NCBI RefSeq assembly: GCF_988242995.1 | Contig: NZ_OZ547043.1 | Reading direction: 5' to 3' (one strand) | Length of the DNA stretch: 64,000 bases | Position numbers and translations under genes: made by a program | Notes under the pieces: generated by a model | What the model saw: only the letters and a program-made list of their open reading frames with translations | What the model was told of the DNA's origin: nothing | Database searches by the model: none | Shown: positions 1 to 64,000 of the stretch, in pieces | Layout of the letters: each line of letters opens with the position of its first letter | How positions within the stretch are numbered: the first letter of the stretch is position 1

Positions 1-338
1 GTCAGGGACGTAAGCAGTCTTTTAGGCTGCCGCCAGTCGATACCTTCCAGCAGCATCGCCAGCTGCGCCTGCGTAAGGAACACTTTGCCATCCCGGGCTG
101 ACGGCCAGGCGAAGCGGCCGCGCTCCAGCAGTTTGGTCAGCAGATACAGTCCATCGCCGGTAGACCAGAGGAGCTTTACCTGACTGCCATTACGCCCACG
201 GAAGATAAAAACGTGACCTGACATCGGATCGTCTTTCAGCGTCGTCTGCACCTTTGCCGCCAGGCCGTTGAAGCCGTTTCTCATATCGGAGATGCCAGCG
301 ACCAGCCAGATCTTTGTCCCTGATGGTAATGGGATCAA
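1..338 (-). CDS. IS66-family TnpB (orf2) accessory protein, C-terminus cut by window edge
   Basis: Own translation of the reverse strand gives LIPLPSGTKIWLVAGISDMRNGFNGLAAKVQTTLKDDPMSGHVFIFRGRNGSQVKLLWSTGDGLYLLTKLLERGRFAWP..., recalled as the IS66 orf2 family; not in the ORF track because the frame runs off the window. Confidence 0.65.
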   Translation of the reverse strand, partial: MIPLPSGTKIWLVAGISDMRNGFNGLAAKVQTTLKDDPMSGHVFIFRGRNGSQVKLLWSTGDGLYLLTKLLERGRFAWPSARDGKVFLTQAQLAMLLEGIDWRQPKRLLTSL

Positions 339-754
339 CGTTTGAGCTCCCGTATCAGCAGGTTCAGGATATTTTCGCTGATGGCACCATTCAGACGGAG
401 TGATCCGTGCCGGAACGTCACTTCACAGCTGATATTGAGTGATTCAGGTGTCGCAGCAGCTACAGGTTGTGACCGGGGGGAGGTTGTAGGGACAACATCT
501 TCGGCATCAAGTGTTATCGGGAGCAGCTCAGGCACGTTGTTTTCTGTTGTTGAAGGAGGACGTAGTTTTCCTTCGCGCCAGTACTGGCGCCACTTGAACA
601 GCAAATTATCGTTGATCCCATGCTCACGAGCGAGTTGCGCTACGGAGATCTCTGGTCGATGCGAGAGTTCAACCATTTTGATTTTGAACTCCACGGGATA
701 ATTAGGGCTTTTTTTACGCACTGCGGTTAATGATTTTATGGATAGCGTCCACAT
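335..754 (-). CDS. IS66-family TnpA (orf1) helix-turn-helix protein
   Basis: 139-aa ORF immediately upstream of and overlapping the TnpB-like frame, typical IS66 orf1/orf2 arrangement. Confidence 0.55.
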   Translation of the reverse strand: MWTLSIKSLTAVRKKSPNYPVEFKIKMVELSHRPEISVAQLAREHGINDNLLFKWRQYWREGKLRPPSTTENNVPELLPITLDAEDVVPTTSPRSQPVAAATPESLNISCEVTFRHGSLRLNGAISENILNLLIRELKR

Positions 755-820
755 ATTTGGTGTCCACTATTCTCTCAGGAATTTCAGGATCTGCCAGACG
801 GTGCTGAGACGACGCTTACA

Positions 821-1603
821 TAATTTTTACGTTCAAGACAGTTGATTATCGGCGCATATGACTCAAAAAGAGCCTGATGATTGCCTCTTTTCCATAGGCT
901 CTTTCTCTGAAGTGAAGGAAGGCCCGGAAGAAAGCACTCGCTGGCATACGTGACTCCAGCTCAACCGGAGATAATCACCATTGTTATTTTTCTATTTAAT
1001 AATAATCTCCTGAAAAATAGATATAGCAAAAATACAATCCGGCCAGATTTAATTCCGCATTCATTACCAGAAACAATCAACACCACAACTATCATATCAT
1101 TCAATAGTAACTGCTAAAATTTTATTATTTCCCTCTTATTCACATAGAAATTGTCAACCTGTTTATTATGCCGCACTTAAATAGTTAATCACAAAACAAC
1201 ATCACCATTATTTGCGTGTTTTATTTATTAATAACATAGTCATACGTTCTTTTTTTACAAGGAAATAATCAATTGATAAATTGTTTTTGGTCTTAATAGT
1301 CAAGTAGGAAACATTTTAATAAATGATAAAAATCCTAAATTCCTTGTTCATAATGTAGGGGTGTGTTAAATAGGTGGGCAAAATTTGGTTCCCCTTCTCG
1401 CCTGTAATATTGCAGCATCTTCGCACCTCCATGAGACATTGCGACTTAATAAGAAGGTGATAAGTCCTGCATATAAGCATGGACTGACCATGGTTTTATA
1501 TTCATTAAAAATTTTGTTACAACCCATTGATTTAGCATAAATAAATTATAGTGGGTTCGGGTTTGTTGTGACTGTGGCATTATTTCCGTGCAAAGGAGCT
1601 GAT
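821..1603 (+). promoter_or_regulatory. AT-rich kps region 1 promoter / leader upstream of kpsF
   Basis: About 780 bp of roughly 30 percent GC non-coding DNA directly 5' of kpsF; candidate -10 CATAAT at 1349-1354. Region 1 promoters in group 2 capsule loci are known to lie about 0.2 kb upstream of kpsF and to be H-NS/SlyA/IHF controlled. Exact start site not determinable here. Confidence 0.4.
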
Positions 1604-2587
1604 ATGTCTGAAAGACATTTACCTGATGACCAGAGCAGTACTATCGATCCATATCTAATTACCTCTGTTCGCCAGACTCTGGCAGAACAAGGCGCAGCAT
1701 TACAAAACTTGTCTAAACAACTGGATTCCGGGCAGTACCAGCGTGTCCTTAATTTGATAATGAACTGTAAAGGTCACGTTATTCTTTCGGGAATGGGTAA
1801 ATCAGGGCATGTCGGTCGTAAAATGTCAGCGACGCTGGCCTCTACGGGTACGCCTAGTTTCTTTATTCATCCTGCAGAAGCTTTCCATGGCGATCTGGGC
1901 ATGATTACGCCTTACGATCTTCTGATCCTTATTTCTGCCAGCGGTGAAACGGATGAAATCCTCAAGCTAGTTCCTTCACTGAAAAATTTCGGCAACCGAA
2001 TTATCGCCATTACCAATAATGGAAATTCCACGCTGGCGAAAAATGCTGATGCCGTGCTGGAACTCCACATGGCGAATGAAACCTGCCCGAATAATCTTGC
2101 ACCAACAACGTCTACCACGCTGACGATGGCGATCGGCGATGCGCTGGCGATTGCCATGATCCACCAACGCAAATTTATGCCGAATGATTTTGCGCGCTAT
2201 CACCCGGGCGGTTCATTAGGTCGTCGCCTGCTGACCCGCGTTGCTGATGTCATGCTGCATGATGTTCCTGCTGTACAGCTGGATGCGTCATTTAAAACCG
2301 TGATTCAACGTATCACCAGCGGATGCCAGGGAATGGTGATGGTAGAAGACGCAGAAGGTGGGCTAGCGGGCATTATCACCGACGGTGACCTGCGTCGCTT
2401 TATGGAAAAAGAGGATTCTCTGACATCCGCCACGGCTGCGCAGATGATGACACGTGAACCGCTGACGCTACCGGAAGACACCATGATCATTGAAGCGGAA
2501 GAAAAAATGCAAAAGCACCGCGTCTCAACGTTATTGGTGACCAACAAGGCAAATAAAGTCACTGGCCTTGTGCGCATTTTCGACTAA
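1604..2587 (+). CDS. kpsF: KpsF, arabinose-5-phosphate isomerase (SIS + CBS domains)
   Basis: ORF-track protein with SIS motif and tandem CBS region; start moved to the ATG at 1604, which has an AAGGAG Shine-Dalgarno 6 bp upstream (track start 1568 is an upstream GTG). Confidence 0.9.
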   Translation: MSERHLPDDQSSTIDPYLITSVRQTLAEQGAALQNLSKQLDSGQYQRVLNLIMNCKGHVILSGMGKSGHVGRKMSATLASTGTPSFFIHPAEAFHGDLGMITPYDLLILISASGETDEILKLVPSLKNFGNRIIAITNNGNSTLAKNADAVLELHMANETCPNNLAPTTSTTLTMAIGDALAIAMIHQRKFMPNDFARYHPGGSLGRRLLTRVADVMLHDVPAVQLDASFKTVIQRITSGCQGMVMVEDAEGGLAGIITDGDLRRFMEKEDSLTSATAAQMMTREPLTLPEDTMIIEAEEKMQKHRVSTLLVTNKANKVTGLVRIFD

Positions 2588-2658
2588 TTAAGCAACGGGG
2601 TGCGAGAGGTTAGTCTCTCATTGAGTTTGCGCCCCACTGAAACTTTGATAATCGTTAC

Positions 2659-3807
2659 ATGTTGATAAAAGTGAAGTCTGCCGTATCCTGGATGCGTGCT
2701 CGTCTGTCTGCCATCTCACTGGCAGATATCCAAAAACACCTGGCGAAAATCATCATTCTGGCACCGATGGCGGTGCTGCTGATCTATCTGGCTATCTTCA
2801 GCCAGCCTCGCTATATGAGCGAGTCGAAAGTCGCCATTAAACGCTCGGATGATTTAAACAGCGGCAGCCTGAATTTTGGTCTGCTTCTGGGTGCCTCTAA
2901 CCCCAGTTCCGCAGAAGATGCGTTGTATCTGAAAGAGTACATCAACTCGCCGGATATGCTGGCGGCGCTGGATAAGCAACTAAATTTTCGTGAAGCGTTT
3001 AGCCACAGCGGGCTCGATTTTCTTAATCATCTTAGCAAGGATGAAACCGCAGAAGGCTTCCTGAAGTACTACAAGGACCGTATCAACGTCTCGTATGACG
3101 ATAAAACCGGATTACTGAATATTCAGACGCAGGGTTTTAGCCCGGAGTTTGCGCTTAAGTTTAACCAGACCGTGCTGAAAGAGTCAGAGCGCTTTATCAA
3201 TGAGATGTCACATCGCATCGCGCGTGACCAGCTTGCCTTTGCAGAAACGGAGATGGAAAAGGCACGCCAGCGTCTGGACGCCAGCAAAGCGGAATTGCTC
3301 TCTTATCAGGACAACAACAACGTTCTGGATCCACAGGCACAGGCACAGGCGGCGAGCACGTTAGTGAATACGCTGATGGGCCAGAAGATCCAGATGGAAG
3401 CGGACCTGCGGAACTTGCTGACGTATCTGCGTGAGGACGCCCCGCAAGTTGTGAGTGCGCGTAATGCGATTCAGTCATTGCAGGCACAAATTGACGAAGA
3501 AAAAAGCAAAATCACAGCGCCGCAGGGTGACAAGCTAAACCGTATGGCGGTGGATTTTGAAGAAATCAAATCAAAAGTAGAGTTCAACACCGAGCTGTAC
3601 AAACTGACCCTGACCTCCATTGAAAAGACCCGTGTAGAAGCGGCTCGTAAGCTCAAGGTGCTGTCAGTAATCAGTTCGCCACAGTTGCCGCAGGAATCGT
3701 CTTTTCCAAATATCCCTTATTTGATCGCCTGCTGGTTACTGGTGTGCTGCCTGCTGTTCGGCACCCTGAAACTGTTGCTGGCTGTTATTGAAGATCACCG
3801 AGACTAA
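2659..3807 (+). CDS. kpsE: KpsE, capsule export inner-membrane polysaccharide co-polymerase-like protein
   Basis: 382 aa, N- and C-terminal hydrophobic segments with a coiled-coil periplasmic domain; position between kpsF and kpsD. Confidence 0.9.
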   Translation: MLIKVKSAVSWMRARLSAISLADIQKHLAKIIILAPMAVLLIYLAIFSQPRYMSESKVAIKRSDDLNSGSLNFGLLLGASNPSSAEDALYLKEYINSPDMLAALDKQLNFREAFSHSGLDFLNHLSKDETAEGFLKYYKDRINVSYDDKTGLLNIQTQGFSPEFALKFNQTVLKESERFINEMSHRIARDQLAFAETEMEKARQRLDASKAELLSYQDNNNVLDPQAQAQAASTLVNTLMGQKIQMEADLRNLLTYLREDAPQVVSARNAIQSLQAQIDEEKSKITAPQGDKLNRMAVDFEEIKSKVEFNTELYKLTLTSIEKTRVEAARKLKVLSVISSPQLPQESSFPNIPYLIACWLLVCCLLFGTLKLLLAVIEDHRD

Positions 3808-3827
3808 CGCTGTCGCTGAATGAGTTT

Positions 3828-5507
3828 GTGATGAAATTATTTAAATCAATTTTACTGATTGCCGCCTGTCACGCGGCGCAGGCCAGCGCGGCCATTGATA
3901 TTAACGCTGACCCAAACCTTACAGGAGCCGCGCCGCTTACCGGTATTCTGAACGGGCAACAGTCGGATACGCAAAACATGAGCGGCTTCGACAATACCCC
4001 GCCGCCCGCACCGCCGGTGGTAATGAGCCGTATGTTTGGTGCTCAACTTTTCAACGGCACCAGCGCGGATAGCGGTGCGACGGTAGGATTCAACCCTGAC
4101 TATATTCTGAATCCGGGTGATAGCATTCAGGTTCGCTTGTGGGGTGCGTTCACCTTTGATGGTGCATTACAGATTGATCCCAAAGGTAATATTTTTCTGC
4201 CAAACGTTGGTCCGGTGAAAGTTGCCGGGGTTAGCAATAGTCAGTTGAACACTCTGGTTACATCAAAAGTGAAGGAAGTGTACCAGTCCAACGTCAACGT
4301 CTACGCCTCCTTATTACAGGCGCAGCCAGTAAAAGTGTACGTGACCGGATTTGTGCGTAATCCTGGTCTGTATGGCGGTGTGACGTCTGATTCGTTACTC
4401 AATTATCTGATCAAGGCTGGCGGCGTTGATCCAGAGCGCGGAAGTTACGTTGATATTGTGGTCAAGCGCGGTAACCGCGTGCGCTCCAACGTCAACCTGT
4501 ACGACTTCCTGCTGAACGGCAAACTGGGGCTTTCGCAGTTCGCCGATGGTGACACCATCATCGTCGGGCCGCGTCAGCATACTTTCAGCGTTCAGGGCGA
4601 TGTCTTTAACAGCTACGACTTTGAGTTCCGCGAAAGCAGCATTCCCGTAACGGAAGCGTTGAGCTGGGCGCGCCCTAAGCCTGGCGCGACTCACATTACG
4701 ATTATGCGTAAACAGGGGCTGCAAAAACGCAGCGAATACTATCCGATCAGTTCTGCGCCAGGCCGTATGTTGCAAAATGGCGATACCTTAATCGTGAGCA
4801 CTGACCGCTATGCCGGCACCATTCAGGTGCGGGTTGAAGGCGCACACTCCGGTGAACATGCCATGGTACTGCCTTATGGTTCCACTATGCGTGCGGTTCT
4901 GGAAAAAGTCCGTCCGAACAGCATGTCGCAGATGAACGCGGTTCAGCTTTATCGCCCATCAGTGGCTCAGCGTCAGAAAGAGATGCTGAATCTCTCGCTG
5001 CAAAAGCTGGAGGAAGCATCACTTTCTGCCCAGTCATCCACCAAAGAAGAAGCCAGCCTGCGAATGCAGGAAGCACAACTGATCAGCCGCTTTGTGGCGA
5101 AAGCACGCACCGTGGTTCCGAAAGGTGAAGTGATCCTCAACGAATCCAATATTGATTCTGTTCTGCTTGAAGATGGCGACGTCATCAATATTCCGGAGAA
5201 AACATCGCTGGTTATGGTTCATGGCGAAGTGCTGTTCCCGAACGCGGTGAGCTGGCAGAAGGGTATGACCACCGAGGATTACATCGAGAAATGTGGTGGC
5301 CTGACGCAAAAATCGGGTAACGCCAGAATTATCGTCATTCGTCAGAACGGTGCAGCCGTCAACGCAGAAGATGTGGATTCACTCAAACCGGGCGATGAGA
5401 TTATGGTTCTGCCGAAATATGAATCGAAAAATATTGAAGTTACCCGTGGTATTTCCACCATCCTCTATCAGCTGGCGGTGGGTGCAAAAGTGATTCTGTC
5501 TTTGTAA
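3828..5507 (+). CDS. kpsD: KpsD, capsule export outer-membrane/periplasmic protein
   Basis: 559 aa with N-terminal signal peptide (MMKLFKSILLIAACHAAQASAA); conserved position in region 1. Confidence 0.9.
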   Translation: MMKLFKSILLIAACHAAQASAAIDINADPNLTGAAPLTGILNGQQSDTQNMSGFDNTPPPAPPVVMSRMFGAQLFNGTSADSGATVGFNPDYILNPGDSIQVRLWGAFTFDGALQIDPKGNIFLPNVGPVKVAGVSNSQLNTLVTSKVKEVYQSNVNVYASLLQAQPVKVYVTGFVRNPGLYGGVTSDSLLNYLIKAGGVDPERGSYVDIVVKRGNRVRSNVNLYDFLLNGKLGLSQFADGDTIIVGPRQHTFSVQGDVFNSYDFEFRESSIPVTEALSWARPKPGATHITIMRKQGLQKRSEYYPISSAPGRMLQNGDTLIVSTDRYAGTIQVRVEGAHSGEHAMVLPYGSTMRAVLEKVRPNSMSQMNAVQLYRPSVAQRQKEMLNLSLQKLEEASLSAQSSTKEEASLRMQEAQLISRFVAKARTVVPKGEVILNESNIDSVLLEDGDVINIPEKTSLVMVHGEVLFPNAVSWQKGMTTEDYIEKCGGLTQKSGNARIIVIRQNGAAVNAEDVDSLKPGDEIMVLPKYESKNIEVTRGISTILYQLAVGAKVILSL

Positions 5508-5516
5508 GGAGTTGAG

Positions 5517-6257
5517 ATGAGCAAAGCAGTTATTGTCATTCCGGCTCGCTATGGCTCCTCGCGCCTGCCGGGTAAGCCACTGCTCGATATTGTTGGTAAA
5601 CCGATGATCCAGCATGTTTACGAGCGTGCGTTACAGGTGGCGGGCGTCGCAGAAGTTTGGGTGGCAACAGACGATCAGCGTGTTGAAAAGGCCGTGCAGG
5701 CATTTGGCGGGAAAGCCATCATGACGCGCAACGATCATGAATCCGGCACCGATCGGCTGGTCGAGGTGATGCATAAAGTCGAGGCAGATATCTACATTAA
5801 CCTGCAGGGCGACGAACCAATGATTCGCCCGCGGGATGTAGAAACGCTGCTACAAGGAATGCGTGATGATCCCGCGTTGCCAGTGGCAACGCTATGCCAC
5901 GCGATTTCTGCCGAAGAAGCGACCGAGCCAAGCACGGTAAAAGTAGTGGTAAATACCCGCCAGGATGCGCTTTATTTCAGCCGTTCGCCGATTCCGTATC
6001 CGCGTAATGCTGAAAAAGCGCGCTACCTGAAACACGTTGGTATTTACGCTTATCGTCGCGATGTGCTGCAAAACTACAGTCAGTTACCAAGGACGGCATT
6101 AAGTCAAATCGAGGAACTGGAGCAGCTACGGTTAATGAACGCGGGGATCAACATTCGCACATTTGAGGTTGCCGCAACCGGTCCGGGCGTCGACACCCCG
6201 GCATGCCTTGAAAAGGTGCGTGCCCTGATGGCGCAAGAACTGGCTGAAAACGCATGA
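5517..6257 (+). CDS. kpsU: KpsU, CMP-Kdo synthetase (capsule-specific KdsB paralogue)
   Basis: 246 aa, N-terminal [15 protein letters not shown] nucleotidyltransferase motif; ATGA overlap with kpsC. Confidence 0.9.
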
Positions 6258-8281
6258 TTGGCATTTACTCGCCTGGCATCTGGCGTATTCCGCATCTGGA
6301 GAAATTTCTGGCACAACCGTGCCAGAAACTTTCTCTGCTGCGTCCTGTTCCGCAAAACGTCGATGCTATCGCCGTGTGGGGACATCGTCCCAGCGCGGCG
6401 AAACCAGTCGCCATCGCCAAAGCAGCGGGAAAACCCGTCATTCGTCTGGAAGATGGATTTGTGCGTTCGCTGGATCTTGGCGTCAATGGCGAGCCGCCGC
6501 TTTCTCTGGTGGTGGATGATTGTGGCATTTACTACGATGCCAGCAAGCCTTCAGCACTGGAGAAACTGGTACAGGATAAAGCCGGAAATACAGCTCTGAT
6601 AAGCCAGGCCAGAGAAGCGATGCACACCATCGTGACCGGGGATTTGTCGAAATATAACCTGGCACCTGCGTTTGTGGCTGATGAGTCAGAACGTTCAGAC
6701 ATCGTTCTGGTTGTCGATCAGACATTTAATGATATGTCAGTGACGTATGGCAATGCTGGCCCGCATGAGTTTGCTGCCATGCTGGAAGCCGCGATGGCGG
6801 AAAATCCTCAAGCCGAAATTTGGGTGAAGGTGCACCCAGATGTACTGGAAGGAAAGAAAACAGGTTATTTCGCCGATCTGCGCGCCACGCAACGAGTACG
6901 TTTAATTGCCGAGAATGTCAGCCCGCAGTCGCTGTTGCGACACGTTTCCCGGGTTTACGTCGTGACCTCCCAGTACGGCTTTGAAGCCTTGCTGGCAGGA
7001 AAACCGGTGACATGCTTCGGCCAGCCCTGGTATGCAGGCTGGGGCTTAACCGACGATCGCCATCCGCAGTCCGCTTTGTTATCTGCCCGACGCGGTTCTG
7101 CCACGCTGGAGGAACTTTTTGCCGCTGCATACCTGCGTTACTGTCGCTATATCGATCCGCAAACGGGAGAAGTAAGCGATCTATTTACCGTGCTGCAATG
7201 GCTGCAATTACAACGTCGACATCTGCAACAGCGTAATGGTTATTTATGGGCGCCAGGCTTAACGCTGTGGAAGTCGGCAATCCTGAAACCTTTCTTGCGT
7301 ACCGCAACAAACAGACTGAGTTATTCACGCCGTTGTACTGCGGCGACGGCTTGCGTGGTATGGGGTGTAAAGGGAGAACAGCAATGGCGAGCCGAAGCGC
7401 AACAAAAATCACTGCCGTTATGGCGAATGGAAGATGGTTTTCTGCGTTCATCCGGACTTGGCTCTGACCTGCTGCCGCCGCTATCGTTGGTACTGGATAA
7501 ACGCGGGATCTACTATGACGCCACGCGCCCCAGCGACCTGGAAGTCCTGCTTAATCACAGCCAGTTAACGCTGGCGCAGCAGATGCGAGCTGAAAAATTA
7601 CGCCAGCGACTGGTTGAAAGCAAACTGAGCAAATACAACCTAGGGGCCGATTTTTCTCTGCCTGCCGAGGCCAAAGATAAAAAAGTTATCCTGGTGCCGG
7701 GTCAGGTAGAAGACGATGCCTCGATTAAAACCGGCACAGTCTCGATTAAGAGCAACCTTGAGTTATTACGCACAGTACGCGAGCGTAATCCGCACGCTTA
7801 CATTATTTATAAACCGCACCCGGATGTACTGGTGGGGAATCGCAAGGGCGATATTTCGGCAGAATTGACTGCTGAACTTGCTGACTATCAGGCACTGGAC
7901 GCAGATATTATTCAATGCATTCAGCGCGCAGATGAAGTGCACACCATGACATCATTGTCCGGGTTTGAAGCGTTATTACATGGCAAGCAAGTTCATTGTT
8001 ACGGCCTGCCCTTCTATGCCGGTTGGGGTTTAACCGTCGATGAACATCACTGCCCGCGCCGCGAACAAAAATTAACGTTAGCAGATTTGATCTATCAGGC
8101 GTTGATTGTTTATCCAACCTATATCCACCCAACACGGCTACAACCTATTACGGTTGAAGAGGCGGCGGAATATTTGATCCAGACGCCGCGCAAGCCGATG
8201 TTTATTACCCGAAAAAAAGCGGGGCGAGTAATACGCTATTACCGCAAATTAATTATGTTCTGCAAGGTCAGATTTGGCTAA
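6254..8281 (+). CDS. kpsC: KpsC, tandem beta-Kdo transferase building the capsule glycolipid anchor
   Basis: 675 aa with two repeated modules each containing an HPD motif ([22 protein letters not shown]) and a conserved GxEALLxGKxVxCxGxPxYAGWGLT block. Confidence 0.9.
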
Positions 8282-8315
8282 ACAATTTCATAGTTGACTA
8301 TTACGCAAATTATTT

Positions 8316-9563
8316 ATGCAAGACAACGCACTAACCATTTTATTATCGGGTAAAAAATATCTGCTATTGCAGGGGCCAATGGGACCCTTTTTCAATGACG
8401 TCGCCGAATGGTTAGAGTCATTAGGCCGTAACGCTGTGAATGTTGTCTTCAACGGCGGGGATCGTTTTTACTGCCGCCATCGACAATACCAGGCTTACTA
8501 CCAAACGCCGAAAGAGTTTCCCGGTTGGCTGCGAGATCTCCACCGACAATATGACTCTGATACCATCCTCTGCTTTGGTGACTGCCGCCCATTGCACAAA
8601 GAAGCAAAACGCTGGGCAAAGTCGAAAGGGATCCGCTTTCTGGCATTTGAAGAAGGATATTTACGCCCGCAATTTATAACCGTTGAAGAAGGCGGAGTGA
8701 ACGCATATTCATCGCTACCGCGCGACCCGGATTTTTATCGTAAGTTGCCAGATATGCCTGCGCCGCACGTTGAGAACTTAAAACCTTCAACGATGAAACG
8801 TATAGGTCATGCGATGTGGTATTACCTGATGGGTTGGCATTACCGTCATGAGTTCCCTCGCTACCGCCACCACAAATCATTTTCCCCGTGGTATGAAGCT
8901 CGTTGCTGGGTTCGTGCATACTGGCGCAAGCAACTTTACAAGGTAACACAGCGTAAGGTATTGCCGAGGTTAATGAATGAGCTGGATCAGCGTTATTATC
9001 TTGCCGTTTTGCAGGTGTATAACGATAGCCAGATTCGTAACCACAGCAATTATAACGATGTGCGTGACTATATTAATGAAGTCATGTACTCATTTTCGCG
9101 TAAAGCGCCAAAAGAAAGTTATTTGGTGATCAAACATCATCCGATGGATCGTGGTCACAGACTCTATCGACCATTAATTAAGCGGTTGAGTAAGGAATAT
9201 GGCTTAGGTGAGCGCGTCATTTATGTGCACGATCTCCCGATGCCGGAATTATTACGCCACGCAAAAGCGGTGGTGACGATTAACAGTACGGCGGGGATCT
9301 CTGCGTTGATTCATAATAAACCACTTAAAGTGATGGGCAATGCCCTGTACGACATCAAAGGCTTAACGTATCAAGGGCATTTGCACCAGTTCTGGCAGGC
9401 CGATTTTAAACCGGATATGAAACTGTTTAAGAAGTTTCGGGGGTATTTATTGATGAAGACGCAGGTTAATGCGGTTTATTATGGGGGAGTAAGCATTGGA
9501 GAAAAAAATAGGTATGAAAGTGATTACTCCTATTATTCAAAGAAACCGCATCATAATGACTAA
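8316..9563 (+). CDS. kpsS: KpsS, beta-Kdo transferase initiating the capsule glycolipid anchor
   Basis: 415 aa with KHHPMDRG and VVTINSTAGISALIHNKPLKVMGNALYD motifs; last gene of region 1. Confidence 0.85.
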   Translation: MQDNALTILLSGKKYLLLQGPMGPFFNDVAEWLESLGRNAVNVVFNGGDRFYCRHRQYQAYYQTPKEFPGWLRDLHRQYDSDTILCFGDCRPLHKEAKRWAKSKGIRFLAFEEGYLRPQFITVEEGGVNAYSSLPRDPDFYRKLPDMPAPHVENLKPSTMKRIGHAMWYYLMGWHYRHEFPRYRHHKSFSPWYEARCWVRAYWRKQLYKVTQRKVLPRLMNELDQRYYLAVLQVYNDSQIRNHSNYNDVRDYINEVMYSFSRKAPKESYLVIKHHPMDRGHRLYRPLIKRLSKEYGLGERVIYVHDLPMPELLRHAKAVVTINSTAGISALIHNKPLKVMGNALYDIKGLTYQGHLHQFWQADFKPDMKLFKKFRGYLLMKTQVNAVYYGGVSIGEKNRYESDYSYYSKKPHHND

Positions 9564-9672
9564 TAATTAGATAATCTACTAATTTTAATCAAAAAAAATA
9601 ATTATGTAAAACTAACTATATGGATTAATGTGTTCATTATCTTTAGTTGCTAAAAATTAGCAAGTTATATAT

Positions 9673-42224: not shown

Positions 42225-43723
42225 CAGAAACGCTCCAGTTCAGGGAAAGGTAAATGACCGTGATGCACATGCATGGCACCAAATTCAGCACAGCGGTGTA
42301 GCGTGGGAATGTTTTTTCCTGGGTTCAGCAAACCATCGGGATCAAACGCCGCCTTGACCGCATGGAAGGTCGTGATTTCATCGCTGTTGAACTGGGCGCA
42401 CATTTGATTGATTTTTTCTCGCCCGATGCCATGTTCCCCACTGATGCTGCCGCCAACTTCAACGCAGAGTTCGAGGATCTTCCCGCCCAGCTCTTCCGCG
42501 CGGGCAAATTCACCGGGTTCGTTGGCATCGAAAAGGATTAACGGGTGCATGTTGCCGTCTCCGGCATGAAAGACGTTAGCAACACGTAAATCATATTGCT
42601 GCGATAAACGGGCAATGCCTTCCAGTACGCCAGGCAGGGCACGGCGCGGGATGGTGCCATCCATGCAGTAGTAATCCGGGGAGATTCGTCCTACCGCAGG
42701 GAACGCATTTTTGCGACCGGCCCAGAAACGTACGCGCTCTGCTTCGTCCTGTGCCAGACGGACGTCAGTCGCGCCCGCTTTCAACAAGATGTCGTTAACC
42801 CGCTCGCAGTCTTCCTGTACGTCAGACTCCACGCCGTCCAGCTCGCATAACAAAATCGCTTCGGCGTCGACGGGATAACCGGCATGAATAAAATCTTCCG
42901 CTGCGCGGATCGACAGGTTATCCATCATCTCCAGCCCGCCGGGGATAATGCCATTGGCGATGATGTCACCAACCGCAAGTCCGGCTTTTTCTACCGAGTC
43001 AAAGCTGGCTAACAGAACCCGAGCCACGGGCGGCTTCGGCAGCAGTTTTACAGTCACTTCGGTGGTCACGCCGAGCATACCTTCCGATCCGGTGAACAGC
43101 GCCAGCAGATCAAAACCAGGCGAATCCAGCGCATCCGATCCCAACGTCAGCGCCTCGCCGTCCAGCGTTTGCACTTCAATTTTCAGCAGGTTATGTACGG
43201 TCAAACCATATTTCAGGCAGTGGACGCCACCGGCATTTTCCGCCACATTGCCGCCAATTGAACAGGCGATTTGTGAGGAAGGATCCGGCGCGTAATAGAG
43301 ATTATGCGGCGCAACGGCCTGGGAGATCGCCAGGTTACGCACGCCCGGCTGCACGCGCGCGCGGCGACCAACGGGGTTAATGTCGAGGATCTCTTTAAAG
43401 CGCGCCATCACCAACAACACACCTTTTTCCAGCGGCAGCGCGCCACCAGAAAGCCCGGTGCCTGCACCACGGGTCACCACCGGCACACGCAGGCGGTGAC
43501 AAACAGCCAGAATCGCTGTCACCTGTTCCATTTGCTTAGGCAGAACAACCAGTAATGGACGCGTGCGATACGCGCTCAACCCGTCACACTCGTAAGGAAT
43601 GATCTCCTCATCGGTATGCAGGATCTCAAGTCCAGGGACATGCTCACGCAGTGCCATCAGTACCGATGTGAGGTCGACATCGGGTAAAGCGCCATCAAGA
43701 CGCTCTTCGTACAAGATGCTCAT
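42224..43723 (-). CDS. glcD: Glycolate oxidase subunit GlcD (FAD-linked oxidase)
   Basis: 499 aa; first gene of the operon, divergent from glcC. Confidence 0.9.
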   Translation of the reverse strand: MSILYEERLDGALPDVDLTSVLMALREHVPGLEILHTDEEIIPYECDGLSAYRTRPLLVVLPKQMEQVTAILAVCHRLRVPVVTRGAGTGLSGGALPLEKGVLLVMARFKEILDINPVGRRARVQPGVRNLAISQAVAPHNLYYAPDPSSQIACSIGGNVAENAGGVHCLKYGLTVHNLLKIEVQTLDGEALTLGSDALDSPGFDLLALFTGSEGMLGVTTEVTVKLLPKPPVARVLLASFDSVEKAGLAVGDIIANGIIPGGLEMMDNLSIRAAEDFIHAGYPVDAEAILLCELDGVESDVQEDCERVNDILLKAGATDVRLAQDEAERVRFWAGRKNAFPAVGRISPDYYCMDGTIPRRALPGVLEGIARLSQQYDLRVANVFHAGDGNMHPLILFDANEPGEFARAEELGGKILELCVEVGGSISGEHGIGREKINQMCAQFNSDEITTFHAVKAAFDPDGLLNPGKNIPTLHRCAEFGAMHVHHGHLPFPELERF

Positions 43724-43973
43724 GAGTAGGCTTCGCTTTGTTGTGTTGTGTGGCAGCTGATTTTTGCGCGCTGCTTCTGTGAACAGTTATTAAGCGGGCT
43801 TTTCGTTTTCGTCTATCTCTTTAGCTACCGGTCAGACCATTTTTTTTCCAGCTCTGTGACCTTGTCTTGGTTAACTTAATGTTAAATTGATGTAACATAA
43901 TCACTTACGTGATGTGCGTGTTTTGCGAGTTAAGAACAGAAAAATTGGTCCTACCTGTGCACGAGGTCCGGGA

Positions 43974-44738
43974 ATGAAAGATGAACGTCGCCCTATTTGC
44001 GAAGTGGTTGCAGAGAGTATCGAACGGTTAATTATCGACGGCGTACTGAAGGTCGGTCAGCCGCTTCCCTCGGAACGTCGACTGTGTGAAAAGCTCGGCT
44101 TCTCACGCTCCGCACTGCGTGAAGGGCTGACCGTGCTGCGCGGGCGCGGGATTATTGAAACAGCGCAGGGTCGCGATTCTCGTGTCGCACGGCTTAATCG
44201 GGTGCAGGACACCAGCCCGCTAATTCATCTGTTCAGCACGCAGCCGCGAACGCTGTACGATCTGCTCGACGTTCGCGCATTGCTGGAGGGCGAATCGGCA
44301 AGGCTGGCGGCAACGCTGGGAACGCAGGCTGATTTTGTTGTGATAACCCGCTGTTATGAAAAAATGCTCGCCGCCAGTGAGAACAACAAAGAGATTTCGC
44401 TGATCGAACATGCACAGTTGGATCACGCTTTCCATCTCGCCATTTGTCAGGCTTCTCACAATCAGGTGTTGGTGTTTACGCTGCAATCATTGACCGATCT
44501 GATGTTTAATTCAGTGTTTGCCAGCGTAAATAATCTCTACCATCGACCACAGCAAAAAAAGCAGATCGATCGCCAGCATGCGCGGATCTACAACGCGGTG
44601 TTGCAGCGGCTGCCGCACGTCGCCCAGCGCGCAGCACGCGATCATGTGCGGACCGTGAAAAAGAATCTCCACGATATCGAGCTGGAAGGCCACCATTTGA
44701 TTCGCTCGGCGGTGCCGCTGGAGATGAAGCAGGGGTGA
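43974..44738 (+). CDS. glcC: GntR-family transcriptional activator of the glc operon
   Basis: Start set to MKDERRPICEV (254 aa); N-terminal winged HTH and FCD domain. Confidence 0.9.
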   Translation: MKDERRPICEVVAESIERLIIDGVLKVGQPLPSERRLCEKLGFSRSALREGLTVLRGRGIIETAQGRDSRVARLNRVQDTSPLIHLFSTQPRTLYDLLDVRALLEGESARLAATLGTQADFVVITRCYEKMLAASENNKEISLIEHAQLDHAFHLAICQASHNQVLVFTLQSLTDLMFNSVFASVNNLYHRPQQKKQIDRQHARIYNAVLQRLPHVAQRAARDHVRTVKKNLHDIELEGHHLIRSAVPLEMKQG

Positions 44739-44744
44739 CTGCCA

Positions 44745-45683
44745 TCAAATCTGCTTTTCATACAATCGGTAACGCTTGTACGGCTCTGCCCCAATGCGTT
44801 CCAGCATGTTATTCATGCCTGTATTGGTTTCGAGGATCCATGACATTTCCAGCGCATCGATCTTCCGGCGGGCAAACGGATCGCGTAAGGCTTCAATCAA
44901 TAACAGCGCAATCACCGGGCCGATGCGGCTAAACTGATACTCGTCCCGCACGCCCATCAGCGGTACTCGCGCAGTTCGCACACCGCTGACTTTTAAACGC
45001 CACAGCAATTTTGCCCAGCCGAAGGGAAAGAGCGATCCGTTCAGATCGGCAATCGCCTCGTTGATGTTTGGCAAGCCAACAATAAACGCGCAGGGTGCAG
45101 AATCAATCTCAGCGATGTAGATCATATCGTCCGGCACCAGATATTTAAGTTGATCGCCCATAGTCGCGAATTCATGTTCGGTAAACGGCACAAATCCCCA
45201 GTTGTGCTGCCAGCCAGAGTTGAAAATCTCACGCAGGATCTGCATCTCTTCGGCAAACCGCTGGCGATTGATGCAGCGAATGGTCACCTTCTTACGCACC
45301 TGATCCATCAGTTTTTTTAGCGCCGGAGAGAAAGTGAGATCGGTTCGCTGCATCCACCACGCTAGTAAATCAATGCCTTTGTGATAACCCAATTGTTCAA
45401 TATGCGCGGCATACCACGGTTTACCGTGCGGCATCATCGCACAGGGTGGTGTATCGAAACCTTCAATCAGTAATCCGCTTTCCTGATTGATATTCAGGCT
45501 GAAAGGACCGCTGATCTTACTTGCACCTTGTGACTTCAACCACGCTTCCGCTGCGCCAAACAACGCGGCAAAAACCTGCGGATCATCAATGGCGTCAATC
45601 ATGCCGAAATGACCGGTATCTTCACCGTAACGCTCGCGGTGCAAGGTATCTATTTGCACGGTAATACGCCCAACTATCTGCCC
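44745..45683 (-). pseudogene. yghO: yghO, C-terminal 312 codons, separated from its N-terminus by IS4
   Basis: Frame stays open from 45683 down to the stop at 44745 and is in phase with the N-terminal fragment at 47123-47326 once IS4 plus one copy of the target duplication are removed. Confidence 0.75.
45671..45683. repeat. Left copy of the 13-bp IS4 target-site duplication CAACTATCTGCCC
   Basis: Identical 13-mer at 47110-47122 immediately flanking the other IS4 end. Confidence 0.85.
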
Positions 45684-47109
45684 TAATGCCGATCAGTTAA
45701 GGATCAGTTGACCGATCCAGTGGCTGTGTAAGAATCCGGAAACGCTCACTTGTTTCCGGATTTTTTTATGCACATTGGACAGGCTCTTGATCTGGTATCC
45801 CGTTACGATTCTCTGCGTAACCCACTGACTTCTCTGGGGGATTACCTCGACCCCGAACTCATCTCTCGTTGCCTTGCCGAATCAGGTACTGTAACGCTAC
45901 GCAAGCGCCGTCTTCCCCTCGAAATGATGGTCTGGTGTATTGTTGGCATGGCGCTTGAGCGTAAAGAACCTCTTCACCAGATTGTGAATCGCCTGGACAT
46001 CATGCTGCCGGGCAATCGCCCCTTCGTTGCCCCCAGTGCCGTTATTCAGGCCCGCCAGCGCCTGGGAAGTGAGGCTGTCCGCCGCGTGTTCACGAAAACA
46101 GCGCAGCTCTGGCATAACGCCACGCCGCATCCGCACTGGTGCGGCCTGACCCTGCTGGCCATCGATGGTGTGTTCTGGCGCACACCGGATACACCAGAGA
46201 ACGATGCAGCCTTCCCCCGCCAGACACATGCCGGGAACCCGGCGCTCTACCCGCAGGTCAAAATGGTCTGCCAGATGGAACTGACCAGCCATCTGCTGAC
46301 GGCTGCAGCCTTCGGCACGATGAAGAACAGCGAAAATGAGCTTGCTGAGCAACTTATAGAACAAACCGGCGATAACACTCTGACGTTAATGGATAAAGGT
46401 TATTACTCACTGGGACTGTTAAATGCCTGGAGCCTGGCGGGAGAACACCGCCACTGGATGATACCTCTCAGAAAGGGAGCGCAATATGAAGAGATCAGAA
46501 AACTGGGTAAAGGCGATCATCTGGTGAAGCTGAAAACCAGCCCGCAGGCACGAAAAAAGTGGCCGGGACTGGGAAATGAAGTGACTGCCCGCCTGCTGAC
46601 CGTGACGCGCAAAGGAAAAGTCTGCCATCTGCTGACGTCGATGACGGACGCCATGCGCTTCCCCGGAGGAGAAATGGGGGATCTGTACAGTCATCGCTGG
46701 GAAATCGAACTGGGATACAGGGAGATAAAACAGACGATGCAACGGAGCAGGCTGACGCTGAGAAGTAAAAAGCCGGAGCTTGTGGAGCAAGAGCTGTGGG
46801 GTGTCTTACTGGCTTATAATCTGGTGAGATATCAGATGATTAAAATGGCGGAACATCTGAAAGGTTACTGGCCGAATCAACTGAGTTTCTCAGAATCATG
46901 CGGAATGGTGATGAGAATGCTGATGACATTGCAGGGCGCTTCACCGGGACGTATACCGGAGCTGATGCGCGATCTTGCAAGTATGGGACAACTTGTGAAA
47001 TTACCGACAAGAAGGGAAAGGGCCTTCCCGAGAGTGGTAAAGGAGAGGCCCTGGAAATACCCCACAGCCCCGAAAAAGAGCCAGTCAGTTGCTTAACTGA
47101 CTGGCATTA
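45684..47109 (+). mobile_element. IS4, complete 1426-bp copy
   Basis: Terminal inverted repeats TAATGCCGATCAGTTAAG (45684-45701) and CTTAACTGACTGGCATTA (47092-47109); length exactly 1426 bp; flanked by 13-bp direct repeats. Confidence 0.85.
45768..47096 (+). CDS. insG: IS4 transposase (DDE family)
   Basis: 442 aa from [16 protein letters not shown]..., recalled as the IS4 transposase; the track ORF adds six residues upstream. Confidence 0.85.
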
Positions 47110-47326
47110 CAACTATCTGCCCCGCTTTTTTTGCCACCCACGCCTGCCAGATGATATGGTCCGTCCCCGGATTTTTCGCAGACAAATGCTCGTTGCGTTC
47201 AATGAATAAAGGGGGTATCCAGTTTGGATCGTCGGGATAAAGTGATGACGGAAAAGCGATAAATGCCTTAAGGTCATTTTTATTAATTACTTTTTCAATT
47301 TTAATCATCAGCAGATCGCATTCCAT
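47110..47326 (-). pseudogene. yghO: yghO N-terminal fragment (68 codons) plus right copy of the IS4 target duplication
   Basis: MECDLLMIKIEKVINKNDLKAFIAF... reads in frame into the duplicated 13-mer (47110-47122), then terminates inside IS4 in the track ORF. Confidence 0.75.
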
Positions 47327-47697
47327 AGTTCTGTGGGTAACAAATAATTAACGGTGACAAACAGGTTGCAACAGCAACGAACGGCACCTTAATAATCAAC
47401 CCAATGAATACAAACGACGAATAAATAGTATTTATTAATGATTACGATAAGGTTAGAGACTACACAGAAGCGCCACAATGCCTTTTGTCGATTTAAGGCG
47501 ACCGGACAAGGCTTATTCTTAATATATTCATAAATTAAATATCATTCACAATAAAAACAAAAAAACTCAAACTCATTATTTAAATCAATGTTCATTTTCA
47601 CACTGATGAAAATACTATCTCATTTATCTTTTATGCCTATATAATCCACCGCATTATTGTCATTTTATTTTTGATATCCAATTTTTTCGTGGTGTAT

Positions 47698-49422
47698 ATG
47701 TCTAATAAAATCTTTACGCATTCCCTACCTATGCGCTATGCCGATTTTCCAACGCTGGTTGATGCTTTGGACTACGCCGCTCTGAGTAGCGCCGGAATGA
47801 ATTTTTATGACAGACGTTGCCAACTTGAAGATCAACTGGAATATCAGACGTTAAAAGCGCGTGCCGAAGCTGGTGCGAAGCGGTTGTTATCGCTGAACCT
47901 GAAAAAAGGCGATCGCGTGGCGCTGATTGCCGAAACCAGTAGCGGGTTCGTAGAGGCTTTTTTTTCCTGCCAGTATGCCGGCTTAGTCGCCGTCCCGTTG
48001 GCGATTCCAATGGGCGTCGGTCAGCGGGATTCCTGGAGCGCCAAACTGCAGGGTTTACTGGCAAGTTGCCAGCCCGCAGCCATTATCACTGGTGATGAGT
48101 GGTTACCGCTGGTCAATGCCGCGACGCATAACAACAACCCCGAATTACATGTTTTAAGCCACGCCTGGTTTAAGGCATTACCGGAAGCCGATGTTGCGCT
48201 CCAGCGTCCAGTTCCGAACGATATCGCCTACCTCCAGTACACCTCCGGCAGCACCCGTTTTCCCCGTGGCGTCATTATCACCCATCGCGAAGTGATGGCT
48301 AATCTACGTGCTATAAGCCACGATGGCATTAAATTACGCCCTGGCGACCGCTGCGTCTCCTGGCTGCCTTTCTACCATGATATGGGACTGGTCGGCTTTC
48401 TCCTGACCCCCGTCGCCACGCAGCTCTCAGTAGATTATTTGCGCACTCAGGATTTTGCCATGCGTCCTCTGCAATGGCTTAAATTGATCAGTAAAAATCG
48501 CGGCACCGTTTCCGTTGCGCCGCCGTTTGGCTATGAATTGTGCCAGCGCCGCGTGAATGAAAAAGATCTCGCTGAACTGGATCTTTCCTGCTGGCGCGTT
48601 GCTGGTATTGGTGCTGAGCCGATCTCCGCAGAACAACTCCATCAATTCGCTGAATGTTTCCGTCAGGTTAACTTTGACGATAAAACTTTCATGCCGTGCT
48701 ACGGACTGGCAGAAAATGCGCTGGCTGTCAGCTTCTCTGATGAAGCCTCCGGGGTTGTGGTTAACGAAGTGGATCGCGACATCCTTGAATATCAGGGCAA
48801 AGCCGTCGCGCCGGGTGCTGAAACACGCGCCGTATCGACTTTCGTCAACTGCGGTAAAGCGTTGCCGGAACATGGCATTGAAATCCGCAATGAAGCAGGT
48901 ATGCCGGTCGCGGAACGTGTGGTAGGCCATATTTGCATCTCCGGCCCTAGCCTGATGAGCGGTTACTTTGGCGACCAGATTTCACAAGACGAGATTGCCG
49001 CGACGGGCTGGTTAGACACCGGCGACCTCGGTTATCTGCTGGACGGTTATCTGTATGTCACCGGACGCATTAAAGATCTGATTATTATTCGTGGCCGTAA
49101 TATCTGGCCGCAGGATATTGAATATATTGCGGAACAGGAACCGGAAATTCATTCTGGCGATGCGATTGCTTTTGTTACCGCCCAGGAAAAAATCATTCTG
49201 CAGATCCAGTGTAGGATCAGCGACGAAGAACGTCGTGGGCAGCTTATCCACGCACTGGTAGCACGGATCCAAAGCGAATTTGGCGTAACAGCGGCTATCG
49301 ATCTGTTGCCGCCCCACAGTATTCCCCGAACGTCCTCCGGCAAGCCTGCCCGTGCGGAAGCGAAAAAACGTTATCAGAAGGCTTATGCTGCAAGCCTTCA
49401 TGTGCAGGAATCCCTGGCATGA
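47698..49422 (+). CDS. Fatty acyl-AMP ligase / acyl-ACP synthetase-like adenylating enzyme
   Basis: AMP-binding core motif YTSGSTRFPRGV; about 575 aa. Start uncertain (track uses TTG at 47671; first ATG is 47698). Confidence 0.7.
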   Translation: MSNKIFTHSLPMRYADFPTLVDALDYAALSSAGMNFYDRRCQLEDQLEYQTLKARAEAGAKRLLSLNLKKGDRVALIAETSSGFVEAFFSCQYAGLVAVPLAIPMGVGQRDSWSAKLQGLLASCQPAAIITGDEWLPLVNAATHNNNPELHVLSHAWFKALPEADVALQRPVPNDIAYLQYTSGSTRFPRGVIITHREVMANLRAISHDGIKLRPGDRCVSWLPFYHDMGLVGFLLTPVATQLSVDYLRTQDFAMRPLQWLKLISKNRGTVSVAPPFGYELCQRRVNEKDLAELDLSCWRVAGIGAEPISAEQLHQFAECFRQVNFDDKTFMPCYGLAENALAVSFSDEASGVVVNEVDRDILEYQGKAVAPGAETRAVSTFVNCGKALPEHGIEIRNEAGMPVAERVVGHICISGPSLMSGYFGDQISQDEIAATGWLDTGDLGYLLDGYLYVTGRIKDLIIIRGRNIWPQDIEYIAEQEPEIHSGDAIAFVTAQEKIILQIQCRISDEERRGQLIHALVARIQSEFGVTAAIDLLPPHSIPRTSSGKPARAEAKKRYQKAYAASLHVQESLA

Positions 49423-50333
49423 ATCAAACTGTCGCGGTGACGGGCGCTACCGGGTTTATCGGTAAATATATTATCGATAACCTGCTCGCCCGCGGCTTTC
49501 ACGTTCGCGCATTGACGCGTACTGCCCGCGCTCACGTCAATGACAATCTCATCTGGGTGCGCGGTTCTCTGGAAGATACTCATTCACTTAGCGAACTGGT
49601 TGCCGGAGCCAGCGCGGTGGTCCATTGCGCCGGACAAGTGCGCGGGCACAAAGAAGAGATTTTTACCCGCTGTAACGTTGACGGCAGCCTGCGACTGATG
49701 CAAGCGGCAAAAGAGAGCGGCTTTTGCCAACGTTTTCTGTTTATCTCTTCGCTGGCGGCGCGCCATCCCGAACTCTCCTGGTACGCAAATTCCAAACACG
49801 TCGCCGAACAACGGCTGACTGCAATGGCTGATGAAATTACGCTGGGCGTTTTTCGTCCGACAGCCGTGTATGGTCCCGGCGATAAAGAGTTAAAACCGCT
49901 GTTTGACTGGATGCTGCGCGGCCTGCTGCCACGACTTGGTGCGCCAGATACACAACTCTCTTTCCTGCACGTCACCGATTTTGCGCAAGCAGTGGGTCAG
50001 TGGTTAAACGCCGAAACTGTACAGACGCAAACCTATGAATTATGCGATGGCGTCGCTGGCGGCTATGACTGGCAACGCGTACGACAGCTTGCCGCCGAAG
50101 CCCGTTGTGGTTCTGTGCGGATGGTTGGCATTCCTCTGCCGCTACTCACCTGCCTTGCGGATATCAGTACTGCGTTGAGTCGCCTGGCAGGTAAAGAACC
50201 TATGCTGACCCGCTCGAAAATTCGTGAATTAACCCACGCCGACTGGTCGGCAAATAATAACCGTATTTCTGAAGATATTAATTGGTTTCCCGGGATTAGC
50301 CTGGAACACGCATTACGCAACGGGCTATTTTGA
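49419..50333 (+). CDS. NAD(P)-dependent reductase of the extended SDR (epimerase/dehydratase) family
   Basis: N-terminal Rossmann motif TGATGFIG and catalytic YANSK (YxxxK); ATGA overlap with the upstream ligase. Confidence 0.7.
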   Translation: MNQTVAVTGATGFIGKYIIDNLLARGFHVRALTRTARAHVNDNLIWVRGSLEDTHSLSELVAGASAVVHCAGQVRGHKEEIFTRCNVDGSLRLMQAAKESGFCQRFLFISSLAARHPELSWYANSKHVAEQRLTAMADEITLGVFRPTAVYGPGDKELKPLFDWMLRGLLPRLGAPDTQLSFLHVTDFAQAVGQWLNAETVQTQTYELCDGVAGGYDWQRVRQLAAEARCGSVRMVGIPLPLLTCLADISTALSRLAGKEPMLTRSKIRELTHADWSANNNRISEDINWFPGISLEHALRNGLF

Positions 50334-50364
50334 TTGTCTTGTTTAAAGGTGTGTTAACGTTTCT

Positions 50365-50613
50365 ATGGTAAATCGTGAAATAGTAATGGATTACATCCTT
50401 TCCTGTTTACAGGATTTGGTCGAAAACGGTGTGGAAATTAAGCCCGACAGCGATCTCGTCAACGATCTTGGCCTGGAGTCGATCAAAGTGATGGATCTCT
50501 TAATGATGCTGGAAGACAGATTCGATATTTCCATTCCTATTAATATTCTGCTGGATGTCAAAACCCCTGCGCAATTAATGGAAACACTACTTCCATGGCT
50601 GGAGAATAAATAA
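50365..50613 (+). CDS. Acyl carrier protein
   Basis: 82 aa four-helix-sized protein with phosphopantetheine-site-like DLGLESIKVMDL. Confidence 0.65.
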   Translation: MVNREIVMDYILSCLQDLVENGVEIKPDSDLVNDLGLESIKVMDLLMMLEDRFDISIPINILLDVKTPAQLMETLLPWLENK

Positions 50614-51785
50614 TGGGGCTATACGATAAATATGCGCGCCTTGCTGGCGAGCGACTGCAATTTAGTGACAACGGGTTAACACCGTTTGGCACCTGTATTG
50701 ATGAAGTGTATTCCGCCACCGAAGGTCGGATCGGCAATAAAAAAGTGATTCTGGCCGGGACCAATAATTATCTCGGTTTAACCTTTAATCATGATGCCAT
50801 CGCCGAAGGTCAGGCAGCATTAGCGGCCCAAGGCACCGGCACCACCGGTTCTCGTATGGCAAACGGCAGTTATGCGCCGCATCTGGCGTTAGAGAAAGAG
50901 ATCGCCGAGTTTTTTAATCGCCCTACCGCTATCGTTTTTTCAACCGGTTATACCGCTAATTTAGGCGTCATCAGCGCACTTGCCGACCATAACGCCGTGG
51001 TGTTACTGGATGCCGACAGCCACGCCAGTATTTATGACGCCTGTTCTCTCGGTGGCGCGGAAATTATTCGTTTCCGCCATAACGATGCTAAAGATCTGGA
51101 ACGGCGCATGGTTCGCCTCGGTGAACGGGCAAAAGAGGCGATTATCATCGTTGAAGGCATCTACAGTATGCTCGGTGACGTTGCGCCGCTGGCGGAAATT
51201 GTTGATATCAAACGTCGTCTCGGTGGTTATTTGATTGTCGATGAAGCGCATTCGTTTGGCGTGTTAGGCGCAACGGGGCGCGGACTGGCTGAAGCCGTTG
51301 GCGTTGAAGATGATGTGGATATTATCGTTGGTACTTTCAGTAAAAGTCTGGCCTCGATTGGCGGTTTTGCTGTCGGTTCGGAAGCGATGGAAGTGCTGCG
51401 CTACGGCAGCCGCCCGTATATTTTTACCGCCTCTCCTTCTCCGTCCTGCATTGCGACCGTGCGCTCGTCGTTAAGAACCATTGCTACACAACCAGAGTTG
51501 CGGCAAAAGCTGATGGATAATGCCAACCATCTGTATGACGGTCTGCAAAAACTGGGTTATGAGTTAAGTTCACATATTAGCCCGGTAGTGCCAGTAATAA
51601 TCGGTTCGAAAGAGGAAGGTTTACGCATCTGGCGCGAGCTTATTTCGCTGGGCGTTTATGTGAATCTTATCCTGCCACCTGCCGCGCCTGCAGGCATCAC
51701 GCTGCTGCGCTGTAGCGTAAACGCTGCCCACAGTCGTGAGCAAATCGATGCCATCATTCAGGCATTTGCTACTCTGAAGCAGTAA
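50613..51785 (+). CDS. PLP-dependent alpha-oxoamine synthase (serine palmitoyltransferase / 8-amino-7-oxononanoate synthase family)
   Basis: 390 aa with the family blocks FSTGYTANLG, HASIYDA, DEAHSFGVLG and the PLP-lysine motif GTFSKSLASIGGF; TAATG overlap with the ACP gene. Confidence 0.75.
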   Translation: MGLYDKYARLAGERLQFSDNGLTPFGTCIDEVYSATEGRIGNKKVILAGTNNYLGLTFNHDAIAEGQAALAAQGTGTTGSRMANGSYAPHLALEKEIAEFFNRPTAIVFSTGYTANLGVISALADHNAVVLLDADSHASIYDACSLGGAEIIRFRHNDAKDLERRMVRLGERAKEAIIIVEGIYSMLGDVAPLAEIVDIKRRLGGYLIVDEAHSFGVLGATGRGLAEAVGVEDDVDIIVGTFSKSLASIGGFAVGSEAMEVLRYGSRPYIFTASPSPSCIATVRSSLRTIATQPELRQKLMDNANHLYDGLQKLGYELSSHISPVVPVIIGSKEEGLRIWRELISLGVYVNLILPPAAPAGITLLRCSVNAAHSREQIDAIIQAFATLKQ

Positions 51786-51790
51786 TGTGA

Positions 51791-51819
51791 GCCCGCTGTG
51801 GTGCTGCGCCACGGCGGGT
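51791..51819. terminator. Hairpin between convergent stop codons, probable bidirectional terminator
   Basis: GCCCGCTGTGG...CCACGGCGGGT imperfect inverted repeat occupying the whole gap between the synthase stop (51783-51785) and the permease stop (51820-51822). Confidence 0.4.
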
Positions 51820-52899
51820 TTAATGTTGACTGTCATACCAATACACCAGGCTCAACGCCACCAGCACAAACACTATCGGTAAACCGAGCGCGGTAACAGG
51901 TGCGCTCAACGCAAATAACAATCCCAGATTGACCATGATTTGATAGCTGATCCAGGTGAGTAAGCCAACGATGACGCCTACAGCGAGACGGCTACCCATC
52001 CCTGGCGAGCGCGGGGCGCTAAAGGTAAACGGCACAGCCAGCAAAATCATCGCCAGAGTTAAGATGGGTTGCCCCAGTTTTTCCCACAGTGCAAGGCGGT
52101 AATCGCTGCTGGGTTGCCCGGTTTCCTGCAAATAATGGATGTAATGATTAAGCTGACGGACAGAAAAAGTATTCCCCGGCATCGATAACTCTTCAAGATC
52201 CATACTGGTGAAGGCCGATTGCCAGGCAAGATTATCTGATGTTTCCAGCGTTTCTTTGCCATTCAACCATTTTTTATGATTCACACCATGCAGGATCCAC
52301 GTTTTGTCGTCTTCAATGGAGGCACTGCGTGCAAAAATGTAGGATTCGAGCGAGAGATCGTCGCGATAATGAAATATCTCCACGCCCACAGGCTGGCCCT
52401 GCTCGTTCAGCGATTTCACCGTCACAAATTCATTACCGCGCCTGGCCCAAAGCATATTGCCGGTAATGTCATCGTCCTCCCCCAACGCGGTGGCAGTCGA
52501 TTTGATTTGCAGCGCCTGTTGCTGCAATGGCGACGCCACCCACTCATCTATCGCGCCTAACGAAACAGTCCACAATATCCCGGCAACCAGCGCCACCAGT
52601 GCAATACGGAAGATAGAAAACCCAGTGCTGCGAATGGCGGTAAGCTCACTGTTTTTCGATAACTGCCCCAGGCCAACAATCCCTCCCAATAATGCGATAA
52701 ACGGCGAAAGTTCGACCAGTGTACGCGGTAAGGTCATCAGCACCACCAGCACCGCCTGAGTCCAGCGATAACCACCCGGGCTGACATCATCCAGTTCGTT
52801 AATCAGGTTGAAGGTGGTAAAAAGCGGCAGCAATAGCCCTGCGGCGGCGGCAAAACCGAGAAAGAGATGACGGATTAAATAGCGACTGAAAACATTCAT
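51820..52899 (-). CDS. LptG/LptF-family (YjgP/YjgQ) permease, second of a pair
   Basis: Start set to MNVFSRYLIRHLF (ATGA overlap with the upstream paralogue); six-helix permease-like hydrophobicity with a large periplasmic loop. Confidence 0.65.
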   Translation of the reverse strand: MNVFSRYLIRHLFLGFAAAAGLLLPLFTTFNLINELDDVSPGGYRWTQAVLVVLMTLPRTLVELSPFIALLGGIVGLGQLSKNSELTAIRSTGFSIFRIALVALVAGILWTVSLGAIDEWVASPLQQQALQIKSTATALGEDDDITGNMLWARRGNEFVTVKSLNEQGQPVGVEIFHYRDDLSLESYIFARSASIEDDKTWILHGVNHKKWLNGKETLETSDNLAWQSAFTSMDLEELSMPGNTFSVRQLNHYIHYLQETGQPSSDYRLALWEKLGQPILTLAMILLAVPFTFSAPRSPGMGSRLAVGVIVGLLTWISYQIMVNLGLLFALSAPVTALGLPIVFVLVALSLVYWYDSQH

Positions 52900-53966
52900 C
52901 GGGAAAATTTCTGCAGCAATGAGAAGTCGCGTGCGACCAGCATCAGCAGGCCCATTAGCATGAGTCCGGGTACTAACCACAAACCAGGAATGAGGGGAAT
53001 CGCGCCGTTAGCCACCAGCGTACGGCAGACGTCGCCGCCATAAAAAATGGCAATAAACAGCAACGTCAGTGGCAATAATGTTGAAAATCGCCCTTGCCGC
53101 GGTTTTACCCGACTTAATGAAATGGCCAGCAGCGCCATCAACAATGCTGTCAGGCCACGGCTTTGTCGCCATTGCAGTTCGGCATGATCGGCTGGAAAGA
53201 CGGAGCGCGCCAGCTCCGTGACCGATTTTGCTTTGCGTTTGACGTTAGGGCTTTGATCCAGCGGATTCAGATGTAATTGCAGATTACGGTAGATCTGTTC
53301 GTTGTCGTCACGCCCCTGATGATCGAGAAGATAGGCGGTCCCGTTATGCAACATAACGGTCGGTTTCTCAGGTGATGGGTCAACCACATCAACCGAACGG
53401 GCGCGGAAAATGCGGGTTCGATTGGCAGTAGAAGTATAAATCAGCGCGTCAGTCAGGCGATTATTATCCTGATCAACCGTCTGCGAAAGGATCATTCGTC
53501 CGTTATCGTTAGTGTTAAATTTCTTTGCCCGCAACTGGCGAACATCCAGCTCCGACTGTGACTGTTGCTCCAGTTGATAAATCTGCGCATAAGCCCACGG
53601 ACGACCATACATCGACAGAAGGGTGACAAAAATACTTAGCGGTATCGCCAGATAAAGAACGGCTTTGTACAAGCGTCCCGGACTGCCCCCCGCCGCAGAA
53701 ATAGCGGTAATTTCCGAGTCGGTATACATCTGCCCTAGCGTCACGCCAACTGACACATACAGTCCAACAGGTAACAACATCTCCAGTGCAATCAGCACCT
53801 TGTAGAAAACAATATCCAGCACAACATCAAGAGCTAATGTCCCATTTGCCGCTTCGGTCAGATAACGCTGTGCGGAGTAGCTGGCGAAAATAAAGATCAG
53901 AAAACCGACGATAATCAGCACCAGACGGCGCGTACCACGCATGATGTAGTGTTCAACCAGCTTCAT
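52896..53966 (-). CDS. LptF/LptG-family (YjgP/YjgQ) permease, first of a pair
   Basis: 356 aa beginning MKLVEHYIMRGTRRLVLIIVGFLIF, same family architecture as the downstream paralogue. Confidence 0.65.
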   Translation of the reverse strand: MKLVEHYIMRGTRRLVLIIVGFLIFIFASYSAQRYLTEAANGTLALDVVLDIVFYKVLIALEMLLPVGLYVSVGVTLGQMYTDSEITAISAAGGSPGRLYKAVLYLAIPLSIFVTLLSMYGRPWAYAQIYQLEQQSQSELDVRQLRAKKFNTNDNGRMILSQTVDQDNNRLTDALIYTSTANRTRIFRARSVDVVDPSPEKPTVMLHNGTAYLLDHQGRDDNEQIYRNLQLHLNPLDQSPNVKRKAKSVTELARSVFPADHAELQWRQSRGLTALLMALLAISLSRVKPRQGRFSTLLPLTLLFIAIFYGGDVCRTLVANGAIPLIPGLWLVPGLMLMGLLMLVARDFSLLQKFSR

Positions 53967-53996
53967 CTCACTAACGCCCTCAATCCTTTGAATTTT

Positions 53997-54560
53997 TTAT
54001 TCATTGATCAGTTTCTGCGCCAGCGCAATGACATGTTCTACCTCTTCCGGCGTCAGGCTGCCGTCCTTTGCCCACTGAATTTGCCCGGCTTTATTCAGCA
54101 CCAGAATGGTTGAACTCTGCTCCGGCAACCGCCAGGCAACGCGTCCCTGTCCATTGCCGTCAATAACGAATTGCGCCCACGGATAGCGGCGTTTATTTTT
54201 TTCGATTTTGCCAACGACAAAATAGCCAGTACCAAAAATGGCATCATCGGTGTTCACAATGGTGGTGGGCTGAAAACGATCCTGCGGAAAGTTTGCCGCT
54301 TCAACCGCTTTAATTAACAGTGAGTTCTTTTTCTTCGCCGACTTACGCCCGGCGATATACTGAATAATGCGAACTTTTCCCGCCAGCTGTGTGCTGTTCC
54401 ACTTTTGGTAGTGAATTTCGTCGTCGCTATTCAGAAGCAGCTCGCCGCCTTCCTGGATATAAACAGGGGTAACCGTTTTGCCAGTGACGAAATTGTGTGC
54501 CTGCACACCCGGGGCTAAGAGCATGATAATCAGCGCAATAATCAAACGAGATGACATCAT
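53997..54560 (-). CDS. Secreted/periplasmic protein, YtfJ-like
   Basis: 187 aa with cleavable signal peptide (MMSSRLIIALIIMLLAPGVQA); family assignment is from recall only. Confidence 0.45.
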   Translation of the reverse strand: MMSSRLIIALIIMLLAPGVQAHNFVTGKTVTPVYIQEGGELLLNSDDEIHYQKWNSTQLAGKVRIIQYIAGRKSAKKKNSLLIKAVEAANFPQDRFQPTTIVNTDDAIFGTGYFVVGKIEKNKRRYPWAQFVIDGNGQGRVAWRLPEQSSTILVLNKAGQIQWAKDGSLTPEEVEHVIALAQKLINE

Positions 54561-54568
54561 TGCTCCGG

Positions 54569-55393
54569 TTATAGCGGAAAACGCGAAATCAGCAGCTCTA
54601 AGCGCTGGCGAATATCGCTATCCAGCGCCACCGGTGCATCATACGACTGGCGGTTTTCCATATCATCCGCCACCATGTCGTCGTGTTTATCCCCCATCAG
54701 GCCATTAATGGCGGCGAGGAAGCGGGAAATCTGTAACGCCTCTTTATTTTCAGGATCAAGCGATCTTAGGGTGTCGTAATAAGAAACCTGCTGGCTGATG
54801 ATTTTTCGCACATCATGAAATTCCCTGCCAGTTAGTCGCGGTTTGGCAATTATCTCTTTCAGGGTATGCATTTGCTTTTGCCGATAGGCAATAAAACCGC
54901 TTACGCTTTCTAACTGGCTATGGCGTAATGAATAGTTCACCAACGACCAGACCGGAGAGCTTAAATAAACCCGTAACAGGTTGCCGTAATACGACACAAT
55001 ATTTTTCTTACCGTTACGAAAGCCGTCCTGAAAACGCCCCAAAAAAACGGTCGTTTTGCCGAATAAAAATCCGGCCTGATGCTTTTTTAAATACAGCCGT
55101 TGCGCAAAACGCAGGTGCTTGTAGCGCGCTCGCATGTATTTAAATTGTTTGCGCTCATCAGCAGTCAGCTCATCGCCTTTGGCCTGTTTGCATATTAAAC
55201 GCAGTAACTCCTGGCGATTGACGCCATTGAGCCAGAATTGCAGGCATAACGCGTAATTATCATGGATGATTTCGGTGGTACAACTTAGTGCGATAGTCGG
55301 CGGCAAACTGACCTGTGCATCAACGACATCATCTTCTTCAATCGCAACAAATAGACGCTCGCTAGCCTCAAGCGGGAAATATTTTCTCATCAT
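54569..55393 (-). CDS. Conserved hypothetical protein, no recognised domain
   Basis: 274 aa basic soluble protein; 1-bp overlap with the upstream flippase gene. Confidence 0.45.
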   Translation of the reverse strand: MMRKYFPLEASERLFVAIEEDDVVDAQVSLPPTIALSCTTEIIHDNYALCLQFWLNGVNRQELLRLICKQAKGDELTADERKQFKYMRARYKHLRFAQRLYLKKHQAGFLFGKTTVFLGRFQDGFRNGKKNIVSYYGNLLRVYLSSPVWSLVNYSLRHSQLESVSGFIAYRQKQMHTLKEIIAKPRLTGREFHDVRKIISQQVSYYDTLRSLDPENKEALQISRFLAAINGLMGDKHDDMVADDMENRQSYDAPVALDSDIRQRLELLISRFPL

Positions 55394-56742
55394 CAGGATT
55401 TCTCTCCGGCTGCGTTATAAAGCAAGGAATGGCGCTGAAAAAATGCCTTTAAGGTTGGAATTAGCGAGAGCACCACATCCAGACATTGCCCAGCGAAGTA
55501 AGCAAATGCAGCCCCCAGCACGCCAAACAGATGACAGAACATGAACAGCAATACGATGTAGCCGATTGAGGCGATGGTTTGCGCCACGAGAAAAGCACGC
55601 TGTTTTCCCGCCATCAATAGCAATGACTCCTGTGGGAAGCCCAGCATCGAAATCACAATTGCGCCCAGCATCACCTGAATCAGGTCATACGCTTCGAGAT
55701 ACTTAACGCCAAACACCAGCGAAATGAGCGGCTTGCCGACGATCAACACCGCGAGCGCCACCAGAATACCGATTCCGCCCGCCAGTAAACCGGACTTCAC
55801 GCCTAACAACCACGGTCTGGTGGTGCGCGGATCTAAACGCATCACCTCTGGGTAAAAACTTTTACCCAGTAAACCCGCTGGCGTTCCGGCGGCGTCGAAG
55901 AATGTCATGGCGATTTTAAATAACCCGGCGGCAGCGGGTCCTAACACGATCCCCACCAACACTGTGCTGCACGAGTTACGTGCCGACCAGATGGAGTGGG
56001 CAATGTTGGTTGACCAGACAAAACTCCACGCGCCTTTAATGTGTCGGGCAGACTCAAACAGATTCAATTTGAAGGCGTTATGGATATTTCTGCGGCGTAA
56101 TTCGCGCGCGGCAAACCACCAGTACATGGTGCCGCCAACCAGATTCGACACGTACCAGGCAATAACAAAACCCGCAAAACCAAAGTCAAAATACCAGGCT
56201 ACGACGCTCCCCGCTGCGCGCAGAAAAGGTTTCGTCGCTTGCTGTACAGCAATTAGATCGAAGCGATCTACCGCACGCAGAATGCCGGTCGGCGTGGAGG
56301 AAGCCATTGAAGGAATGAGCGTGCAATACAGCGCGGCCAGCCAAAAGCTTTGGTCATCCAGACCTAATGAATGGGAAAGAAAAGGGAGTAAGGCAATGCC
56401 GCCGACAATCGCCACCGCGCCGCTGACGATATCCAGCGAGAAGGAAAATGAGACGACATTGCGGAATTGCTGCGGATTATTGTTGGTTAATGCTGGTGTT
56501 CCGTACTGCACCACCAACTGCCATGTCTGAAACTTAATAAAATCGCTGATCGACTTGGCGTACGATTGCACAATCACCAGTACGCCAAACATGGCGGGCG
56601 TCATCCCTTTACCGGCACACGAGAGCGCCAACAAACCCAGCAAGGCGCTCACGACATTACTGGAGCCTAACCAGGCGCTATTGCGAATAATGGTGCGAAA
56701 CGCGCCATCTGCAAACCAATGTTTGATGTTAAAACCCGCCAA
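55393..56742 (-). CDS. yghQ: Wzx-like (MOP superfamily) flippase
   Basis: 449 aa polytopic protein with N-terminal IIRNSAWLGSSNVVSALLGLLAL typical of polysaccharide-biosynthesis flippases; adjacent to yghR. Confidence 0.6.
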   Translation of the reverse strand: MAGFNIKHWFADGAFRTIIRNSAWLGSSNVVSALLGLLALSCAGKGMTPAMFGVLVIVQSYAKSISDFIKFQTWQLVVQYGTPALTNNNPQQFRNVVSFSFSLDIVSGAVAIVGGIALLPFLSHSLGLDDQSFWLAALYCTLIPSMASSTPTGILRAVDRFDLIAVQQATKPFLRAAGSVVAWYFDFGFAGFVIAWYVSNLVGGTMYWWFAARELRRRNIHNAFKLNLFESARHIKGAWSFVWSTNIAHSIWSARNSCSTVLVGIVLGPAAAGLFKIAMTFFDAAGTPAGLLGKSFYPEVMRLDPRTTRPWLLGVKSGLLAGGIGILVALAVLIVGKPLISLVFGVKYLEAYDLIQVMLGAIVISMLGFPQESLLLMAGKQRAFLVAQTIASIGYIVLLFMFCHLFGVLGAAFAYFAGQCLDVVLSLIPTLKAFFQRHSLLYNAAGEKS

Positions 56743-56787
56743 TTCAGCCTGACCTTATCGTTGATAGTAAAAAGTATCCCGCCAGCC

Positions 56788-57546
56788 TTAAGTTAAACTT
56801 CGGCGGTCAGAAACGATGGCAACCAGAGAAACCGCCTTCTGTGCCTGTTCCAGCACCTCGCTGTAAGGCGCTCTGGAATCAATCTCAAGAATTTTTGTGC
56901 CGTTATAGCCAATCGTCGACATGACGCCGATTTTGTCCTGCAGCTCGGCATAGTCATGGTCAGGCTTGCGGGAGATGGCAGTATCAATATCAATCCCCAA
57001 GCGAATGATTAATTCAGGACGGTATTGCGCCATTTGTTGGTATAAACGCCGTTCGCGCTGCGCCAGAAACATGCTGATTTTCCCGGTCGCACGTTCGACG
57101 CCGATCCCCGGTCCGTCATAATAAAAGCCCGAAATTTCAGCCTGCGGGAAGCGATCGCTGACCACCAGAACGCCACTTTGCGCCAGTCGCTGAACCTTGC
57201 GTAGATTCGCCATTCTTCGCAGCGAGAAGCAGTACATAATCACCGCCGCCCATAGCGCTGGAGATTTGGTTTTCATGCTTTGGGTTTTCGAGGATTTGGC
57301 CGCCAGTCGCCGTTCGAGCCAGACGCCAACCAACGGCAATCGTTTGATTTTGTCGCCGTCTTCGCCGGAGAGCAGCCCCAAATAGCGGCGCTCGGTTTGC
57401 CAGTGTTGTTGCAGCGATTTCACCAGGTCGGTGGTCAGCGTGGATTTACCGGTGCCATCACACCCGACCACCGCAATCAGCCCCGGAATGTAGTTGGGCT
57501 GCGGCACGGTTGTACTATTAACAGTTTGTGTTTGTAGTGCATCCAT
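56788..57546 (-). CDS. yghR: P-loop NTPase, thymidylate-kinase-like putative kinase
   Basis: 252 aa with N-terminal Walker A VVGCDGTGKSTL; paralogue of the next two genes. Confidence 0.7.
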   Translation of the reverse strand: MDALQTQTVNSTTVPQPNYIPGLIAVVGCDGTGKSTLTTDLVKSLQQHWQTERRYLGLLSGEDGDKIKRLPLVGVWLERRLAAKSSKTQSMKTKSPALWAAVIMYCFSLRRMANLRKVQRLAQSGVLVVSDRFPQAEISGFYYDGPGIGVERATGKISMFLAQRERRLYQQMAQYRPELIIRLGIDIDTAISRKPDHDYAELQDKIGVMSTIGYNGTKILEIDSRAPYSEVLEQAQKAVSLVAIVSDRRSLT

Positions 57547-57577
57547 TCGTTAAATCATCCCCTATCCATTTTGGTGA

Positions 57578-58291
57578 TCAGGAAAGCGCGGCGTGAATTG
57601 CGCGTAGTGACGCTTGCATAATTTCATCGGCTGGTTGCCGACCATCCAGTTCAAGGATCCTGGCGCCATTGAATGTCAGTTGCGGCGTAACGGCGATTTT
57701 TTCCTGTAACGCCGCCAGTTGATGGTCAGGTTTACGCGAAAACGCGGTTTGTTCATCAATGCCAAGACGAATCAACAATACGGGCAAATAAGACGCCATC
57801 CATTGGTACAGCTTCAGCTCGCGCTGCCTTAACATTTTTATCCAGCCGTTACCGCCCGTGGTTTTTGCCAATTGCGGGCCATCAAAGCGAAAACCCGGCA
57901 CTTCAACCTGCGGGTAGCGGTCGGTGATGAGCAGATAGCCTTGCTGGCTTTTACACAACATTTTGCGAAACTTGTACGCCCGCCAGCAGGAAAGCAGATA
58001 GATAACCAGCGCAGTAATATTGCCAGGCGGTGTTAAGGGCTTTTCGTGCACATGTGCCGCTTTACTTCGCAAATAACGCCCAAAAGGTGCGCCAATAACA
58101 GGGAGCTGTGAAATCCATTCGCCAATTCGCCCGGACGATTGCCCGAGATAAATGTGTTCTGTTGGCATTGTTGCTGCCAGTTCATTTACCAGGCTTGCCG
58201 TGAGGGTCGATTTACCTGAACCATCACATCCTACAATGGCAATAACACGCACTGGCGTGGAATTAATTATTGACATATTACGTTGATTCAC
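57578..58291 (-). CDS. yghS: P-loop NTPase, thymidylate-kinase-like putative kinase
   Basis: 237 aa, Walker A IVGCDGSGKSTL; collinear with yghR. Confidence 0.7.
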   Translation of the reverse strand: MNQRNMSIINSTPVRVIAIVGCDGSGKSTLTASLVNELAATMPTEHIYLGQSSGRIGEWISQLPVIGAPFGRYLRSKAAHVHEKPLTPPGNITALVIYLLSCWRAYKFRKMLCKSQQGYLLITDRYPQVEVPGFRFDGPQLAKTTGGNGWIKMLRQRELKLYQWMASYLPVLLIRLGIDEQTAFSRKPDHQLAALQEKIAVTPQLTFNGARILELDGRQPADEIMQASLRAIHAALS

Positions 58292-58464
58292 GAAAAACCC
58301 GGCAGCAAATAATGTATTGAATATTACGTGGTCCGTGCTCAGAATATCCGTTCAACCTTATTGTGACAATGGTTAATTGTGACATTGACCTGAATTACGC
58401 TTTCATAAAAACATATTAACCAAATAAATATTTTTAATGGATATTTAAATTAAAGGATATATTC

Positions 58465-59157
58465 ATGCAGTCAATAACACCTCCATTAATTGCCGTTATT
58501 GGTAGCGATGGTTCAGGCAAGTCAACGGTGTGTGAACATCTCATTACCGTTGTCGAAAAATATGGTGCTGCCGAAAGAGTTCATTTAGGAAAACAGGCCG
58601 GAAATGTCGGTCGTGCAGTGACAAAATTACCGTTGATGGGAAAATCCTTACATAAAACAATTGAACGAAATCAGGTGAAAACAGCAAAAAAATTGCCAGG
58701 ACCAGTTCCGGCGCTGGTAATTACAGCGTTTGTCGCCCGTCGCTTACTGCGCTTTCGTCATATGCTTGCCTGTCGTCGTCGCGGGTTAATTGTTCTAACC
58801 GACCGTTATCCTCAGGACCAAATTCCTGGCGCTTACGATGGTACAGTGTTCCCGCCTAACGTTGAAGGCGGCCGGTTTGTCTCATGGCTGGCAAGCCAGG
58901 AACGTAAAGCGTTTCACTGGATGGCGAGCCATAAACCTGATCTGGTCATCAAACTCAATGTCGATCTGGACGTGGCCTGCGCGCGTAAGCCTGACCACAA
59001 AAGAGAATCGCTGGAAAGGAAGATAGCCATAACGCCACAGTTAACCTTTGGAGGCGCGCAACTGGTTGATATCGATGCCAATCAACCGCTGGAACAAGTG
59101 CTGGTTGATGCGGAAAAAGCGATTACGGATTTTATGACCGCGCGTGGTTATCACTAG
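58465..59157 (+). CDS. yghT: P-loop NTPase, thymidylate-kinase-like putative kinase
   Basis: 230 aa, Walker [13 protein letters not shown]; divergent from yghS. Confidence 0.7.
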
Positions 59158-59169
59158 TCAAAAATGGAA

Positions 59170-59194
59170 ATGCCCGATCGCCAGGACCGGGCAT
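59170..59194. terminator. Bidirectional rho-independent terminator between convergent yghT and pitB
   Basis: Stem ATGCCCG / CGGGCAT flanked by AAAAT on one side and TTTTC on the other. Confidence 0.45.
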
Positions 59195-59205
59195 TTTCAG
59201 GAAGG

Positions 59206-60705
59206 TTAAATCAACTGCAATGCTATCCAGTACAACCCACCAGAAAGAAAAATCGCCGCCGGTAAAGTAAACACCCACGCCATCAGGATGCTGGTTACCG
59301 TTTTACGCTGTAACCCACCGCCGTCCACCACCATCGTCCCTGCTACCGCAGACGAGAGGACGTGTGTTGTGGAGACGGGCATCCCAATATAACTGGCAAG
59401 GCCGATAGACACTGCCGCCGTCATTTGTGCCGCCATGCCTTGCGCATACGTCATGCCGCGCTTACCAATCTTCTCACCGATGGTCATCGCTACACGACGC
59501 CAGCCAATCATGGTGCCAATGCCGAGCGCCAGTGCTACTGCCATGATGATCCACACCGGAGCGTACTCAATGGTGCTTAACATATCGCTGCGCAGTTTTT
59601 TCAGCAGGTTCTGGTCTTCTTTACTGACGCCTGGCAGTTTCGCCAGCTTCGCGGAGGTATCAGAGATGCACAGCATAATGCGGCGCAGCTGGCTGCGCTG
59701 ACTCACGCTTAACGGCTCGTAACTTTCCATATTGCCTGGCAGCATCGTTTTAACGCGCGCAATCGCATCAAAGGTATTTGCCGGATGACAGTGAAACTCC
59801 GTTACTTGCGTACCATCAGTCGATGCCGCAGGCAATGGAGGTTCCATCGCAATCAACTTCTGCGGCAGTTCAGGATGCTGTTGCAGGTAGTGTTCGAAGT
59901 TGGTGACGGCATCGCGGGTACGGGTAATTTCATAGCCGGACGCATTCATATTGACGACGAAACCAGCAGGGGCAATCCCCACCAGTACCAGCATCACCAG
60001 GCCGATCCCTTTCTGCCCGTCGTTAGCACCGTGCGAAAACGCCACGCCCGCAGCGGAAACAATCAGCGCAATACGCGTCCAGAATGGTGGCTTCCGTTTG
60101 CCTTTTTTCTTTTTGCGATCTTCCGGAATGCGGTGAATACGGTCACGCTTTTTCGTCCCGCTCCAGTAGCGGCGCAGCAGGAATATCAGGCCTCCCGCAA
60201 TGACCAGGCCGACGATAGGGGAAACAATCAGCGAGGAGAAAATTTTGGTCACTTCACGCAGGTTTAACGCATCCATCACCGATGAGCCGGTTAACAGCGC
60301 GTTGGTTAAACCGATGCCGATAATCGCACCAATCAAGGTATGCGAACTGGAGGCCGGTAAACCAAAGAACCACGTTCCCAGGTTCCAGATAATCGCCGCC
60401 AGCAGCATGGAAAAGACCATCGCCAGGCCGTGAGTTGACCCCATATTCAGCAACAAATCGGTTGGCAACATATGGACAATGGCATAGGCAACGCTAAGTC
60501 CGCCTAGCAATACGCCAAAAAAGTTAAAAAATGCCGCCATCACCACAGCAAGTTGTGGTTGCATGGCACGAGTATAAATAACGGTTGCCACCGCATTCGC
60601 CGTATCATGAAAACCATTGATTGCTTCGTAGAACAACACAAATGCCAGAGCAAGTAATAACAAAAGCCCCGTGAATATATCAAGGCCAACAAATAAATTT
60701 AGCAT
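59206..60705 (-). CDS. pitB: Low-affinity inorganic phosphate transporter (PiT family)
   Basis: 499 aa polytopic transporter with the PiT signature region [15 protein letters not shown] near the N-terminus. Confidence 0.85.
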
Positions 60706-60996
60706 ATATTAGATTACGCCATTTTGAATTTACGAACGGACGCATTATCAGTGACTTTAACGGCGTGGGCAAAGTGAAATATCATTTTTAAACGATAAAA
60801 AGAGTGTTATTTCTTGTGTATCAGATAATAAGCATTCATTCAAAACCTTTAGAAATAATCAAAACACAGGCATTCCACTGGTTAATACATTCACACATGA
60901 AATGAATAAATATTTGAATATATAAATATTGAATATTTTGATTAATCCCCGCACTGATTATTCTTCATAATCAGTGCGGGGTTGCTACAACATGTA

Positions 60997-64000: not shown

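Follow-up and report, generated by a model that had tools for sequence, protein, structure and literature searches.

An ISEc22-type insertion sequence at a probable deletion junction upstream of the capsule gene kpsF

The window analysed here is a 64,000-nucleotide stretch of contig NZ_OZ547043.1 (assembly GCF_988242995.1) that opens with part of an insertion sequence (IS) and continues into the kps capsule locus. The first-pass annotation placed the terminus of an IS66-type element at about 820, some 780 bp upstream of kpsF. It proposed that this element abuts the region 1 promoter (PR1), marks the mosaic left edge of the capsule module and might influence the context of the promoter. The question is therefore what the element is, how it came to lie beside the capsule genes and whether it matters for their regulation.

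The left end of the window (1-819 of NZ_OZ547043.1) is identified by its sequence as the tnpA-proximal 819 bp of an ISEc22-type element of the IS66 family. It is followed by a short stub of another element, by the upstream DNA of the capsule locus and by kpsF:

1-338, minus strand: tnpB, with 112 of 115 codons in the window, a TTG start at 338-336 and a 3' end past the left edge
335-754, minus strand: tnpA, 139 amino acids, a helix-turn-helix accessory protein, with a TGA stop at 337-335
755-819, minus strand: non-coding tnpA-proximal end of the IS, 65 nt, with a 22-nt terminal inverted repeat at 798-819
820-844, plus strand: right-end stub of an IS110-family element, 25 nt, ATAATTTTTACGTTCAAGACAGTTG, identical to the final 25 nt of homology in the P470 copy
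845-1603, plus strand: kps-specific 5' region, conserved, with an AT-rich tract (23-30% GC) at about 976-1350
1604-2587, plus strand: kpsF, 327 amino acids, first gene of kps region 1, annotated in relatives as a KpsF/GutQ family sugar-phosphate isomerase

The tnpB reading frame (window 3-338, minus strand) matches the Pfam family TnpB_IS66 (PF05717) with an E-value of 6.2e-36 over profile positions 2-100 of 101, scoring 122.8 bits against a cut-off of 26.6. The frame upstream of it (338-754, minus strand) matches HTH_Tnp_1 (PF01527) with an E-value of 9.9e-12. A small helix-turn-helix tnpA upstream of tnpB, with the TGA stop of the former overlapping the TTG start of the latter, is the arrangement characteristic of the IS66 family. 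Elements of this family have imperfect terminal inverted repeats that open with 5'-GTAAGCG. On the plus strand, the terminus reads ...ACGCTTAC (...GACGACGCTTAC) and ends at 819, the last seven nucleotides being CGCTTAC at 813-819; read on the minus strand, the repeat at 798-819 is GTAAGCGTCGTCTCAGCACCGT. Comparison with the empty site in kps loci that lack the IS places the break at 818-820, with a two-base CA ambiguity, which coincides with the end of the repeat. The terminal repeat is a true IS end and the upstream reading frames are IS66-family genes, in agreement with the first-pass annotation, which also correctly had both genes on the minus strand, transcribed away from kpsF, and mobile DNA as the boundary of the promoter region. 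The distance from 819 to the kpsF ATG at 1604, the start assigned by PGAP in all relatives, is 784 bp.

A megablast search with window 1-1603 in 5426 complete E. coli genomes gave 25 full-length matches at 99.0-99.6% identity, all of them annotated as tnpA and tnpB beside kpsF. On sequence grounds, this match of the whole junction is far beyond chance. Four relatives that share the junction were inspected, namely PCN033, E200086, AST85 and O166:H15 JNE070796. In all four, the element is 2454 bp long from end to end (GTAAGCG...CGCTTAC), which matches the length of ISEc22. The far end in PCN033 is GTAAGCGTGCAGCAAGAACCGT and agrees with the near terminal repeat at 15 of 22 positions. Since the ends are 2454 bp apart in the relatives, the window holds only the tnpA-proximal third of such an element, that is, the tnpB/tnpA portion, with tnpC and the second terminus situated before base 1. 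The continuation seen in the relatives has the gene order tnpA-tnpB-tnpC and encodes a TnpC of 512 amino acids. In PCN033 this protein contains the DDE_Tnp_IS66 domain (PF03050, E-value 1e-106), together with zf-IS66, LZ_Tnp_IS66 and the IS66 C-terminal element (PF13005, PF13007 and PF13817). It is labelled by PGAP as "IS66-like element ISEc22 family transposase", and the name ISEc22 used here is taken from this annotation of the relatives. The visible 819 bp are 99.5-99.9% identical to the ISEc22 copies of the four relatives, have the same ends and form the same 100-bp junction with the kps upstream DNA. The one difference in gene length, a tnpA of 139 amino acids in the window and 128 in PCN033, is due to a 1-nt indel near 751; tnpA is annotated as 420 nt in AST85 and O166:H15. 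The copy in the window adjoins a kps locus of the type found in enteroaggregative E. coli (EAEC) 042, whereas those of the relatives do not.

The DNA on the two sides of the element in the relatives indicates that it did not simply insert. The 8-bp target duplication that IS66-family elements generate is exemplified nearby by an ISEc8-like copy in UID2309220009, which has GTTTAATC on both sides. No such duplication surrounds the ISEc22-type element in any of the four relatives with the same junction. Their flanks are unequal: next to kps the element is bordered by ATAATTTT, the only flank contained in the window itself, and at its far end by GCACATTT. The far flank in the relatives falls at about codon 46 of a DUF4942 gene that closes the adjacent pheV island, and the near flank falls within the right end of an IS110-family element, 25 nt from its boundary. 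In NC101 and 042, which lack the IS, both sequences are found in the same orientation about 970 bp apart. A simple insertion with an 8-bp duplication is ruled out for the four relatives by these unequal, widely separated flanks. The missing duplication is a consequence of a secondary deletion at this copy and is no argument against its membership of the IS66 family.

The DNA that is missing, about 0.97 kb, comprises the rest of the DUF4942 gene, the copy of the tRNA-Phe 3' end with its terminator (attR) and the greater part of the IS110 remnant. The attR was found in every IS-free locus inspected, and neither a tRNA nor an attR was found in the window or in the loci of the genomes sharing the junction (the junction clade). 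The surviving piece of the IS110-family element is the stub at 820-844. Upon alignment with the full-length copy in P470, the window diverges after ...CAGTTG, at 844, so that homology to the 3' end of the full-length element stops at its right boundary. In kps loci without the IS, the stub runs on into a longer remnant, which ends in a transposase pseudogene of 183 nt. The 60-residue reading frame of this remnant in IS-free loci had no Pfam match, and the IS110 label is that given by PGAP.

The kps-specific DNA starts at 845, past the stub. The IS is thus upstream of the promoter region, as had been noted, but does not abut it, because the 25 nt of the IS110 stub intervene. Nor is the IS a general edge of the capsule module. 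The basal layout, as in AH21F008, is speC-yqgA-pheV-IS110 remnant-kpsF, and the edge relative to the chromosomal backbone in IS-free strains is the pheV terminator. What the IS does mark here is the deletion of about 0.97 kb that included attR.

These observations suggest that the ISEc22-type element sits at a deletion junction and is not a fresh simple insertion. One end would have come to lie in the ancient IS110 remnant found ahead of kps in almost every group 2 locus, and the 0.97 kb would have been lost either through an IS-mediated adjacent deletion or through recombination between two IS copies. Synthetic queries representing the possible precursors, an ISEc22 element with its duplication at either the IS110 or the DUF4942 site, gave no match covering at least 80% of the query in the 5426 genomes. 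If the far junction, to the left of the window, is as in the relatives, it would read GCACATTT joined to GTAAGCGTGCAGC (starting GTAAGCG) and would truncate the DUF4942 gene. The deletion junction is deduced from relatives that share the right-hand junction, and the genome of the window could differ there.

A 100-bp probe spanning the junction (window 771-870) was found at 100% identity in 27 of the 5426 complete genomes and in no others; the left junction was alike in four of these 27. EAEC 042 is without it. Of the genomes, 1698 have the upstream region 821-1603, with coverage of 80% or more in 1554, nearly always at 95-99% identity or higher. The IS junction thus occurs in about 1.6% of the roughly 1700 genomes with this kps upstream region. 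This distribution makes it a rare marker with a single origin, neither private to one strain nor general. The deletion would accordingly be an event that happened once, and the junction, now occurring with at least three region 2 types, has probably since been combined with these serotype-specific segments by homologous recombination. Its combination with a 042-type region 2, as in the window, occurs in none of the 5426 complete genomes. Because the junction traces to one ancestral deletion event it is useful as a tracer, and 771-870 can serve as a marker of this lineage of pheV-island/kps arrangements across serotypes. No paper tying kpsF to IS66 was found in the E. coli literature. The junction is nevertheless already annotated in public genomes and, the IS and this kind of location both being familiar, the case is ordinary.

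The mosaic structure of the locus has its boundary elsewhere:

1142-1400, no strand: recombination crossover interval from SNP tables, with the junction-clade allele to its left and the EAEC 042 allele to its right

To the left of this interval, the window shares with the junction clade a cluster of SNPs at 1074, 1109, 1131, 1138 and 1141. From 1142 to about 17,300 there are six differences from EAEC 042 (99.96% identity), which lacks the IS and is otherwise the closest match to the kps locus. The junction-clade genomes depart from the window at 1401, 1538 and 1694, and increasingly further on. The chromosomal flanks of the window are 2-3% divergent, in contrast to the near identity of the kps genes to those of 042. 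The simplest reading of these alignments is serotype replacement through homologous recombination, in which a 042-type kps block would have entered the locus of the window by crossovers at 1141-1401 on the left and, on the right, at 14,431-17,308, near the 5' end of kpsM. The switch in ancestry falls within the upstream region of PR1 and not at the IS end, where the mosaic edge had been supposed. A crossover at this position means that the promoter allele and the capsule type need not be inherited together. The possibility that the SNP cluster at 1074-1141 arose as a compensatory consequence of the IS was also considered and rejected, because the IS-free strains E-1246 and fS10a share the allele and the region 1 proteins.

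The DNA between the IS and kpsF is well preserved, 821-1603 being 97-99% identical to the corresponding region of ST131, NC101, 042 and about 1550 further genomes. The transcription start PR1-1 has been mapped 225 bp before kpsF, with H-NS/SlyA sites from -224 to -79, H-NS also binding at +1 to +32, an IHF site at +140 and further promoters PR1-2 at +132 and PR1-3 at +181 (PMC8960920, PMC5738388). These published coordinates, which are those of other strains, were transferred to the window by distance from the kpsF ATG:

About 1155-1300: H-NS/SlyA sites, distance-transferred
1344-1349 and 1367-1372, plus strand: candidate PR1-1 hexamers TTGTTC and TAAATA with a 17-nt spacer, read by eye and absent from the output of the consensus scan
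About 1379, plus strand: PR1-1 start, distance-transferred
About 1511, 1519 and 1560: PR1-2, the IHF site and PR1-3, distance-transferred

On this scale, some 560 bp separate the IS end from the PR1-1 start downstream, and the outermost of the mapped H-NS/SlyA sites, at about 1155, is still about 335 bp from the IS. No outward or hybrid promoter was found on the plus strand at the IS end (755-860) by the consensus scan and by eye, and no structured RNA in 1-1800 matched Rfam at an E-value of 1 or less. The CRP site described for the 042 kps locus was set aside, as it concerns kpsM and PR3 and not PR1. An effect of the IS on PR1 is unlikely because of the distance, the intact and conserved intervening DNA, the presence of an IS110 remnant at the same place in IS-free loci, the lack of an outward promoter and the transcription of the IS genes away from kpsF. 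The IS is most likely neutral for capsule regulation, judging from footprints published for other strains and from a simple consensus scan. The proposed influence on promoter context consequently finds no support in the distance of about 335 bp (on the map of PMC8960920) or in the promoter scan. Lying outside every mapped PR1 element, the IS would be of little consequence for capsule biology.

The overall explanation is very probably that a single event produced a deletion junction carrying an IS that is neutral for PR1. It is quite unlikely that the IS alters capsule expression, whether by limiting the nucleation or spreading of H-NS, by the loss of a terminator with read-through from the island into kps, or by a change in supercoiling. 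Such an effect is conceivable because the IS stands in place of the usual upstream pheV terminator and IS110 remnant, the upstream island genes are on the plus strand, pointing towards kps, and PR1 responds to both H-NS and transcription-coupled supercoiling (PMC5738388, PMC8960920). The IS also causes the GC content to rise from below 30% to above 50% within about 150-350 bp of the AT-rich tract. However, a similarly GC-richer IS110 remnant occupies this place in IS-free loci, and read-through would have to traverse 2.45 kb of antisense IS, at whose end there is no promoter-like site on the plus strand. All mapped sites lie at least some 335 bp from the IS end, in the intact and conserved DNA of 845-1603. 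The persistence of the junction with at least three capsule types also fits a neutral passenger.

The identical junction in 27 genomes of varied origin likewise makes it very improbable that the element arrived upstream of kpsF recently, in one strain, by a simple insertion that made an 8-bp duplication and cost no DNA. Simple IS66-family insertions do happen nearby, as the ISEc8-like copy with its GTTTAATC duplication in the IS110 remnant of UID2309220009 demonstrates, and the other end of the present IS is outside the window. Nevertheless, attR is gone together with most of the IS110 remnant, no intermediate with a simple insertion is present among the 5426 genomes, and the flanks differ in all four relatives examined and are about 970 bp apart where the IS is absent. 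It is more improbable still, to an extreme degree, that the IS is an active agent of capsule mobility, moving kps or switching serotypes as the arm of a composite transposon or as a portable patch of homology. The association of the junction with at least three region 2 types, the 99.96% identity of kps to 042 beside chromosomal flanks diverging by 2-3%, and the abundance of ISEc22-like copies (a median of three matching places per genome) might be read in this way. The crossovers of the 042-type block, however, lie in conserved kps DNA and not at the IS end, and the pattern is that of ordinary homologous replacement by way of regions 1 and 3. No second ISEc22 element flanks the locus within the window, which apart from the element at its left end contains a single IS, an IS4 some 28 kb past region 3.

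If a deletion junction is indeed the correct reading, its main consequence would be for the pheV island. The island PAI-V is excised by its integrase between 22-bp pheV direct repeats (PMC10272209). Since the kps-proximal repeat is gone in the junction lineage, the island should be locked to kps. Judging from the sequence arrangement, the removal of attR would fuse the two and should block precise, integrase-mediated excision. Should the loss of attR immobilise the island in this manner, it would be a small but clear case of an IS stabilising a pathogenicity island. A stronger form of this idea, which is unlikely, is that the loss of attR and of the tRNA terminator has welded the pheV island to kps as one non-excising block and possibly retuned the thermoregulation of PR1. 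Island, IS and region 1 may then travel and recombine as a unit, even into a divergent Escherichia backbone like that of the window, and the loss of the terminator or the GC-rich neighbour could subtly retune the H-NS-dependent thermoregulation of PR1.

The overall layout is the same as that of PAI-V/PAI-pheV beside kpsF, with its 22-bp pheV repeats (Arredondo-Alonso et al. 2023, PMC10272209): a pheV island ending in cbtA/cbeA, DUF5983, DUF957 and DUF4942 is followed by kps and then by type II secretion genes. The junction clade differs in that the kps-proximal direct repeat has been deleted with the 0.97 kb. An IS beside a capsule locus without a target duplication, read as a post-insertion deletion, has likewise been described for IS1 in ST131 KL112 (bioRxiv 10.64898/2025.12.15.689991). 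In that case the IS family and the location are different, and the kps genes are rearranged and PR3 removed, whereas in the window the kps genes are all intact, as are the mapped PR1 sites.

The ISEc8-like insertions in UID2309220009 and LH10-b-1 share with the window the IS family, the orientation away from kpsF and the pheV-island/kps neighbourhood. They are nevertheless a different IS, with identity of about 83% across window 1-452 (tnpB and part of tnpA), and have another insertion point, in the IS110 remnant; that in UID2309220009 is a simple insertion that has kept attR. By this comparison of sequences, they are events independent of the ISEc22 junction. Two derivatives within the junction clade carry an additional IS, an IS21 at 949 in AST85 and an IS3 at 755 in E200086. 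With these further insertions and the ISEc8-like copies, the pheV-island/kps interval has the character of an IS graveyard; its richness in IS elements has already been remarked upon for the CFT073, K100 and K15 loci (PMC12488582).

The kps locus of the window is almost the same as that of EAEC strain 042. Between positions 1142 and 17300, a span that takes in all of kps regions 1, 2 and 3, there are only six differences from 042 (99.96% identity). Upstream of kps, 042 has the usual attR, the kps-proximal pheV direct repeat, and the IS110 remnant, without the IS found in the window. The ISEc22 junction, where the end of the IS66-family element at 819 meets kps-side DNA, occurs together with the window's region 2 in no complete E. 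coli genome, and a related region 2 is present in only 13 complete genomes. Its genes include the following:
9676-11265, WcbI-family/hexapeptide acetyltransferase
11497-14832, minus strand, 1112-aa protein
15073-15765, cytidylyltransferase-domain protein
The 1112-aa protein, flanked by the other two, had no match whatever in a Pfam search and probably serves as capsule polymerase for a K type as yet uncharacterised.

The chromosomal backbone from 17300 to 64000, which carries the gsp type II secretion genes, sslE, the glc operon and yghO through pitB, differs from 042 by 2-3%. Its best match among 5426 complete E. coli genomes reaches only 97.6% over 24 kb, with 98.8% for the glc operon. The window may come from a rare or divergent lineage of Escherichia, one that took up kps and IS DNA resembling that of E. 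coli. The yghO region is broken by an insertion of about 1.4 kb, absent from 042:
45684-47109, insertion with the gene for an IS4-type transposase of 448 aa (Pfam domains Nterm_IS4 and DDE_Tnp_1)
The blast segments of the window and 042 overlap by about 13 bp at this site, as would fit a target duplication.

The IS110-family remnant, consisting of a transposase C-terminus and the right end, separates pheV/attR from kps in each of the nine IS-free loci examined, and appears to be an ancient, fixed component of the left border of the kps locus. Related full copies are labelled "IS110 family RNA-guided transposase" by PGAP. Its positions in the window and in two public kps loci are:
window, 820-844
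locus L005, 5791-6024
locus L009, 3221-3450
In UID2309220009, where an ISEc8-like element has inserted, the remnant is only partly left, and in locus L007 pieces of it are situated on either side of an ISEc8-like insertion.

Just to the right of the IS110 stub at 820-844, the conserved kps-specific DNA contains an imperfect hairpin at 866-908, with arms AAAGAGCC and GGCTCTTT and a loop of 22 nt. Read on the minus strand, the hairpin precedes a T-run and might act as a weak terminator; it was not among the reports of the terminator scan. Farther toward kpsF, the 68 bp at 1074-1141, which stop just before the inferred position of the distal H-NS/SlyA site, hold a cluster of five SNPs. This allele is common to the 27 junction genomes and the IS-free strains E-1246 and fS10a, and is missing from about 700 other kps loci. 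The cluster appears to be a small patch brought in from elsewhere or a separate allele upstream of the region 1 promoter, PR1.

Within the ISEc22-type element, a 1-nt indel at 751-754 relative to the junction relative PCN033 shifts the annotated tnpA start, the product being 139 aa long in the window and in AST85, another junction relative, and 128 aa in PCN033.

Follow-up and report, generated by a model that had tools for sequence, protein, structure and literature searches.

An IS4 insertion at a preferred and recurrently used target in yghO, a predicted ceramide-synthase gene of Escherichia coli

In the stretch of DNA analyzed here (64,000 nucleotides of contig NZ_OZ547043.1, RefSeq assembly GCF_988242995.1; hereafter the window), the yghO gene is split by an insertion sequence and lies next to a divergent operon of lipid genes. 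This locus raises the question of what inserted, what was lost by it, and whether the event is peculiar to one strain. We conclude that it is very probably a canonical IS4 knock-out of the predicted ceramide-synthase gene yghO, at a preferred target that IS4 has used repeatedly.

The initial annotation described a 1426-bp element with 18-bp terminal inverted repeats and an intact 442-aa transposase, enclosed by two identical 13-bp direct repeats. All these parts were found where it had placed them, with the refinement that the terminal repeats are imperfect. The element and the sequences that adjoin it consist of the following features:

45671..45683, no strand assigned: left copy of the 13-bp target-site duplication, CAACTATCTGCCC; present as a single copy at the empty site of E. 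coli LR-31
45684..47109, plus strand: complete IS4, 1426 bp, a base-for-base match to the curated K-12 IS4
45684..45701, plus strand: left terminal inverted repeat of IS4, 18 bp, matching the right end at 16 of 18 positions
45731..45767, plus strand: strong hairpin with seven consecutive T after it, just 5' of the transposase ATG (inverted repeat; RNA fold)
45768..47096, plus strand: intact IS4 transposase gene (insG), 442 aa (Pfam domains; protein identical to K-12 InsG)
47080..47105, minus strand: terminator-like hairpin in the right end of IS4, followed on the minus strand by TCTTTTT (terminator scan; fold)
47092..47109, plus strand: right terminal inverted repeat of IS4, pairing with the left end
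47110..47122, no strand assigned: right copy of the 13-bp target-site duplication, CAACTATCTGCCC, a direct repeat

All 1426 bases of the element agree with those of the IS4 copy curated for E. coli K-12 MG1655, and the IS4 copy of strain 14EC029 is also identical to it. Its ends (TAATGCCGATCAGTTAAG / CTTAACTGACTGGCATTA) are complementary at 16 of 18 positions. The single DDE orf runs from the ATG at 45768 to the stop codon at 47094-47096, and its product matches the Pfam families Nterm_IS4 (PF13006, 3e-33) and DDE_Tnp_1 (PF01609, 2.8e-31). The RefSeq annotation of this protein has 448 aa, with an upstream TTG taken as the start. The predicted folding energy of the hairpin preceding the gene is -23.5 kcal/mol (z = -5.7), and this structure may block or sequester read-through transcripts coming into IS4 from outside. 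The hairpin in the right end (-18.7 kcal/mol, z = -5.3) was picked up by the terminator scan. Reference identity, length, imperfect 18-bp ends, an orf with the IS4 N-terminal domain, a target duplication lying outside the element and insertion at the conserved arms characteristic of IS4 targets all agree: the element is a standard copy of IS4 (IS4 family, IS4 subgroup).

Transposition in the IS4 family proceeds by cut-and-paste. The K-12 MG1655 copy (insG, b4278) shares with the window copy its sequence, its ends, its 442-aa transposase and duplications of 12-13 bp, but it is flanked by CAGAACCAAGAT in the yjgZ-nanX interval, whereas the window copy is flanked by CAACTATCTGCCC inside yghO. The window copy is presumably active, since identical copies sit at many sites and insertions in yghO recur.

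The 13-bp sequence occurs only at 45671-45683 and 47110-47122 in the whole 64-kb window. The repeat is exactly 13 bp long and the bases beyond it differ; the chance that a given 13-mer recurs at a set position is 4^-13, or about 1.5e-8. At the empty site of E. coli LR-31 the 13-mer is present once, and six other IS4 copies as well as the K-12 reference copy are flanked by different repeats of 12-13 bp. Therefore, the repeats are a target duplication and not a part of IS4. Their length is in line with the family description, in which the duplication spans about one helical turn, 11-13 bp (PMC2266710).

When the element and one repeat were deleted in silico, the two parts of the gene (68 and 312 codons) fused in frame into a yghO of 1143 bp and 380 codons with no internal stop, the junction reading ...AKKAGQIVGRITVQIDTL..., which reproduces the reconstruction first proposed for this locus. 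It was compared with the annotated yghO of E. coli LR-31 (WP_000388786.1). The alignment is gapless and runs end to end (1143/1143 bases aligned), with 10 nucleotide differences and a single amino acid difference, V77 in the window versus A77 in LR-31. Alanine stands at this position in more than 90% of the family, so that yghO might have been impaired even before IS4 arrived. The same allele as in the window was found uninterrupted and normally annotated in H46. As for the start of the gene, homologues in other genera have a length of 374 aa, and the family aligns from residue 7-10 onwards; for this reason the biological start may be Met7 (47308) instead of 47326.

The insertion was also claimed to be recent, and it does look so, since the duplication is perfect, the split gene carries no secondary damage and none of 5,426 complete genomes has the allele. 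The identity of the element itself says little about its age because IS4 copies are homogeneous across strains.

The remains of yghO and the region upstream of it are arranged as follows:

44745..45683, minus strand: C-terminal fragment of yghO, codons 69-380 and the stop codon; its last 13 bases are the left duplication copy (tblastn; reconstruction)
47093..47326, minus strand: chimeric 77-aa orf, YghO residues 1-72 followed by VMPVS and a stop codon from the right end of IS4; diagnostic of the insertion and of its orientation
47327..47697, no strand assigned: yghO-aasR intergenic region, 371 bp, intact and AT-rich (about 40% GC), with no promoter created by the junction (sequence)

A tblastn search with intact YghO placed residues 1-72 at 47326-47111 and residues 69-380 at 45683-44748, the latter with 99.7% identity; the overlap of four residues corresponds to the duplicated target. 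The insertion splits codons 69-73, directly before the invariant G73-R74-I75 motif of the N-terminal GNAT domain. The inactivation of yghO by IS4 proposed in the initial annotation stands. It is the sole broken gene of the cluster, its neighbours being full length in comparison with LR-31.

These neighbours are:

47698..49422, plus strand: aasR, fatty acyl-AMP ligase / specialised acyl-ACP synthetase, intact (NCBIfam NF006624, 870 bits; full length in comparison with LR-31)
49419..50333, plus strand: cerR/epi, reductase of the NAD-dependent epimerase/dehydratase family, intact (ECD_02852; full length in comparison with LR-31)
50365..50613, plus strand: acpR, specialised acyl carrier protein, intact (ECD_02853; full length in comparison with LR-31)
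50613..51785, plus strand: spt, serine palmitoyltransferase, intact (NCBIfam equivalog NF047599, 600 bits, cut-off 500)
51820..53966, minus strand: lptG and lptF paralogues, intact, in overlapping genes at 51820-52899 and 52896-53966 (matched to LR-31)

Thus, the divergent lipid operon is the sphingolipid (ceramide) cluster aasR-cerR-acpR-spt, followed by the lptF/G paralogues. An aryl-polyene cluster was considered as the identity of this operon and rejected on comparison with the LR-31 cluster. The aasR gene is the orthologue of ECD_02851 (PMC9386255), and 3-oxo-sphinganine was reported when cloned E. coli cluster genes were expressed (PMC9386255). By analogy with the LptF/G homologues of Caulobacter, for which an exporter role was described (bioRxiv 10.64898/2026.04.12.717747), the paralogues are probable subunits of a sphingolipid exporter. 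The cluster is covered to at least 80% in 4,057 complete E. coli genomes, out of 5,160 that match it and 5,426 in total (about three quarters).

The function of YghO was approached through its fold, its genomic context and published orthology. No Pfam or NCBIfam model matches the protein, and a sequence search of the PDB returned no relative of solved structure. Its AlphaFold model (pLDDT 95.7, pTM 0.92) has a tandem-GNAT fold, that of an acyl-CoA N-acyltransferase, and the top Foldseek matches in the PDB are the tandem-GNAT enzymes 2wpw, 5kf1, 7q3a and MshD 1ozp, with E-values down to 5e-16. Linkage of the gene to spt, acpR, aasR, cerR and the lptF/G paralogues is conserved in distant taxa. 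Homologues with 46% and 44% identity, from a Kiloniellaceae MAG and a 3.1-Mb contig, adjoin genes for Aminotran_1_2, AMP-binding, Epimerase, two LptF_LptG, DAGK_cat and FA_hydroxylase proteins. Two metagenomic homologues (P0173 and P0181) have a partial lipid-gene context on contigs too short to include spt.

In the literature, yghO (ECD_02850) is given as the orthologue of Caulobacter crescentus CC_1154, with an E-value of 1e-107, 44% identity and 98% coverage (PMC9386255, Fig. 9 legend and Table S2); the supplements of PMC11324152 hold no table of E. coli orthologues. CC_1154 (= CCNA_01212; bCerS / CerS / Aca) is of the soluble acyl-CoA N-acyltransferase type, as is predicted for YghO, and both genes are clustered with spt, acpR, aasR, cerR and lptF/G paralogues. 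The E. coli cluster is compact, with yghO divergent from aasR, whereas CC_1154 is located several genes away from CC_1162-1165, in a different transcription unit of the CC_1152-CC_1168 region, which comprises 17 genes. Genetic evidence for the N-acylation of 3-oxo-sphinganine/sphinganine to (oxidised) dihydroceramide comes only from Caulobacter. On the basis of the published orthology and the modelled fold, YghO is a predicted ceramide synthase of the CC_1154 / bCerS family. In K-12 it is labelled as a putative DNA-binding transcriptional regulator. This label is contradicted by the tandem-GNAT enzyme fold and, judged by fold, synteny and published orthology, is almost certainly wrong.

The likely course of events can be outlined from these data. 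The DDE transposase of IS4 made staggered cuts 13 bp apart at a strongly preferred quasi-palindromic target in yghO, of the form AAAAACG-n-CAGC...GCTG-n-CGTTTTT, and CAACTATCTGCCC was duplicated on insertion. The disrupted gene would yield only the 77-aa chimeric stub; its transcript probably ends at the hairpin of the IS end, about 30 nt into IS4, and the remaining 312 codons are left with neither promoter nor start codon. If the cluster is expressed at all, N-acylation would be lost and the pathway would be expected to stall at 3-oxo-sphinganine or sphinganine, with no ceramide formed.

Inactivation of this cluster by an insertion sequence has precedents in K-12 lineages, namely the yghO'-IS5LO-'yghQ deletion of MG1655 and acpR::IS5 of NCM3722. 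These differ from the window in that the element is IS5 and the positions are others; in MG1655 about 7 kb were lost and the N-terminus of yghO was replaced by IS5-derived sequence. In contrast, the window carries a simple insertion that is reversible in principle and leaves all other genes intact.

The yghO::IS4 junction was absent from the complete RefSeq E. coli genomes (0/5,426). The region of the site has no match in 884 of them, and among the 4,542 complete genomes that carry the region it is uninterrupted at this site in 4,527. Neither orientation of the junction pattern was found among GTDB species representatives. The exact 77-aa chimeric orf is present on 37 public contigs, and a chimera of the opposite orientation on five; these junctions were checked base by base. 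Other short N-terminal YghO fragments that fall into the same protein cluster are truncations by contig ends or frameshifts and do not represent additional IS4 junctions. One sequence, L017, agrees with the left end of IS4 at the junction but loses the match deeper inside the element (135 mismatches over 273 nt), which was treated as an indel or an assembly problem.

The flanks of the carriers form at least seven haplotypes, 44-166 SNPs apart over 4.2 kb, and forward and reverse alleles occur on flanks separated by 0-2 SNPs. Identity to the window over 4.2 kb was seen in a single Logan assembly, ERR15423959; the best identities of complete genomes to the flanks are 98.2-98.8%. These data point to a mutational hotspot that IS4 has struck independently in many E. 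coli backgrounds and in both orientations, not to one inherited lesion.

The recurrence is explained by the fit of the site to the target preference of IS4. We aligned seven IS4 sites, that of yghO and six others (ycaL-aroA, yfcC, a phosphodiester glycosidase gene, melR, php and degS-mdh). All have conserved arms and 12-13-bp duplications, and the other chromosomal insertions are, like the yghO copy, 1426 bp long. The arms AAAAC(G)C/G and C/A(C)GTTTT and the core CAnC...TGCC(C/G) are common to the yghO site and the others. A scoring matrix built leave-one-out from the six other sites ranked the yghO site first among 187,587 positions in the window (18.6 bits versus a mean of -23, sd 9). Thus, the yghO site is an IS4 hotspot, described here for the first time. 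It differs from the ycaL-aroA and phosphodiester glycosidase sites, which are occupied in several complete genomes, in that it is occupied in none of the 5,426 and only sporadically in drafts.

It was further claimed that the insertion probably affects transcription of the divergent lipid operon. This was not borne out: the intergenic region 47327-47697 is intact, and a scan for promoter-like sequences found four sites versus 3.8 expected by chance, none of them created by the IS4 junction. An alternative in which the main effect falls on aasR-cerR-acpR-spt, through read-through activation from the transposase gene or through disturbance of a shared regulation, is therefore unlikely, even if some features would suit it. 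The transposase gene and aasR lie on the same strand, no canonical plus-strand terminator was found between the transposase stop (47096) and aasR (47698), and the hairpin of the right end has no T-run directly after it on the plus strand. One may speculate that weak read-through from the co-oriented transposase gene could reach the operon. However, IS4 is inserted within yghO, 204 bp into its coding sequence, and ends 588 bp before the ATG of aasR. The opposite orientation also exists at this site, so that an orientation-dependent effect on the operon would not be general, and YghO, whose K-12 label could hint at a regulatory effect, is by its fold an enzyme and not a regulator.

It can also be asked whether recurrent insertions are held by selection, loss of ceramide being adaptive in some niches and IS4 acting as a convergent, possibly reversible off-switch. 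Independent insertions in at least seven backgrounds and in both orientations speak for this, as do the degradation of the cluster by IS5 in K-12 lineages, the 884 complete genomes that do not match the region of the site and the presence of at least 80% of the cluster in only 4,057 of the 5,160 matching genomes. We nevertheless regard such selection as quite improbable: the site can be predicted from target preference alone, none of the carrier lineages has expanded and the allele is rare, being absent from the complete genomes and limited to 37 + 5 contigs out of a collection that comprises billions of genes. The stronger proposal, that codons 69-73 of yghO are a recurrent, in-principle-reversible switch which silences E. 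coli ceramide synthesis under selection, appears very improbable. If it were true, host immunity, phage or polymyxin-type agents would be candidate selective agents, excision between the 13-bp repeats would restore yghO, and IS4 at yghO would serve as a natural indicator of the circumstances in which sphingolipids are important to E. coli.

It is highly improbable that the carriers go back to one old insertion, passed on by descent or by homologous recombination. Several carriers do share contigs of about 16.9 kb and near-identical flanks, suggesting clonal groups, but both orientations are found at the same junction, and the IS end that meets a given flank cannot be exchanged by recombination between IS copies. 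In addition, flanks differ by 8-40 SNPs within 600 bp of the junction and the allele is absent from all complete genomes. Misplacement of the IS by an assembly or scaffolding artefact has a negligible probability. IS4 is multi-copy (as many as 33 places per genome were matched when the search included the yghO flanks) and short-read contigs break at it, but the 13-bp duplication is perfect, the reconstruction is in frame and the junction recurs in NCBI, ENA and Logan assemblies that are independent of one another, including one that shows no difference from the window over 4.2 kb.

The reading we prefer is thus that of a real, apparently recent and ordinary IS4 knock-out of yghO. The sole unusual point is the repeated use of the same spot in unrelated strains. 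Otherwise the feature is commonplace: an insertion sequence that is already known disrupts a non-essential accessory gene. Strains that carry yghO::IS4 naturally and have an otherwise intact cluster can serve directly as mutants for the question of whether ceramides are made by E. coli. The site is also a clean natural example of strict target choice by IS4, repeated and in both orientations, and, as convergent IS insertions can mimic selection, the yghO hotspot is useful when such insertions are interpreted.

The 13 bp direct repeat CAACTATCTGCCC is located at 45671–45683 and 47110–47122, with no third copy in the window, and its length is exactly 13 bp since the adjoining bases differ between both copies. 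The 1426 bp lying between the repeats end in 18 bp termini (16/18 complementary) and contain a transposase orf of 442 codons starting with ATG at 45768, with Pfam matches to Nterm_IS4 and DDE_Tnp_1. Judged by its sequence, the inserted element is IS4 itself: all 1426 bases coincide with the curated "insertion sequence:IS4" of Escherichia coli K-12 MG1655, and the InsG protein is identical. A second identical copy was found in the ycaL/aroA interval of strain 14EC029. Such identity is weak evidence of the age of the insertion.

When the element is deleted together with one repeat copy, a 1143 bp orf of 380 codons results, with the junction ...AKKAGQIVGRITVQIDTL... In E. coli LR-31, used as the empty-site reference, yghO is uninterrupted (annotated as "protein YghO", WP_000388786.1, 380 aa). 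The reconstructed gene aligns with it end to end, without gaps over 1143 nt, and differs by 10 substitutions and one amino acid change. Furthermore, CAACTATCTGCCC is present in a single copy at the LR-31 empty site, while six other IS4 copies, and likewise the K-12 copy, are flanked by different 12–13 bp repeats; the direct repeats are therefore a target duplication and not a part of the IS. Thus, the repeats, the element with its terminal repeats, the 442-codon orf and the reconstruction junction are all present as the initial annotation described them, and its reading, an IS4 insertion in a yghO gene that is intact in other respects, holds. With a 400 bp probe, the empty-site region was revealed in 4,542 of 5,426 complete E. 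coli genomes, and it was uninterrupted in 4,527 of those. In the window, yghO is the sole split gene, all others from glcC to pitB being full length (tblastn).

Codon 77 of the window allele (45657–45659, minus strand) encodes Val (GTG) instead of Ala as in LR-31; Ala is near-invariant at this position (>90% of a 55-member family alignment). The same 400 bp sequence with Val77 occurs in the uninterrupted yghO of strain BEC1-S17-ESBL-09, so this substitution pre-dates the IS4 insertion or is independent of it. The annotated start of the 380 aa product (47326) is located six codons upstream of Met7. As the orthologues from Serratia, Pantoea, Citrobacter and others have 374 aa, and family members (approximately 375–390 aa) align from query residue 7–10, the true start may be 47308. 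The best matches of the insertion flanks (30000–60000) among the 5,426 complete RefSeq E. coli genomes were 98.2% on the sslE-glc-yghO side and 98.8% on the sphingolipid cluster side. The window also contains a probable group-2 capsule (kps) locus at 1568–17362, with gene identities taken from orf sizes alone, and an sRNA gene:

1568–9563, plus strand: row of genes of kpsFEDUCS size
Middle of the capsule locus: serotype-specific region with orfs of 530, 1112 and 231 aa
Minus strand: genes of kpsT and kpsM size, preceded by the JUMPstart element
17324–17362: JUMPstart element (Rfam RF01707, 53.6 bits)
37060–37281, plus strand: full-length C0719 sRNA (Rfam RF00117, 296.8 bits) in the glc region, between orfs 35299–36981 and 37336–39507

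The duplication spans codons 69–72 and the first base of G73, directly before G73-R74-I75, a motif that is invariant or nearly so. In the AlphaFold model this segment is the turn between strands 58–67 and 70–80 of the first GNAT domain. The upstream remnant is a chimeric orf of 77 aa, composed of 72 YghO residues and VMPVS from the IS end, while the downstream 312 codons lack both a promoter and a start. On the yghO strand, the right end of IS4 contains a hairpin with an 11 bp stem followed by TCTTTTT, which would terminate the yghO transcript. The yghO::IS4 allele is a null allele.

YghO is labeled as a putative DNA-binding regulator in K-12, and as YghO or N-acetyltransferase in RefSeq and other sources. 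No match was found among Pfam and NCBIfam models and PDB sequences; the family is large (1,118 clusters at E ≤ 1e-30 in an exhaustive HMMER search). For YghO, AlphaFold gave a model of very high confidence from an alignment of 55 sequences (pLDDT 95.7, pTM 0.92), and the top PDB fold matches of this model are tandem-GNAT N-acyltransferases (2wpw, 5kf1, 7q3a, and MshD 1ozp and 2c27). In Padilla-Gomez et al. (PMC9386255), "yghO ECD_02850" is listed as orthologous to Caulobacter CC_1154 (E 1e-107, 44% identity, 98% coverage), an N-acyltransferase required for dihydroceramide synthesis. This enzyme, named bCerS or CerS, is cytoplasmic and peripherally membrane-associated, and has been proposed to acylate 3-ketosphinganine.

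The products of the divergent operon are a fatty acyl-AMP ligase, a reductase of the NAD-dependent epimerase/dehydratase family, an acyl carrier protein and serine palmitoyltransferase (Spt; 600 bits on the NCBIfam equivalog, whose cut-off is 500). LptG and LptF paralogues follow this operon. Exactly these genes were described in E. coli BL21(DE3) as aasR, epi, acpR and spt (ECD_02851-02854), and co-expression of E. coli AasR, AcpR and Spt yielded 3-oxo-sphinganine (PMC9386255). LptF/G homologues of the Caulobacter locus are reportedly needed for sphingolipid transport (bioRxiv 10.64898/2026.04.12.717747). YghO homologues from a Kiloniellaceae MAG and a 3.1-Mb contig (46 and 44% identity) adjoin AMP-binding, Epimerase, two LptF_LptG, DAGK_cat, FA_hydroxylase and Aminotran_1_2 genes. 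Given the tandem-GNAT fold, the published orthology and the linkage to sphingolipid genes, YghO is best regarded as the candidate ceramide synthase of an E. coli sphingolipid cluster and not as a regulator.

The yghO locus is prone to IS insertions. In MG1655 (NC_000913.3, 3129043–3131340), IS5 replaces the yghO N-terminus and a deletion reaches into yghQ; the 5' end of K-12 yghO (b2981) continues into IS5LO. This gene is labeled "putative DNA-binding transcriptional regulator"; its fold, gene neighborhood and published orthologue indicate a tandem-GNAT acyltransferase truncated by IS5, so the label looks like a misannotation. About 7 kb of the cluster persists in K-12 NCM3722, where the acyl-carrier gene contains IS5 (PMC3045373).

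An effect of IS4 on transcription of the divergent operon, as initially proposed, is unsupported rather than refuted. The IS4 end lies 204 bp within yghO, the aasR ATG follows 588 bp further downstream, and the 371 bp AT-rich intergenic region is untouched. A scan for promoter-like sequences revealed four sites against 3.8 expected, and none was created at the junction. Weak read-through is conceivable from the sequence, as the transposase gene is oriented towards aasR with no plus-strand terminator in between, but IS4 occupies the yghO site in the opposite orientation too.

At unrelated loci, megablast alignments continued for 10–26 bp past the ends of the IS, a hint that the flanks are similar. 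Six further IS4 sites (ycaL-aroA, yfcC, a phosphodiester glycosidase gene, melR, php and degS-mdh) all had 12–13 bp duplications, and they have in common a CAnC...TGCC(C/G) core flanked by the arms AAAAC(G)C/G and C/A(C)GTTTT. An IS4 target consensus, AAA-N20-TTT, is said to have been proposed in the 1980s. When a symmetrised position weight matrix from those six sites alone was scanned over the IS-free window (duplication lengths 11–13), the yghO site ranked first among 187,587 positions, with 18.6 bits (mean −23, sd 9). The runner-up, caaaagagagCGGCTTTTGCCAacgttttctg (17.4 bits), lies within cerR, the reductase gene of the sphingolipid cluster, at about 49718 (48279 in empty-site coordinates).

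The 77 aa chimera serves as a specific marker of the position and orientation of this insertion. It was found exactly on 37 contigs (NCBI, ENA and Logan assemblies), most of which stop within the IS, as short-read assemblies do. In the eight forward loci listed, the IS4 right end directly follows GGGCAGATAGTTG with no mismatches. These loci represent six flank haplotypes, 44–118 SNPs apart over 4.2 kb, including 8–20 SNPs in the 600 bp adjoining the junction; only one of them, Logan ERR15423959, matches the window without any difference. The chimera predicted for the opposite orientation (...VMPIS) was present on five contigs, where the same base is joined to the left end of IS4. Some forward and reverse alleles have flanks that differ by only 0–2 SNPs (L007 versus L019; L006 versus L017 and L020; all public contig loci). 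Recombination between IS copies keeps each flank on the same IS end, so the two orientations require separate transposition events. In the reverse carrier L017 (4218–4490; GCA_003145675.1, NBDL01000066.1) the IS4 left end matches at the junction and is followed by 135 mismatches in 273 nt (ungapped), probably due to an indel or assembly problem inside the IS.

Counted as combinations of haplotype and orientation, the independent insertion events number about eight. The literature search revealed no paper linking IS4 with yghO. IS4 is a known element, and so are its mechanism and target preference; the yghO::IS4 allele and the hotspot status of the site appear undocumented, yet are instances of known behavior. 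IS4 is absent from this site in either orientation in the complete RefSeq genomes; thus, the insertions are sporadic and rare, as expected of a mutational hotspot at which the resulting alleles fail to spread.

Follow-up and report, generated by a model that had tools for sequence, protein, structure and literature searches.

The window analysed here, a stretch of 64,000 nucleotides from an Escherichia coli isolate (contig NZ_OZ547043.1), carries the gene yghO in two pieces beside an intact set of lipid genes. Two questions follow from this arrangement: (i) whether YghO is the N-acyltransferase that works with the products of those genes; and (ii) where the pathway would stop in an isolate whose yghO is interrupted. 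Our answer is that yghO is very probably orthologous to the bacterial ceramide synthase gene, with an IS4 insertion blocking the pathway at N-acylation in this isolate, an assignment that draws on orthology, predicted fold and synteny. The role itself is already known: it was proposed in print by Padilla-Gómez et al. (2022), who identified yghO (ECD_02850) as a homologue of CC_1154 and suggested that it N-acylates sphinganine. Particular to this window are the IS4 allele of yghO, with the rest of the locus intact, and the likely stopping point of the pathway.

Interruption of yghO by IS4

The split gene spans 44745-47326 on the minus strand, and between its two ORFs lies a complete insertion sequence of 1,426 bp (45684..47109, plus strand). 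The element ends in inverted repeats of 18 nt (45684-45701 and 47092-47109) and has a transposase ORF of 448 aa (45750-47096, plus strand, with a likely ATG at 45768) that matches the Pfam families Nterm_IS4 (E 3e-33) and DDE_Tnp_1 (E 3e-31). It is flanked by a perfect 13-bp direct repeat, the target-site duplication CAACTATCTGCCC, whose left copy is at 45671..45683 and whose right copy is at 47110..47122. In length, inverted repeats, duplication and IS4-type DDE transposase, the element is the same as the E. coli insertion sequence IS4 (1,426 bp, 18-bp inverted repeats, 13-bp target duplication, Nterm_IS4 and DDE domains). Target duplications of IS4 are usually 11-13 bp long.

IS4 landed in codons 69-73 of yghO, and the product is truncated after 72 native residues. 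The 5′ part of the gene (47110..47326, minus strand, ATG at 47326) holds native codons 1-72, and the ORF of 77 aa that begins there (47093-47326, minus strand) runs through the 72 native residues into five derived from the IS before reaching a stop. The left copy of the duplication encodes G69-G73, which the structure model places in the β2-β3 hairpin of the N-terminal GNAT domain. The 3′ part (44745..45683, minus strand) encodes residues 69-380 and the stop codon, and a minus-strand ORF of 304 aa terminates at 44745; in the predicted structure, this part comprises the remainder of the N-terminal GNAT domain and the entire C-terminal one, presumed to be the catalytic, acyl-donor-binding domain. 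When IS4 and one copy of the 13-bp repeat were deleted in silico, an open frame of 1,143 nt resulted, whose 380 aa are identical (380/380) to WP_001329413.1, annotated as "protein YghO" in the wild E. coli strain BEC1-S17-ESBL-09.

The candidate ceramide synthase gene of this genome is thus not intact, yghO being interrupted. Not one of the 5,426 complete E. coli genomes searched carries the same insertion (0/5,426), and the isolate is probably a natural null for ceramide synthase, of recent origin. A scan of 44600-47800 for promoters and terminators found sites no more numerous than in shuffled sequence.

Predicted fold of YghO and probable orthology with the Caulobacter enzyme

Pfam and NCBIfam scans of YghO returned no family at E < 0.1, and a PDB sequence search gave chance-level matches only; the fold was therefore taken from structure prediction. 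The predicted structure has the fold of GNAT-type acyl-CoA N-acyltransferases, with two GNAT domains covering the whole chain at pLDDT > 95. At the sequence level, the GNAT signal of the family is confined to the C-terminal half: PF00583 matches YghO homologues at residues ~212-357 with 25-27 bits (cutoff 20.7) and gives no score for E. coli YghO itself. Residues of the C-terminal domain that are invariant in the family include R301, G306, E341, W344 and N349 (374-residue numbering). The original prediction had assigned a GNAT/FemAB-like fold to the C-terminal half, and was to be given up if structure prediction found no acyltransferase fold. Such a fold was found and the GNAT assignment stands, although the restriction to the C-terminal half was incomplete, as both halves are predicted to be GNAT-like. 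The FemAB part of the description did not hold: membership of the FemABX aminoacyl-tRNA-dependent transferases was rejected because the Fem match is much weaker than that to acyl-CoA GNATs. Older annotations as "DNA-binding protein" or "dATP pyrophosphohydrolase" were likewise set aside, because the entire chain folds as two GNAT domains.

YghO is predicted to be a soluble, cytoplasmic protein. Its highest Kyte-Doolittle mean over 19 residues is 1.36, its GRAVY is -0.16, it has no predicted membrane helix, and the model is globular without a long hydrophobic helix. The earlier description of a soluble protein of about 380 aa is therefore correct, both in the length of the restored frame and in the negative membrane helix prediction.

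A search seeded with a Caulobacterales homologue led to Phenylobacterium and metagenomic relatives, and the Phenylobacterium (Caulobacteraceae) protein served for direct comparison, standing in for C. crescentus CC_1154. YghO is 45% identical to it over 374 aa, that is, over the full length (E 2e-105). The published BLAST of CC_1154 against ECD_02850 gave 44% identity at 98% coverage (E 1e-107), and YghO is a full-length homologue of bCerS by the published working cut-off of E ≤ 1e-30 with at least 50% coverage. CC_1154 (CCNA_01212, also named bCerS, CerS or Aca) is needed for dihydroceramide formation in Caulobacter and is a genetically validated ceramide synthase; the enzyme is cytoplasmic. 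The two proteins are alike in size (~375-380 aa), in their 44-45% full-length identity, in solubility (for YghO by prediction, which also finds no signal peptide) and in a GNAT signal in the C-terminal half, and both genes lie beside spt, acpR, cerR, aasR and lptF2/G2. They differ in that yghO is directly divergent from aasR, whereas the Caulobacter gene is at the far end of its locus beside lptG2, and in that yghO is interrupted by IS4 in this isolate. The identity to Caulobacteraceae homologues, together with linkage to lipid genes, supports the idea, put forward in the original prediction, that YghO is the N-acyltransferase partner of the adjacent pathway.

Other enzymes are related to YghO in fold or in chemistry. 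Tandem-GNAT enzymes include MAB_4324 (7q3a), ORF14 (2wpw), the mycothiol synthase MshD (1ozp), N-myristoyltransferase (2p6e) and Eis; however, YghO shares only 11-17% sequence identity with them, their acceptors differ, and, N-myristoyltransferase apart, their donors carry acetyl groups instead of long chains. The eukaryotic ceramide synthases (Lag1/CerS) carry out the same chemical step, the N-acylation of a sphingoid base, but they do so as polytopic membrane proteins, with several transmembrane helices and a TLC domain. Because YghO has neither a membrane helix nor a TLC match, we consider it unrelated to Lag1/CerS and the resemblance convergent.

The adjacent lipid locus and its distribution

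As had been claimed, yghO is transcribed divergently from the ligase, SDR, ACP and Spt genes (47698-51785). The intergenic stretch that separates yghO from the ligase gene (47327..47697) is AT-rich (~32% GC) and free of IS4. On its far side, all on the plus strand and all intact, are the genes for a fatty acyl-AMP ligase (47698..49422; NF006624, 870 bits), which is equivalent to the specialised acyl-ACP synthetase AasR, characterised in print for E. coli B; an SDR of the NAD-dependent epimerase/dehydratase type, corresponding to the keto-reductase CerR or "epi" (49419..50333); the specialised acyl carrier protein AcpR (50365..50613); and the serine palmitoyltransferase Spt (50613..51785; NF047599, 600 bits, cutoff 500). 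Beyond them, on the minus strand, are intact genes for LptG2 (51820-52899) and LptF2 (52896-53966), both paralogous to the LPS-export permeases; these transporters have been described in papers of 2024-2026 and are presumed to be sphingolipid exporters. All neighbours of yghO at the locus are without internal stops. In domain searches, YghR, YghS and YghT gave only dTMP-kinase-like P-loop matches, all sub-threshold, and a 274-aa protein of the locus gave no match.

Comparative genomics could have shown yghO to be distributed independently of the lipid locus, and instead found the two to be tightly coupled. A survey of 5,426 complete E. coli genomes gave 4,529 with yghO, 4,067 (75%) with the base-forming operon and 4,090 with a contiguous yghO-ligase junction, each figure being a marginal count; about 75% keep the entire block from yghO to yghT. 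Some 460 genomes, K-12 included, retain most of yghO without the operon, and in K-12 the gene is a 5′-truncated remnant of an IS5-mediated deletion. Strain Ec-RL2-1X has an IS1 lesion at the locus, with an internal stop in lptG2 as well.

The association extends well beyond E. coli. A locus scan, for which a 25-sequence alignment (A2) was used because a 130-sequence alignment (A1) was too divergent, covered 80 species ranging from Enterobacterales to Nitrospirae and Gemmatimonadetes, and nearly every locus with enough flank has base-forming genes or LptF/G paralogues no more than 10 kb from the homologue. In the 52 species loci that offered at least 9 kb on both sides of the YghO homologue, Spt lies within 10 kb in 34, the complete set of four base-forming genes is present in 29, and some sphingolipid gene or LptF/G paralogue is nearby in 49. 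The remaining three of the 52, from Luteibacter, Dyella and bacterium HR40, have no lipid gene near the homologue. The divergent block of YghO and AasR-SDR-ACP-Spt also occurs in Serratia, Pluralibacter and Erwinia with different outer neighbours, and the operon is kept across Enterobacterales at 60-88% identity. A Caulobacterales locus has the Caulobacter gene order, with AasR-SDR-ACP-Spt followed, after a gap of ~4 kb, by the YghO homologue. Shimwellia has an orphan YghO paralogue, 74% identical, outside any lipid locus.

Proposed pathway and alternative readings

In the proposed pathway, AasR would load a fatty acid onto AcpR, and Spt would condense the acyl-AcpR with serine to give 3-oxo-sphinganine, whose formation has been demonstrated with AasR, AcpR and Spt from E. 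coli B. YghO would then use an acyl thioester (CoA or ACP) to place a further acyl chain on the C2 amine of 3-oxo-sphinganine or sphinganine, as its orthology, fold and synteny suggest. An indirect hint of such activity in the literature is the ceramide-like TLC spots seen in BL21 and ascribed to its intrinsic enzymes. The SDR (CerR) would reduce the 3-keto group either before or after acylation, the order being disputed, and LptF2/G2, with the adjacent flippase-like YghQ, may carry the product outward. Because all other genes of the locus are intact, the block in this isolate would fall specifically on N-acylation, and ceramide should probably be missing from the isolate, with 3-oxo-sphinganine or sphinganine as the most that it could form. 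The original prediction had expected the free base or nothing at all on account of IS4; the disruption is confirmed, and the product needs qualification. In the proposal for Caulobacter, acylation precedes reduction and CerR is periplasmic, and a block would therefore leave 3-oxo-sphinganine rather than reduced sphinganine.

Two alternatives concern the function of YghO. It is improbable, in our judgement, that YghO is a GNAT acyltransferase for some other amine (an amino acid, polyamine, sugar amine or protein lysine) that came to lie beside the sphingoid-base operon through an accident of history or in an accessory role. Among solved structures, the closest belong to enzymes that acetylate glucosamine, mycothiol precursors or aminoglycosides, but these structural neighbours stand at only 11-17% identity, as against the 44-45% shared over the full length with a protein needed for dihydroceramide synthesis. 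That K-12 keeps yghO without the operon would fit such a function, although that copy is the truncated IS5-deletion remnant and as such no sign of an independent role; and the orphan paralogue in Shimwellia, as well as the presence of YghO among the GNAT candidates of an E. coli lysine-acetyltransferase screen, must be set against a linkage to Spt, AcpR, AasR, CerR or LptF2/G2 that spans several phyla. A DNA-binding regulator of the divergent operon, as in the legacy annotation that persists in some database entries, would suit a layout typical for local regulators; yet a helix-turn-helix or other DNA-binding domain is missing from the model, the two GNAT domains account for the whole chain, and Pfam and NCBIfam scans matched no regulator family, so that this reading is effectively refuted by the predicted fold.

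A different objection is that the locus is silent or vestigial, the insertion functionally irrelevant, and the phenotype of the isolate that of its relatives with intact yghO. The literature searched contains no report of a native ceramide or other native sphingolipid in E. coli; the promoter region is AT-rich; and K-12 and Ec-RL2-1X carry independent IS-mediated lesions. We nevertheless regard a silent locus as rather unlikely. AasR, AcpR and Spt from E. coli B are active proteins, and the 13 genes from yghO to yghT are 96-100% conserved at the protein level between the window and an unrelated isolate; gene integrity, this conservation and the retention of the operon in E. coli and across Enterobacterales together indicate purifying selection.

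Taking YghO as the ceramide synthase, three quarters of complete E. coli genomes encode an apparently functional ceramide pathway in which it would be the acylating enzyme. For the biology of the Gram-negative envelope E. coli serves as the reference organism, and the usual teaching is that it has no sphingolipids; the pathway was overlooked because K-12 lost the locus through the IS5-mediated deletion. We suggest, tentatively and as something less than an even prospect, that wild E. coli natively makes an undescribed ceramide-based outer-membrane lipid, with a head group that might be installed by the P-loop proteins YghR/S/T, the 274-aa protein and the flippase YghQ. These genes are absent from Caulobacter-type loci, and the lipid would therefore differ from the Caulobacter ceramide phosphoglycerates. 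Were this so, the isolate would be a spontaneous, otherwise isogenic ceramide-synthase null accumulating 3-oxo-sphinganine, and the IS hits (IS4 here, IS5 in K-12, IS1 in Ec-RL2-1X) would reflect niche-specific counter-selection of the lipid.

The value of the window lies in offering a natural isolate in which the ceramide synthase step alone is knocked out. The intermediate that accumulates in it would bear on whether bacteria acylate before or after they reduce, a point in dispute. Close relatives with intact yghO exist, such as strain 18KM2445, which is 99.9% identical across the flanks, and for such a pair the contrast between the lipids of the two bears on whether E. coli produces ceramide.

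Interruption of yghO by IS4

The yghO gene lies on the minus strand at 44745–47326, between the glcBGFED operon with glcC, which end at 44738, and a plus-strand lipid operon that begins at about 47698. It is present as two pieces, a 77-aa ORF with its ATG at 47326 and a 304-aa ORF ending at 44745, separated by a 1,426-bp element (45684–47109) with 18-nt terminal inverted repeats and an ORF containing Nterm_IS4 and DDE_Tnp_1 domains. The element is flanked by perfect 13-bp direct repeats, CAACTATCTGCCC (45671–45683 and 47110–47122), and is IS4 with its target-site duplication. When IS4 and a single copy of the repeat are deleted in silico, a frame of 1,143 nt and 380 aa is recovered, whose product is identical at 380/380 positions to the protein annotated by PGAP as YghO in an unrelated isolate (WP_001329413.1). 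The disruption described in the original prediction is thus confirmed, as is its description of the product as soluble and about 380 aa long, the reconstructed protein having no hydrophobic segment of sufficient length for a membrane helix. The insertion site corresponds to the β2–β3 hairpin of the N-terminal domain, where it overlaps G67 and lies next to R68 (374-residue numbering), both of which are invariant or near-invariant across the family.

None of 5,426 complete E. coli genomes covers a 3.1-kb query across both junctions; the best matches are to the flanks only, at up to 99.9% identity. An uninterrupted yghO (at least 80% coverage) is found in 4,529 of these genomes, the four-gene divergent operon in 4,067 and a contiguous yghO–ligase junction in 4,090. 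From glcC to pitB, every gene in the window except yghO is without stops and encodes a protein 96–100% identical to that of the isolate from which WP_001329413.1 derives. Because the allele is absent from the genomes searched and all other genes from glcC to pitB are intact, the insertion looks recent and private to the strain. The locus has been damaged independently in association with two other IS families: K-12 MG1655 has an IS5-associated deletion that has taken out the 5′ end of yghO and all that follows as far as mid-yghQ (L088, 5999–9364), and Ec-RL2-1X has an IS1-associated one that has taken out the glc region and the greater part of yghO (L089, 8288–14702). The lptG2 gene of Ec-RL2-1X also has an internal stop.

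Family, fold and genomic association of YghO

At E < 0.1, YghO itself has no match in Pfam or NCBIfam, and no PDB sequence matches it significantly. Its family comprises 6,417 clusters (50% identity) at E ≤ 1e-3 and 1,114 at E ≤ 1e-30, with members nearly all about 375–390 aa long. In three homologues, PF00583 scores above the gathering cutoff in the C-terminal half (residues ~212–357), which bears out the GNAT-like fold initially proposed for that half; the fold is not confined to it, since the N-terminal half is modelled as a second, more degenerate GNAT domain. Database labels such as DNA-binding protein or regulator and dATP pyrophosphohydrolase are incompatible with a tandem-GNAT fold. 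The names "DNA-binding protein" or "dATP pyrophosphohydrolase" still stand in public databases for homologues P0046, P0101, P0116, P0271, P0277 and others, and NCBIfam covers the neighbouring Spt with an equivalog model but has none for the YghO family.

The identification of YghO as a ceramide synthase is already in print as a prediction and is not new here. Genetic work by two groups showed that Caulobacter cannot form dihydroceramide without CC_1154 (CCNA_01212; Aca, CerS or bCerS). Padilla-Gómez et al. (2022) gave "yghO ECD_02850", from E. coli BL21(DE3), as the orthologue of CC_1154 (44% identity, 98% coverage, E 1e-107) and proposed that its product N-acylates sphinganine. Of the seven Rhodobacteria that they compared, Caulobacter and E. 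coli BL21 alone had the five genes in a cluster, and they showed the E. coli B proteins AasR, AcpR and Spt to be active. In a full-length alignment with a Phenylobacterium (Caulobacteraceae) homologue, used as a stand-in for the CC_1154 sequence, YghO is 45% identical (E 2e-105), and a Caulobacterales locus (L084) has the Caulobacter gene order around its homologue.

The operon divergent from yghO (47698–51785) encodes a fatty acyl-AMP ligase (NF006624, 870 bits), an SDR of the NAD-dependent epimerase/dehydratase type, an 82-aa ACP and a serine palmitoyltransferase that passes the NF047599 equivalog cutoff (600 bits vs 500). The same divergent arrangement occurs in Serratia liquefaciens, Pluralibacter gergoviae and Erwinia billingiae, with different outer neighbours. 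A scan of one genome per species gave 80 loci with homologues at 41–96% identity, spanning gamma-, beta- and alpha-proteobacteria, Nitrospirae, Gemmatimonadetes, Methylomirabilis and Desulfobacterota. Neighbours were identified by tblastn of the E. coli proteins, and counted at the 52 loci whose flanks reach at least 9 kb in each direction: Spt lies within 10 kb at 34, all four base-forming genes at 29, LptF/G paralogues at 34, and none of these genes at only three. The distribution of yghO is therefore not independent of the lipid locus. In Nitrosomonas and Nitrosospira (L025–L031, L038–L042, L045, L048, L064 and L085; about 11900–14200), the homologue is followed not by Spt but by LptF/LptG paralogues, 30–35% identical to E. 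coli LptF2/G2, and spt lies elsewhere in the genome, as Padilla-Gómez et al. (2022) described for N. eutropha. This adjacency mirrors the bCerS-lptG2-lptF2 order of Caulobacter and is consistent with a 2026 preprint that shows a need for LptF2/G2, paralogues flagged in 2024, in sphingolipid transport, and that also draws the E. coli UTI89 locus.

Full-length orthology, fold and synteny together support the proposal that YghO is the N-acyltransferase of the adjacent pathway. Action on a different amine is disfavoured by the orthology to a ceramide synthase and by the cross-phylum linkage to lipid genes. The family may nevertheless not be strictly single-function, because Shimwellia pseudoproteus has a second, 74% identical paralogue outside any lipid locus (L015, 10001–11152), downstream of hisS-yfgM-bamB-der and adjoining an enterochelin-esterase-like gene and a fused ABC transporter.

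Predicted pathway and effect of the insertion

By the activities published for the E. coli B proteins, AasR would acylate AcpR, and Spt would join acyl-AcpR and serine to form 3-oxo-sphinganine. YghO is then predicted to N-acylate the C2 amine from an acyl thioester, the donor probably being bound by the C-terminal GNAT domain, and the acceptor site being formed in part by the N-terminal domain, as happens in other tandem GNATs. The 3-keto group would be reduced by CerR, and the product presumably exported by LptF2/G2 and YghQ. In Caulobacter, Spt and bCerS are cytoplasmic and CerR is periplasmic; these locations support acylation before reduction, although the eukaryote-like order still has its defenders.

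In the isolate, translation of YghO proceeds to residue 72, continues through five foreign residues and stops. The first start of the downstream 304-codon ORF is an internal GTG, and its product, if translated, would by the model be missing the bulk of strands one to three, along with the first helices, in the N-terminal domain. Because of the early stop and this truncation, loss of YghO function is expected. The pathway should then end at 3-oxo-sphinganine if acylation comes first, or at sphinganine if reduction does. The suggestion that the isolate would make the free base or nothing thus holds approximately, with the qualification that the outcome hinges on the order of the two steps and on operon expression.

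It is a real possibility that the locus is silent in E. coli and the insertion phenotypically neutral. The divergent intergenic region (47327–47697) has ~32% GC, against ~52% in its flanks, and is of a type often silenced by nucleoid proteins, which might explain why the pathway has gone unseen in laboratory cultures; a consensus promoter and terminator scan of 44600–47800 gave no excess of sites over shuffled sequence. Our literature search found no report of YghO enzymology or of native E. coli ceramide. The pattern of conservation, however, favours a locus that works in some condition. The IS4 allele is a knock-out private to this strain, and its modest interest is chiefly that of a natural tool.

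Accompanying genes

The genes lptG2 (51820–52899) and lptF2 (52896–53966) share a 4-bp overlap suggestive of translational coupling; in the PGAP annotation they are plain LptG and LptF, as though they were the essential LPS permeases. Beyond them, 53997–59157 contains a YtfJ-like gene, a gene whose 274-aa product matches no family and no PDB entry, the flippase-like yghQ and three weakly dTMP-kinase-like P-loop genes, yghR/S/T. This set travels with the Spt/YghO block in several Enterobacterales (among L001, L005, L016, L020, L013 and L037), and in a betaproteobacterial MAG, YghR/S-like genes (54–55% identity) separate Spt from the YghO homologue. The yghQRST-type and 274-aa genes are absent from the Caulobacterales-type locus L084, and we found no paper tying them to sphingolipids. 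The genes of the 53997–59157 set are candidates for head-group or transport functions. We raise only tentatively the idea that wild E. coli makes an undescribed sphingolipid with a head group dependent on yghQRST and the 274-aa gene, for which this isolate would be a clean ceramide-synthase null.

Finally, a small DAGK_prokar gene, encoding a DgkA-like lipid kinase, lies directly 3′ of the yghO homologue in Serratia liquefaciens (L001/L002, 11354–11716) and Erwinia billingiae (L005/L006, 11323–11682), whereas glcC occupies this place in E. coli; the kinase may act on the product of the YghO pathway.

Follow-up and report, generated by a model that had tools for sequence, protein, structure and literature searches.

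An intact core operon and an IS4-interrupted yghO gene in the probable sphingolipid locus of Escherichia coli

Four adjoining genes, aasR, epi (a cerR homologue), acpR, and spt, very probably form the core operon of the Escherichia coli sphingolipid (dihydroceramide) locus, with a five-step pathway. We examined them within a window of 64,000 nucleotides from contig NZ_OZ547043.1 (assembly GCF_988242995.1). The four-gene block is already in the literature as the core of the sphingolipid pathway of E. coli, and the sole twist of the present genome is that the neighboring ceramide synthase gene, yghO, is broken by IS4. An original prediction, made from the DNA letters alone, had proposed a sphingoid-base pathway that was uncharacterized in this organism. 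Its functional part was right, including the enzyme logic (fatty acid to dedicated ACP, PLP-dependent condensation with an amino acid, and keto-reduction) and the analogy to bacterial sphingolipid producers. Its novelty part was wrong, as the pathway has already been published in E. coli: biochemical work has been done on BL21(DE3) orthologues that are 96 to 100% identical (PMC9386255), the ligase has been crystallized (3PBK) and has served as a model FAAL (PMC8460268), and the synthase already carries the PGAP/RefSeq gene name spt. A unit of four genes was also an incomplete description; the real unit includes the divergent yghO and the convergent lptG2/lptF2 (10.64898/2026.04.12.717747). The features of the region are as follows:

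44745..45670, minus strand: yghO 3' part (codons 73-380), a ceramide synthase (bCerS/"aca") homologue severed by IS4
45684..47109, plus strand: IS4 element of 1426 bp, recognized by its junctions and terminal inverted repeats (TAATGCC...)
47110..47326, minus strand: yghO 5' part, codons 1-72 plus one base
47327..47697, no strand: intergenic region between the divergent yghO and aasR, AT-rich (~35% GC), the presumed promoter region
47698..49422, plus strand: aasR, fatty acyl-AMP ligase and dedicated acyl-AcpR synthetase (EcFAAL), from NCBIfam, PDB, and BL21 identity
49419..50333, plus strand: epi (cerR homologue), extended-SDR, NDUFA9-like reductase, from motifs, relatives, and BL21 identity
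50365..50613, plus strand: acpR, specialized acyl carrier protein, from BL21 identity and sub-cutoff ACP models
50613..51785, plus strand: spt, serine palmitoyltransferase with PLP lysine K244, from NF047599, 2jg2, and BL21 identity
51783..51828, no strand: stem-loop between the convergent spt and lptG2, overlapping the lptG2 3' end
51820..52899, minus strand: lptG2, LptG paralog and proposed sphingolipid exporter permease (TIGR04408, 307 bits)
52896..53966, minus strand: lptF2, LptF paralog and lptG2 partner (TIGR04407, 318 bits)
53997..54560, minus strand: ytfJ-like, a second YtfJ-family gene, accessory (TIGR01626, 212 bits)
54569..55393, minus strand: gene for a 274-aa accessory protein
55393..56742, minus strand: yghQ, MOP/Wzx-type flippase-like membrane protein, truncated in K-12
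56788..57546, minus strand: yghR, P-loop kinase with a dTMP-kinase fold
57578..58291, minus strand: yghS, P-loop kinase with a dTMP-kinase fold
58465..59157, plus strand: yghT, P-loop kinase with a dTMP-kinase fold

The core consists of four intact, overlapping, same-strand ORFs at 47698-51785 on the plus strand, with no internal stop in any of them, as had been described from the sequence. Both overlaps named at that time are present, ATGA at 49419-49422 (4 bp, epi with aasR) and TAATG at 50611-50615 (1 bp, spt with acpR), and so are the motifs YTSGSTRFPRGV, TGATGFIG, YANSK (Tyr122/Lys126), and GTFSKS (Lys244). ORF lengths equal those of the annotated orthologues, the sole exception being one extra Asn near ligase residue 145. 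Because the ligase and synthase reach 870 and 600 bits against their NCBIfam models, and because dN/dS versus BL21 is 0.04-0.14 across the four core genes, we consider these ORFs to be real genes and not chance. Judged by sequence, they are identifiable as aasR, epi, acpR, and spt, with 96-100% identity to E. coli BL21(DE3) ECD_02851-02854.

In our profile search, the aasR product (574 aa counted from ATG; other possible starts lie upstream at GTG 47689 and TTG 47671) exceeded the cutoff of 600 bits for NF006624 with its score of 870. It also matched PDB 3PBK, a long-chain FAAL crystallized with lauroyl-adenylate, with 1290 bits over its full length, and it is 98.2% identical to ECD_02851. The operon's first gene product is the same protein as the crystallized model enzyme EcFAAL (Zhang et al. 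2011; PMC8460268). A check for inactivating substitutions found all seven FAAL-specific residues, which obstruct the CoA pocket and leave the ACP pocket accessible, intact: T80, P104, W222, M229, T250, R256, and F277 correspond to EcFAAL T83, P107, W224, M231, T252, R258, and F279. EcFAAL charges holo-"EcACP" (that paper's name) and refuses CoA (PMC8460268), and AasR-Ec is functional with AcpR-Ec in vivo (PMC9386255). Studies of EcFAAL have handled the enzyme as a model FAAL, without a tie to sphingolipid synthesis, and the word is absent from PMC8460268.

The carrier, AcpR (82 aa), is identical to ECD_02853 at 82/82 positions. The same check for inactivating substitutions found its conserved serine present, Ser39 within GLES, which is the 4'-phosphopantetheine site; the BL21 carrier has been shown to bear 4'-phosphopantetheine and incorporates beta-alanine (PMC9386255). 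ACP models matched AcpR only below their own cutoffs in the profile search, as expected because AcpR is a specialized ACP. The acpR gene lies directly 5' of spt, and the same order is found in 42 distant loci.

Spt (390 aa) passed the NCBIfam equivalog NF047599 with its 600 bits (cutoff, 500), its closest solved structure is the Sphingomonas SPT 2jg2 (E 8e-112), and it is identical to BL21 ECD_02854 at 388/390 residues (99.5%). Against the alpha SPT equivalog it scored 430 bits, under the cutoff of 670, and the NCBI class is the "beta-proteobacterial" SPT equivalog. Its residues H137, D210, H213, K244, and R366 are invariant across 42 homologues and align with H159, D231, H234, K265, and R390 of SpSPT (Sphingomonas paucimobilis/S. 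wittichii SPT; 2jg2, 2x8u), so that the PLP-site His/Asp/His/Lys and the carboxylate-binding Arg390 equivalent are kept. The BL21 synthase converts L-[14C]serine to a product co-migrating with 3-oxo-sphinganine and prefers an acyl-carrier over acyl-CoA, and co-expression of three BL21 core proteins yields 3-oxo-sphinganine (PMC9386255).

In the proposed pathway, AasR, unable to use CoA, would adenylate a long-chain fatty acid and load it onto the 4'-phosphopantetheine of AcpR Ser39, as shown for identical or near-identical orthologues. Spt, with PLP on Lys244, would condense acyl-AcpR with L-serine to give 3-oxo-sphinganine and CO2, as demonstrated for the BL21 enzyme (99.5% identical). The tandem-GNAT acyl-CoA N-acyltransferase YghO would attach a second acyl chain, a role suggested by its homology with Caulobacter CC_1154/bCerS (stated in PMC9386255), its fold, and its gene context. 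Epi/CerR would reduce the 3-keto group, before or after N-acylation, a point disputed in the literature. The original prediction took the free 3-keto amine as the substrate of reduction; the Klein laboratory reports that N-acylation precedes reduction (PMC11087976). Lastly, LptF2/LptG2, with the housekeeping LptB as their probable source of power, would extract the lipid from the inner membrane toward the outer membrane, as suggested by Caulobacter data in a 2026 preprint (10.64898/2026.04.12.717747).

Epi (304 aa; 96.1% identical to ECD_02852) carries both GxxGxxG and YxxxK (TGATGFIG and Y122xxxK126), and among solved structures it is closest to NDUFA9-type SDRs. In distant loci, too, the gene sits between aasR and acpR, and it adjoins spt in 29/50 of them. 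Homology and context in E. coli, for Epi as for YghO, suggest that it would reduce the 3-keto group of either oxidized ceramide or 3-oxo-sphinganine. One observation counts against this role: CerR of Caulobacter is reported to reside in the periplasm (PMC11087976), whereas no signal peptide is visible in the Epi sequence, in which the Rossmann motif begins at residue 8.

The YghO protein has a GNAT-type acyl-CoA N-acyltransferase fold, and yghO is linked with spt, aasR, and lptF2/G2 across taxa (48/50 loci with full flanks), with the divergent layout kept. In the present genome its ORF is not intact. IS4 lies within codon 73 of 380, flanked by a 13-bp target duplication, CAACTATCTGCCC, at 45671-45683 and 47110-47122, and the frame of the 5' fragment runs into the element and ends after five foreign codons. 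The transposase ORF (45750-47096) matches the NCBIfam IS4 transposase with 299 bits, and the IS4-yghO junction occurs in 0/5426 complete E. coli genomes. The insertion, which the original prediction had overlooked, leaves the yghO-aasR intergenic region untouched; a promoter scan of that region gave no signal above chance, and we assigned no promoter. With yghO interrupted by IS4 at codon 73, we predict that ceramide synthesis in this genome does not proceed past its first step: expression of the operon should take the pathway only as far as 3-oxo-sphinganine or sphinganine, and no ceramide should form.

This break also bears on whether the locus matters to its host at all. The locus may be enzymatically competent and yet physiologically cryptic, that is, silent in ordinary conditions, dispensable, repeatedly lost or broken, and with no native product that matters. 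Besides the interrupted yghO, the control region is AT-rich, as silenced loci typically are, no sphingolipid-like band is seen for BL21 harboring empty vectors (PMC9386255), and we found no report of a sphingolipid in wild-type E. coli in the literature searched. The block is missing in K-12, as the original prediction had stated: in MG1655, yghO and yghQ are both truncated, with IS5 (insH9) in place of everything that lay between them. However, although ~25% of complete E. coli genomes are without the full locus, all 13 kb are intact in the other 75%, and dN/dS is 0.02-0.14 for every locus gene, which indicates sustained purifying selection. The same block is also conserved in Hafnia, Citrobacter, Pseudocitrobacter, Shimwellia, Erwinia, and others, in differing chromosomal contexts, and its GC content is host-like, so it is not a recent foreign insert. 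We regard a cryptic locus as unlikely, though far from negligible.

We give far less credence to a product other than a ceramide precursor, such as a free sphingoid base, a 1-deoxy long-chain base built on alanine or glycine, or a CqsA-type alpha-amino-ketone signal. PMC10196870 describes SPTs as accepting alanine or glycine weakly, no end product has so far been identified in E. coli, and Arg378 in the serine-carboxylate loop of the Sphingomonas enzyme (RPPATP) is absent from Spt, where the residue is Leu354 (LPPAAP). However, this position is L/I/V/F in 42/42 clade homologues, among them those from loci that hold a complete set of ceramide genes, and serine is a working substrate for the 99.5% identical enzyme (PMC9386255); the Arg378 feature is therefore specific to Sphingomonas rather than family-wide. 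Vibrio CqsA (the CAI-1 synthase), BioF, Kbl, and HemA have the PLP-dependent alpha-oxoamine synthase fold and chemistry in common with Spt, but they differ in substrates and gene contexts, and Spt misses all their curated cutoffs (bioF, kbl, CqsA, and ALAS). For CqsA, the NF005526 score is 221 bits (cutoff, 428), and hits to CqsA structures have E ~1e-35 (7e-35), compared with ~1e-112 for SPT; the CqsA-type signal and generic aminolipid alternatives raised in the original prediction are excluded by these family scores. Linkage to the bCerS homologue and LptF2/G2 likewise points to a membrane ceramide. Practically no belief is merited by a further reading, in which Spt would be a BioF (biotin) or Kbl (threonine degradation) paralog of redundant function and the operon would feed a small-molecule pathway; it draws on the common alpha-oxoamine synthase superfamily and on some database entries that still say 8-amino-7-oxononanoate synthase. 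As far as sequence data and published assays reach, it is refuted: Spt scores 334 bits for bioF (TIGR00858; cutoff, 426) and 298 for Kbl (NF005394; cutoff, 460) but passes the SPT equivalog, it is partnered with a long-chain FAAL that has a lauroyl-adenylate structure and with a dedicated ACP (PMC8460268), and 3-oxo-sphinganine formation has been shown by experiment (PMC9386255).

The sphingolipid operon that we favor and E. coli BL21(DE3) ECD_02850-02854 (yghO/aca, aasR, epi, acpR, spt; Padilla-Gomez et al. 2022, PMC9386255) represent one locus of one species. They agree fully in gene order, overlaps, and neighbors, with proteins that are 96-100% identical, although BL21 has an intact yghO and lacks the extra ligase Asn. 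Caulobacter crescentus has the same five biosynthetic functions plus an LptF/G paralog pair in one locus (spt CC_1162, acpR CC_1163, epi/cerR CC_1164, aasR CC_1165, aca/bCerS CC_1154, and lptG2/lptF2 CC_1155/1156). AasR, AcpR, and Spt operate alike in the two systems, and SPT-Ec accepts acyl-AcpR-Cc (PMC9386255), but AasR-Ec fails to acylate AcpR-Cc. The Caulobacter head-group genes cpgABC (CpgB is a DAGK-type ceramide kinase) and lptC2 are absent from the E. coli locus, which instead has ytfJ-like, the 274-aa protein gene, yghQ, and yghR/S/T. Sphingolipids have been demonstrated natively in Caulobacter, in contrast to E. coli.

A second LptF/LptG pair lies inside the locus, with products 99.7% (LptF2) and 98.1% (LptG2) identical to those of BL21, and it adjoins yghO homologues in 38/50 loci; for sphingolipid transport by LptF2/G2, the data come from Caulobacter (10.64898/2026.04.12.717747). 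The remaining genes form an accessory module restricted to Enterobacterales. Within it, ytfJ-like is seen in enterobacterial loci only, and the gene for the 274-aa protein, which has no match in Pfam, NCBIfam, PADLOC, or PDB, occurs in enterobacterial loci and two Luteibacter loci. The three paralogous kinases (56788..59157) travel with the locus, and their part in the sphingolipid system is uncertain. YghQ has a weak NCBIfam MOP flippase match and orthologues that bear Pfam Polysacc_synt, and the Caulobacter locus holds a putative flippase, CC_1166 (PMC11324152). The stem-loop between spt and lptG2 has a dG of -28.3 kcal/mol (z -5.3), with 0/200 shuffles folding equally well, and is probably a bidirectional terminator.

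The four-gene core in the window is part of the E. coli sphingolipid operon, an already known system that adds little as a discovery. The original prediction had placed four same-strand genes here, and we found all four as open reading frames (ORFs) with no internal stops:

47698-49422, plus strand: aasR, adenylating enzyme (fatty acyl-AMP ligase), 574 aa
49419-50333, plus strand: epi, extended SDR (cerR homologue), 304 aa
50365-50613, plus strand: acpR, acyl carrier protein, 82 aa, with a serine at position 39
50613-51785, plus strand: spt, alpha-oxoamine synthase (serine palmitoyltransferase, SPT), 390 aa

The core ORFs match the annotated orthologues in length, except that the ligase has one extra Asn. 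The two predicted couplings (ATGA at 49419-49422 and TAATG at 50611-50615) were both found in the sequence, as were all four motifs quoted for the ligase, the SDR (TGATGFIG and YANSK), and the synthase (GTFSKS).

Profile-HMM searches, proposed earlier as a check, upheld the reading of the synthase and the ligase. Against the NCBI curated models, the synthase passed the SPT equivalog NF047599 (600 bits versus a cutoff of 500) and fell below the cutoff of each of the models for BioF, Kbl, CqsA, and ALAS, while the ligase passed the model for fatty acyl-AMP ligases (870 bits versus a cutoff of 600). In a PDB comparison, the solved structures closest to the synthase were those of Sphingomonas SPT (E 8e-112), with Kbl and BioF (~1e-55) and CqsA (~1e-35) far behind, and alignment to 2jg2 showed that the PLP lysine K244, His137, Asp210, His213, and Arg366 are conserved. 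The ligase matched PDB 3PBK, crystallized as "E. coli FAAL," over its full length at 1290 bits, and it keeps 7 of the 7 residues shown or proposed to exclude CoA and let in the ACP arm (PMC8460268). Epi contains both GxxGxxG and Y122xxxK126, and the solved structures closest to it are NDUFA9-type subunits of complex I, the same affinity that has been reported for Caulobacter CerR (PMC11087976). We found no signal peptide in the E. coli Epi sequence.

The claim that such a pathway was uncharacterized in this organism did not hold: the ligase has been crystallized, three of the BL21(DE3) orthologues have been assayed, and RefSeq already labels the four products fatty acyl-AMP ligase, NAD-dependent epimerase/dehydratase, acyl carrier protein, and spt: serine palmitoyltransferase. 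Padilla-Gomez et al. (2022) described ECD_02851 (aasR), ECD_02852 (epi), ECD_02853 (acpR), and ECD_02854 (spt) of BL21(DE3) and took the divergent neighbor yghO (ECD_02850) as the N-acyltransferase "aca" (PMC9386255). In that study, AcpR-Ec bore 4'-phosphopantetheine, coexpression of AasR-Ec, AcpR-Ec, and SPT-Ec yielded a lipid migrating as 3-oxo-sphinganine, and extracts with SPT-Ec used L-[14C]serine and preferred palmitoyl-AcpR over palmitoyl-CoA or acyl-AcpP (PMC9386255). The window proteins are close to those of BL21 (AasR, 98.2% identity; Epi, 96.1%; AcpR, 82/82; Spt, 388/390), the five genes downstream of the core are 98 to 99.7% identical to their BL21 counterparts, and the exact AasR protein of the window is on record from E. 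coli isolates.

One residue of Spt raised the potential that the enzyme is inactive or has a changed amino acid specificity. Arg378 of Sphingomonas SPT, which lies in the RPPATP loop and which we take to contact the serine carboxylate, aligns to Leu354 of the window Spt. We rejected this possibility, as 42 of the 42 Spt homologues adjoining YghO-family genes have L, I, V, or F there and activity with serine has been measured (PMC9386255). The catalytic residues are invariant across those 42 homologues. Leu354 is thus a clade trait. It is compatible with the measured SPT activity, and, going by these alignments, an Arg378-type arginine is not a general SPT feature.

The sphingoid-base reading was right in kind, but it was too narrow in extent, given that yghO and the convergent LptG and LptF paralogs lptG2 and lptF2 also belong to the locus. 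AasR would adenylate a long-chain fatty acid and load it onto AcpR, as demonstrated for identical or near-identical orthologues, and Spt would condense acyl-AcpR with serine into 3-oxo-sphinganine, as demonstrated for a 99.5% identical enzyme. YghO may then N-acylate the base, Epi/CerR may reduce the 3-keto group, and LptF2/G2, by analogy with Caulobacter, may export the lipid. The order of N-acylation and reduction is disputed, with reduction placed first by Olea-Ozuna and Padilla-Gomez, and acylation first, with a periplasmic CerR, by Stankeviciute and Uchendu (PMC11087976). In Caulobacter, LptF2 and LptG2 make up a complex and bind to the housekeeping LptB, and their deletion is tolerated only in cells lacking spt; the 2026 preprint reporting this shows the E. 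coli UTI89 locus in its Figure 2B (10.64898/2026.04.12.717747).

Several observations indicate that the locus is maintained. At least 80% of the four-gene block occurs in ~4,067 of 5,426 complete E. coli genomes, and the complete 13-kb locus from yghO to yghT occurs in 4,051 of them (75%). Values of dN/dS between the window lineage and BL21 were 0.02 to 0.14 for all ten genes compared. Most E. coli, including the expression host BL21, therefore carry a complete sphingolipid locus under selection, and K-12 does not, a difference relevant to lipidomics and to heterologous sphingolipid studies. The suggestion that K-12 lacks the block proved correct: in MG1655, yghO and yghQ are both truncated, with IS5 (insH9) between them in place of the block. 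Against an active locus, our literature search turned up no sphingolipid reported from wild-type E. coli, and none was seen in BL21 carrying empty vectors (PMC9386255).

The same block is present in Hafnia and Citrobacter amalonaticus with other flanking genes. We considered recent horizontal transfer and rejected it: the contexts do differ among Enterobacterales, yet a host-like GC content of ~52% gives it no compositional support. Promoter and terminator consensus scans of 47100-52000 returned 8 hits versus 5.8 expected and 6 versus 5.5 expected in shuffled sequence, counts not above chance, so we assigned no promoter. The one hairpin that stands out in this interval lies 3' of spt and is probably a bidirectional terminator:

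51783-51828: hairpin between the convergent spt and lptG2, overlapping the lptG2 3' end (dG -28.3 kcal/mol, z -5.3)

In the window, yghO itself is interrupted by an insertion sequence:

45684-47109: IS4, 1,426 bp (transposase, 299 bits), with the 13-bp target duplication CAACTATCTGCCC
44745-45670 and 47110-47326: yghO fragments, split by IS4 in codon 73 of 380

When IS4 was removed in silico, the restored YghO was identical to that of BL21 at 378 of 380 positions. The insertion looks recent, because dN/dS of the restored gene versus BL21 is only 0.026. We did not find the IS4/yghO junction in any of the 5,426 complete E. coli genomes, and this IS4 copy shares only ~97% identity with the common E. 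coli form of the element. The rest of the locus, including the intergenic region between yghO and aasR, is intact. With only yghO broken, we predict that the long-chain base precursor would be made and the ceramide would not. The genome is a natural yghO insertion mutant, and the intermediate that accumulates in it could help to settle whether N-acylation or reduction comes first.

Searches of Pfam, NCBIfam, PADLOC, and PDB sequences returned no named family for YghO. Its homologues form a large family of their own, with 1,118 representatives at E <= 1e-30. Scanning species-representative genomes with a conserved stretch from an eight-sequence YghO alignment yielded 80 loci, from Enterobacterales, Pseudomonas, Salinicola, Nitrococcus, Nitrosomonas, Nitrosospira, Nitrospira, Gemmatimonadota, Desulfobacterales, Geobacteraceae, and others. 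We limited linkage counts to the 50 loci whose 10-kb flanks were complete, and 48 of these had spt/aasR and/or the lptF2/lptG2 pair near the YghO homologue (Spt in 30, LptF2/G2 in 38, both in 22). Across these phyla, yghO is kept divergent to aasR-epi-acpR-spt. This linkage and arrangement lend independent support to the published view that YghO is the ceramide synthase partner. The yghO of K-12 MG1655 (locus L002, 6044-9409) is annotated as a "putative DNA-binding transcriptional regulator," a label that is probably wrong, as fold prediction and gene context point to a tandem-GNAT N-acyltransferase. Directly beside the Hafnia yghO homologue (locus L005, 4478-5206) is a gene for an Sfp-type 4'-phosphopantetheinyl transferase (4PPT_N plus ACPS), possibly the activator of AcpR; the E. 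coli locus contains no such gene.

Only the putative accessory module, for which we found no functional literature, has some potential for novelty. It would comprise yghQ and the following genes:

53997-54560, minus strand: ytfJ-like, a second YtfJ-family gene, between lptF2 and the 274-aa gene
54569-55393, minus strand: gene for a 274-aa protein
56788-59157: yghR, yghS, and yghT, three paralogous kinases with a dTMP-kinase fold

The ytfJ-like gene is limited to enterobacterial loci, and its product, predicted to have a signal-like hydrophobic segment at its N terminus, may work with LptF2/G2 in the periplasm; searches of Pfam, NCBIfam, PADLOC, and PDB gave only the YtfJ family name. The 274-aa protein had zero matches in the same four databases. 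Its gene is kept within the locus in Enterobacterales and appears elsewhere only in two Luteibacter loci (L075 and L083), where the homologue is 51% identical and adjoins a YghO homologue, with no spt within 10 kb. YghQ-like flippases occur in a few other loci. The locus also contains genes resembling yghR/S/T in Erwinia, Rosenbergiella, and Mangrovibacter, in one betaproteobacterium (53 to 54% identity), and, weakly, in Pseudomonas marginalis (~36%) (loci L013, L017, L022, L024, and L050). K-12 has kept yghR/S/T despite losing the biosynthetic genes.

We considered and rejected homology of YghR/S/T to CpgB, the ceramide kinase of Caulobacter, which is of the DAGK/LCB5 type with a GGDG motif, whereas YghS has a thymidylate/deoxynucleoside-type kinase fold, unlike lipid kinases. 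A broader proposal, which we consider rather unlikely, is that Enterobacterales have their own version of the system, in which the core and a lineage-restricted module (ytfJ-like, the 274-aa gene, the MOP flippase-like YghQ, and YghR/S/T) that replaces the Caulobacter head group genes would make and export a possibly phosphorylated or decorated sphingolipid in most E. coli under undiscovered conditions. If so, the K-12 orphan genes yghQ/R/S/T would be leftovers of an enterobacterial sphingolipid system.

Elsewhere in the window, positions 25001-45683 hold the gsp genes for type II secretion, sslE, and the glycolate operon glc, and no complete E. coli genome matches this stretch at better than ~98% identity, so this lineage is without a close complete E. 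coli reference. Positions 1-25000 hold a capsule gene cluster that starts with a kpsF-like gene (1568-2587), is ~98.7% identical to that of E. coli 042, and reaches at least 80% coverage in only 12 complete genomes. Just beyond the region matching E. coli 042, at 335-754, lies a gene fragment that by eye resembles an IS transposase.

Follow-up and report, generated by a model that had tools for sequence, protein, structure and literature searches.

A GC-rich hairpin between the convergent sphingolipid synthesis and transport genes of Escherichia and its probable role as a one-strand terminator

Gene content of the locus

The window analysed here is a stretch of 64,000 nucleotides of DNA from contig NZ_OZ547043.1 of the assembly GCF_988242995.1. 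Its gene order is E. coli-like, comprising glcDEF, glcC, yghO, …, yghQRST, pitB, gss and yghU. Two strings of genes converge in it, one on each strand. Their identities, taken from the PGAP annotation, Pfam and the literature, are the following:

47698..49422, + strand: aasR, first gene of the putative + operon, a fatty acyl-AMP ligase or specialised acyl-ACP synthetase (Pfam AMP-binding; PGAP 'fatty acyl-AMP ligase' in locus L001)
49419..50333, + strand: epi/cerR, a reductase of the NAD-dependent epimerase/dehydratase family
50365..50613, + strand: acpR, a specialised acyl carrier protein (Pfam PP-binding)
50613..51785, + strand: spt, serine palmitoyltransferase, a class I/II aminotransferase (Pfam Aminotran_1_2; PGAP 'spt') and last gene of the putative + operon
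51820..52899, - strand: lptG2, an LptG paralogue (Pfam LptF_LptG, 1.5e-69; PGAP 'lptG') and last gene of the putative - operon
52896..53966, - strand: lptF2, an LptF paralogue with a 4-nt overlap with lptG2
53997..54560, - strand: ytfJ2, a YtfJ-family gene (Pfam YtfJ_HI0045)
54569..55393, - strand: orf274, a hypothetical protein of 274 aa with no Pfam match
55393..56742, - strand: yghQ, full-length, a flippase-like 'lipopolysaccharide biosynthesis protein' that is truncated in K-12
56788-57546 and 57578-58291, - strand: yghR and yghS, P-loop kinase-like, at the head of the - gene string, with spacings of 31 and 45 nt

The genes from aasR through cerR and acpR to spt overlap or lie at most 31 nt apart, and those of the - string, from yghS to lptG2, overlap or are separated by gaps of at most 45 nt. 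This spacing suggests that each string forms one operon, and the orientation of the genes suggests that the hairpin lying between spt and lptG2 would be transcribed from both sides.

This is a known locus, described before as that of sphingolipid synthesis and transport. According to PMC9386255, the products of E. coli BL21 ECD_02851-02854 (aasR, epi/cerR, acpR and spt) have been shown biochemically to make 3-oxo-sphinganine, and ECD_02850 is yghO/cerS, the N-acyltransferase gene of the pathway. The LptF2/LptG2 paralogues found in sphingolipid loci are described as likely sphingolipid exporters, with the E. coli UTI89 locus drawn alongside, in bioRxiv 10.64898/2026.04.12.717747 and PMC11324152. 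The gene content therefore supports the initial annotation, in which a single hairpin separates two convergent gene strings of a lipid locus.

In the window, yghO (cerS/aca, the N-acyltransferase of the ceramide pathway) is split about 70 codons in by an IS4-family element of 1,426 bp at 45684-47109. This element has 18-nt terminal inverted repeats and is bordered by a 13-bp target-site duplication, CAACTATCTGCCC, at 45671-45683 and 47110-47122. In the strain of the window, ceramide synthesis is therefore probably interrupted at acylation. The IS4/yghO junction was found in none of the 5,426 complete E. coli genomes.

Structure of the intergenic hairpin

A gap of 34 nt (51786-51819) separates the stop codon of spt (51783-51785, + strand) from that of lptG2 (51822-51820, - strand), both of them being TAA. 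Within it, an inverted repeat at 51791-51819, with the sequence GCCCGCTGTGGTG-CTG-CGCCACGGCGGGT, takes up 29 of the 34 nt, and G or C stands at 23 of its 29 bases (79% GC). The earlier description of a gap nearly filled by one GC-rich inverted repeat was thus right to the base. The elements of this region are given below:

51791..51819: hairpin, with the 5' arm at 51791-51803, the loop at 51804-51806 (CTG), the 3' arm at 51807-51819 and a GC-rich core at 51792-51818
51783..51828, + strand only: extended helix, in which the spt stop codon and the spacer UAAUGUGAG face the U-rich tail (UUU.AUGUUG), mostly through G·U and A-U pairs
51819..51827, + strand: U-rich tail of the putative + terminator, UUUAAUGUU, with 6 U in 9 nt, overlapping the complement of the lptG2 stop and of its last two codons
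51782..51790, - strand: nucleotides after the stem core, CUCACAUUA, with 3 U in 9 nt, which is not a U-tract; they overlap the complement of the spt stop

Folded as a 34-mer, the + strand RNA forms a 13-bp stem with a CUG loop and three G·U pairs at -24.3 kcal/mol (z = -4.2; none of 200 shuffles folded as well). The - strand 34-mer gives a weaker fold at -15.7 kcal/mol (z = -2.0), which 7 of 200 shuffles matched: its stem has 9 bp, is interrupted by a C·A mismatch and closes on a loop of 7 nt. Both energies are far from zero, as expected for the hairpin that had been proposed. The strand difference can be followed to three pairs, 51791·51819, 51797·51813 and 51802·51808, which form as G·U in the + strand RNA alone and are C·A mismatches on the - strand. 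In a context of 60 nt, the + strand reaches -33.6 kcal/mol (z = -5.6, with none of 200 shuffles as good) through a helix spanning 51783-51828; this extended helix recurs in loci L001 and L063 and is absent from the - strand RNA.

When all 34-nt windows of the 64-kb window were folded on both strands, the most stable + strand 34-mer was the one at 51789-51822 (-26.6 kcal/mol), and the hairpin site ranked 333 among 63,967 34-mers on the - strand. The structure is far beyond chance on the + strand and modestly beyond chance on the - strand in the allele of the window. The same 34-mer scan returned, at a separate site (30214-30247), a REP-like palindrome, ATGCCGGATGCGGCGTGAACGCCTTATCCGGCAT, with -23.2 and -22.2 kcal/mol on its two strands.

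Strand asymmetry and termination signals

The repeat had initially been regarded as a bidirectional terminator, and it is here that the initial annotation departs from the results, as the two strands differ strongly: in the + strand RNA a stable stem runs into a U-rich tail, whereas that of the - strand has a weaker stem, interrupted by a C·A mismatch, and no U-tract. The + stem followed by UUUAAUGUU has a T-tract score of 2.95, against 0.69 for the - tail CUCACAUUA, and a consensus scan placed a terminator-like site on the + strand at 51802-51816, with the tail GGTTTAATGT. A d'Aubenton-Carafa-style index (d), calculated with modern energy parameters and of relative meaning only, comes to +15 (+ strand) and -52 (- strand) in the window allele. 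The corresponding values for the majority E. coli allele are +25 and -30, the asymmetry being present in the commoner allele too. All Escherichia sequences examined share the - tail CUCACAUUA; on this strand their T-scores are 0.3-1.4 and their d values -30 to -55. The advantage of the + strand arises because the G·U pairs become C·A on the - strand and because the extension between the spt stop and the U-tail exists on the + strand only.

The hairpin begins 5 nt past the spt stop, and the lptG2 stop directly adjoins it. Because each stop codon thus lies 0-5 nt from the stem, both tails fall inside the coding end of the opposite gene. Judging by the known ribosome footprint, a ribosome terminating on spt would hide part of the 5' arm of the + strand stem, and one terminating on lptG2 the whole 5' arm of the - strand stem. 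Such a ribosome could hinder formation of the hairpin under tight translation coupling, especially on the - strand. In addition, the + U-tract UUUAAUGUU is interrupted, and therefore the efficiency of + termination may be moderate.

The region holds other convergent pairs. The 48-nt gap between yghT and pitB carries a palindrome at 59168-59196 flanked by A/T runs (AAATGCCCGG…CCGGGCATTT), which folds on both strands with a d index of -10 and +4. It is a more symmetric, textbook-looking two-way terminator than the spt/lptG2 hairpin. The stops of glcC and yghO are just 6 nt apart (44738-44745), with no room for a hairpin; a shared terminator is therefore not universal among the convergent pairs of the region.

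Conservation among Escherichia

The spt/lptG2 junction is present in 4,117 of the 5,426 complete E. coli genomes. Searched with a 44-nt query, the hairpin region occurs at one place per genome in 4,112 of the 5,426 (median 1, at most 2). Being single-copy, the hairpin is ruled out as a REP or mobile element. A known RNA family is likewise ruled out, as Rfam, searched up to E ≤ 10, gave no match over 51786-51819. Identity to the window over all 44 nt is found in 65 of 4,114 matching records. In K-12 MG1655 (locus at 3130146-3131340), IS5LO lies directly between yghO and the truncated yghQ; this strain is without the genes from aasR to orf274 and part of yghQ, the hairpin included, through an IS5-associated deletion. 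K-12 is the strain behind most published 3'-end maps, and a literature search returned no usable Term-seq for non-K-12 E. coli. The E. coli junction also appears on a 273-bp contig (L060) of an Alkalicoccobacillus porphyridii assembly, at 1.5x coverage and with 100% and 95% protein identity for spt and lptG2, which is almost certainly E. coli contamination of that assembly.

Among 14 aligned Escherichia sequences, the commoner core is a perfect 10-bp repeat, CCCGCCGTGG…CCACGGCGGG. The window and three of the 14 have T at 51797, while most E. coli sampled have C, which gives the perfect repeat. With T, the position still pairs in the + strand RNA, as U·G, but is left as a C·A mismatch in that of the - strand. 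The cost to the - stem is about 6 kcal/mol (about -22 with C, about -16 with T); the + GC core loses about 2 kcal/mol (-24.2 to -22.0), or about 5 when the flanking pairs are included. With the majority E. coli allele, the - strand folds at -22.7 kcal/mol (z = -4.2). Strain 2015C-4498 carries an allele with a 1-nt insertion in the loop, at 51804.

Across the alignment of 14 sequences (11 of them distinct), standard pairs fill 96.4% of the pair cells, and sliding the partners by 1-3 columns leaves only 39-51% of cells paired. The observed pairing was reached by just 6 of 500 shuffles, a control that ignores relatedness and is applied to a small sample. Two pairs are changed on both sides, from C-G to U-A in SCPM-O-B-8794 and from G-C to A-U in E. 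whittamii. The alignment argues, modestly but consistently, that the pairing of the hairpin has been kept by selection. The G·U pairs, which exist in the + RNA alone, indicate that this selection acts on that transcript rather than on a DNA palindrome.

The junction in other genera

Outside Escherichia, one palindromic hairpin of unrelated sequence follows spt in 14 of 14 loci from nine genera, whichever gene faces spt. The count of covarying pairs was limited to Escherichia because the hairpins of other genera (Citrobacter, Pseudocitrobacter, Hafnia and others) resemble those of Escherichia in place and foldability only, so that aligning them is meaningless. Their termination signals are varied. 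Pantoea sp. A4 has a textbook two-way terminator at the junction (d = +32 and +45). Mangrovibacter has U-rich tails on both strands (T-tract scores of 4.09 and 3.83), with an index of +4.7 on the + strand and -9.1 on the other, and the junction hairpin of Pseudocitrobacter is without a U-tract on either side.

Regarding gene content, yghO, aasR, cerR, acpR and spt adjoin lptF2/G2, ytfJ2, orf274, yghQ and yghR/S/T in 10 genera, namely Escherichia, Citrobacter, Pseudocitrobacter, Hafnia, Pluralibacter, Serratia, Sodalis, Rosenbergiella, Mangrovibacter and Pantoea, and in Pseudomonas the linkage of the synthesis and transport gene sets is partial. In Escherichia, Citrobacter, Pseudocitrobacter and Hafnia, it is lptG2 that converges on spt; its place is taken by ytfJ2 in Rosenbergiella and Serratia sp. 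M24T3 and by yghT in Serratia, Mangrovibacter and Pantoea. In Sodalis, the gene after spt is co-directional. The position of lptF2G2 also depends on the genus (loci L009-L038): convergent with spt, 4.6 kb downstream on the same strand, or, in Pseudomonas, upstream of yghO. As the gene that faces spt varies by genus, the junction must have been rebuilt several times. Judged from these gene orders, the modules stay linked across Enterobacterales, with order and orientation reshuffled by genus.

Within E. coli, the two sides of the hairpin can be compared through SC487 and ATCC 43896. Against the window, both show 62 differences over about 470 positions (13% divergent) in the last third of lptG2, at about 51829-52294, and the flanks of this patch are about 98% identical to the window. 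Across LptG2, 19 amino acids are changed. On the spt side, there are 5 differences in 490 nt. The divergent lptG2 haplotype is 99% identical to cryptic-clade Escherichia (L005), which places the end of a recombination tract at the hairpin or within a few bases of it. As the patch abuts the hairpin, the two sides can have separate histories, and sharing it is no evidence of their co-evolution. The initial suggestion of a tight co-evolution of the two operons therefore stands in part: both gene sets co-occur across Enterobacterales and Pseudomonas, but this does not follow from the shared hairpin, as the partner of spt changes and the patch ends at the hairpin. The evidence for co-evolution is the synteny across genera, not the hairpin.

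Interpretation of the hairpin

The reading that we prefer, with a probability of roughly 0.7, is that the hairpin acts as the Rho-independent terminator of the + ceramide-synthesis operon aasR-cerR-acpR-spt, and that on the - strand it is a non-canonical element at best. The sequence makes it a credible intrinsic terminator for this unit, since it follows the last gene with a GC-rich stem and UUUAAUGUU. The nascent + RNA would form the stem of 12-13 bp, and the U-rich stretch directly after it would bring about the release of RNA polymerase. Classical intrinsic terminators release the polymerase some 7-9 nt beyond the stem, which would put the ends of the + transcripts around 51826-51828, antisense to the last codons of lptG2.

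On the - strand, the hairpin would lie at the 3' end of the putative yghS-yghR-yghQ-orf274-ytfJ2-lptF2-lptG2 transcript, as a weaker stem-loop without a U-tract. There it may make polymerases pause, so that converging ones obstruct each other and need further events for release. It may also, or instead, protect RNA that has been terminated farther downstream, its stem-loop stopping 3'-to-5' exonucleases. In this account, the structure, its asymmetry, its conservation and its position are observed features; that transcription does end there, how efficiently it does so on either strand and how the genes are grouped into operons is what we infer, the operons from gene spacing only.

The exonuclease-halting role could also be extended to both strands, the hairpin then being mainly a protector of RNA 3' ends: polymerases would be stopped farther downstream, either by Rho on the untranslated antisense RNA or by colliding, and exonucleases would then trim both mRNAs back to the stem-loop, which stabilises them. 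Rho-terminated transcripts are known to be trimmed back to stem-loops. The stability of the hairpin on both strands in most alleles and the lack of a U-tract on the - strand are consistent with this role, and palindromes between convergent genes have been reported as terminators and/or degradation blocks (bioRxiv 10.64898/2026.03.23.713779). However, a usable U-tract right after the + stem would be needless for a pure stabiliser. The C and G content downstream of the hairpin gave no clear signal of a Rho site on either strand; on the - strand, no rut-like stretch, C-rich and G-poor, stands out, C minus G being -0.03 to +0.08 where the background is 0.02 (sd 0.08). As the main function of the element, protection is held to be rather unlikely, although it is compatible with, and not exclusive of, the preferred terminator reading where the - strand is concerned.

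A hairpin that ends both operons efficiently, as a symmetric intrinsic terminator with a U-tract in each direction, is improbable. A single palindrome between convergent stops invites this view, all the more as the majority E. coli allele combines a perfect core repeat with a significant - strand fold and textbook two-way versions occupy the junction in some other genera, such as Pantoea sp. A4. Against it stand the constant - tail of Escherichia, with its low T-score and negative d, the mismatched - stem of the window, which folds at a z-score of only -2.0, and the restriction of the extended helix to the + strand.

It is also conceivable, though we hold it to be very improbable, that the asymmetry has a function of its own through read-through or, independently of this, that the hairpin is a preferred breakpoint of recombination, one edge of the 13%-divergent lptG2 patch coinciding with it. 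In the first case, the synthesis operon would be cleanly terminated, and polymerases coming from lptG2 might read through the weak - hairpin into antisense spt. If so, high transcription of the transporter operon would damp sphingolipid-synthesis transcription or collide with it, and the T or C at 51797, with its heavier effect on the - strand, would tune the coupling of the operons between strains.

Least credible of all is a role for the palindrome at the level of DNA, in protein binding, cruciform formation or recombination, or its origin as a small mobile or repetitive element of the REP type. The perfect inverted repeat of most E. coli and the coinciding boundary of the recombination patch could speak for such a reading, but it is at odds with G·U pairs that are tolerated, and often the conserved state, on one strand only, with the unrelated sequences of other genera, which have only foldability in common, and with the absence of an Rfam match.

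Returning to the + strand terminator that is favoured here, its importance beyond annotation would be little. It would fix the 3' boundary of the ceramide-synthesis operon for roughly three quarters of E. coli genomes, those that carry the locus. The transporter operon may have no clean terminator, and antisense read-through into spt would then be possible. For engineering of the locus, as in BL21(DE3) or UTI89, both 3' ends and the terminator would lie within 46 nt, and deleting the end of either gene would disturb the termination or stability of the other transcript.

Comparison with known systems

The gene content and order match E. coli BL21 ECD_02850-02854 and are thereby like the sphingolipid (ceramide) locus of Rhodobacteria, LptF2/LptG2 being known from Caulobacter; the window differs from the described locus in that its yghO is split by IS4. 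A keyword search of PMC9386255, bioRxiv 10.64898/2026.04.12.717747 and PMC11324152 found neither the hairpin nor termination mentioned.

Hairpins shared by both sides are common between convergent genes of E. coli. A study cited in bioRxiv 10.64898/2026.03.23.713779 counts 306 bidirectional terminators among about 704 convergent pairs of E. coli, and overlapping bidirectional terminators of such pairs were described by Ju, Li & Liu 2019, as summarised in bioRxiv 10.1101/2022.10.23.513370. The spt/lptG2 junction resembles them in having one hairpin element between convergent genes, by whose length the two transcripts would overlap. In contrast, its hairpin is less symmetric than a palindrome set between an A-tract and a U-tract. 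As in ynaJ-uspE, the putative intrinsic terminator of one direction is weak. The Liu laboratory has found that weak intrinsic terminators between convergent E. coli genes still serve as sites of pausing and collision (bioRxiv 10.1101/2022.10.23.513370).

Compared to the intrinsic terminators of E. coli, the + strand element has the same GC-rich stem of 12-13 bp, short loop and U-rich stretch, situated a few nt past the last stop of an operon, and its hairpin energy and tail are within the ordinary range. It differs in that the U-tract UUUAAUGUU is interrupted and lies within the coding end of the opposite gene, and in that a U-tract is missing on the - strand. The hairpin is thus a previously unremarked example of a commonplace element in a characterised locus, made only slightly unusual by its compaction, with both stops and both tails within 46 nt, and by its clear bias towards one strand.

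Follow-up and report, generated by a model that had tools for sequence, protein, structure and literature searches.

A seven-gene operon forming the back half of a little-studied sphingolipid gene cluster carried by most Escherichia coli

Results

The window, that is, the whole 64-kb stretch of DNA analysed here, represents the yghO-yghT region of E. coli/Shigella. Here we describe an operon of seven closely packed minus-strand genes at positions 51820-58291, which converges on the spt operon, together with its neighbouring features, as follows:

44748..47326, minus strand: yghO, bacterial ceramide synthase homologue, split by an IS4-like element at about 45684-47110
47701..51785, plus strand: aasR-cerR-acpR-spt operon (from the ORF list and RefSeq names)
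51793..51819, no strand: hairpin between the convergent stop codons, a terminator-like inverted repeat (sequence reading and folding)
51820..52899, minus strand: lptG2, LptG-family permease paralogue, 359 aa
52896..53966, minus strand: lptF2, LptF-family permease paralogue, 356 aa
53997..54560, minus strand: YtfJ-family gene, periplasmic protein
54569..55393, minus strand: ybl138, soluble all-alpha protein with a CHAD-like (polyphosphate-binding) fold, 274 aa
55393..56742, minus strand: yghQ, MOP/Wzx-superfamily membrane protein, candidate flippase, 449 aa
56788..57546, minus strand: yghR, thymidylate-kinase-like P-loop kinase paralogue, 252 aa
57578..58291, minus strand: yghS, thymidylate-kinase-like P-loop kinase paralogue, 237 aa, first gene of the operon
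58465..59157, plus strand: yghT, third kinase paralogue, transcribed divergently from the operon

The layout proposed in a preliminary description of this DNA agrees with our analysis in nearly all respects. All seven ORFs are intact and agree in length with the RefSeq annotation of an equivalent E. coli locus. The ATGA overlap at 52896-52899, formed by the lptF2 stop and the lptG2 start, and the 1-bp overlap at 55393, where the TGA of yghQ and the ATG of ybl138 share an A, were both read in the sequence; the remaining intergenic gaps are 30, 8, 45, and 31 bp. The true start of lptG2 is the ATG at 52899, the GTG at 52980 being a mere extension by the ORF finder. The hairpin reported between the two tail-to-tail operons (cccgctgtgg-N7-ccacggcggg) is flanked by the TAA codons of spt (51783-51785) and lptG2 (51820-51822), and has a folding energy of -28.3 kcal/mol (z -6.3) on the plus strand and -15.7 kcal/mol (z -2.7) on the minus strand. 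The operon was said to lack an ABC ATPase gene, and indeed no operon gene carries an ABC signature, nor does any ORF across the 64-kb window combine Walker A with LSGGQ. The kinase set had to be amended: of the P-loop kinase-like genes, yghR and yghS are part of the operon as described, but the set of two is incomplete, as yghT, just outside, also belongs to it.

The products of the facing operon are an acyl-ACP synthetase, a reductase, a dedicated ACP, and serine palmitoyltransferase (AasR, CerR, AcpR, and Spt, respectively). Over-expression of the orthologous genes ECD_02851-02854 of E. coli BL21 yields 3-oxo-sphinganine, and AasR, AcpR, and Spt of BL21 are active; the activity of the E. coli ceramide genes is demonstrated only up to this intermediate and only under over-expression (PMC9386255). 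The yghO gene corresponds to aca/bCerS (PMC9386255). In the window, the gene is in two parts by tblastn, YghO residues 1-72 falling at 47326-47111 and residues 69-380 at 45683-44748; between them is an element annotated as IS4-like, and the target duplication is about 12 bp. This junction does not occur in any complete E. coli genome. With yghO interrupted by IS4, the sphingolipid pathway is probably blocked in this particular genome.

The seven-gene operon is the back half of a little-studied sphingolipid cluster carried by most E. coli, the whole cluster being found in about 75% of complete genomes. Among 5426 complete E. coli genomes, the spt operon is present in 4186 and the lptG2-to-ybl138 block in 4174; the region 51000-59000, which starts at the 3' end of spt, spans the transport block, and reaches into yghT, is at least 80% covered in one piece in 4095 genomes and has no match in 677. 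All seven ORFs run full length in the window and in some 4100 genomes, with 95-99% identity. In K-12-type strains, both blocks were removed by a single deletion reaching from yghO' to yghQ'. When only fully flanked loci are counted, all 13 genes are found no further than 10 kb from spt in 25 of 28 Enterobacterales species loci, and intact orthologues with 55-85% protein identity occur in at least 15 Enterobacterales genera; the gene order is shuffled among these loci, and the genes still stay together in Serratia, Sodalis, and Hafnia. The lptF2 and lptG2 genes are no more than 10 kb away from spt in 26 of the 28 fully flanked Enterobacterales loci and in 14 of 15 such loci from the Pseudomonas/Azotobacter/Stutzerimonas group, which also takes in one betaproteobacterial MAG, and both gene order and orientation vary from locus to locus. 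The expected co-occurrence of the transport block with the biosynthetic operon is observed both within E. coli and across species.

Both permeases, correctly recognized as paralogues in the preliminary description, score above the curated NCBIfam cut-offs for LptG (lptG2 against TIGR04408, 307 bits, cut-off 240) and LptF (lptF2 against TIGR04407, 318 bits, cut-off 230). LptG2 shares 28% identity with LptG of K-12 and matches LptG chains in the PDB at about 1e-40, and LptF2 shares 30% identity with LptF of K-12 and also matches PDB structures. The coupling-helix glutamate is retained in LptG2 (E85), and E85 of LptF2 aligns with LptF E84; among orthologues, the LptB-coupling glutamates are conserved at LptF E84 in 52/52 and at LptG E88 in 49/50. 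In LptG, residues K34, K40, K41, and R133 contact the lipid A phosphates and the inner core (PMC6744409). In LptG2 of the window, these four positions hold N, D, D, and L, and across 50/50 LptG2 orthologues K34 is N/D/T, K40 is D/E, K41 is D, and R133 is hydrophobic. In all LptG2 orthologues, LptG D37 is altered as well and the position of I66 is acidic. The positions of LptF R33 (retained in LptF2 of the window), LptG K62, and LptG R136 are still basic in orthologues.

The MOP-type flippase assignment of YghQ holds, though weakly: the protein has several hydrophobic segments, and matches the Pfam Polysacc_synt family with an E-value of 1.1e-8 and the NCBIfam MOP flippase model at 35 bits, under the cut-off. 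Among loci where either gene adjoins spt, 38 have a YghQ-like protein, 27 have an MsbA-like exporter, and none has both. Since the MsbA-like exporter displaces YghQ in other lineages, YghQ is a candidate lipid flippase. The predicted signal-peptide protein belongs to the YtfJ family (TIGR01626, 212 bits, cut-off 151); it has a signal peptide as its single N-terminal hydrophobic segment, no cysteine in its mature part, and no PDB relative by sequence or profile search. Its gene is confined to Enterobacterales loci (26 of 28 fully flanked, 0 elsewhere).

YghR, YghS, and YghT are diverged thymidylate-kinase-like paralogues. YghR and YghS share 42% identity with each other and 34-36% with YghT, and fusion proteins of the YghS-YghR and YghT-YghR/S types were found. 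The Walker A motif noted earlier at the extreme N-terminus is GCDG(T/S)GKS in YghR and YghS; YghR has GCDGTGKS together with DRYP and RKPDH, and YghS adopts a TMPK fold that includes the Asp of the P-loop as well as DRY and lid motifs. A search with the family profile hits thymidylate kinases in the PDB at 7e-10. The three proteins share with Tmk and deoxynucleoside kinases the G-x-D-G-x-G-K-S-T P-loop, the DRY motif, and a basic lid. However, they score only 25-31 bits (YghR 31 bits) against the dTMP kinase model with its cut-off of 83, and differ from Tmk by a helical insert of about 60 residues, by occurring as three, sometimes fused, paralogues, and by a genomic context of lipid or polysaccharide rather than nucleotide metabolism. 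The yghT gene is kept with yghR and yghS in Serratia, Sodalis, Hafnia, Sphingobium, and Rhodocyclaceae. In Pseudomonas loci, spt, an MsbA-like exporter, two kinases, and a CptA-like pEtN transferase lie in a row. In three proteobacterial classes these kinases are linked to spt, and in Pseudomonas to the pEtN transferase gene, which would fit a role in head-group modification; they are candidate lipid or head-group kinases.

Ybl138 adopts a CHAD fold in which Arg, Lys, and His residues are conserved, and its AFDB/UniProt relatives bear the name CHAD domain-containing protein. Known CHAD domains, which are polyphosphate-binding modules, include those of Ricinus (6qv5), Chlorobium (3e0s), PptA (6rn5), and E. 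coli YgiF. Neither E. coli Ybl138 nor 19 close relatives match Pfam CHAD, an hhalign comparison with YgiF gave no signal, and a PDB profile search was negative, so that the assignment of the E. coli protein is a purely structural one. Unlike CHAD systems, Ybl138 has no CYTH partner and is translationally coupled to a MOP flippase gene.

Discussion

The genomic reconstruction makes it reasonably probable that the operon constitutes the post-ceramide half of the Enterobacterales sphingolipid locus, providing phosphorylation, flipping, and LptF2/LptG2-mediated delivery to the outer membrane. In the proposed pathway, AasR, AcpR, Spt, YghO, and CerR would make (dihydro)ceramide at the cytoplasmic face of the inner membrane, and YghR, YghS, and YghT, with the CHAD-fold protein Ybl138, may then add at least one phosphate to the head group. 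YghQ would flip the lipid to the periplasmic leaflet, as suggested by its displacement by the MsbA-like exporter. The LptF2/LptG2 heterodimeric extractor would dock on the housekeeping LptB via the conserved coupling-helix glutamates and push the lipid onto the Lpt bridge to the outer membrane, as shown in Caulobacter, and the YtfJ-family periplasmic protein may serve as an accessory specific to Enterobacterales.

The transport part of this scheme is not new, as it has already been published for Caulobacter. The Caulobacter crescentus locus CC_1152-CC_1168 encodes LptF2 (CCNA_01214), LptG2 (CCNA_01213), LptC2, and the putative flippase CC_1166 (PMC11324152; bioRxiv 10.64898/2026.04.12.717747), and Fig. 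2B of the latter report shows the UTI89 locus of E. coli as homologous. Both loci contain a second LptF/LptG pair with spt and no second lptB, a Polysacc_synt-type putative flippase, and the same five ceramide genes, aasR, cerR, acpR, spt, and bcerS/yghO. In Caulobacter, lptF2 and lptG2 can be deleted only in the absence of spt or cpgB, the pair is required once the anionic sphingolipid is made, and both proteins co-purify with each other and with the housekeeping ATPase LptB (bioRxiv 10.64898/2026.04.12.717747). The last observation answers the question of the energy source left by the preliminary description, and the conserved LptB-coupling glutamates are consistent with LptB serving the E. 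coli pair. By analogy with the Caulobacter model, in which LptB2F2G2 extracts an anionic sphingolipid, the suggestion that a second LptFG pair beside a lipid-synthesis operon implies lipid extraction or surface delivery would carry over to E. coli, supported by co-occurrence and the Caulobacter experiments. Unlike Caulobacter, the E. coli locus has no LptC2, and the CPG head-group genes (DAG-kinase-type CpgB, Tam41-like, CDP-alcohol transferase, and nucleotidyltransferases) are missing; in their place are the three TMPK-like kinases, the CHAD-fold protein, and the YtfJ-family protein. YghR, YghS, and YghT are proposed to occupy the same pathway place as the Caulobacter ceramide kinase CpgB (PMC10331486), phosphorylating the head group before export, but are not homologous to it, being P-loop kinases, whereas CpgB is of the LCB5/DAG-kinase fold and carries a GGDG motif.

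The substrate of the accessory genes could instead be a glycan or polyprenol-linked intermediate, with the yghQ/CHAD-like/yghRST module decorating a surface polysaccharide or glycolipid and being loosely coupled to the sphingolipid genes, a reading we regard as unlikely. RefSeq names YghQ a 'lipopolysaccharide biosynthesis protein', in keeping with its Polysacc_synt match, and fusions join YghS-like domains to a GT4 glycosyltransferase or to a Wzc-like chain-length/tyrosine-kinase protein. The five-gene module YghS-YghR-YghT-YghQ-CHAD also occurs in Sphingobium cloacae (46-55% identity) and Acetobacter, adjoining GT4/GT2 genes in both genera, and in one locus (L007) it adjoins rmlBADC, with spt absent from the surrounding 10 kb; as in some taxa such rhamnose or glycosyltransferase neighbours come with no spt within 10 kb, the module substrate could be a glycan or glycolipid. 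Yet 26-27 of 28 Enterobacterales loci, and several Betaproteobacteria, have the module no more than 10 kb from spt; it adjoins spt in Rhodocyclaceae, Sulfuritalea, Gallionellaceae, and one sphingomonad-like metagenomic contig, and the Enterobacterales loci inspected have no glycosyltransferase, initiating phosphoglycosyl transferase, or polymerase. Moreover, sphingomonads have scattered sphingolipid genes and make glycosphingolipids (PMC11324152), so that a sphingolipid substrate would be in keeping with glycosyltransferase genes nearby in that group.

There is a small chance that the locus is an island gained by horizontal transfer and now cryptic or decaying, making no lipid under natural conditions and owing its arrangement to ancestry rather than current function. 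The K-12 deletion, the 677 genomes without a match, and the IS4 in yghO of the window would suit such decay, and the literature searched contains no report of a native sphingolipid from wild-type E. coli. Against it stand the seven full-length ORFs in the window and in about 4100 genomes, the intact orthologues across Enterobacterales genera, and the active BL21 enzymes (PMC9386255).

We give little credence to LptF2/LptG2 being a spare or condition-specific LPS exporter, for example of modified lipid A, located beside spt by chance. The pair resembles canonical E. coli LptB2FGC in its scores above the LptF/LptG equivalog cut-offs, with the corresponding annotation, in full-length alignment and overall architecture, in its adjacent, overlapping genes and conserved coupling helices, and in a 1-phosphate site partly retained at LptF R33, LptG K62, and R136. 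It differs from the canonical system in sharing only 28-30% identity with the resident LptFG, in lacking an adjacent lptB or lptC, and in not being essential, since K-12 lives without it. The LptG positions that contact lipid A carry acidic, neutral, or hydrophobic residues in 50/50 orthologues, and the K34E change in LptG is lethal (PMC6744409); in addition, the spt linkage is kept across Enterobacterales and the Pseudomonas/Azotobacter group, and the Caulobacter deletion phenotype hinges on sphingolipid synthesis (bioRxiv 10.64898/2026.04.12.717747). Finally, that YghR, YghS, and YghT are the missing ATPases of LptF2/LptG2 is hardly credible: they are P-loop proteins of LptB-like size (about 240 aa) at a locus with no ABC ATPase gene nearby, but have no LSGGQ signature, match thymidylate kinase rather than ABC proteins in fold and profile, are present in loci without LptF2G2 (Betaproteobacteria, Sphingobium) and missing from most Pseudomonas/Azotobacter loci having it, and in Caulobacter the pair is bound by LptB (bioRxiv 10.64898/2026.04.12.717747).

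Against the proposed pathway stand the dispensability of the locus, as the K-12 lineage lost it and the genome of the window has an IS in yghO, and the lack of any report of a sphingolipid from wild-type E. coli in the literature searched. What the E. coli operon would bring to a transport idea known from Caulobacter is a set of uncharacterised accessory genes.

Architecture of the operon and its place in the E. coli chromosome

The operon at 51820-58291 is a real feature of the minus strand, and the window region that carries it corresponds to the E. coli chromosome segment between glcC/yghO and pitB/gss. Its genes and their neighbours are arranged as follows.

44748-47326: yghO, ceramide synthase homologue
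47701-51785, plus strand: spt operon, aasR-cerR-acpR-spt
51820-58291, minus strand: operon under study, lptG2, lptF2, YtfJ-family gene, ybl138, yghQ, yghR and yghS
54569-55393, minus strand: ybl138, encoding a 274-aa hypothetical protein, hereafter the CHAD-like protein
58465-59157, plus strand: yghT

All seven tightly packed open reading frames of the preliminary description were found at full length, and the ATGA overlap at 52896-52899, and the A shared at 55393 were seen directly in the sequence; the other intergenic gaps measure 8-45 bp. The start of lptG2 lies at 52899, the upstream GTG chosen by the ORF finder not being the true one. The hairpin placed between the tail-to-tail operons corresponds to an inverted repeat occupying the 34-bp gap between the convergent stop codons, with a folding energy of -28.3 kcal/mol (z -6.3) on the plus strand and -15.7 kcal/mol on the minus strand. 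A scan for consensus promoters and terminators returned sites no more numerous than in shuffled sequence and so neither backs nor contradicts a single operon. The gene content originally assigned to 51820-58291 is correct, but the interval misses yghT, the third kinase paralogue, just outside it on the opposite strand.

RefSeq annotates the genes of an equivalent E. coli locus, in order, as yghO, fatty acyl-AMP ligase, NAD-dependent epimerase, acyl carrier protein, spt, lptG, lptF, YtfJ family, hypothetical, 'lipopolysaccharide biosynthesis protein', hypothetical (yghR), yghS and yghT. The interval 51000-59000 was matched in 4749 of 5426 complete E. coli genomes, of which 4095 carry 80% or more of it as a single contiguous stretch; the remnant in K-12-type strains consists of the 3' part of yghQ and yghRST only. 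The phosphate transporter gene pitB (PHO4 family, window 59206-60705) adjoins yghT, as it does in Hafnia (locus L004, 4508-6007).

In the present genome, an IS4-like element (about 45684-47110), bordered by a ~12-bp target duplication, disrupts yghO. The junction recurs in not one of the 5426 complete E. coli genomes, and all remaining genes of the locus are intact. With yghO disrupted, this strain is probably unable to make ceramide, which would leave the operon downstream without its substrate.

Co-occurrence of the operon with spt across genomes

A scan with an SPT alignment, taking one genome per species, yielded 80 loci that were searched by tblastn with all 13 proteins; linkage was scored within 10 kb of spt and counted in fully flanked loci. 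The preliminary description had asked whether the two gene blocks travel together, and they do: the spt operon was counted in 4186 E. coli genomes and the block from lptG2 to the CHAD-like gene in 4174, and LptF2/G2 lie less than 10 kb from spt in 26 of 28 fully flanked loci of Enterobacterales, 25 of which hold all 13 genes. The Enterobacterales loci come from Escherichia, Pseudocitrobacter, Hafnia, Sodalis, Serratia, Pantoea, Shimwellia, Erwinia, Mangrovibacter, Pluralibacter, Rahnella, Citrobacter, Klebsiella indica, Cedecea and Tatumella; in Serratia, Sodalis and Hafnia, gene order and orientation are altered and the set is still together.

The composition of the locus differs between other groups. 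Among Pseudomonas, Azotobacter and Stutzerimonas, together with one betaproteobacterial MAG, LptF2/G2 lie within 10 kb of spt in 14/15 fully flanked loci, and tblastn detected YtfJ, the CHAD-like protein and YghQ in no locus of this group. Conversely, no LptF2/G2 was seen near spt in four loci from Gallionellaceae, Sulfuritalea, Rhodocyclaceae and a proteobacterial MAG (L071, L073, L075 and L082), all of which carry YghQ-like genes together with kinases of the YghR/S type, at 49-58% identity; YghT-like copies in these loci are 39-55% identical, and the CHAD-like protein was detected in L075 and L082. From these differences it follows that the locus is built from separable modules, namely a ceramide core, LptF2G2, and a kinase/CHAD/flippase module.

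Several individual loci showed further peculiarities. Serratia sp. M24T3 has two spt copies (the L016 and L041 pair), one belonging to a complete 13-gene locus and the other accompanied by acpR alone. Next in line after the operon of Serratia marcescens (L002 13856-16919) come a phospholipase-like gene (DUF8093) and two ankyrin-repeat genes. Hafnia alvei has a yghT match split over two frames, a possible frameshift (L004 6157-6844), and a 4'-phosphopantetheinyl transferase gene adjoining yghO (L004 19427-20152). A contig labelled as the alphaproteobacterium Martelella alba (L035) bears an Enterobacterales-type locus with 79% SPT identity, which suggests an error in labelling, contamination of the assembly or recent transfer of the locus.

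LptF2 and LptG2 as a probable dedicated lipid extractor

The two permeases were confirmed as LptF/LptG relatives using family profiles (TIGR04407 for LptF, TIGR04408 for LptG, and PF03739), LptF2 scoring 318 bits against a cut-off of 230 and LptG2 307 against 240, with end-to-end alignment. Both match all solved LptF and LptG chains, and their identity to the resident K-12 proteins is 30% (LptF2 to LptF) and 28% (LptG2 to LptG). In LptB2FG, the coupling-helix glutamates LptF E84 and LptG E88 dock on LptB; these align with E85 in both paralogues, and the residue is kept in 52/52 LptF2 and 49/50 LptG2 orthologues.

The lipid-binding cavity is changed. Cryo-EM of the S. flexneri transporter placed LptG K34, K40, K41, K62, R133 and R136 and LptF R33 and K317 in contact with LPS, and the LptG K34E substitution is lethal (PMC6744409). 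In all 50 LptG2 orthologues, K34 is replaced by N/D/T, K40 by D/E, K41 by D and R133 by a hydrophobic residue, and position I66 has turned acidic; the basic residues at LptF R33, LptG K62 and LptG R136 are retained. LptF2/LptG2 lack the full cationic set for the lipid A phosphates and inner core, and the loss of these contact residues makes them members of the LptF/LptG family but not LPS-specific equivalogs. As read from the aligned residues, the LptG2 pattern argues against a redundant LPS exporter and could fit a lipid that is smaller and carries one anionic group.

The operon had been described as lacking an ABC ATPase gene, and no combination of Walker A and LSGGQ occurs in it or anywhere else in the window. 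The pair adjoins spt with no second lptB, the Caulobacter-type arrangement. In Caulobacter, LptF2 and LptG2 are recovered together on purification, as is the single LptB, and lptF2, lptG2 and lptC2 can be deleted only if spt or cpgB is absent (April 2026 preprint, bioRxiv 10.64898/2026.04.12.717747); the energy source of the permease pair, posed as a question by the preliminary description, thus has an answer in that organism. LptB binding and a deletion tolerance conditional on the absence of an anionic sphingolipid are Caulobacter features, shown only there.

The proposal that the permeases extract or deliver the product of the spt operon is likewise backed by comparative genomics and by experiments in Caulobacter. 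A 2024 study describes a Caulobacter sphingolipid locus with LptC2, LptF2, LptG2 and a putative flippase of the Polysacc_synt type, and proposes that these proteins export phosphosphingolipids (PMC11324152). The same study reports good orthologues of at least 13 of 17 Caulobacter genes in A. vinelandii and P. luteola, and the Caulobacter genes CC_1155/1156 are outside the four that it gives as missing there (PMC11324152); E. coli LptF2/LptG2 share 47-54% identity with their counterparts in these two species, which ties the E. coli pair to Caulobacter CCNA_01213 and CCNA_01214 in an indirect way only. The preprint finds lptF2/lptG2 in many alpha- and gammaproteobacterial sphingolipid loci and draws the E. 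coli UTI89 locus in its Figure 2B (bioRxiv 10.64898/2026.04.12.717747).

Alternative candidate flippases at the spt locus

YghQ, a candidate MOP-type flippase, can be placed at the level of the superfamily (PF01943, E 1.1e-8; PF13440, E 1.2e-7, both weak Polysacc_synt/MOP matches; at least 8 hydrophobic segments), but not as a specific Wzx equivalog, its score on the NCBIfam MOP flippase model being 35 bits against a cut-off of 273. Loci of the Pseudomonas, Azotobacter, Stutzerimonas and Halomonas type have a different gene directly 3' of spt.

About 11.2-13.1 kb in most of 27 non-enterobacterial loci, immediately downstream of spt: MsbA/HepA-like half ABC exporter (L043-L063, L065, L067, L068, L072, L077, L079, L080 and L086)

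YghQ-like genes were counted in 38 of the 80 loci and MsbA-like genes in 27, never both in one locus. Since the two never occur together, it looks like one flippase type has been displaced by the other at the same step.

A kinase/CHAD/flippase module

YghR, YghS and YghT are soluble paralogues with a mutual identity of 34-42%, and none contains the ABC signature LSGGQ. They score 25-31 bits on the dTMP kinase model TIGR00041 (cut-off 83), and the RefSeq name 'dTMP kinase' for YghS/YghT (14579-16158 in the E. coli equivalent locus L001, window 57578-59157) is therefore an over-call, scores of ~25 falling far below the cut-off. The TMPK fold is present with the P-loop Asp, DRY motif and basic lid, all of which YghS retains. 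In Tmk, these elements move phosphate onto a phosphomonoester. As a speculation, a YghS-type kinase might extend a phosphorylated head group here. Homology to the Caulobacter ceramide kinase CpgB was considered and rejected, YghR/S/T being P-loop proteins and CpgB having a DAG-kinase fold, with an LCB5/DAG-kinase domain and a GGDG motif (PMC10331486).

The kinase domains recur in other contexts. Contig L006 encodes a single YghS-YghR fusion protein, and a second fusion type joins YghT to YghR/S. In six Pseudomonas species (L044, L046 and L048-L051), spt, the MsbA-like exporter, two YghRST-like kinases and a CptA-like phosphoethanolamine transferase stand in a row (for example, L048 13071-16507); the CptA-like family decorates phosphate groups. 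A YghS-like domain also forms the C-terminal half of many ~500-aa proteins (P0176, P0180, P0186, P0212 and others), whose N-terminal domain of ~260 aa with a GExDxDLLV motif has no Pfam or NCBIfam match, and other fusions link it to a GT4 glycosyltransferase (P0227) and a Wzc-like protein (P0257). An LpxO-like Asp/Arg beta-hydroxylase gene lies beside kinase genes in five loci (L006 7418-8188, L024, L028, L073 and L082); the enzyme may add a hydroxyl group to one of the lipid's acyl chains.

In Sphingobium cloacae, genes for YghS, YghR, YghT, YghQ and the CHAD-like protein, 46-55% identical to those of E. coli, form one block with the same overlap between flippase and CHAD genes. On contig L006, the module genes are next to spt and the CHAD-like gene is closest to sphingomonad proteins; one module copy lies beside rhamnose genes with no spt nearby, and Acetobacter has dispersed copies of the genes.

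Ybl138 has the two-bundle helical fold of the CHAD domain, a module known for binding inorganic polyphosphate. PF05235 (CHAD) matched neither the E. coli protein nor its 19 aligned relatives, an hmmsearch of the family alignment against the PDB was negative for CHAD, and hhalign against E. coli YgiF gave a probability of 0.3%; two distant relatives do carry PF05235. The putative CHAD assignment of the E. coli protein is accordingly drawn solely from its fold and from the database names of distant relatives. A literature search for 'CHAD domain' together with sphingolipid found no paper.

The periplasmic protein with a signal peptide proved to be a member of the YtfJ family (TIGR01626, 212 bits against a cut-off of 151), and PF09695 is recorded on its orthologues. 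It has no PDB relative by sequence or profile; the family probably belongs to the thioredoxin-like clan of Pfam.

Implications for sphingolipid biology in E. coli

The biosynthetic half of the locus has been characterized in E. coli BL21 (ECD_02851-02854), where AasR, AcpR and Spt produce 3-oxo-sphinganine, yghO being taken as the N-acyltransferase (PMC9386255). Our literature search found no report of a native E. coli sphingolipid, and mentions of such lipids or of yghQ/R/S/T were incidental only. Given the Caulobacter publications, both the main inference on export and the answer on energy have already been published, for another organism than E. coli. The export concept is not new; new are the composition of the Enterobacterales locus and the conserved five-gene kinase/CHAD/flippase module, and it is in this uncharacterized module that the remaining interest lies.

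A broader reading, which we offer tentatively and consider rather unlikely as a whole, is that YghR/S/T, Ybl138 and YghQ constitute an unrecognized sphingolipid head-group pathway, an alternative to the Caulobacter CPG route that would occur widely across Enterobacterales, sphingomonads and Acetobacteraceae and in some Betaproteobacteria. Its product would be a ceramide carrying phosphate, perhaps as pyro- or oligophosphate, and an anionic sphingolipid that has gone unnoticed could then reach the outer membrane of most E. coli via LptB2F2G2.

Work on outer-membrane biogenesis takes E. coli as its reference, and about three quarters of its sequenced strains hold a complete, intact locus for this lipid class, which is deleted in the K-12 laboratory lineage. 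The accessory set of three TMPK-like kinases, the CHAD-fold protein and the YtfJ-family protein, uncharacterized everywhere, can be approached experimentally in a species that is easy to manipulate genetically. Were the locus active, one LptB would power two extractors with different substrates, which would be relevant to Lpt-targeting antibiotics and polymyxins in clinical strains, to envelope stress, and to host recognition of bacterial sphingolipids.

What the first reader, a model, noticed from the sequence alone, without database searches (positions are those of the whole stretch)
56788..59157. Three paralogous P-loop proteins (yghR, yghS, yghT) in tandem and divergent arrangement
Seen in sequence: three proteins of 230 to 252 aa share an N-terminal Walker A of the form (V/I)(V/I)GxDG(S/T)GKST(L/V) and similar length; two are collinear and one is divergently transcribed from a 173-bp intergenic region (58292-58464). 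The Walker A position and DGxGKST form resemble thymidylate/nucleoside-kinase-type folds rather than ABC ATPases (no LSGGQ signature). Paralogue triads next to a flippase usually indicate sequential phosphorylation or related substrate-specific kinases; function unknown.
Basis: partly seen in the sequence, partly recalled or inferred. Interest (0 to 1): 0.45.

Follow-up and report, generated by a model that had tools for sequence, protein, structure and literature searches.

The report
Three kinase paralogues in sphingolipid locus
The three look-alike E. coli genes yghR, yghS and yghT are an ancient, conserved trio of thymidylate-kinase-shaped enzymes that belong to a gene island for making and exporting sphingolipids, so they most likely add phosphate groups to a bacterial ceramide, a role nobody has assigned to them.

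Summary

The trio ends a sphingolipid island: yghO, aasR, cerR, acpR, spt, LptF/G paralogues, YtfJ, a CHAD-like protein, and the flippase YghQ. In 79 loci from other proteobacteria, R, S and T form three clean clades. Of 57 long loci, 53 carry all three, usually in the same divergent layout, next to yghQ (65/80), the CHAD-like gene (56/80) and spt (55/80).

Best reading (inferred): three non-redundant kinases build a multiply phosphorylated ceramide head group before flipping and Lpt-like export. The closest mechanistic precedent is archaeal PPK3, where dTMP-kinase paralogues sit with a CHAD protein.

In this window IS4 disrupts yghO. In K-12 an IS5 deletion orphaned the trio.

The parts
56788..57546 (-). 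yghR, the R-clade thymidylate-kinase-fold P-loop kinase paralogue (252 aa)
   Evidence: ORF. Motifs VVGCDGTGKSTL, SDRFPQ and RKPDH. The R clade is present in 79 of 79 loci. Sub-threshold dTMP-kinase hits: PF02223 at 25.8 bits against a cut-off of 27, TIGR00041 at 30.9 against 83.25.
57578..58291 (-). yghS, the S-clade paralogue (237 aa), first gene of the minus-strand operon
58465..59157 (+). yghT, the T-clade paralogue (230 aa), divergently transcribed
   Evidence: ORF. Motifs [18 protein letters not shown] and RKPDH. The T clade is present in 68 loci, and the T-/S+R+ layout occurs in 56 loci.
58292..58464 (.). 173-bp AT-rich divergent control region; candidate yghS promoter with -35 TTGTCA and -10 TATTCT at 58369-58341 (minus strand)
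   Evidence: Consensus scan, not above chance on its own. The hexamers fall in the blocks CAGAATAT and TTGTGACAAT that are conserved across Enterobacterales spacers. The spacers have GC 0.22-0.42. yghS is listed in the H-NS regulon and rises 3.1-fold with SlyA overexpression (PMC5797941).
55393..56742 (-). yghQ, a MOP-family (Wzx-like) flippase (449 aa)
   Evidence: Pfam Polysacc_synt E 5e-11 and Polysacc_synt_3 E 1e-7. Co-located with the kinases in 65 of 80 loci. Distant relatives are flippase-kinase fusion proteins, P0215 and P0261.
54569..55393 (-). CHAD-like all-helical protein (274 aa, annotated hypothetical)
53997..54560 (-). YtfJ-family protein, with what looks like an N-terminal signal peptide (187 aa)
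   Evidence: PF09695 E 1e-59 and TIGR01626 at 212 bits. Found in 39 of 42 Enterobacterales-type loci and 0 of 38 others.
52896..53966 (-). LptF paralogue (lptF2)
   Evidence: TIGR04407 at 318 bits against a cut-off of 230. Caulobacter LptF2/G2 are implicated in sphingolipid transport (bioRxiv 10.64898/2026.04.12.717747).
51820..52899 (-). LptG paralogue (lptG2); the start is placed by homology with the RefSeq annotation
   Evidence: TIGR04408 at 307 bits against a cut-off of 240. RefSeq lptG in L001. The mechanical ORF runs to 52980.
50613..51785 (+). spt, serine palmitoyltransferase
   Evidence: Annotated spt in L001. Pfam Aminotran_1_2 E 1e-51. The E. coli B orthologue ECD_02854 makes 3-oxo-sphinganine (PMC9386255).
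50365..50613 (+). acpR, the specialised acyl carrier protein
   Evidence: Annotation. ECD_02853 was shown to be an ACP (PMC9386255).
49419..50333 (+). cerR/epi, an NAD-dependent reductase of ceramide synthesis
   Evidence: Pfam Epimerase E 3e-23. Corresponds to ECD_02852 in PMC9386255.
47671..49422 (+). aasR, acyl-ACP synthetase (fatty acyl-AMP ligase). This is the ORF as listed; the RefSeq homologue starts about 30 nt further in.
   Evidence: Pfam AMP-binding E 1.5e-57. Annotation. Corresponds to ECD_02851.
44745..45683 (-). yghO 3' part (the bacterial ceramide synthase/N-acyltransferase homologue), cut off from its 5' part at 47110-47326
   Evidence: Window 43858-45683 aligns to L001 7301-9126, and window 47110 onward aligns to L001 9114 onward. 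Intact yghO is 380 aa in L001. yghO is equated with the aca/ceramide N-acyltransferase gene in PMC9386255.
45684..47109 (+). IS4-family insertion (1426 bp) inside yghO, with a 13-bp target duplication
   Evidence: The 448-aa ORF at 45750-47096 has Nterm_IS4 and DDE_Tnp_1 domains. The alignment breakpoints overlap by 13 bp.
59168..59196 (.). Hairpin (12-bp stem) between the convergent yghT and pitB genes; likely terminator

Best explanation
YghR, YghS and YghT are three ancient, non-redundant phosphotransferases with a thymidylate-kinase fold. They are not dTMP kinases. They form the head-group module of a proteobacterial sphingolipid island.

Proposed route:
- YghO, AasR, AcpR, Spt and CerR make (dihydro)ceramide at the cytoplasmic face of the inner membrane.
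- The three kinases, probably as a hetero-oligomer, each add one phosphoryl group. One adds to a ceramide hydroxyl. The others add to a second hydroxyl or to an existing phosphate, as thymidylate kinases do. The product is a multiply phosphorylated, strongly anionic ceramide.
- The CHAD-like protein binds or shields this polyanionic head group.
- YghQ flips the lipid, and the LptF2/LptG2 paralogues extract it for transport to the outer membrane.

Shown here: the paralogy, the fold, the intact motifs in all three clades, the three orthogroups, the conserved synteny with sphingolipid genes, and the CHAD-like fold of the partner protein. Inferred: the substrate (ceramide), the number and position of the phosphates, and the order of the steps.
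For: (1) Context. In E. coli the trio closes a contiguous island: yghO, aasR, cerR, acpR, spt, lptG2, lptF2, ytfJ, the CHAD-like gene and yghQ. The gaps within the operon from yghS to lptG2 are 45 bp or less. The E. coli B Spt, AcpR and AasR proteins are biochemically active (PMC9386255).

(2) Conservation. Among 80 loci from Enterobacterales, Xanthomonadales, Sphingomonadales, Betaproteobacteria and Myxococcales, the kinases sit within 10 kb of yghQ in 65, the CHAD-like gene in 56, spt in 55, cerR in 52 and aasR in 50.

(3) Three functions rather than redundancy. R, S and T are perfectly separated clades of 79, 75 and 68 members. Of 57 loci of at least 18 kb, 53 hold all three. The layout T-/S+R+ recurs in 56 loci.

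(4) All three clades keep GxDGxGKST, DR(Y/F)PQ, YDG and RKPDH. They differ in the presumed acceptor-binding segments.

(6) The E. coli island encodes no glycosyl-, CDP-alcohol- or nucleotidyl-transferase. Phosphorylation is therefore the only head-group chemistry it offers.

(7) Partners in other taxa are enzymes that act on phosphorylated lipids: PAP2 phosphatases (15 + 7 loci), a PEMT/ICMT-type methyltransferase (12 loci) and an LpxO-like hydroxylase (25 loci).

(8) Fusions exist: S+R and T+R di-domain proteins, and flippase+kinase and GT4+kinase proteins.

(9) The partner protein has a CHAD-like fold. CHAD domains bind polyphosphate (PMC6537752). Exapted dTMP-kinase paralogues next to a CHAD protein form the PPK3 polyphosphate kinase (PMC12995831).
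Against: - There is no biochemical or lipidomic evidence. No phosphorylated sphingolipid has been reported from E. coli in the library searched.
- About 30% of the related loci show no spt within 10 kb. In Oecophyllibacter the module sits with glycosyltransferases instead.
- MOP flippases usually carry polyprenyl-linked glycans (my own knowledge).
- The known bacterial ceramide kinase, CpgB, is a DAGK-type enzyme unrelated to these proteins (PMC10331486).
- A single K-12 knockout screen showed no striking phenotype (PMC9278758). K-12 lacks the rest of the island, so this says little.
- The acceptor-site region of the model (residues about 48-90) has low confidence.
Confidence: 0.55

Rival explanations
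1. PPK3-like polyphosphate kinase. The paralogues assemble into a heteromeric enzyme that makes or consumes inorganic oligo- or polyphosphate, and the CHAD-like protein binds it. The link to sphingolipids would then be indirect, for example polyphosphate as phosphoryl donor or as a co-exported polyanion.
Against: The family profile does not favour 2plr (E 0.054, P-loop only) over canonical thymidylate kinases (E about 1e-6). All three paralogues keep the DRx motif, whereas the PPK3 regulatory subunit is described as inactive. No ppx or pst genes recur in the loci. The consistent partners are a lipid flippase, Lpt paralogues and spt. E. coli already has PPK1 (my own knowledge).
Confidence: 0.15
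2. The kinases act on a lipid carrier or lipid-linked glycan that is not a sphingolipid, for example a polyprenyl-phosphate-linked sugar flipped by YghQ. Their adjacency to spt would reflect a shared envelope island rather than a shared pathway.
For: Distant relatives are fused to Wzx-type flippases and to a GT4 glycosyltransferase. The Oecophyllibacter module lies among GT4 genes with no spt within 10 kb. The flippase is of the MOP family.
Against: The E. coli-type island has no glycosyltransferase or sugar-nucleotide gene. spt, cerR and aasR co-locate in 50-55 of 80 loci across several classes. The Lpt paralogues in the same operon are tied to sphingolipid export in Caulobacter.
Confidence: 0.12
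3. They are genuine dTMP or nucleotide kinases, as RefSeq names yghS and yghT. They would then be redundant copies of tmk or suppliers of an activated nucleotide.
For: The RefSeq/PGAP product name is 'dTMP kinase'. They have a thymidylate-kinase-type P-loop and DRY motif and a thymidylate-kinase fold.
Against: TIGR00041 scores are 25-31 bits against a cut-off of 83.25, and PF02223 scores are 18-26 against 27. Identity to solved thymidylate kinases is 17-23%. The segment that would bind the nucleoside monophosphate is replaced by a family-specific, low-confidence insert. Synteny is with lipid genes. A canonical tmk lies elsewhere in E. coli (my own knowledge).
Confidence: 0.04
4. They are ATPase subunits that energise YghQ or the LptF2/G2 permeases, not kinases.
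For: The island encodes no LptB-like ATPase. The three proteins do have P-loops.
Against: There is no ABC signature or Q-loop. ABC_tran matches only the P-loop and stays below cut-off. The fold and the DRx and lid-like motifs are those of small-molecule kinases. Caulobacter LptF2/G2 use the housekeeping LptB. MOP flippases are not ATP-driven (my own knowledge).
Confidence: 0.03

Closest known systems
Thymidylate kinase (TMPK; Pfam PF02223, TIGR00041) and the related deoxynucleoside kinases
   Different: Scores are far below the family cut-offs, and identity to solved structures is only 17-23%. A roughly 40-residue family-specific insert replaces the nucleoside-monophosphate-binding region. D189 and H190 are invariant. 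The proteins come as three orthologous paralogues in a lipid locus rather than as a single housekeeping gene.
PPK3, the heteromeric polyphosphate kinase of Sulfolobus (Saci_2019/Saci_2020; PMC12995831)
   Same: Paralogous exapted dTMP-kinase-like proteins encoded side by side with a CHAD(-like) protein. Heteromer formation is suggested here by the S+R and T+R fusions. The top structural hit of the YghS model is the cPPK3 homologue 2plr/5h70.
   Different: There is no specific sequence affinity to cPPK3. There are three paralogues rather than two, and all keep the catalytic motifs. The neighbours are a flippase, Lpt paralogues and ceramide synthesis genes, not PPX, SixA or Pst. No member of the Ygh family is mentioned in that paper.
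Caulobacter ceramide kinase CpgB and the CPG2 head-group pathway (CpgA-D; PMC10331486, PMC11324152, PMC12275187)
   Same: A head-group module attached to the same five-gene ceramide core and to LptF2/G2 paralogues. It is expected to give an anionic outer-membrane sphingolipid.
   Different: CpgB is a DAGK-type kinase with a GGDG motif. The CPG2 pathway uses nucleotidyl- and CDP-alcohol-transferases. None of these is in the E. coli island, and no thymidylate-kinase-like protein is in the Caulobacter cluster. DAGK_cat genes sit next to the Ygh kinases in only 3 of 80 loci.
Lipid A phosphorylation and decoration enzymes (LpxK, LpxT, LpxE/F, LmtA, LpxO); recalled from my own knowledge and not tested here
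   Same: A P-loop kinase acting on a membrane lipid (LpxK). Related loci contain PAP2 phosphatases, an ICMT/PEMT-type methyltransferase and an Asp/Asn-hydroxylase-type enzyme, all classes used to decorate lipid A. Export uses Lpt-type permeases.
   Different: No homology to LpxK was detected. The lipid backbone is predicted to be ceramide, not a glucosamine disaccharide.

Membership tests
dTMP kinase (TIGR00041 / PF02223) | Whole-protein score at or above the curated cut-off | tested here: not met
   TIGR00041 scores are 30.9, 25.1 and 25.1 bits against a cut-off of 83.25. PF02223 scores are 25.8, 18.3 and 20.7 against 27.
dTMP kinase (TIGR00041 / PF02223) | P-loop GxxGxGK(S/T)T with an acidic residue, and a DR(Y/H/F) motif | tested here: met
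   GCDG(T/S)GKST or GSDGSGKST, and (S/T)DR(Y/F)PQ, are present in all three proteins and in all three clades.
dTMP kinase (TIGR00041 / PF02223) | Thymidylate-kinase three-dimensional fold | tested here: met
   [not shown]
dTMP kinase (TIGR00041 / PF02223) | Conserved dTMP-binding region and dTMP phosphorylation activity | not testable with these tools
   The corresponding segment (residues about 48-90 of YghS) is a family-specific region modelled at pLDDT 63-71. The activity needs an enzyme assay.
ABC transporter ATPase | LSGGQ signature and an ABC_tran domain above cut-off | tested here: not met
   No [LFY]SGG[QEM] motif. PF00005 scores are 18.2 and 15.6 bits against a cut-off of 25, over the P-loop only.
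Bacterial ceramide kinase CpgB (DAGK_cat class) | DAGK catalytic domain with a GGDG motif | tested here: not met
   No DAGK_cat hit for R, S or T. GGDG[TS] ORFs with PF00781 exist only as separate genes in L018, L054 and L055.
PPK3 polyphosphate kinase (exapted dTMPK paralogues) | Paralogous dTMPK-like genes adjacent to a CHAD protein | tested here: met
   Three paralogues lie in the same locus as a protein with a CHAD-like fold. The co-location holds in 56 of 80 loci.
PPK3 polyphosphate kinase (exapted dTMPK paralogues) | Specific sequence relationship to cPPK3/rPPK3 (placement in the PPK3 clade) | tested here: inconclusive
   The family profile hits the cPPK3 homologue 2plr/5h70 only at E 0.054 (P-loop), weaker than canonical thymidylate kinases at about 1e-6.
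PPK3 polyphosphate kinase (exapted dTMPK paralogues) | Polyphosphate synthesis or polyphosphate-dependent nucleotide phosphorylation | not testable with these tools
   Needs enzyme assays.
CHAD domain (for the 274-aa partner protein) | CHAD fold | tested here: met
   [not shown]
CHAD domain (for the 274-aa partner protein) | Sequence match to the Pfam CHAD model or to solved CHAD proteins | tested here: not met
   No Pfam family at E up to 0.1. No PDB sequence hit at E up to 10. Only one member carries the UniRef name 'CHAD domain-containing protein'.
Proteobacterial sphingolipid synthesis/transport locus | Conserved co-location with spt, acpR, cerR, aasR and bCerS | tested here: met
   spt is within 10 kb in 55 of 80 loci, cerR in 52, aasR in 50 and yghO in 31. 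For loci of at least 18 kb, spt is present in 46 of 57.
Proteobacterial sphingolipid synthesis/transport locus | Requirement of the genes for a sphingolipid product | not testable with these tools
   Needs genetics and lipidomics.
Known anti-phage defence systems (PADLOC) | Significant match to a defence protein model beyond the P-loop | tested here: not met
   Only P-loop-length matches at E 2e-4 or weaker.

The most novel reading that the evidence does not exclude
The three kinases act in series like a miniature PPK3. One phosphorylates ceramide, and the others extend the phosphate by phosphoanhydride bonds. The result is a lipid-anchored oligophosphate (ceramide di- or triphosphate, or longer) that the CHAD-like protein holds until YghQ and the LptF2/G2 paralogues deliver it to the cell surface. 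This would be a new class of membrane lipid and a lipid-A-like polyanion in many Enterobacterales.
Probability: 0.15. Interest if true: 0.9.

Novelty: new variant of a known kind. Interest (0 to 1): 0.62.

Why it matters
yghR, yghS and yghT have been function-unknown y-genes since the K-12 genome was sequenced. K-12 is a poor place to study them because an IS5-associated deletion removed the rest of their island. Placing them in a conserved sphingolipid module gives them a testable role. It also points to an undescribed anionic sphingolipid head group in most E. coli genomes (at least 80% of the 10-kb stretch covering most of the island, cerR to pitB, is present in 4084 of 5426 complete genomes) and in many plant-, insect- and gut-associated Enterobacterales. 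The head-group chemistry differs from the Caulobacter CPG2 route. Anionic sphingolipids influence polymyxin sensitivity, membrane stability and virulence in Caulobacter (PMC11324152), so the product could matter for envelope biology and host interaction. The work also flags a systematic mis-annotation ('dTMP kinase').

Tried and rejected
- ABC ATPase reading: rejected. There is no signature motif and the only match is to the P-loop.
- True dTMP kinase: rejected on curated cut-offs and on context.
- Homology to the Caulobacter ceramide kinase CpgB: rejected. CpgB is a DAGK-type enzyme.
- Anti-phage defence: PADLOC gave nothing beyond the P-loop.
- The more distant 490-510-aa relatives with an unknown N-terminal domain: their contigs were short or uninformative (neighbours DUF3373, a phosphoesterase, Ser/Thr kinases), so they gave no functional lead.
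- Sequence-level link of the 274-aa protein to CHAD: none in Pfam or PDB. Only the fold supports it.
- Literature: nothing in the held library links yghRST or thymidylate-kinase-like kinases to sphingolipids, and nothing describes ceramide di- or triphosphates. Stankeviciute et al. 2022 (PMC8891067) is not held.
- The afdb50 fold library was unavailable.
- The promoter scan of the divergent region is not above chance on its own: 1 site found against 1.6 expected.
Full report
**Observation**

The Walker A strings VVGCDGTGKSTL, IVGCDGSGKSTL and [12 protein letters not shown] fit the stated pattern. None has an ABC signature, and the divergent spacer is 173 bp. The proteins align over their whole length, at 42% identity (R/S), 36% (S/T) and 34% (R/T), with BLASTP E-values of 2e-62, 2e-53 and 3e-48. 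They are therefore true paralogues. pN/pS between this window and K-12 is 0.06, 0.20 and 0.02, so all three are under purifying selection. The window is E. coli, and the trio occurs in 4604 of 5426 complete genomes.

**What kind of protein**

Pfam and NCBIfam give only sub-threshold thymidylate-kinase hits. PF02223 scores 18-26 bits against a cut-off of 27, and TIGR00041 scores 25-31 against 83. A profile of 142 family members finds solved thymidylate kinases only at E about 1e-6.

The proteins nevertheless fail the curated dTMP-kinase thresholds. They also carry a family-specific, low-confidence segment (residues about 48-90) where thymidylate kinases bind the nucleotide. The RefSeq names 'dTMP kinase' for yghS and yghT are not supported.

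**Context in E. coli**

RefSeq genomes with the same region (L001) show one island between glcC and pitB:
- yghO
- fatty acyl-AMP ligase (aasR)
- NAD-dependent reductase (cerR)
- acyl carrier protein (acpR)
- spt
- then, on the other strand, lptG and lptF paralogues, a YtfJ-family gene, a hypothetical 274-aa gene, yghQ, yghR and yghS
- and, divergently, yghT

The minus-strand genes from yghS to lptG2 are separated by 45 bp or less, or overlap. A hairpin follows yghT.

The Geiger laboratory has shown that the E. coli B orthologues of acpR, aasR and spt are active in 3-oxo-sphinganine synthesis. They equate yghO and the reductase with the ceramide N-acyltransferase and the keto-reductase (PMC9386255). 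A 2026 preprint implicates LptF/LptG paralogues from sphingolipid loci in sphingolipid export in Caulobacter. None of these papers discusses yghQ, R, S or T, and I found no paper in the held library that does.

**Conservation elsewhere**

A scan of one genome per species returned 80 loci from Enterobacterales, Xanthomonadales, Sphingomonadales, Betaproteobacteria, a Myxococcales MAG and others.

Clustering all ORFs gave these counts of gene families within 10 kb of the kinases:

| Family | Loci (of 80) |
|---|---|
| yghQ | 65 |
| 274-aa protein | 56 |
| spt | 55 |
| cerR | 52 |
| aasR | 50 |
| ytfJ | 40 |
| lptF2 | 37 |
| lptG2 | 36 |
| yghO | 31 |

A neighbour-joining tree of 222 kinase sequences splits them into three perfectly separated clades that correspond to R (79), S (75) and T (68). 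Of 57 loci of at least 18 kb, 53 contain all three types. The arrangement 'T divergent from S-R' recurs in 56 loci. Mean identity is about 0.6 within clades and 0.35-0.42 between them.

All three clades keep the catalytic motifs. They differ in the segments flanking the presumed acceptor site. The triplication is therefore old and each copy is retained, which argues for three distinct roles or an obligate hetero-oligomer.

Natural fusions of S+R and of T+R domains exist. More distant relatives are fused to Wzx-type flippases or to a GT4 glycosyltransferase.

**Other partners**

Outside Enterobacterales the loci add several enzyme classes:
- an Asp/Asn-beta-hydroxylase-type enzyme (25 loci)
- two PAP2 phosphatase families (15 and 7 loci)
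- a PEMT/ICMT-type membrane methyltransferase (12 loci)
- DUF2147
- RND/OMF efflux genes

From my own knowledge, these classes are used to decorate lipid A (LpxO, LpxE/F, LmtA).

A DAGK-type kinase gene, the class of the Caulobacter ceramide kinase CpgB (PMC10331486), lies beside the kinases in only three loci. Two of those three (L054, L055) lack a T-clade gene. This is a weak hint that T may carry out the first step, on a hydroxyl.

In Oecophyllibacter a T+R fusion sits with homologues of the 274-aa protein (E 5e-75) and of YghQ, but with no spt within 10 kb. The minimal conserved module is therefore kinase(s), the 274-aa protein and the flippase.

**The 274-aa protein**

**Mechanism proposed**

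The E. coli island encodes five ceramide-synthesis enzymes, three kinases and no transferase of any other kind. The only head-group chemistry it offers is phosphorylation.

I therefore propose the following route:
1. YghR, YghS and YghT each add a phosphoryl group to ceramide at the cytoplasmic face, either to hydroxyls or to an existing phosphate.
2. The CHAD-like protein handles the polyanionic head group.
3. YghQ flips the lipid.
4. LptF2/G2, probably with the housekeeping LptB as in Caulobacter, extract it.

The anatomy and the associations are shown. The substrate, the number of phosphates and the order of steps are inferred. Confidence is about 0.55.

The rivals are:
- a PPK3-like inorganic polyphosphate enzyme (0.15)
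- kinases of a lipid-linked glycan that is not a sphingolipid (0.12)
- real nucleotide kinases (0.04)
- transporter ATPases (0.03)

**State of the locus**

In this window an IS4 element (45684-47109, 13-bp target duplication) splits yghO. Ceramide synthesis is therefore probably blocked in this strain.

In K-12 an IS5 (insH9) lies between yghO and a truncated yghQ, and the genes from aasR to the CHAD-like gene are missing. This explains why the K-12 trio has stayed uncharacterised.

The divergent spacer is AT-rich here and in other Enterobacterales. yghS is reported in the H-NS regulon and is induced 3.1-fold by SlyA overexpression (PMC5797941). A promoter-like pair of hexamers for yghS coincides with conserved blocks in the spacer.

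**Verdict**

The finding gains its interest from the context. An ancient trio of thymidylate-kinase-fold enzymes, paired with a CHAD-like protein and a flippase, forms the head-group module of a widespread sphingolipid island. Its chemistry differs from the only characterised bacterial route. This is a new variant of a known kind of enzyme, and it is directly testable.

Noticed in passing
window 45684-47109 (IS) within yghO, whose parts lie at 44745-45683 and 47110-47326: A 1426-bp IS4-family element with a 13-bp target duplication interrupts yghO, the ceramide N-acyltransferase homologue. The sphingolipid pathway is probably broken in this strain.
   Followed up: yes
L082 (E. coli K-12 NC_000913.3, 3129043-3132408): In K-12 an IS5 (insH9) sits between yghO and a yghQ of 355 aa (449 aa in this window). 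The genes from aasR through the CHAD-like gene are absent, leaving yghR/S/T as orphans of the island.
   Followed up: yes
[not shown]
   Followed up: yes
L018:8059-9120, L054:2670-3809, L055:5378-6421: DAGK_cat-type kinase genes, the class of the Caulobacter ceramide kinase, lie directly beside the Ygh-type kinases in three loci. Two of these loci lack a T-clade paralogue, which hints at functional replacement of T.
   Followed up: partly
loci L042-L080 (for example L048, L057, L067): Non-enterobacterial versions of the island carry an LpxO-like hydroxylase, two PAP2 phosphatase families, a PEMT/ICMT-type methyltransferase, DUF2147 and RND/OMF efflux genes next to the kinases.
   Followed up: partly
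RefSeq annotations under hits H1 and H13-H19: PGAP names yghS and yghT 'dTMP kinase', although they score 25 bits against a TIGR00041 cut-off of 83. This is likely a propagated over-annotation.
   Followed up: yes
P0215, P0261, P0249 (metagenomic proteins): Distant relatives of the kinase domain are fused to Wzx-type flippases (one also with an NTP_transf_5 domain) or to a GT4 glycosyltransferase.
   Followed up: partly
P0164 and similar 490-510-aa proteins; loci L084-L086: A large, more distant subfamily carries the kinase domain after an N-terminal region of about 260 aa with no Pfam match, next to a DUF3373 gene. Its function is unknown.
   Followed up: partly
window 59206-60705 (pitB) and loci L003-L013, L081: The low-affinity phosphate transporter gene pitB is kept next to yghT in Escherichia, Citrobacter, Pseudocitrobacter and Hafnia (10 loci). 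This may be coincidence or a phosphate-supply link.
   Followed up: no
window 58341-58369 and the spacer alignment of 13 Enterobacterales: The blocks CAGAATAT and TTGTGACAAT, conserved in the yghS-yghT spacer, coincide with the -10 and -35 hexamers of a predicted yghS promoter.
   Followed up: partly
P0043 (named 'Lasius niger'): A yghS/yghR read-through fragment is deposited under an ant genome. This is probably bacterial contamination of that assembly.
   Followed up: no
L036 ('Martelella alba' strain BGMRC 2031): A record named as an alphaproteobacterium carries an Enterobacterales-type island (69% identity to YghR, with the ytfJ and lptF2/G2 genes otherwise typical of Enterobacterales-type loci). 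This suggests mislabelling, contamination or recent transfer.
   Followed up: no
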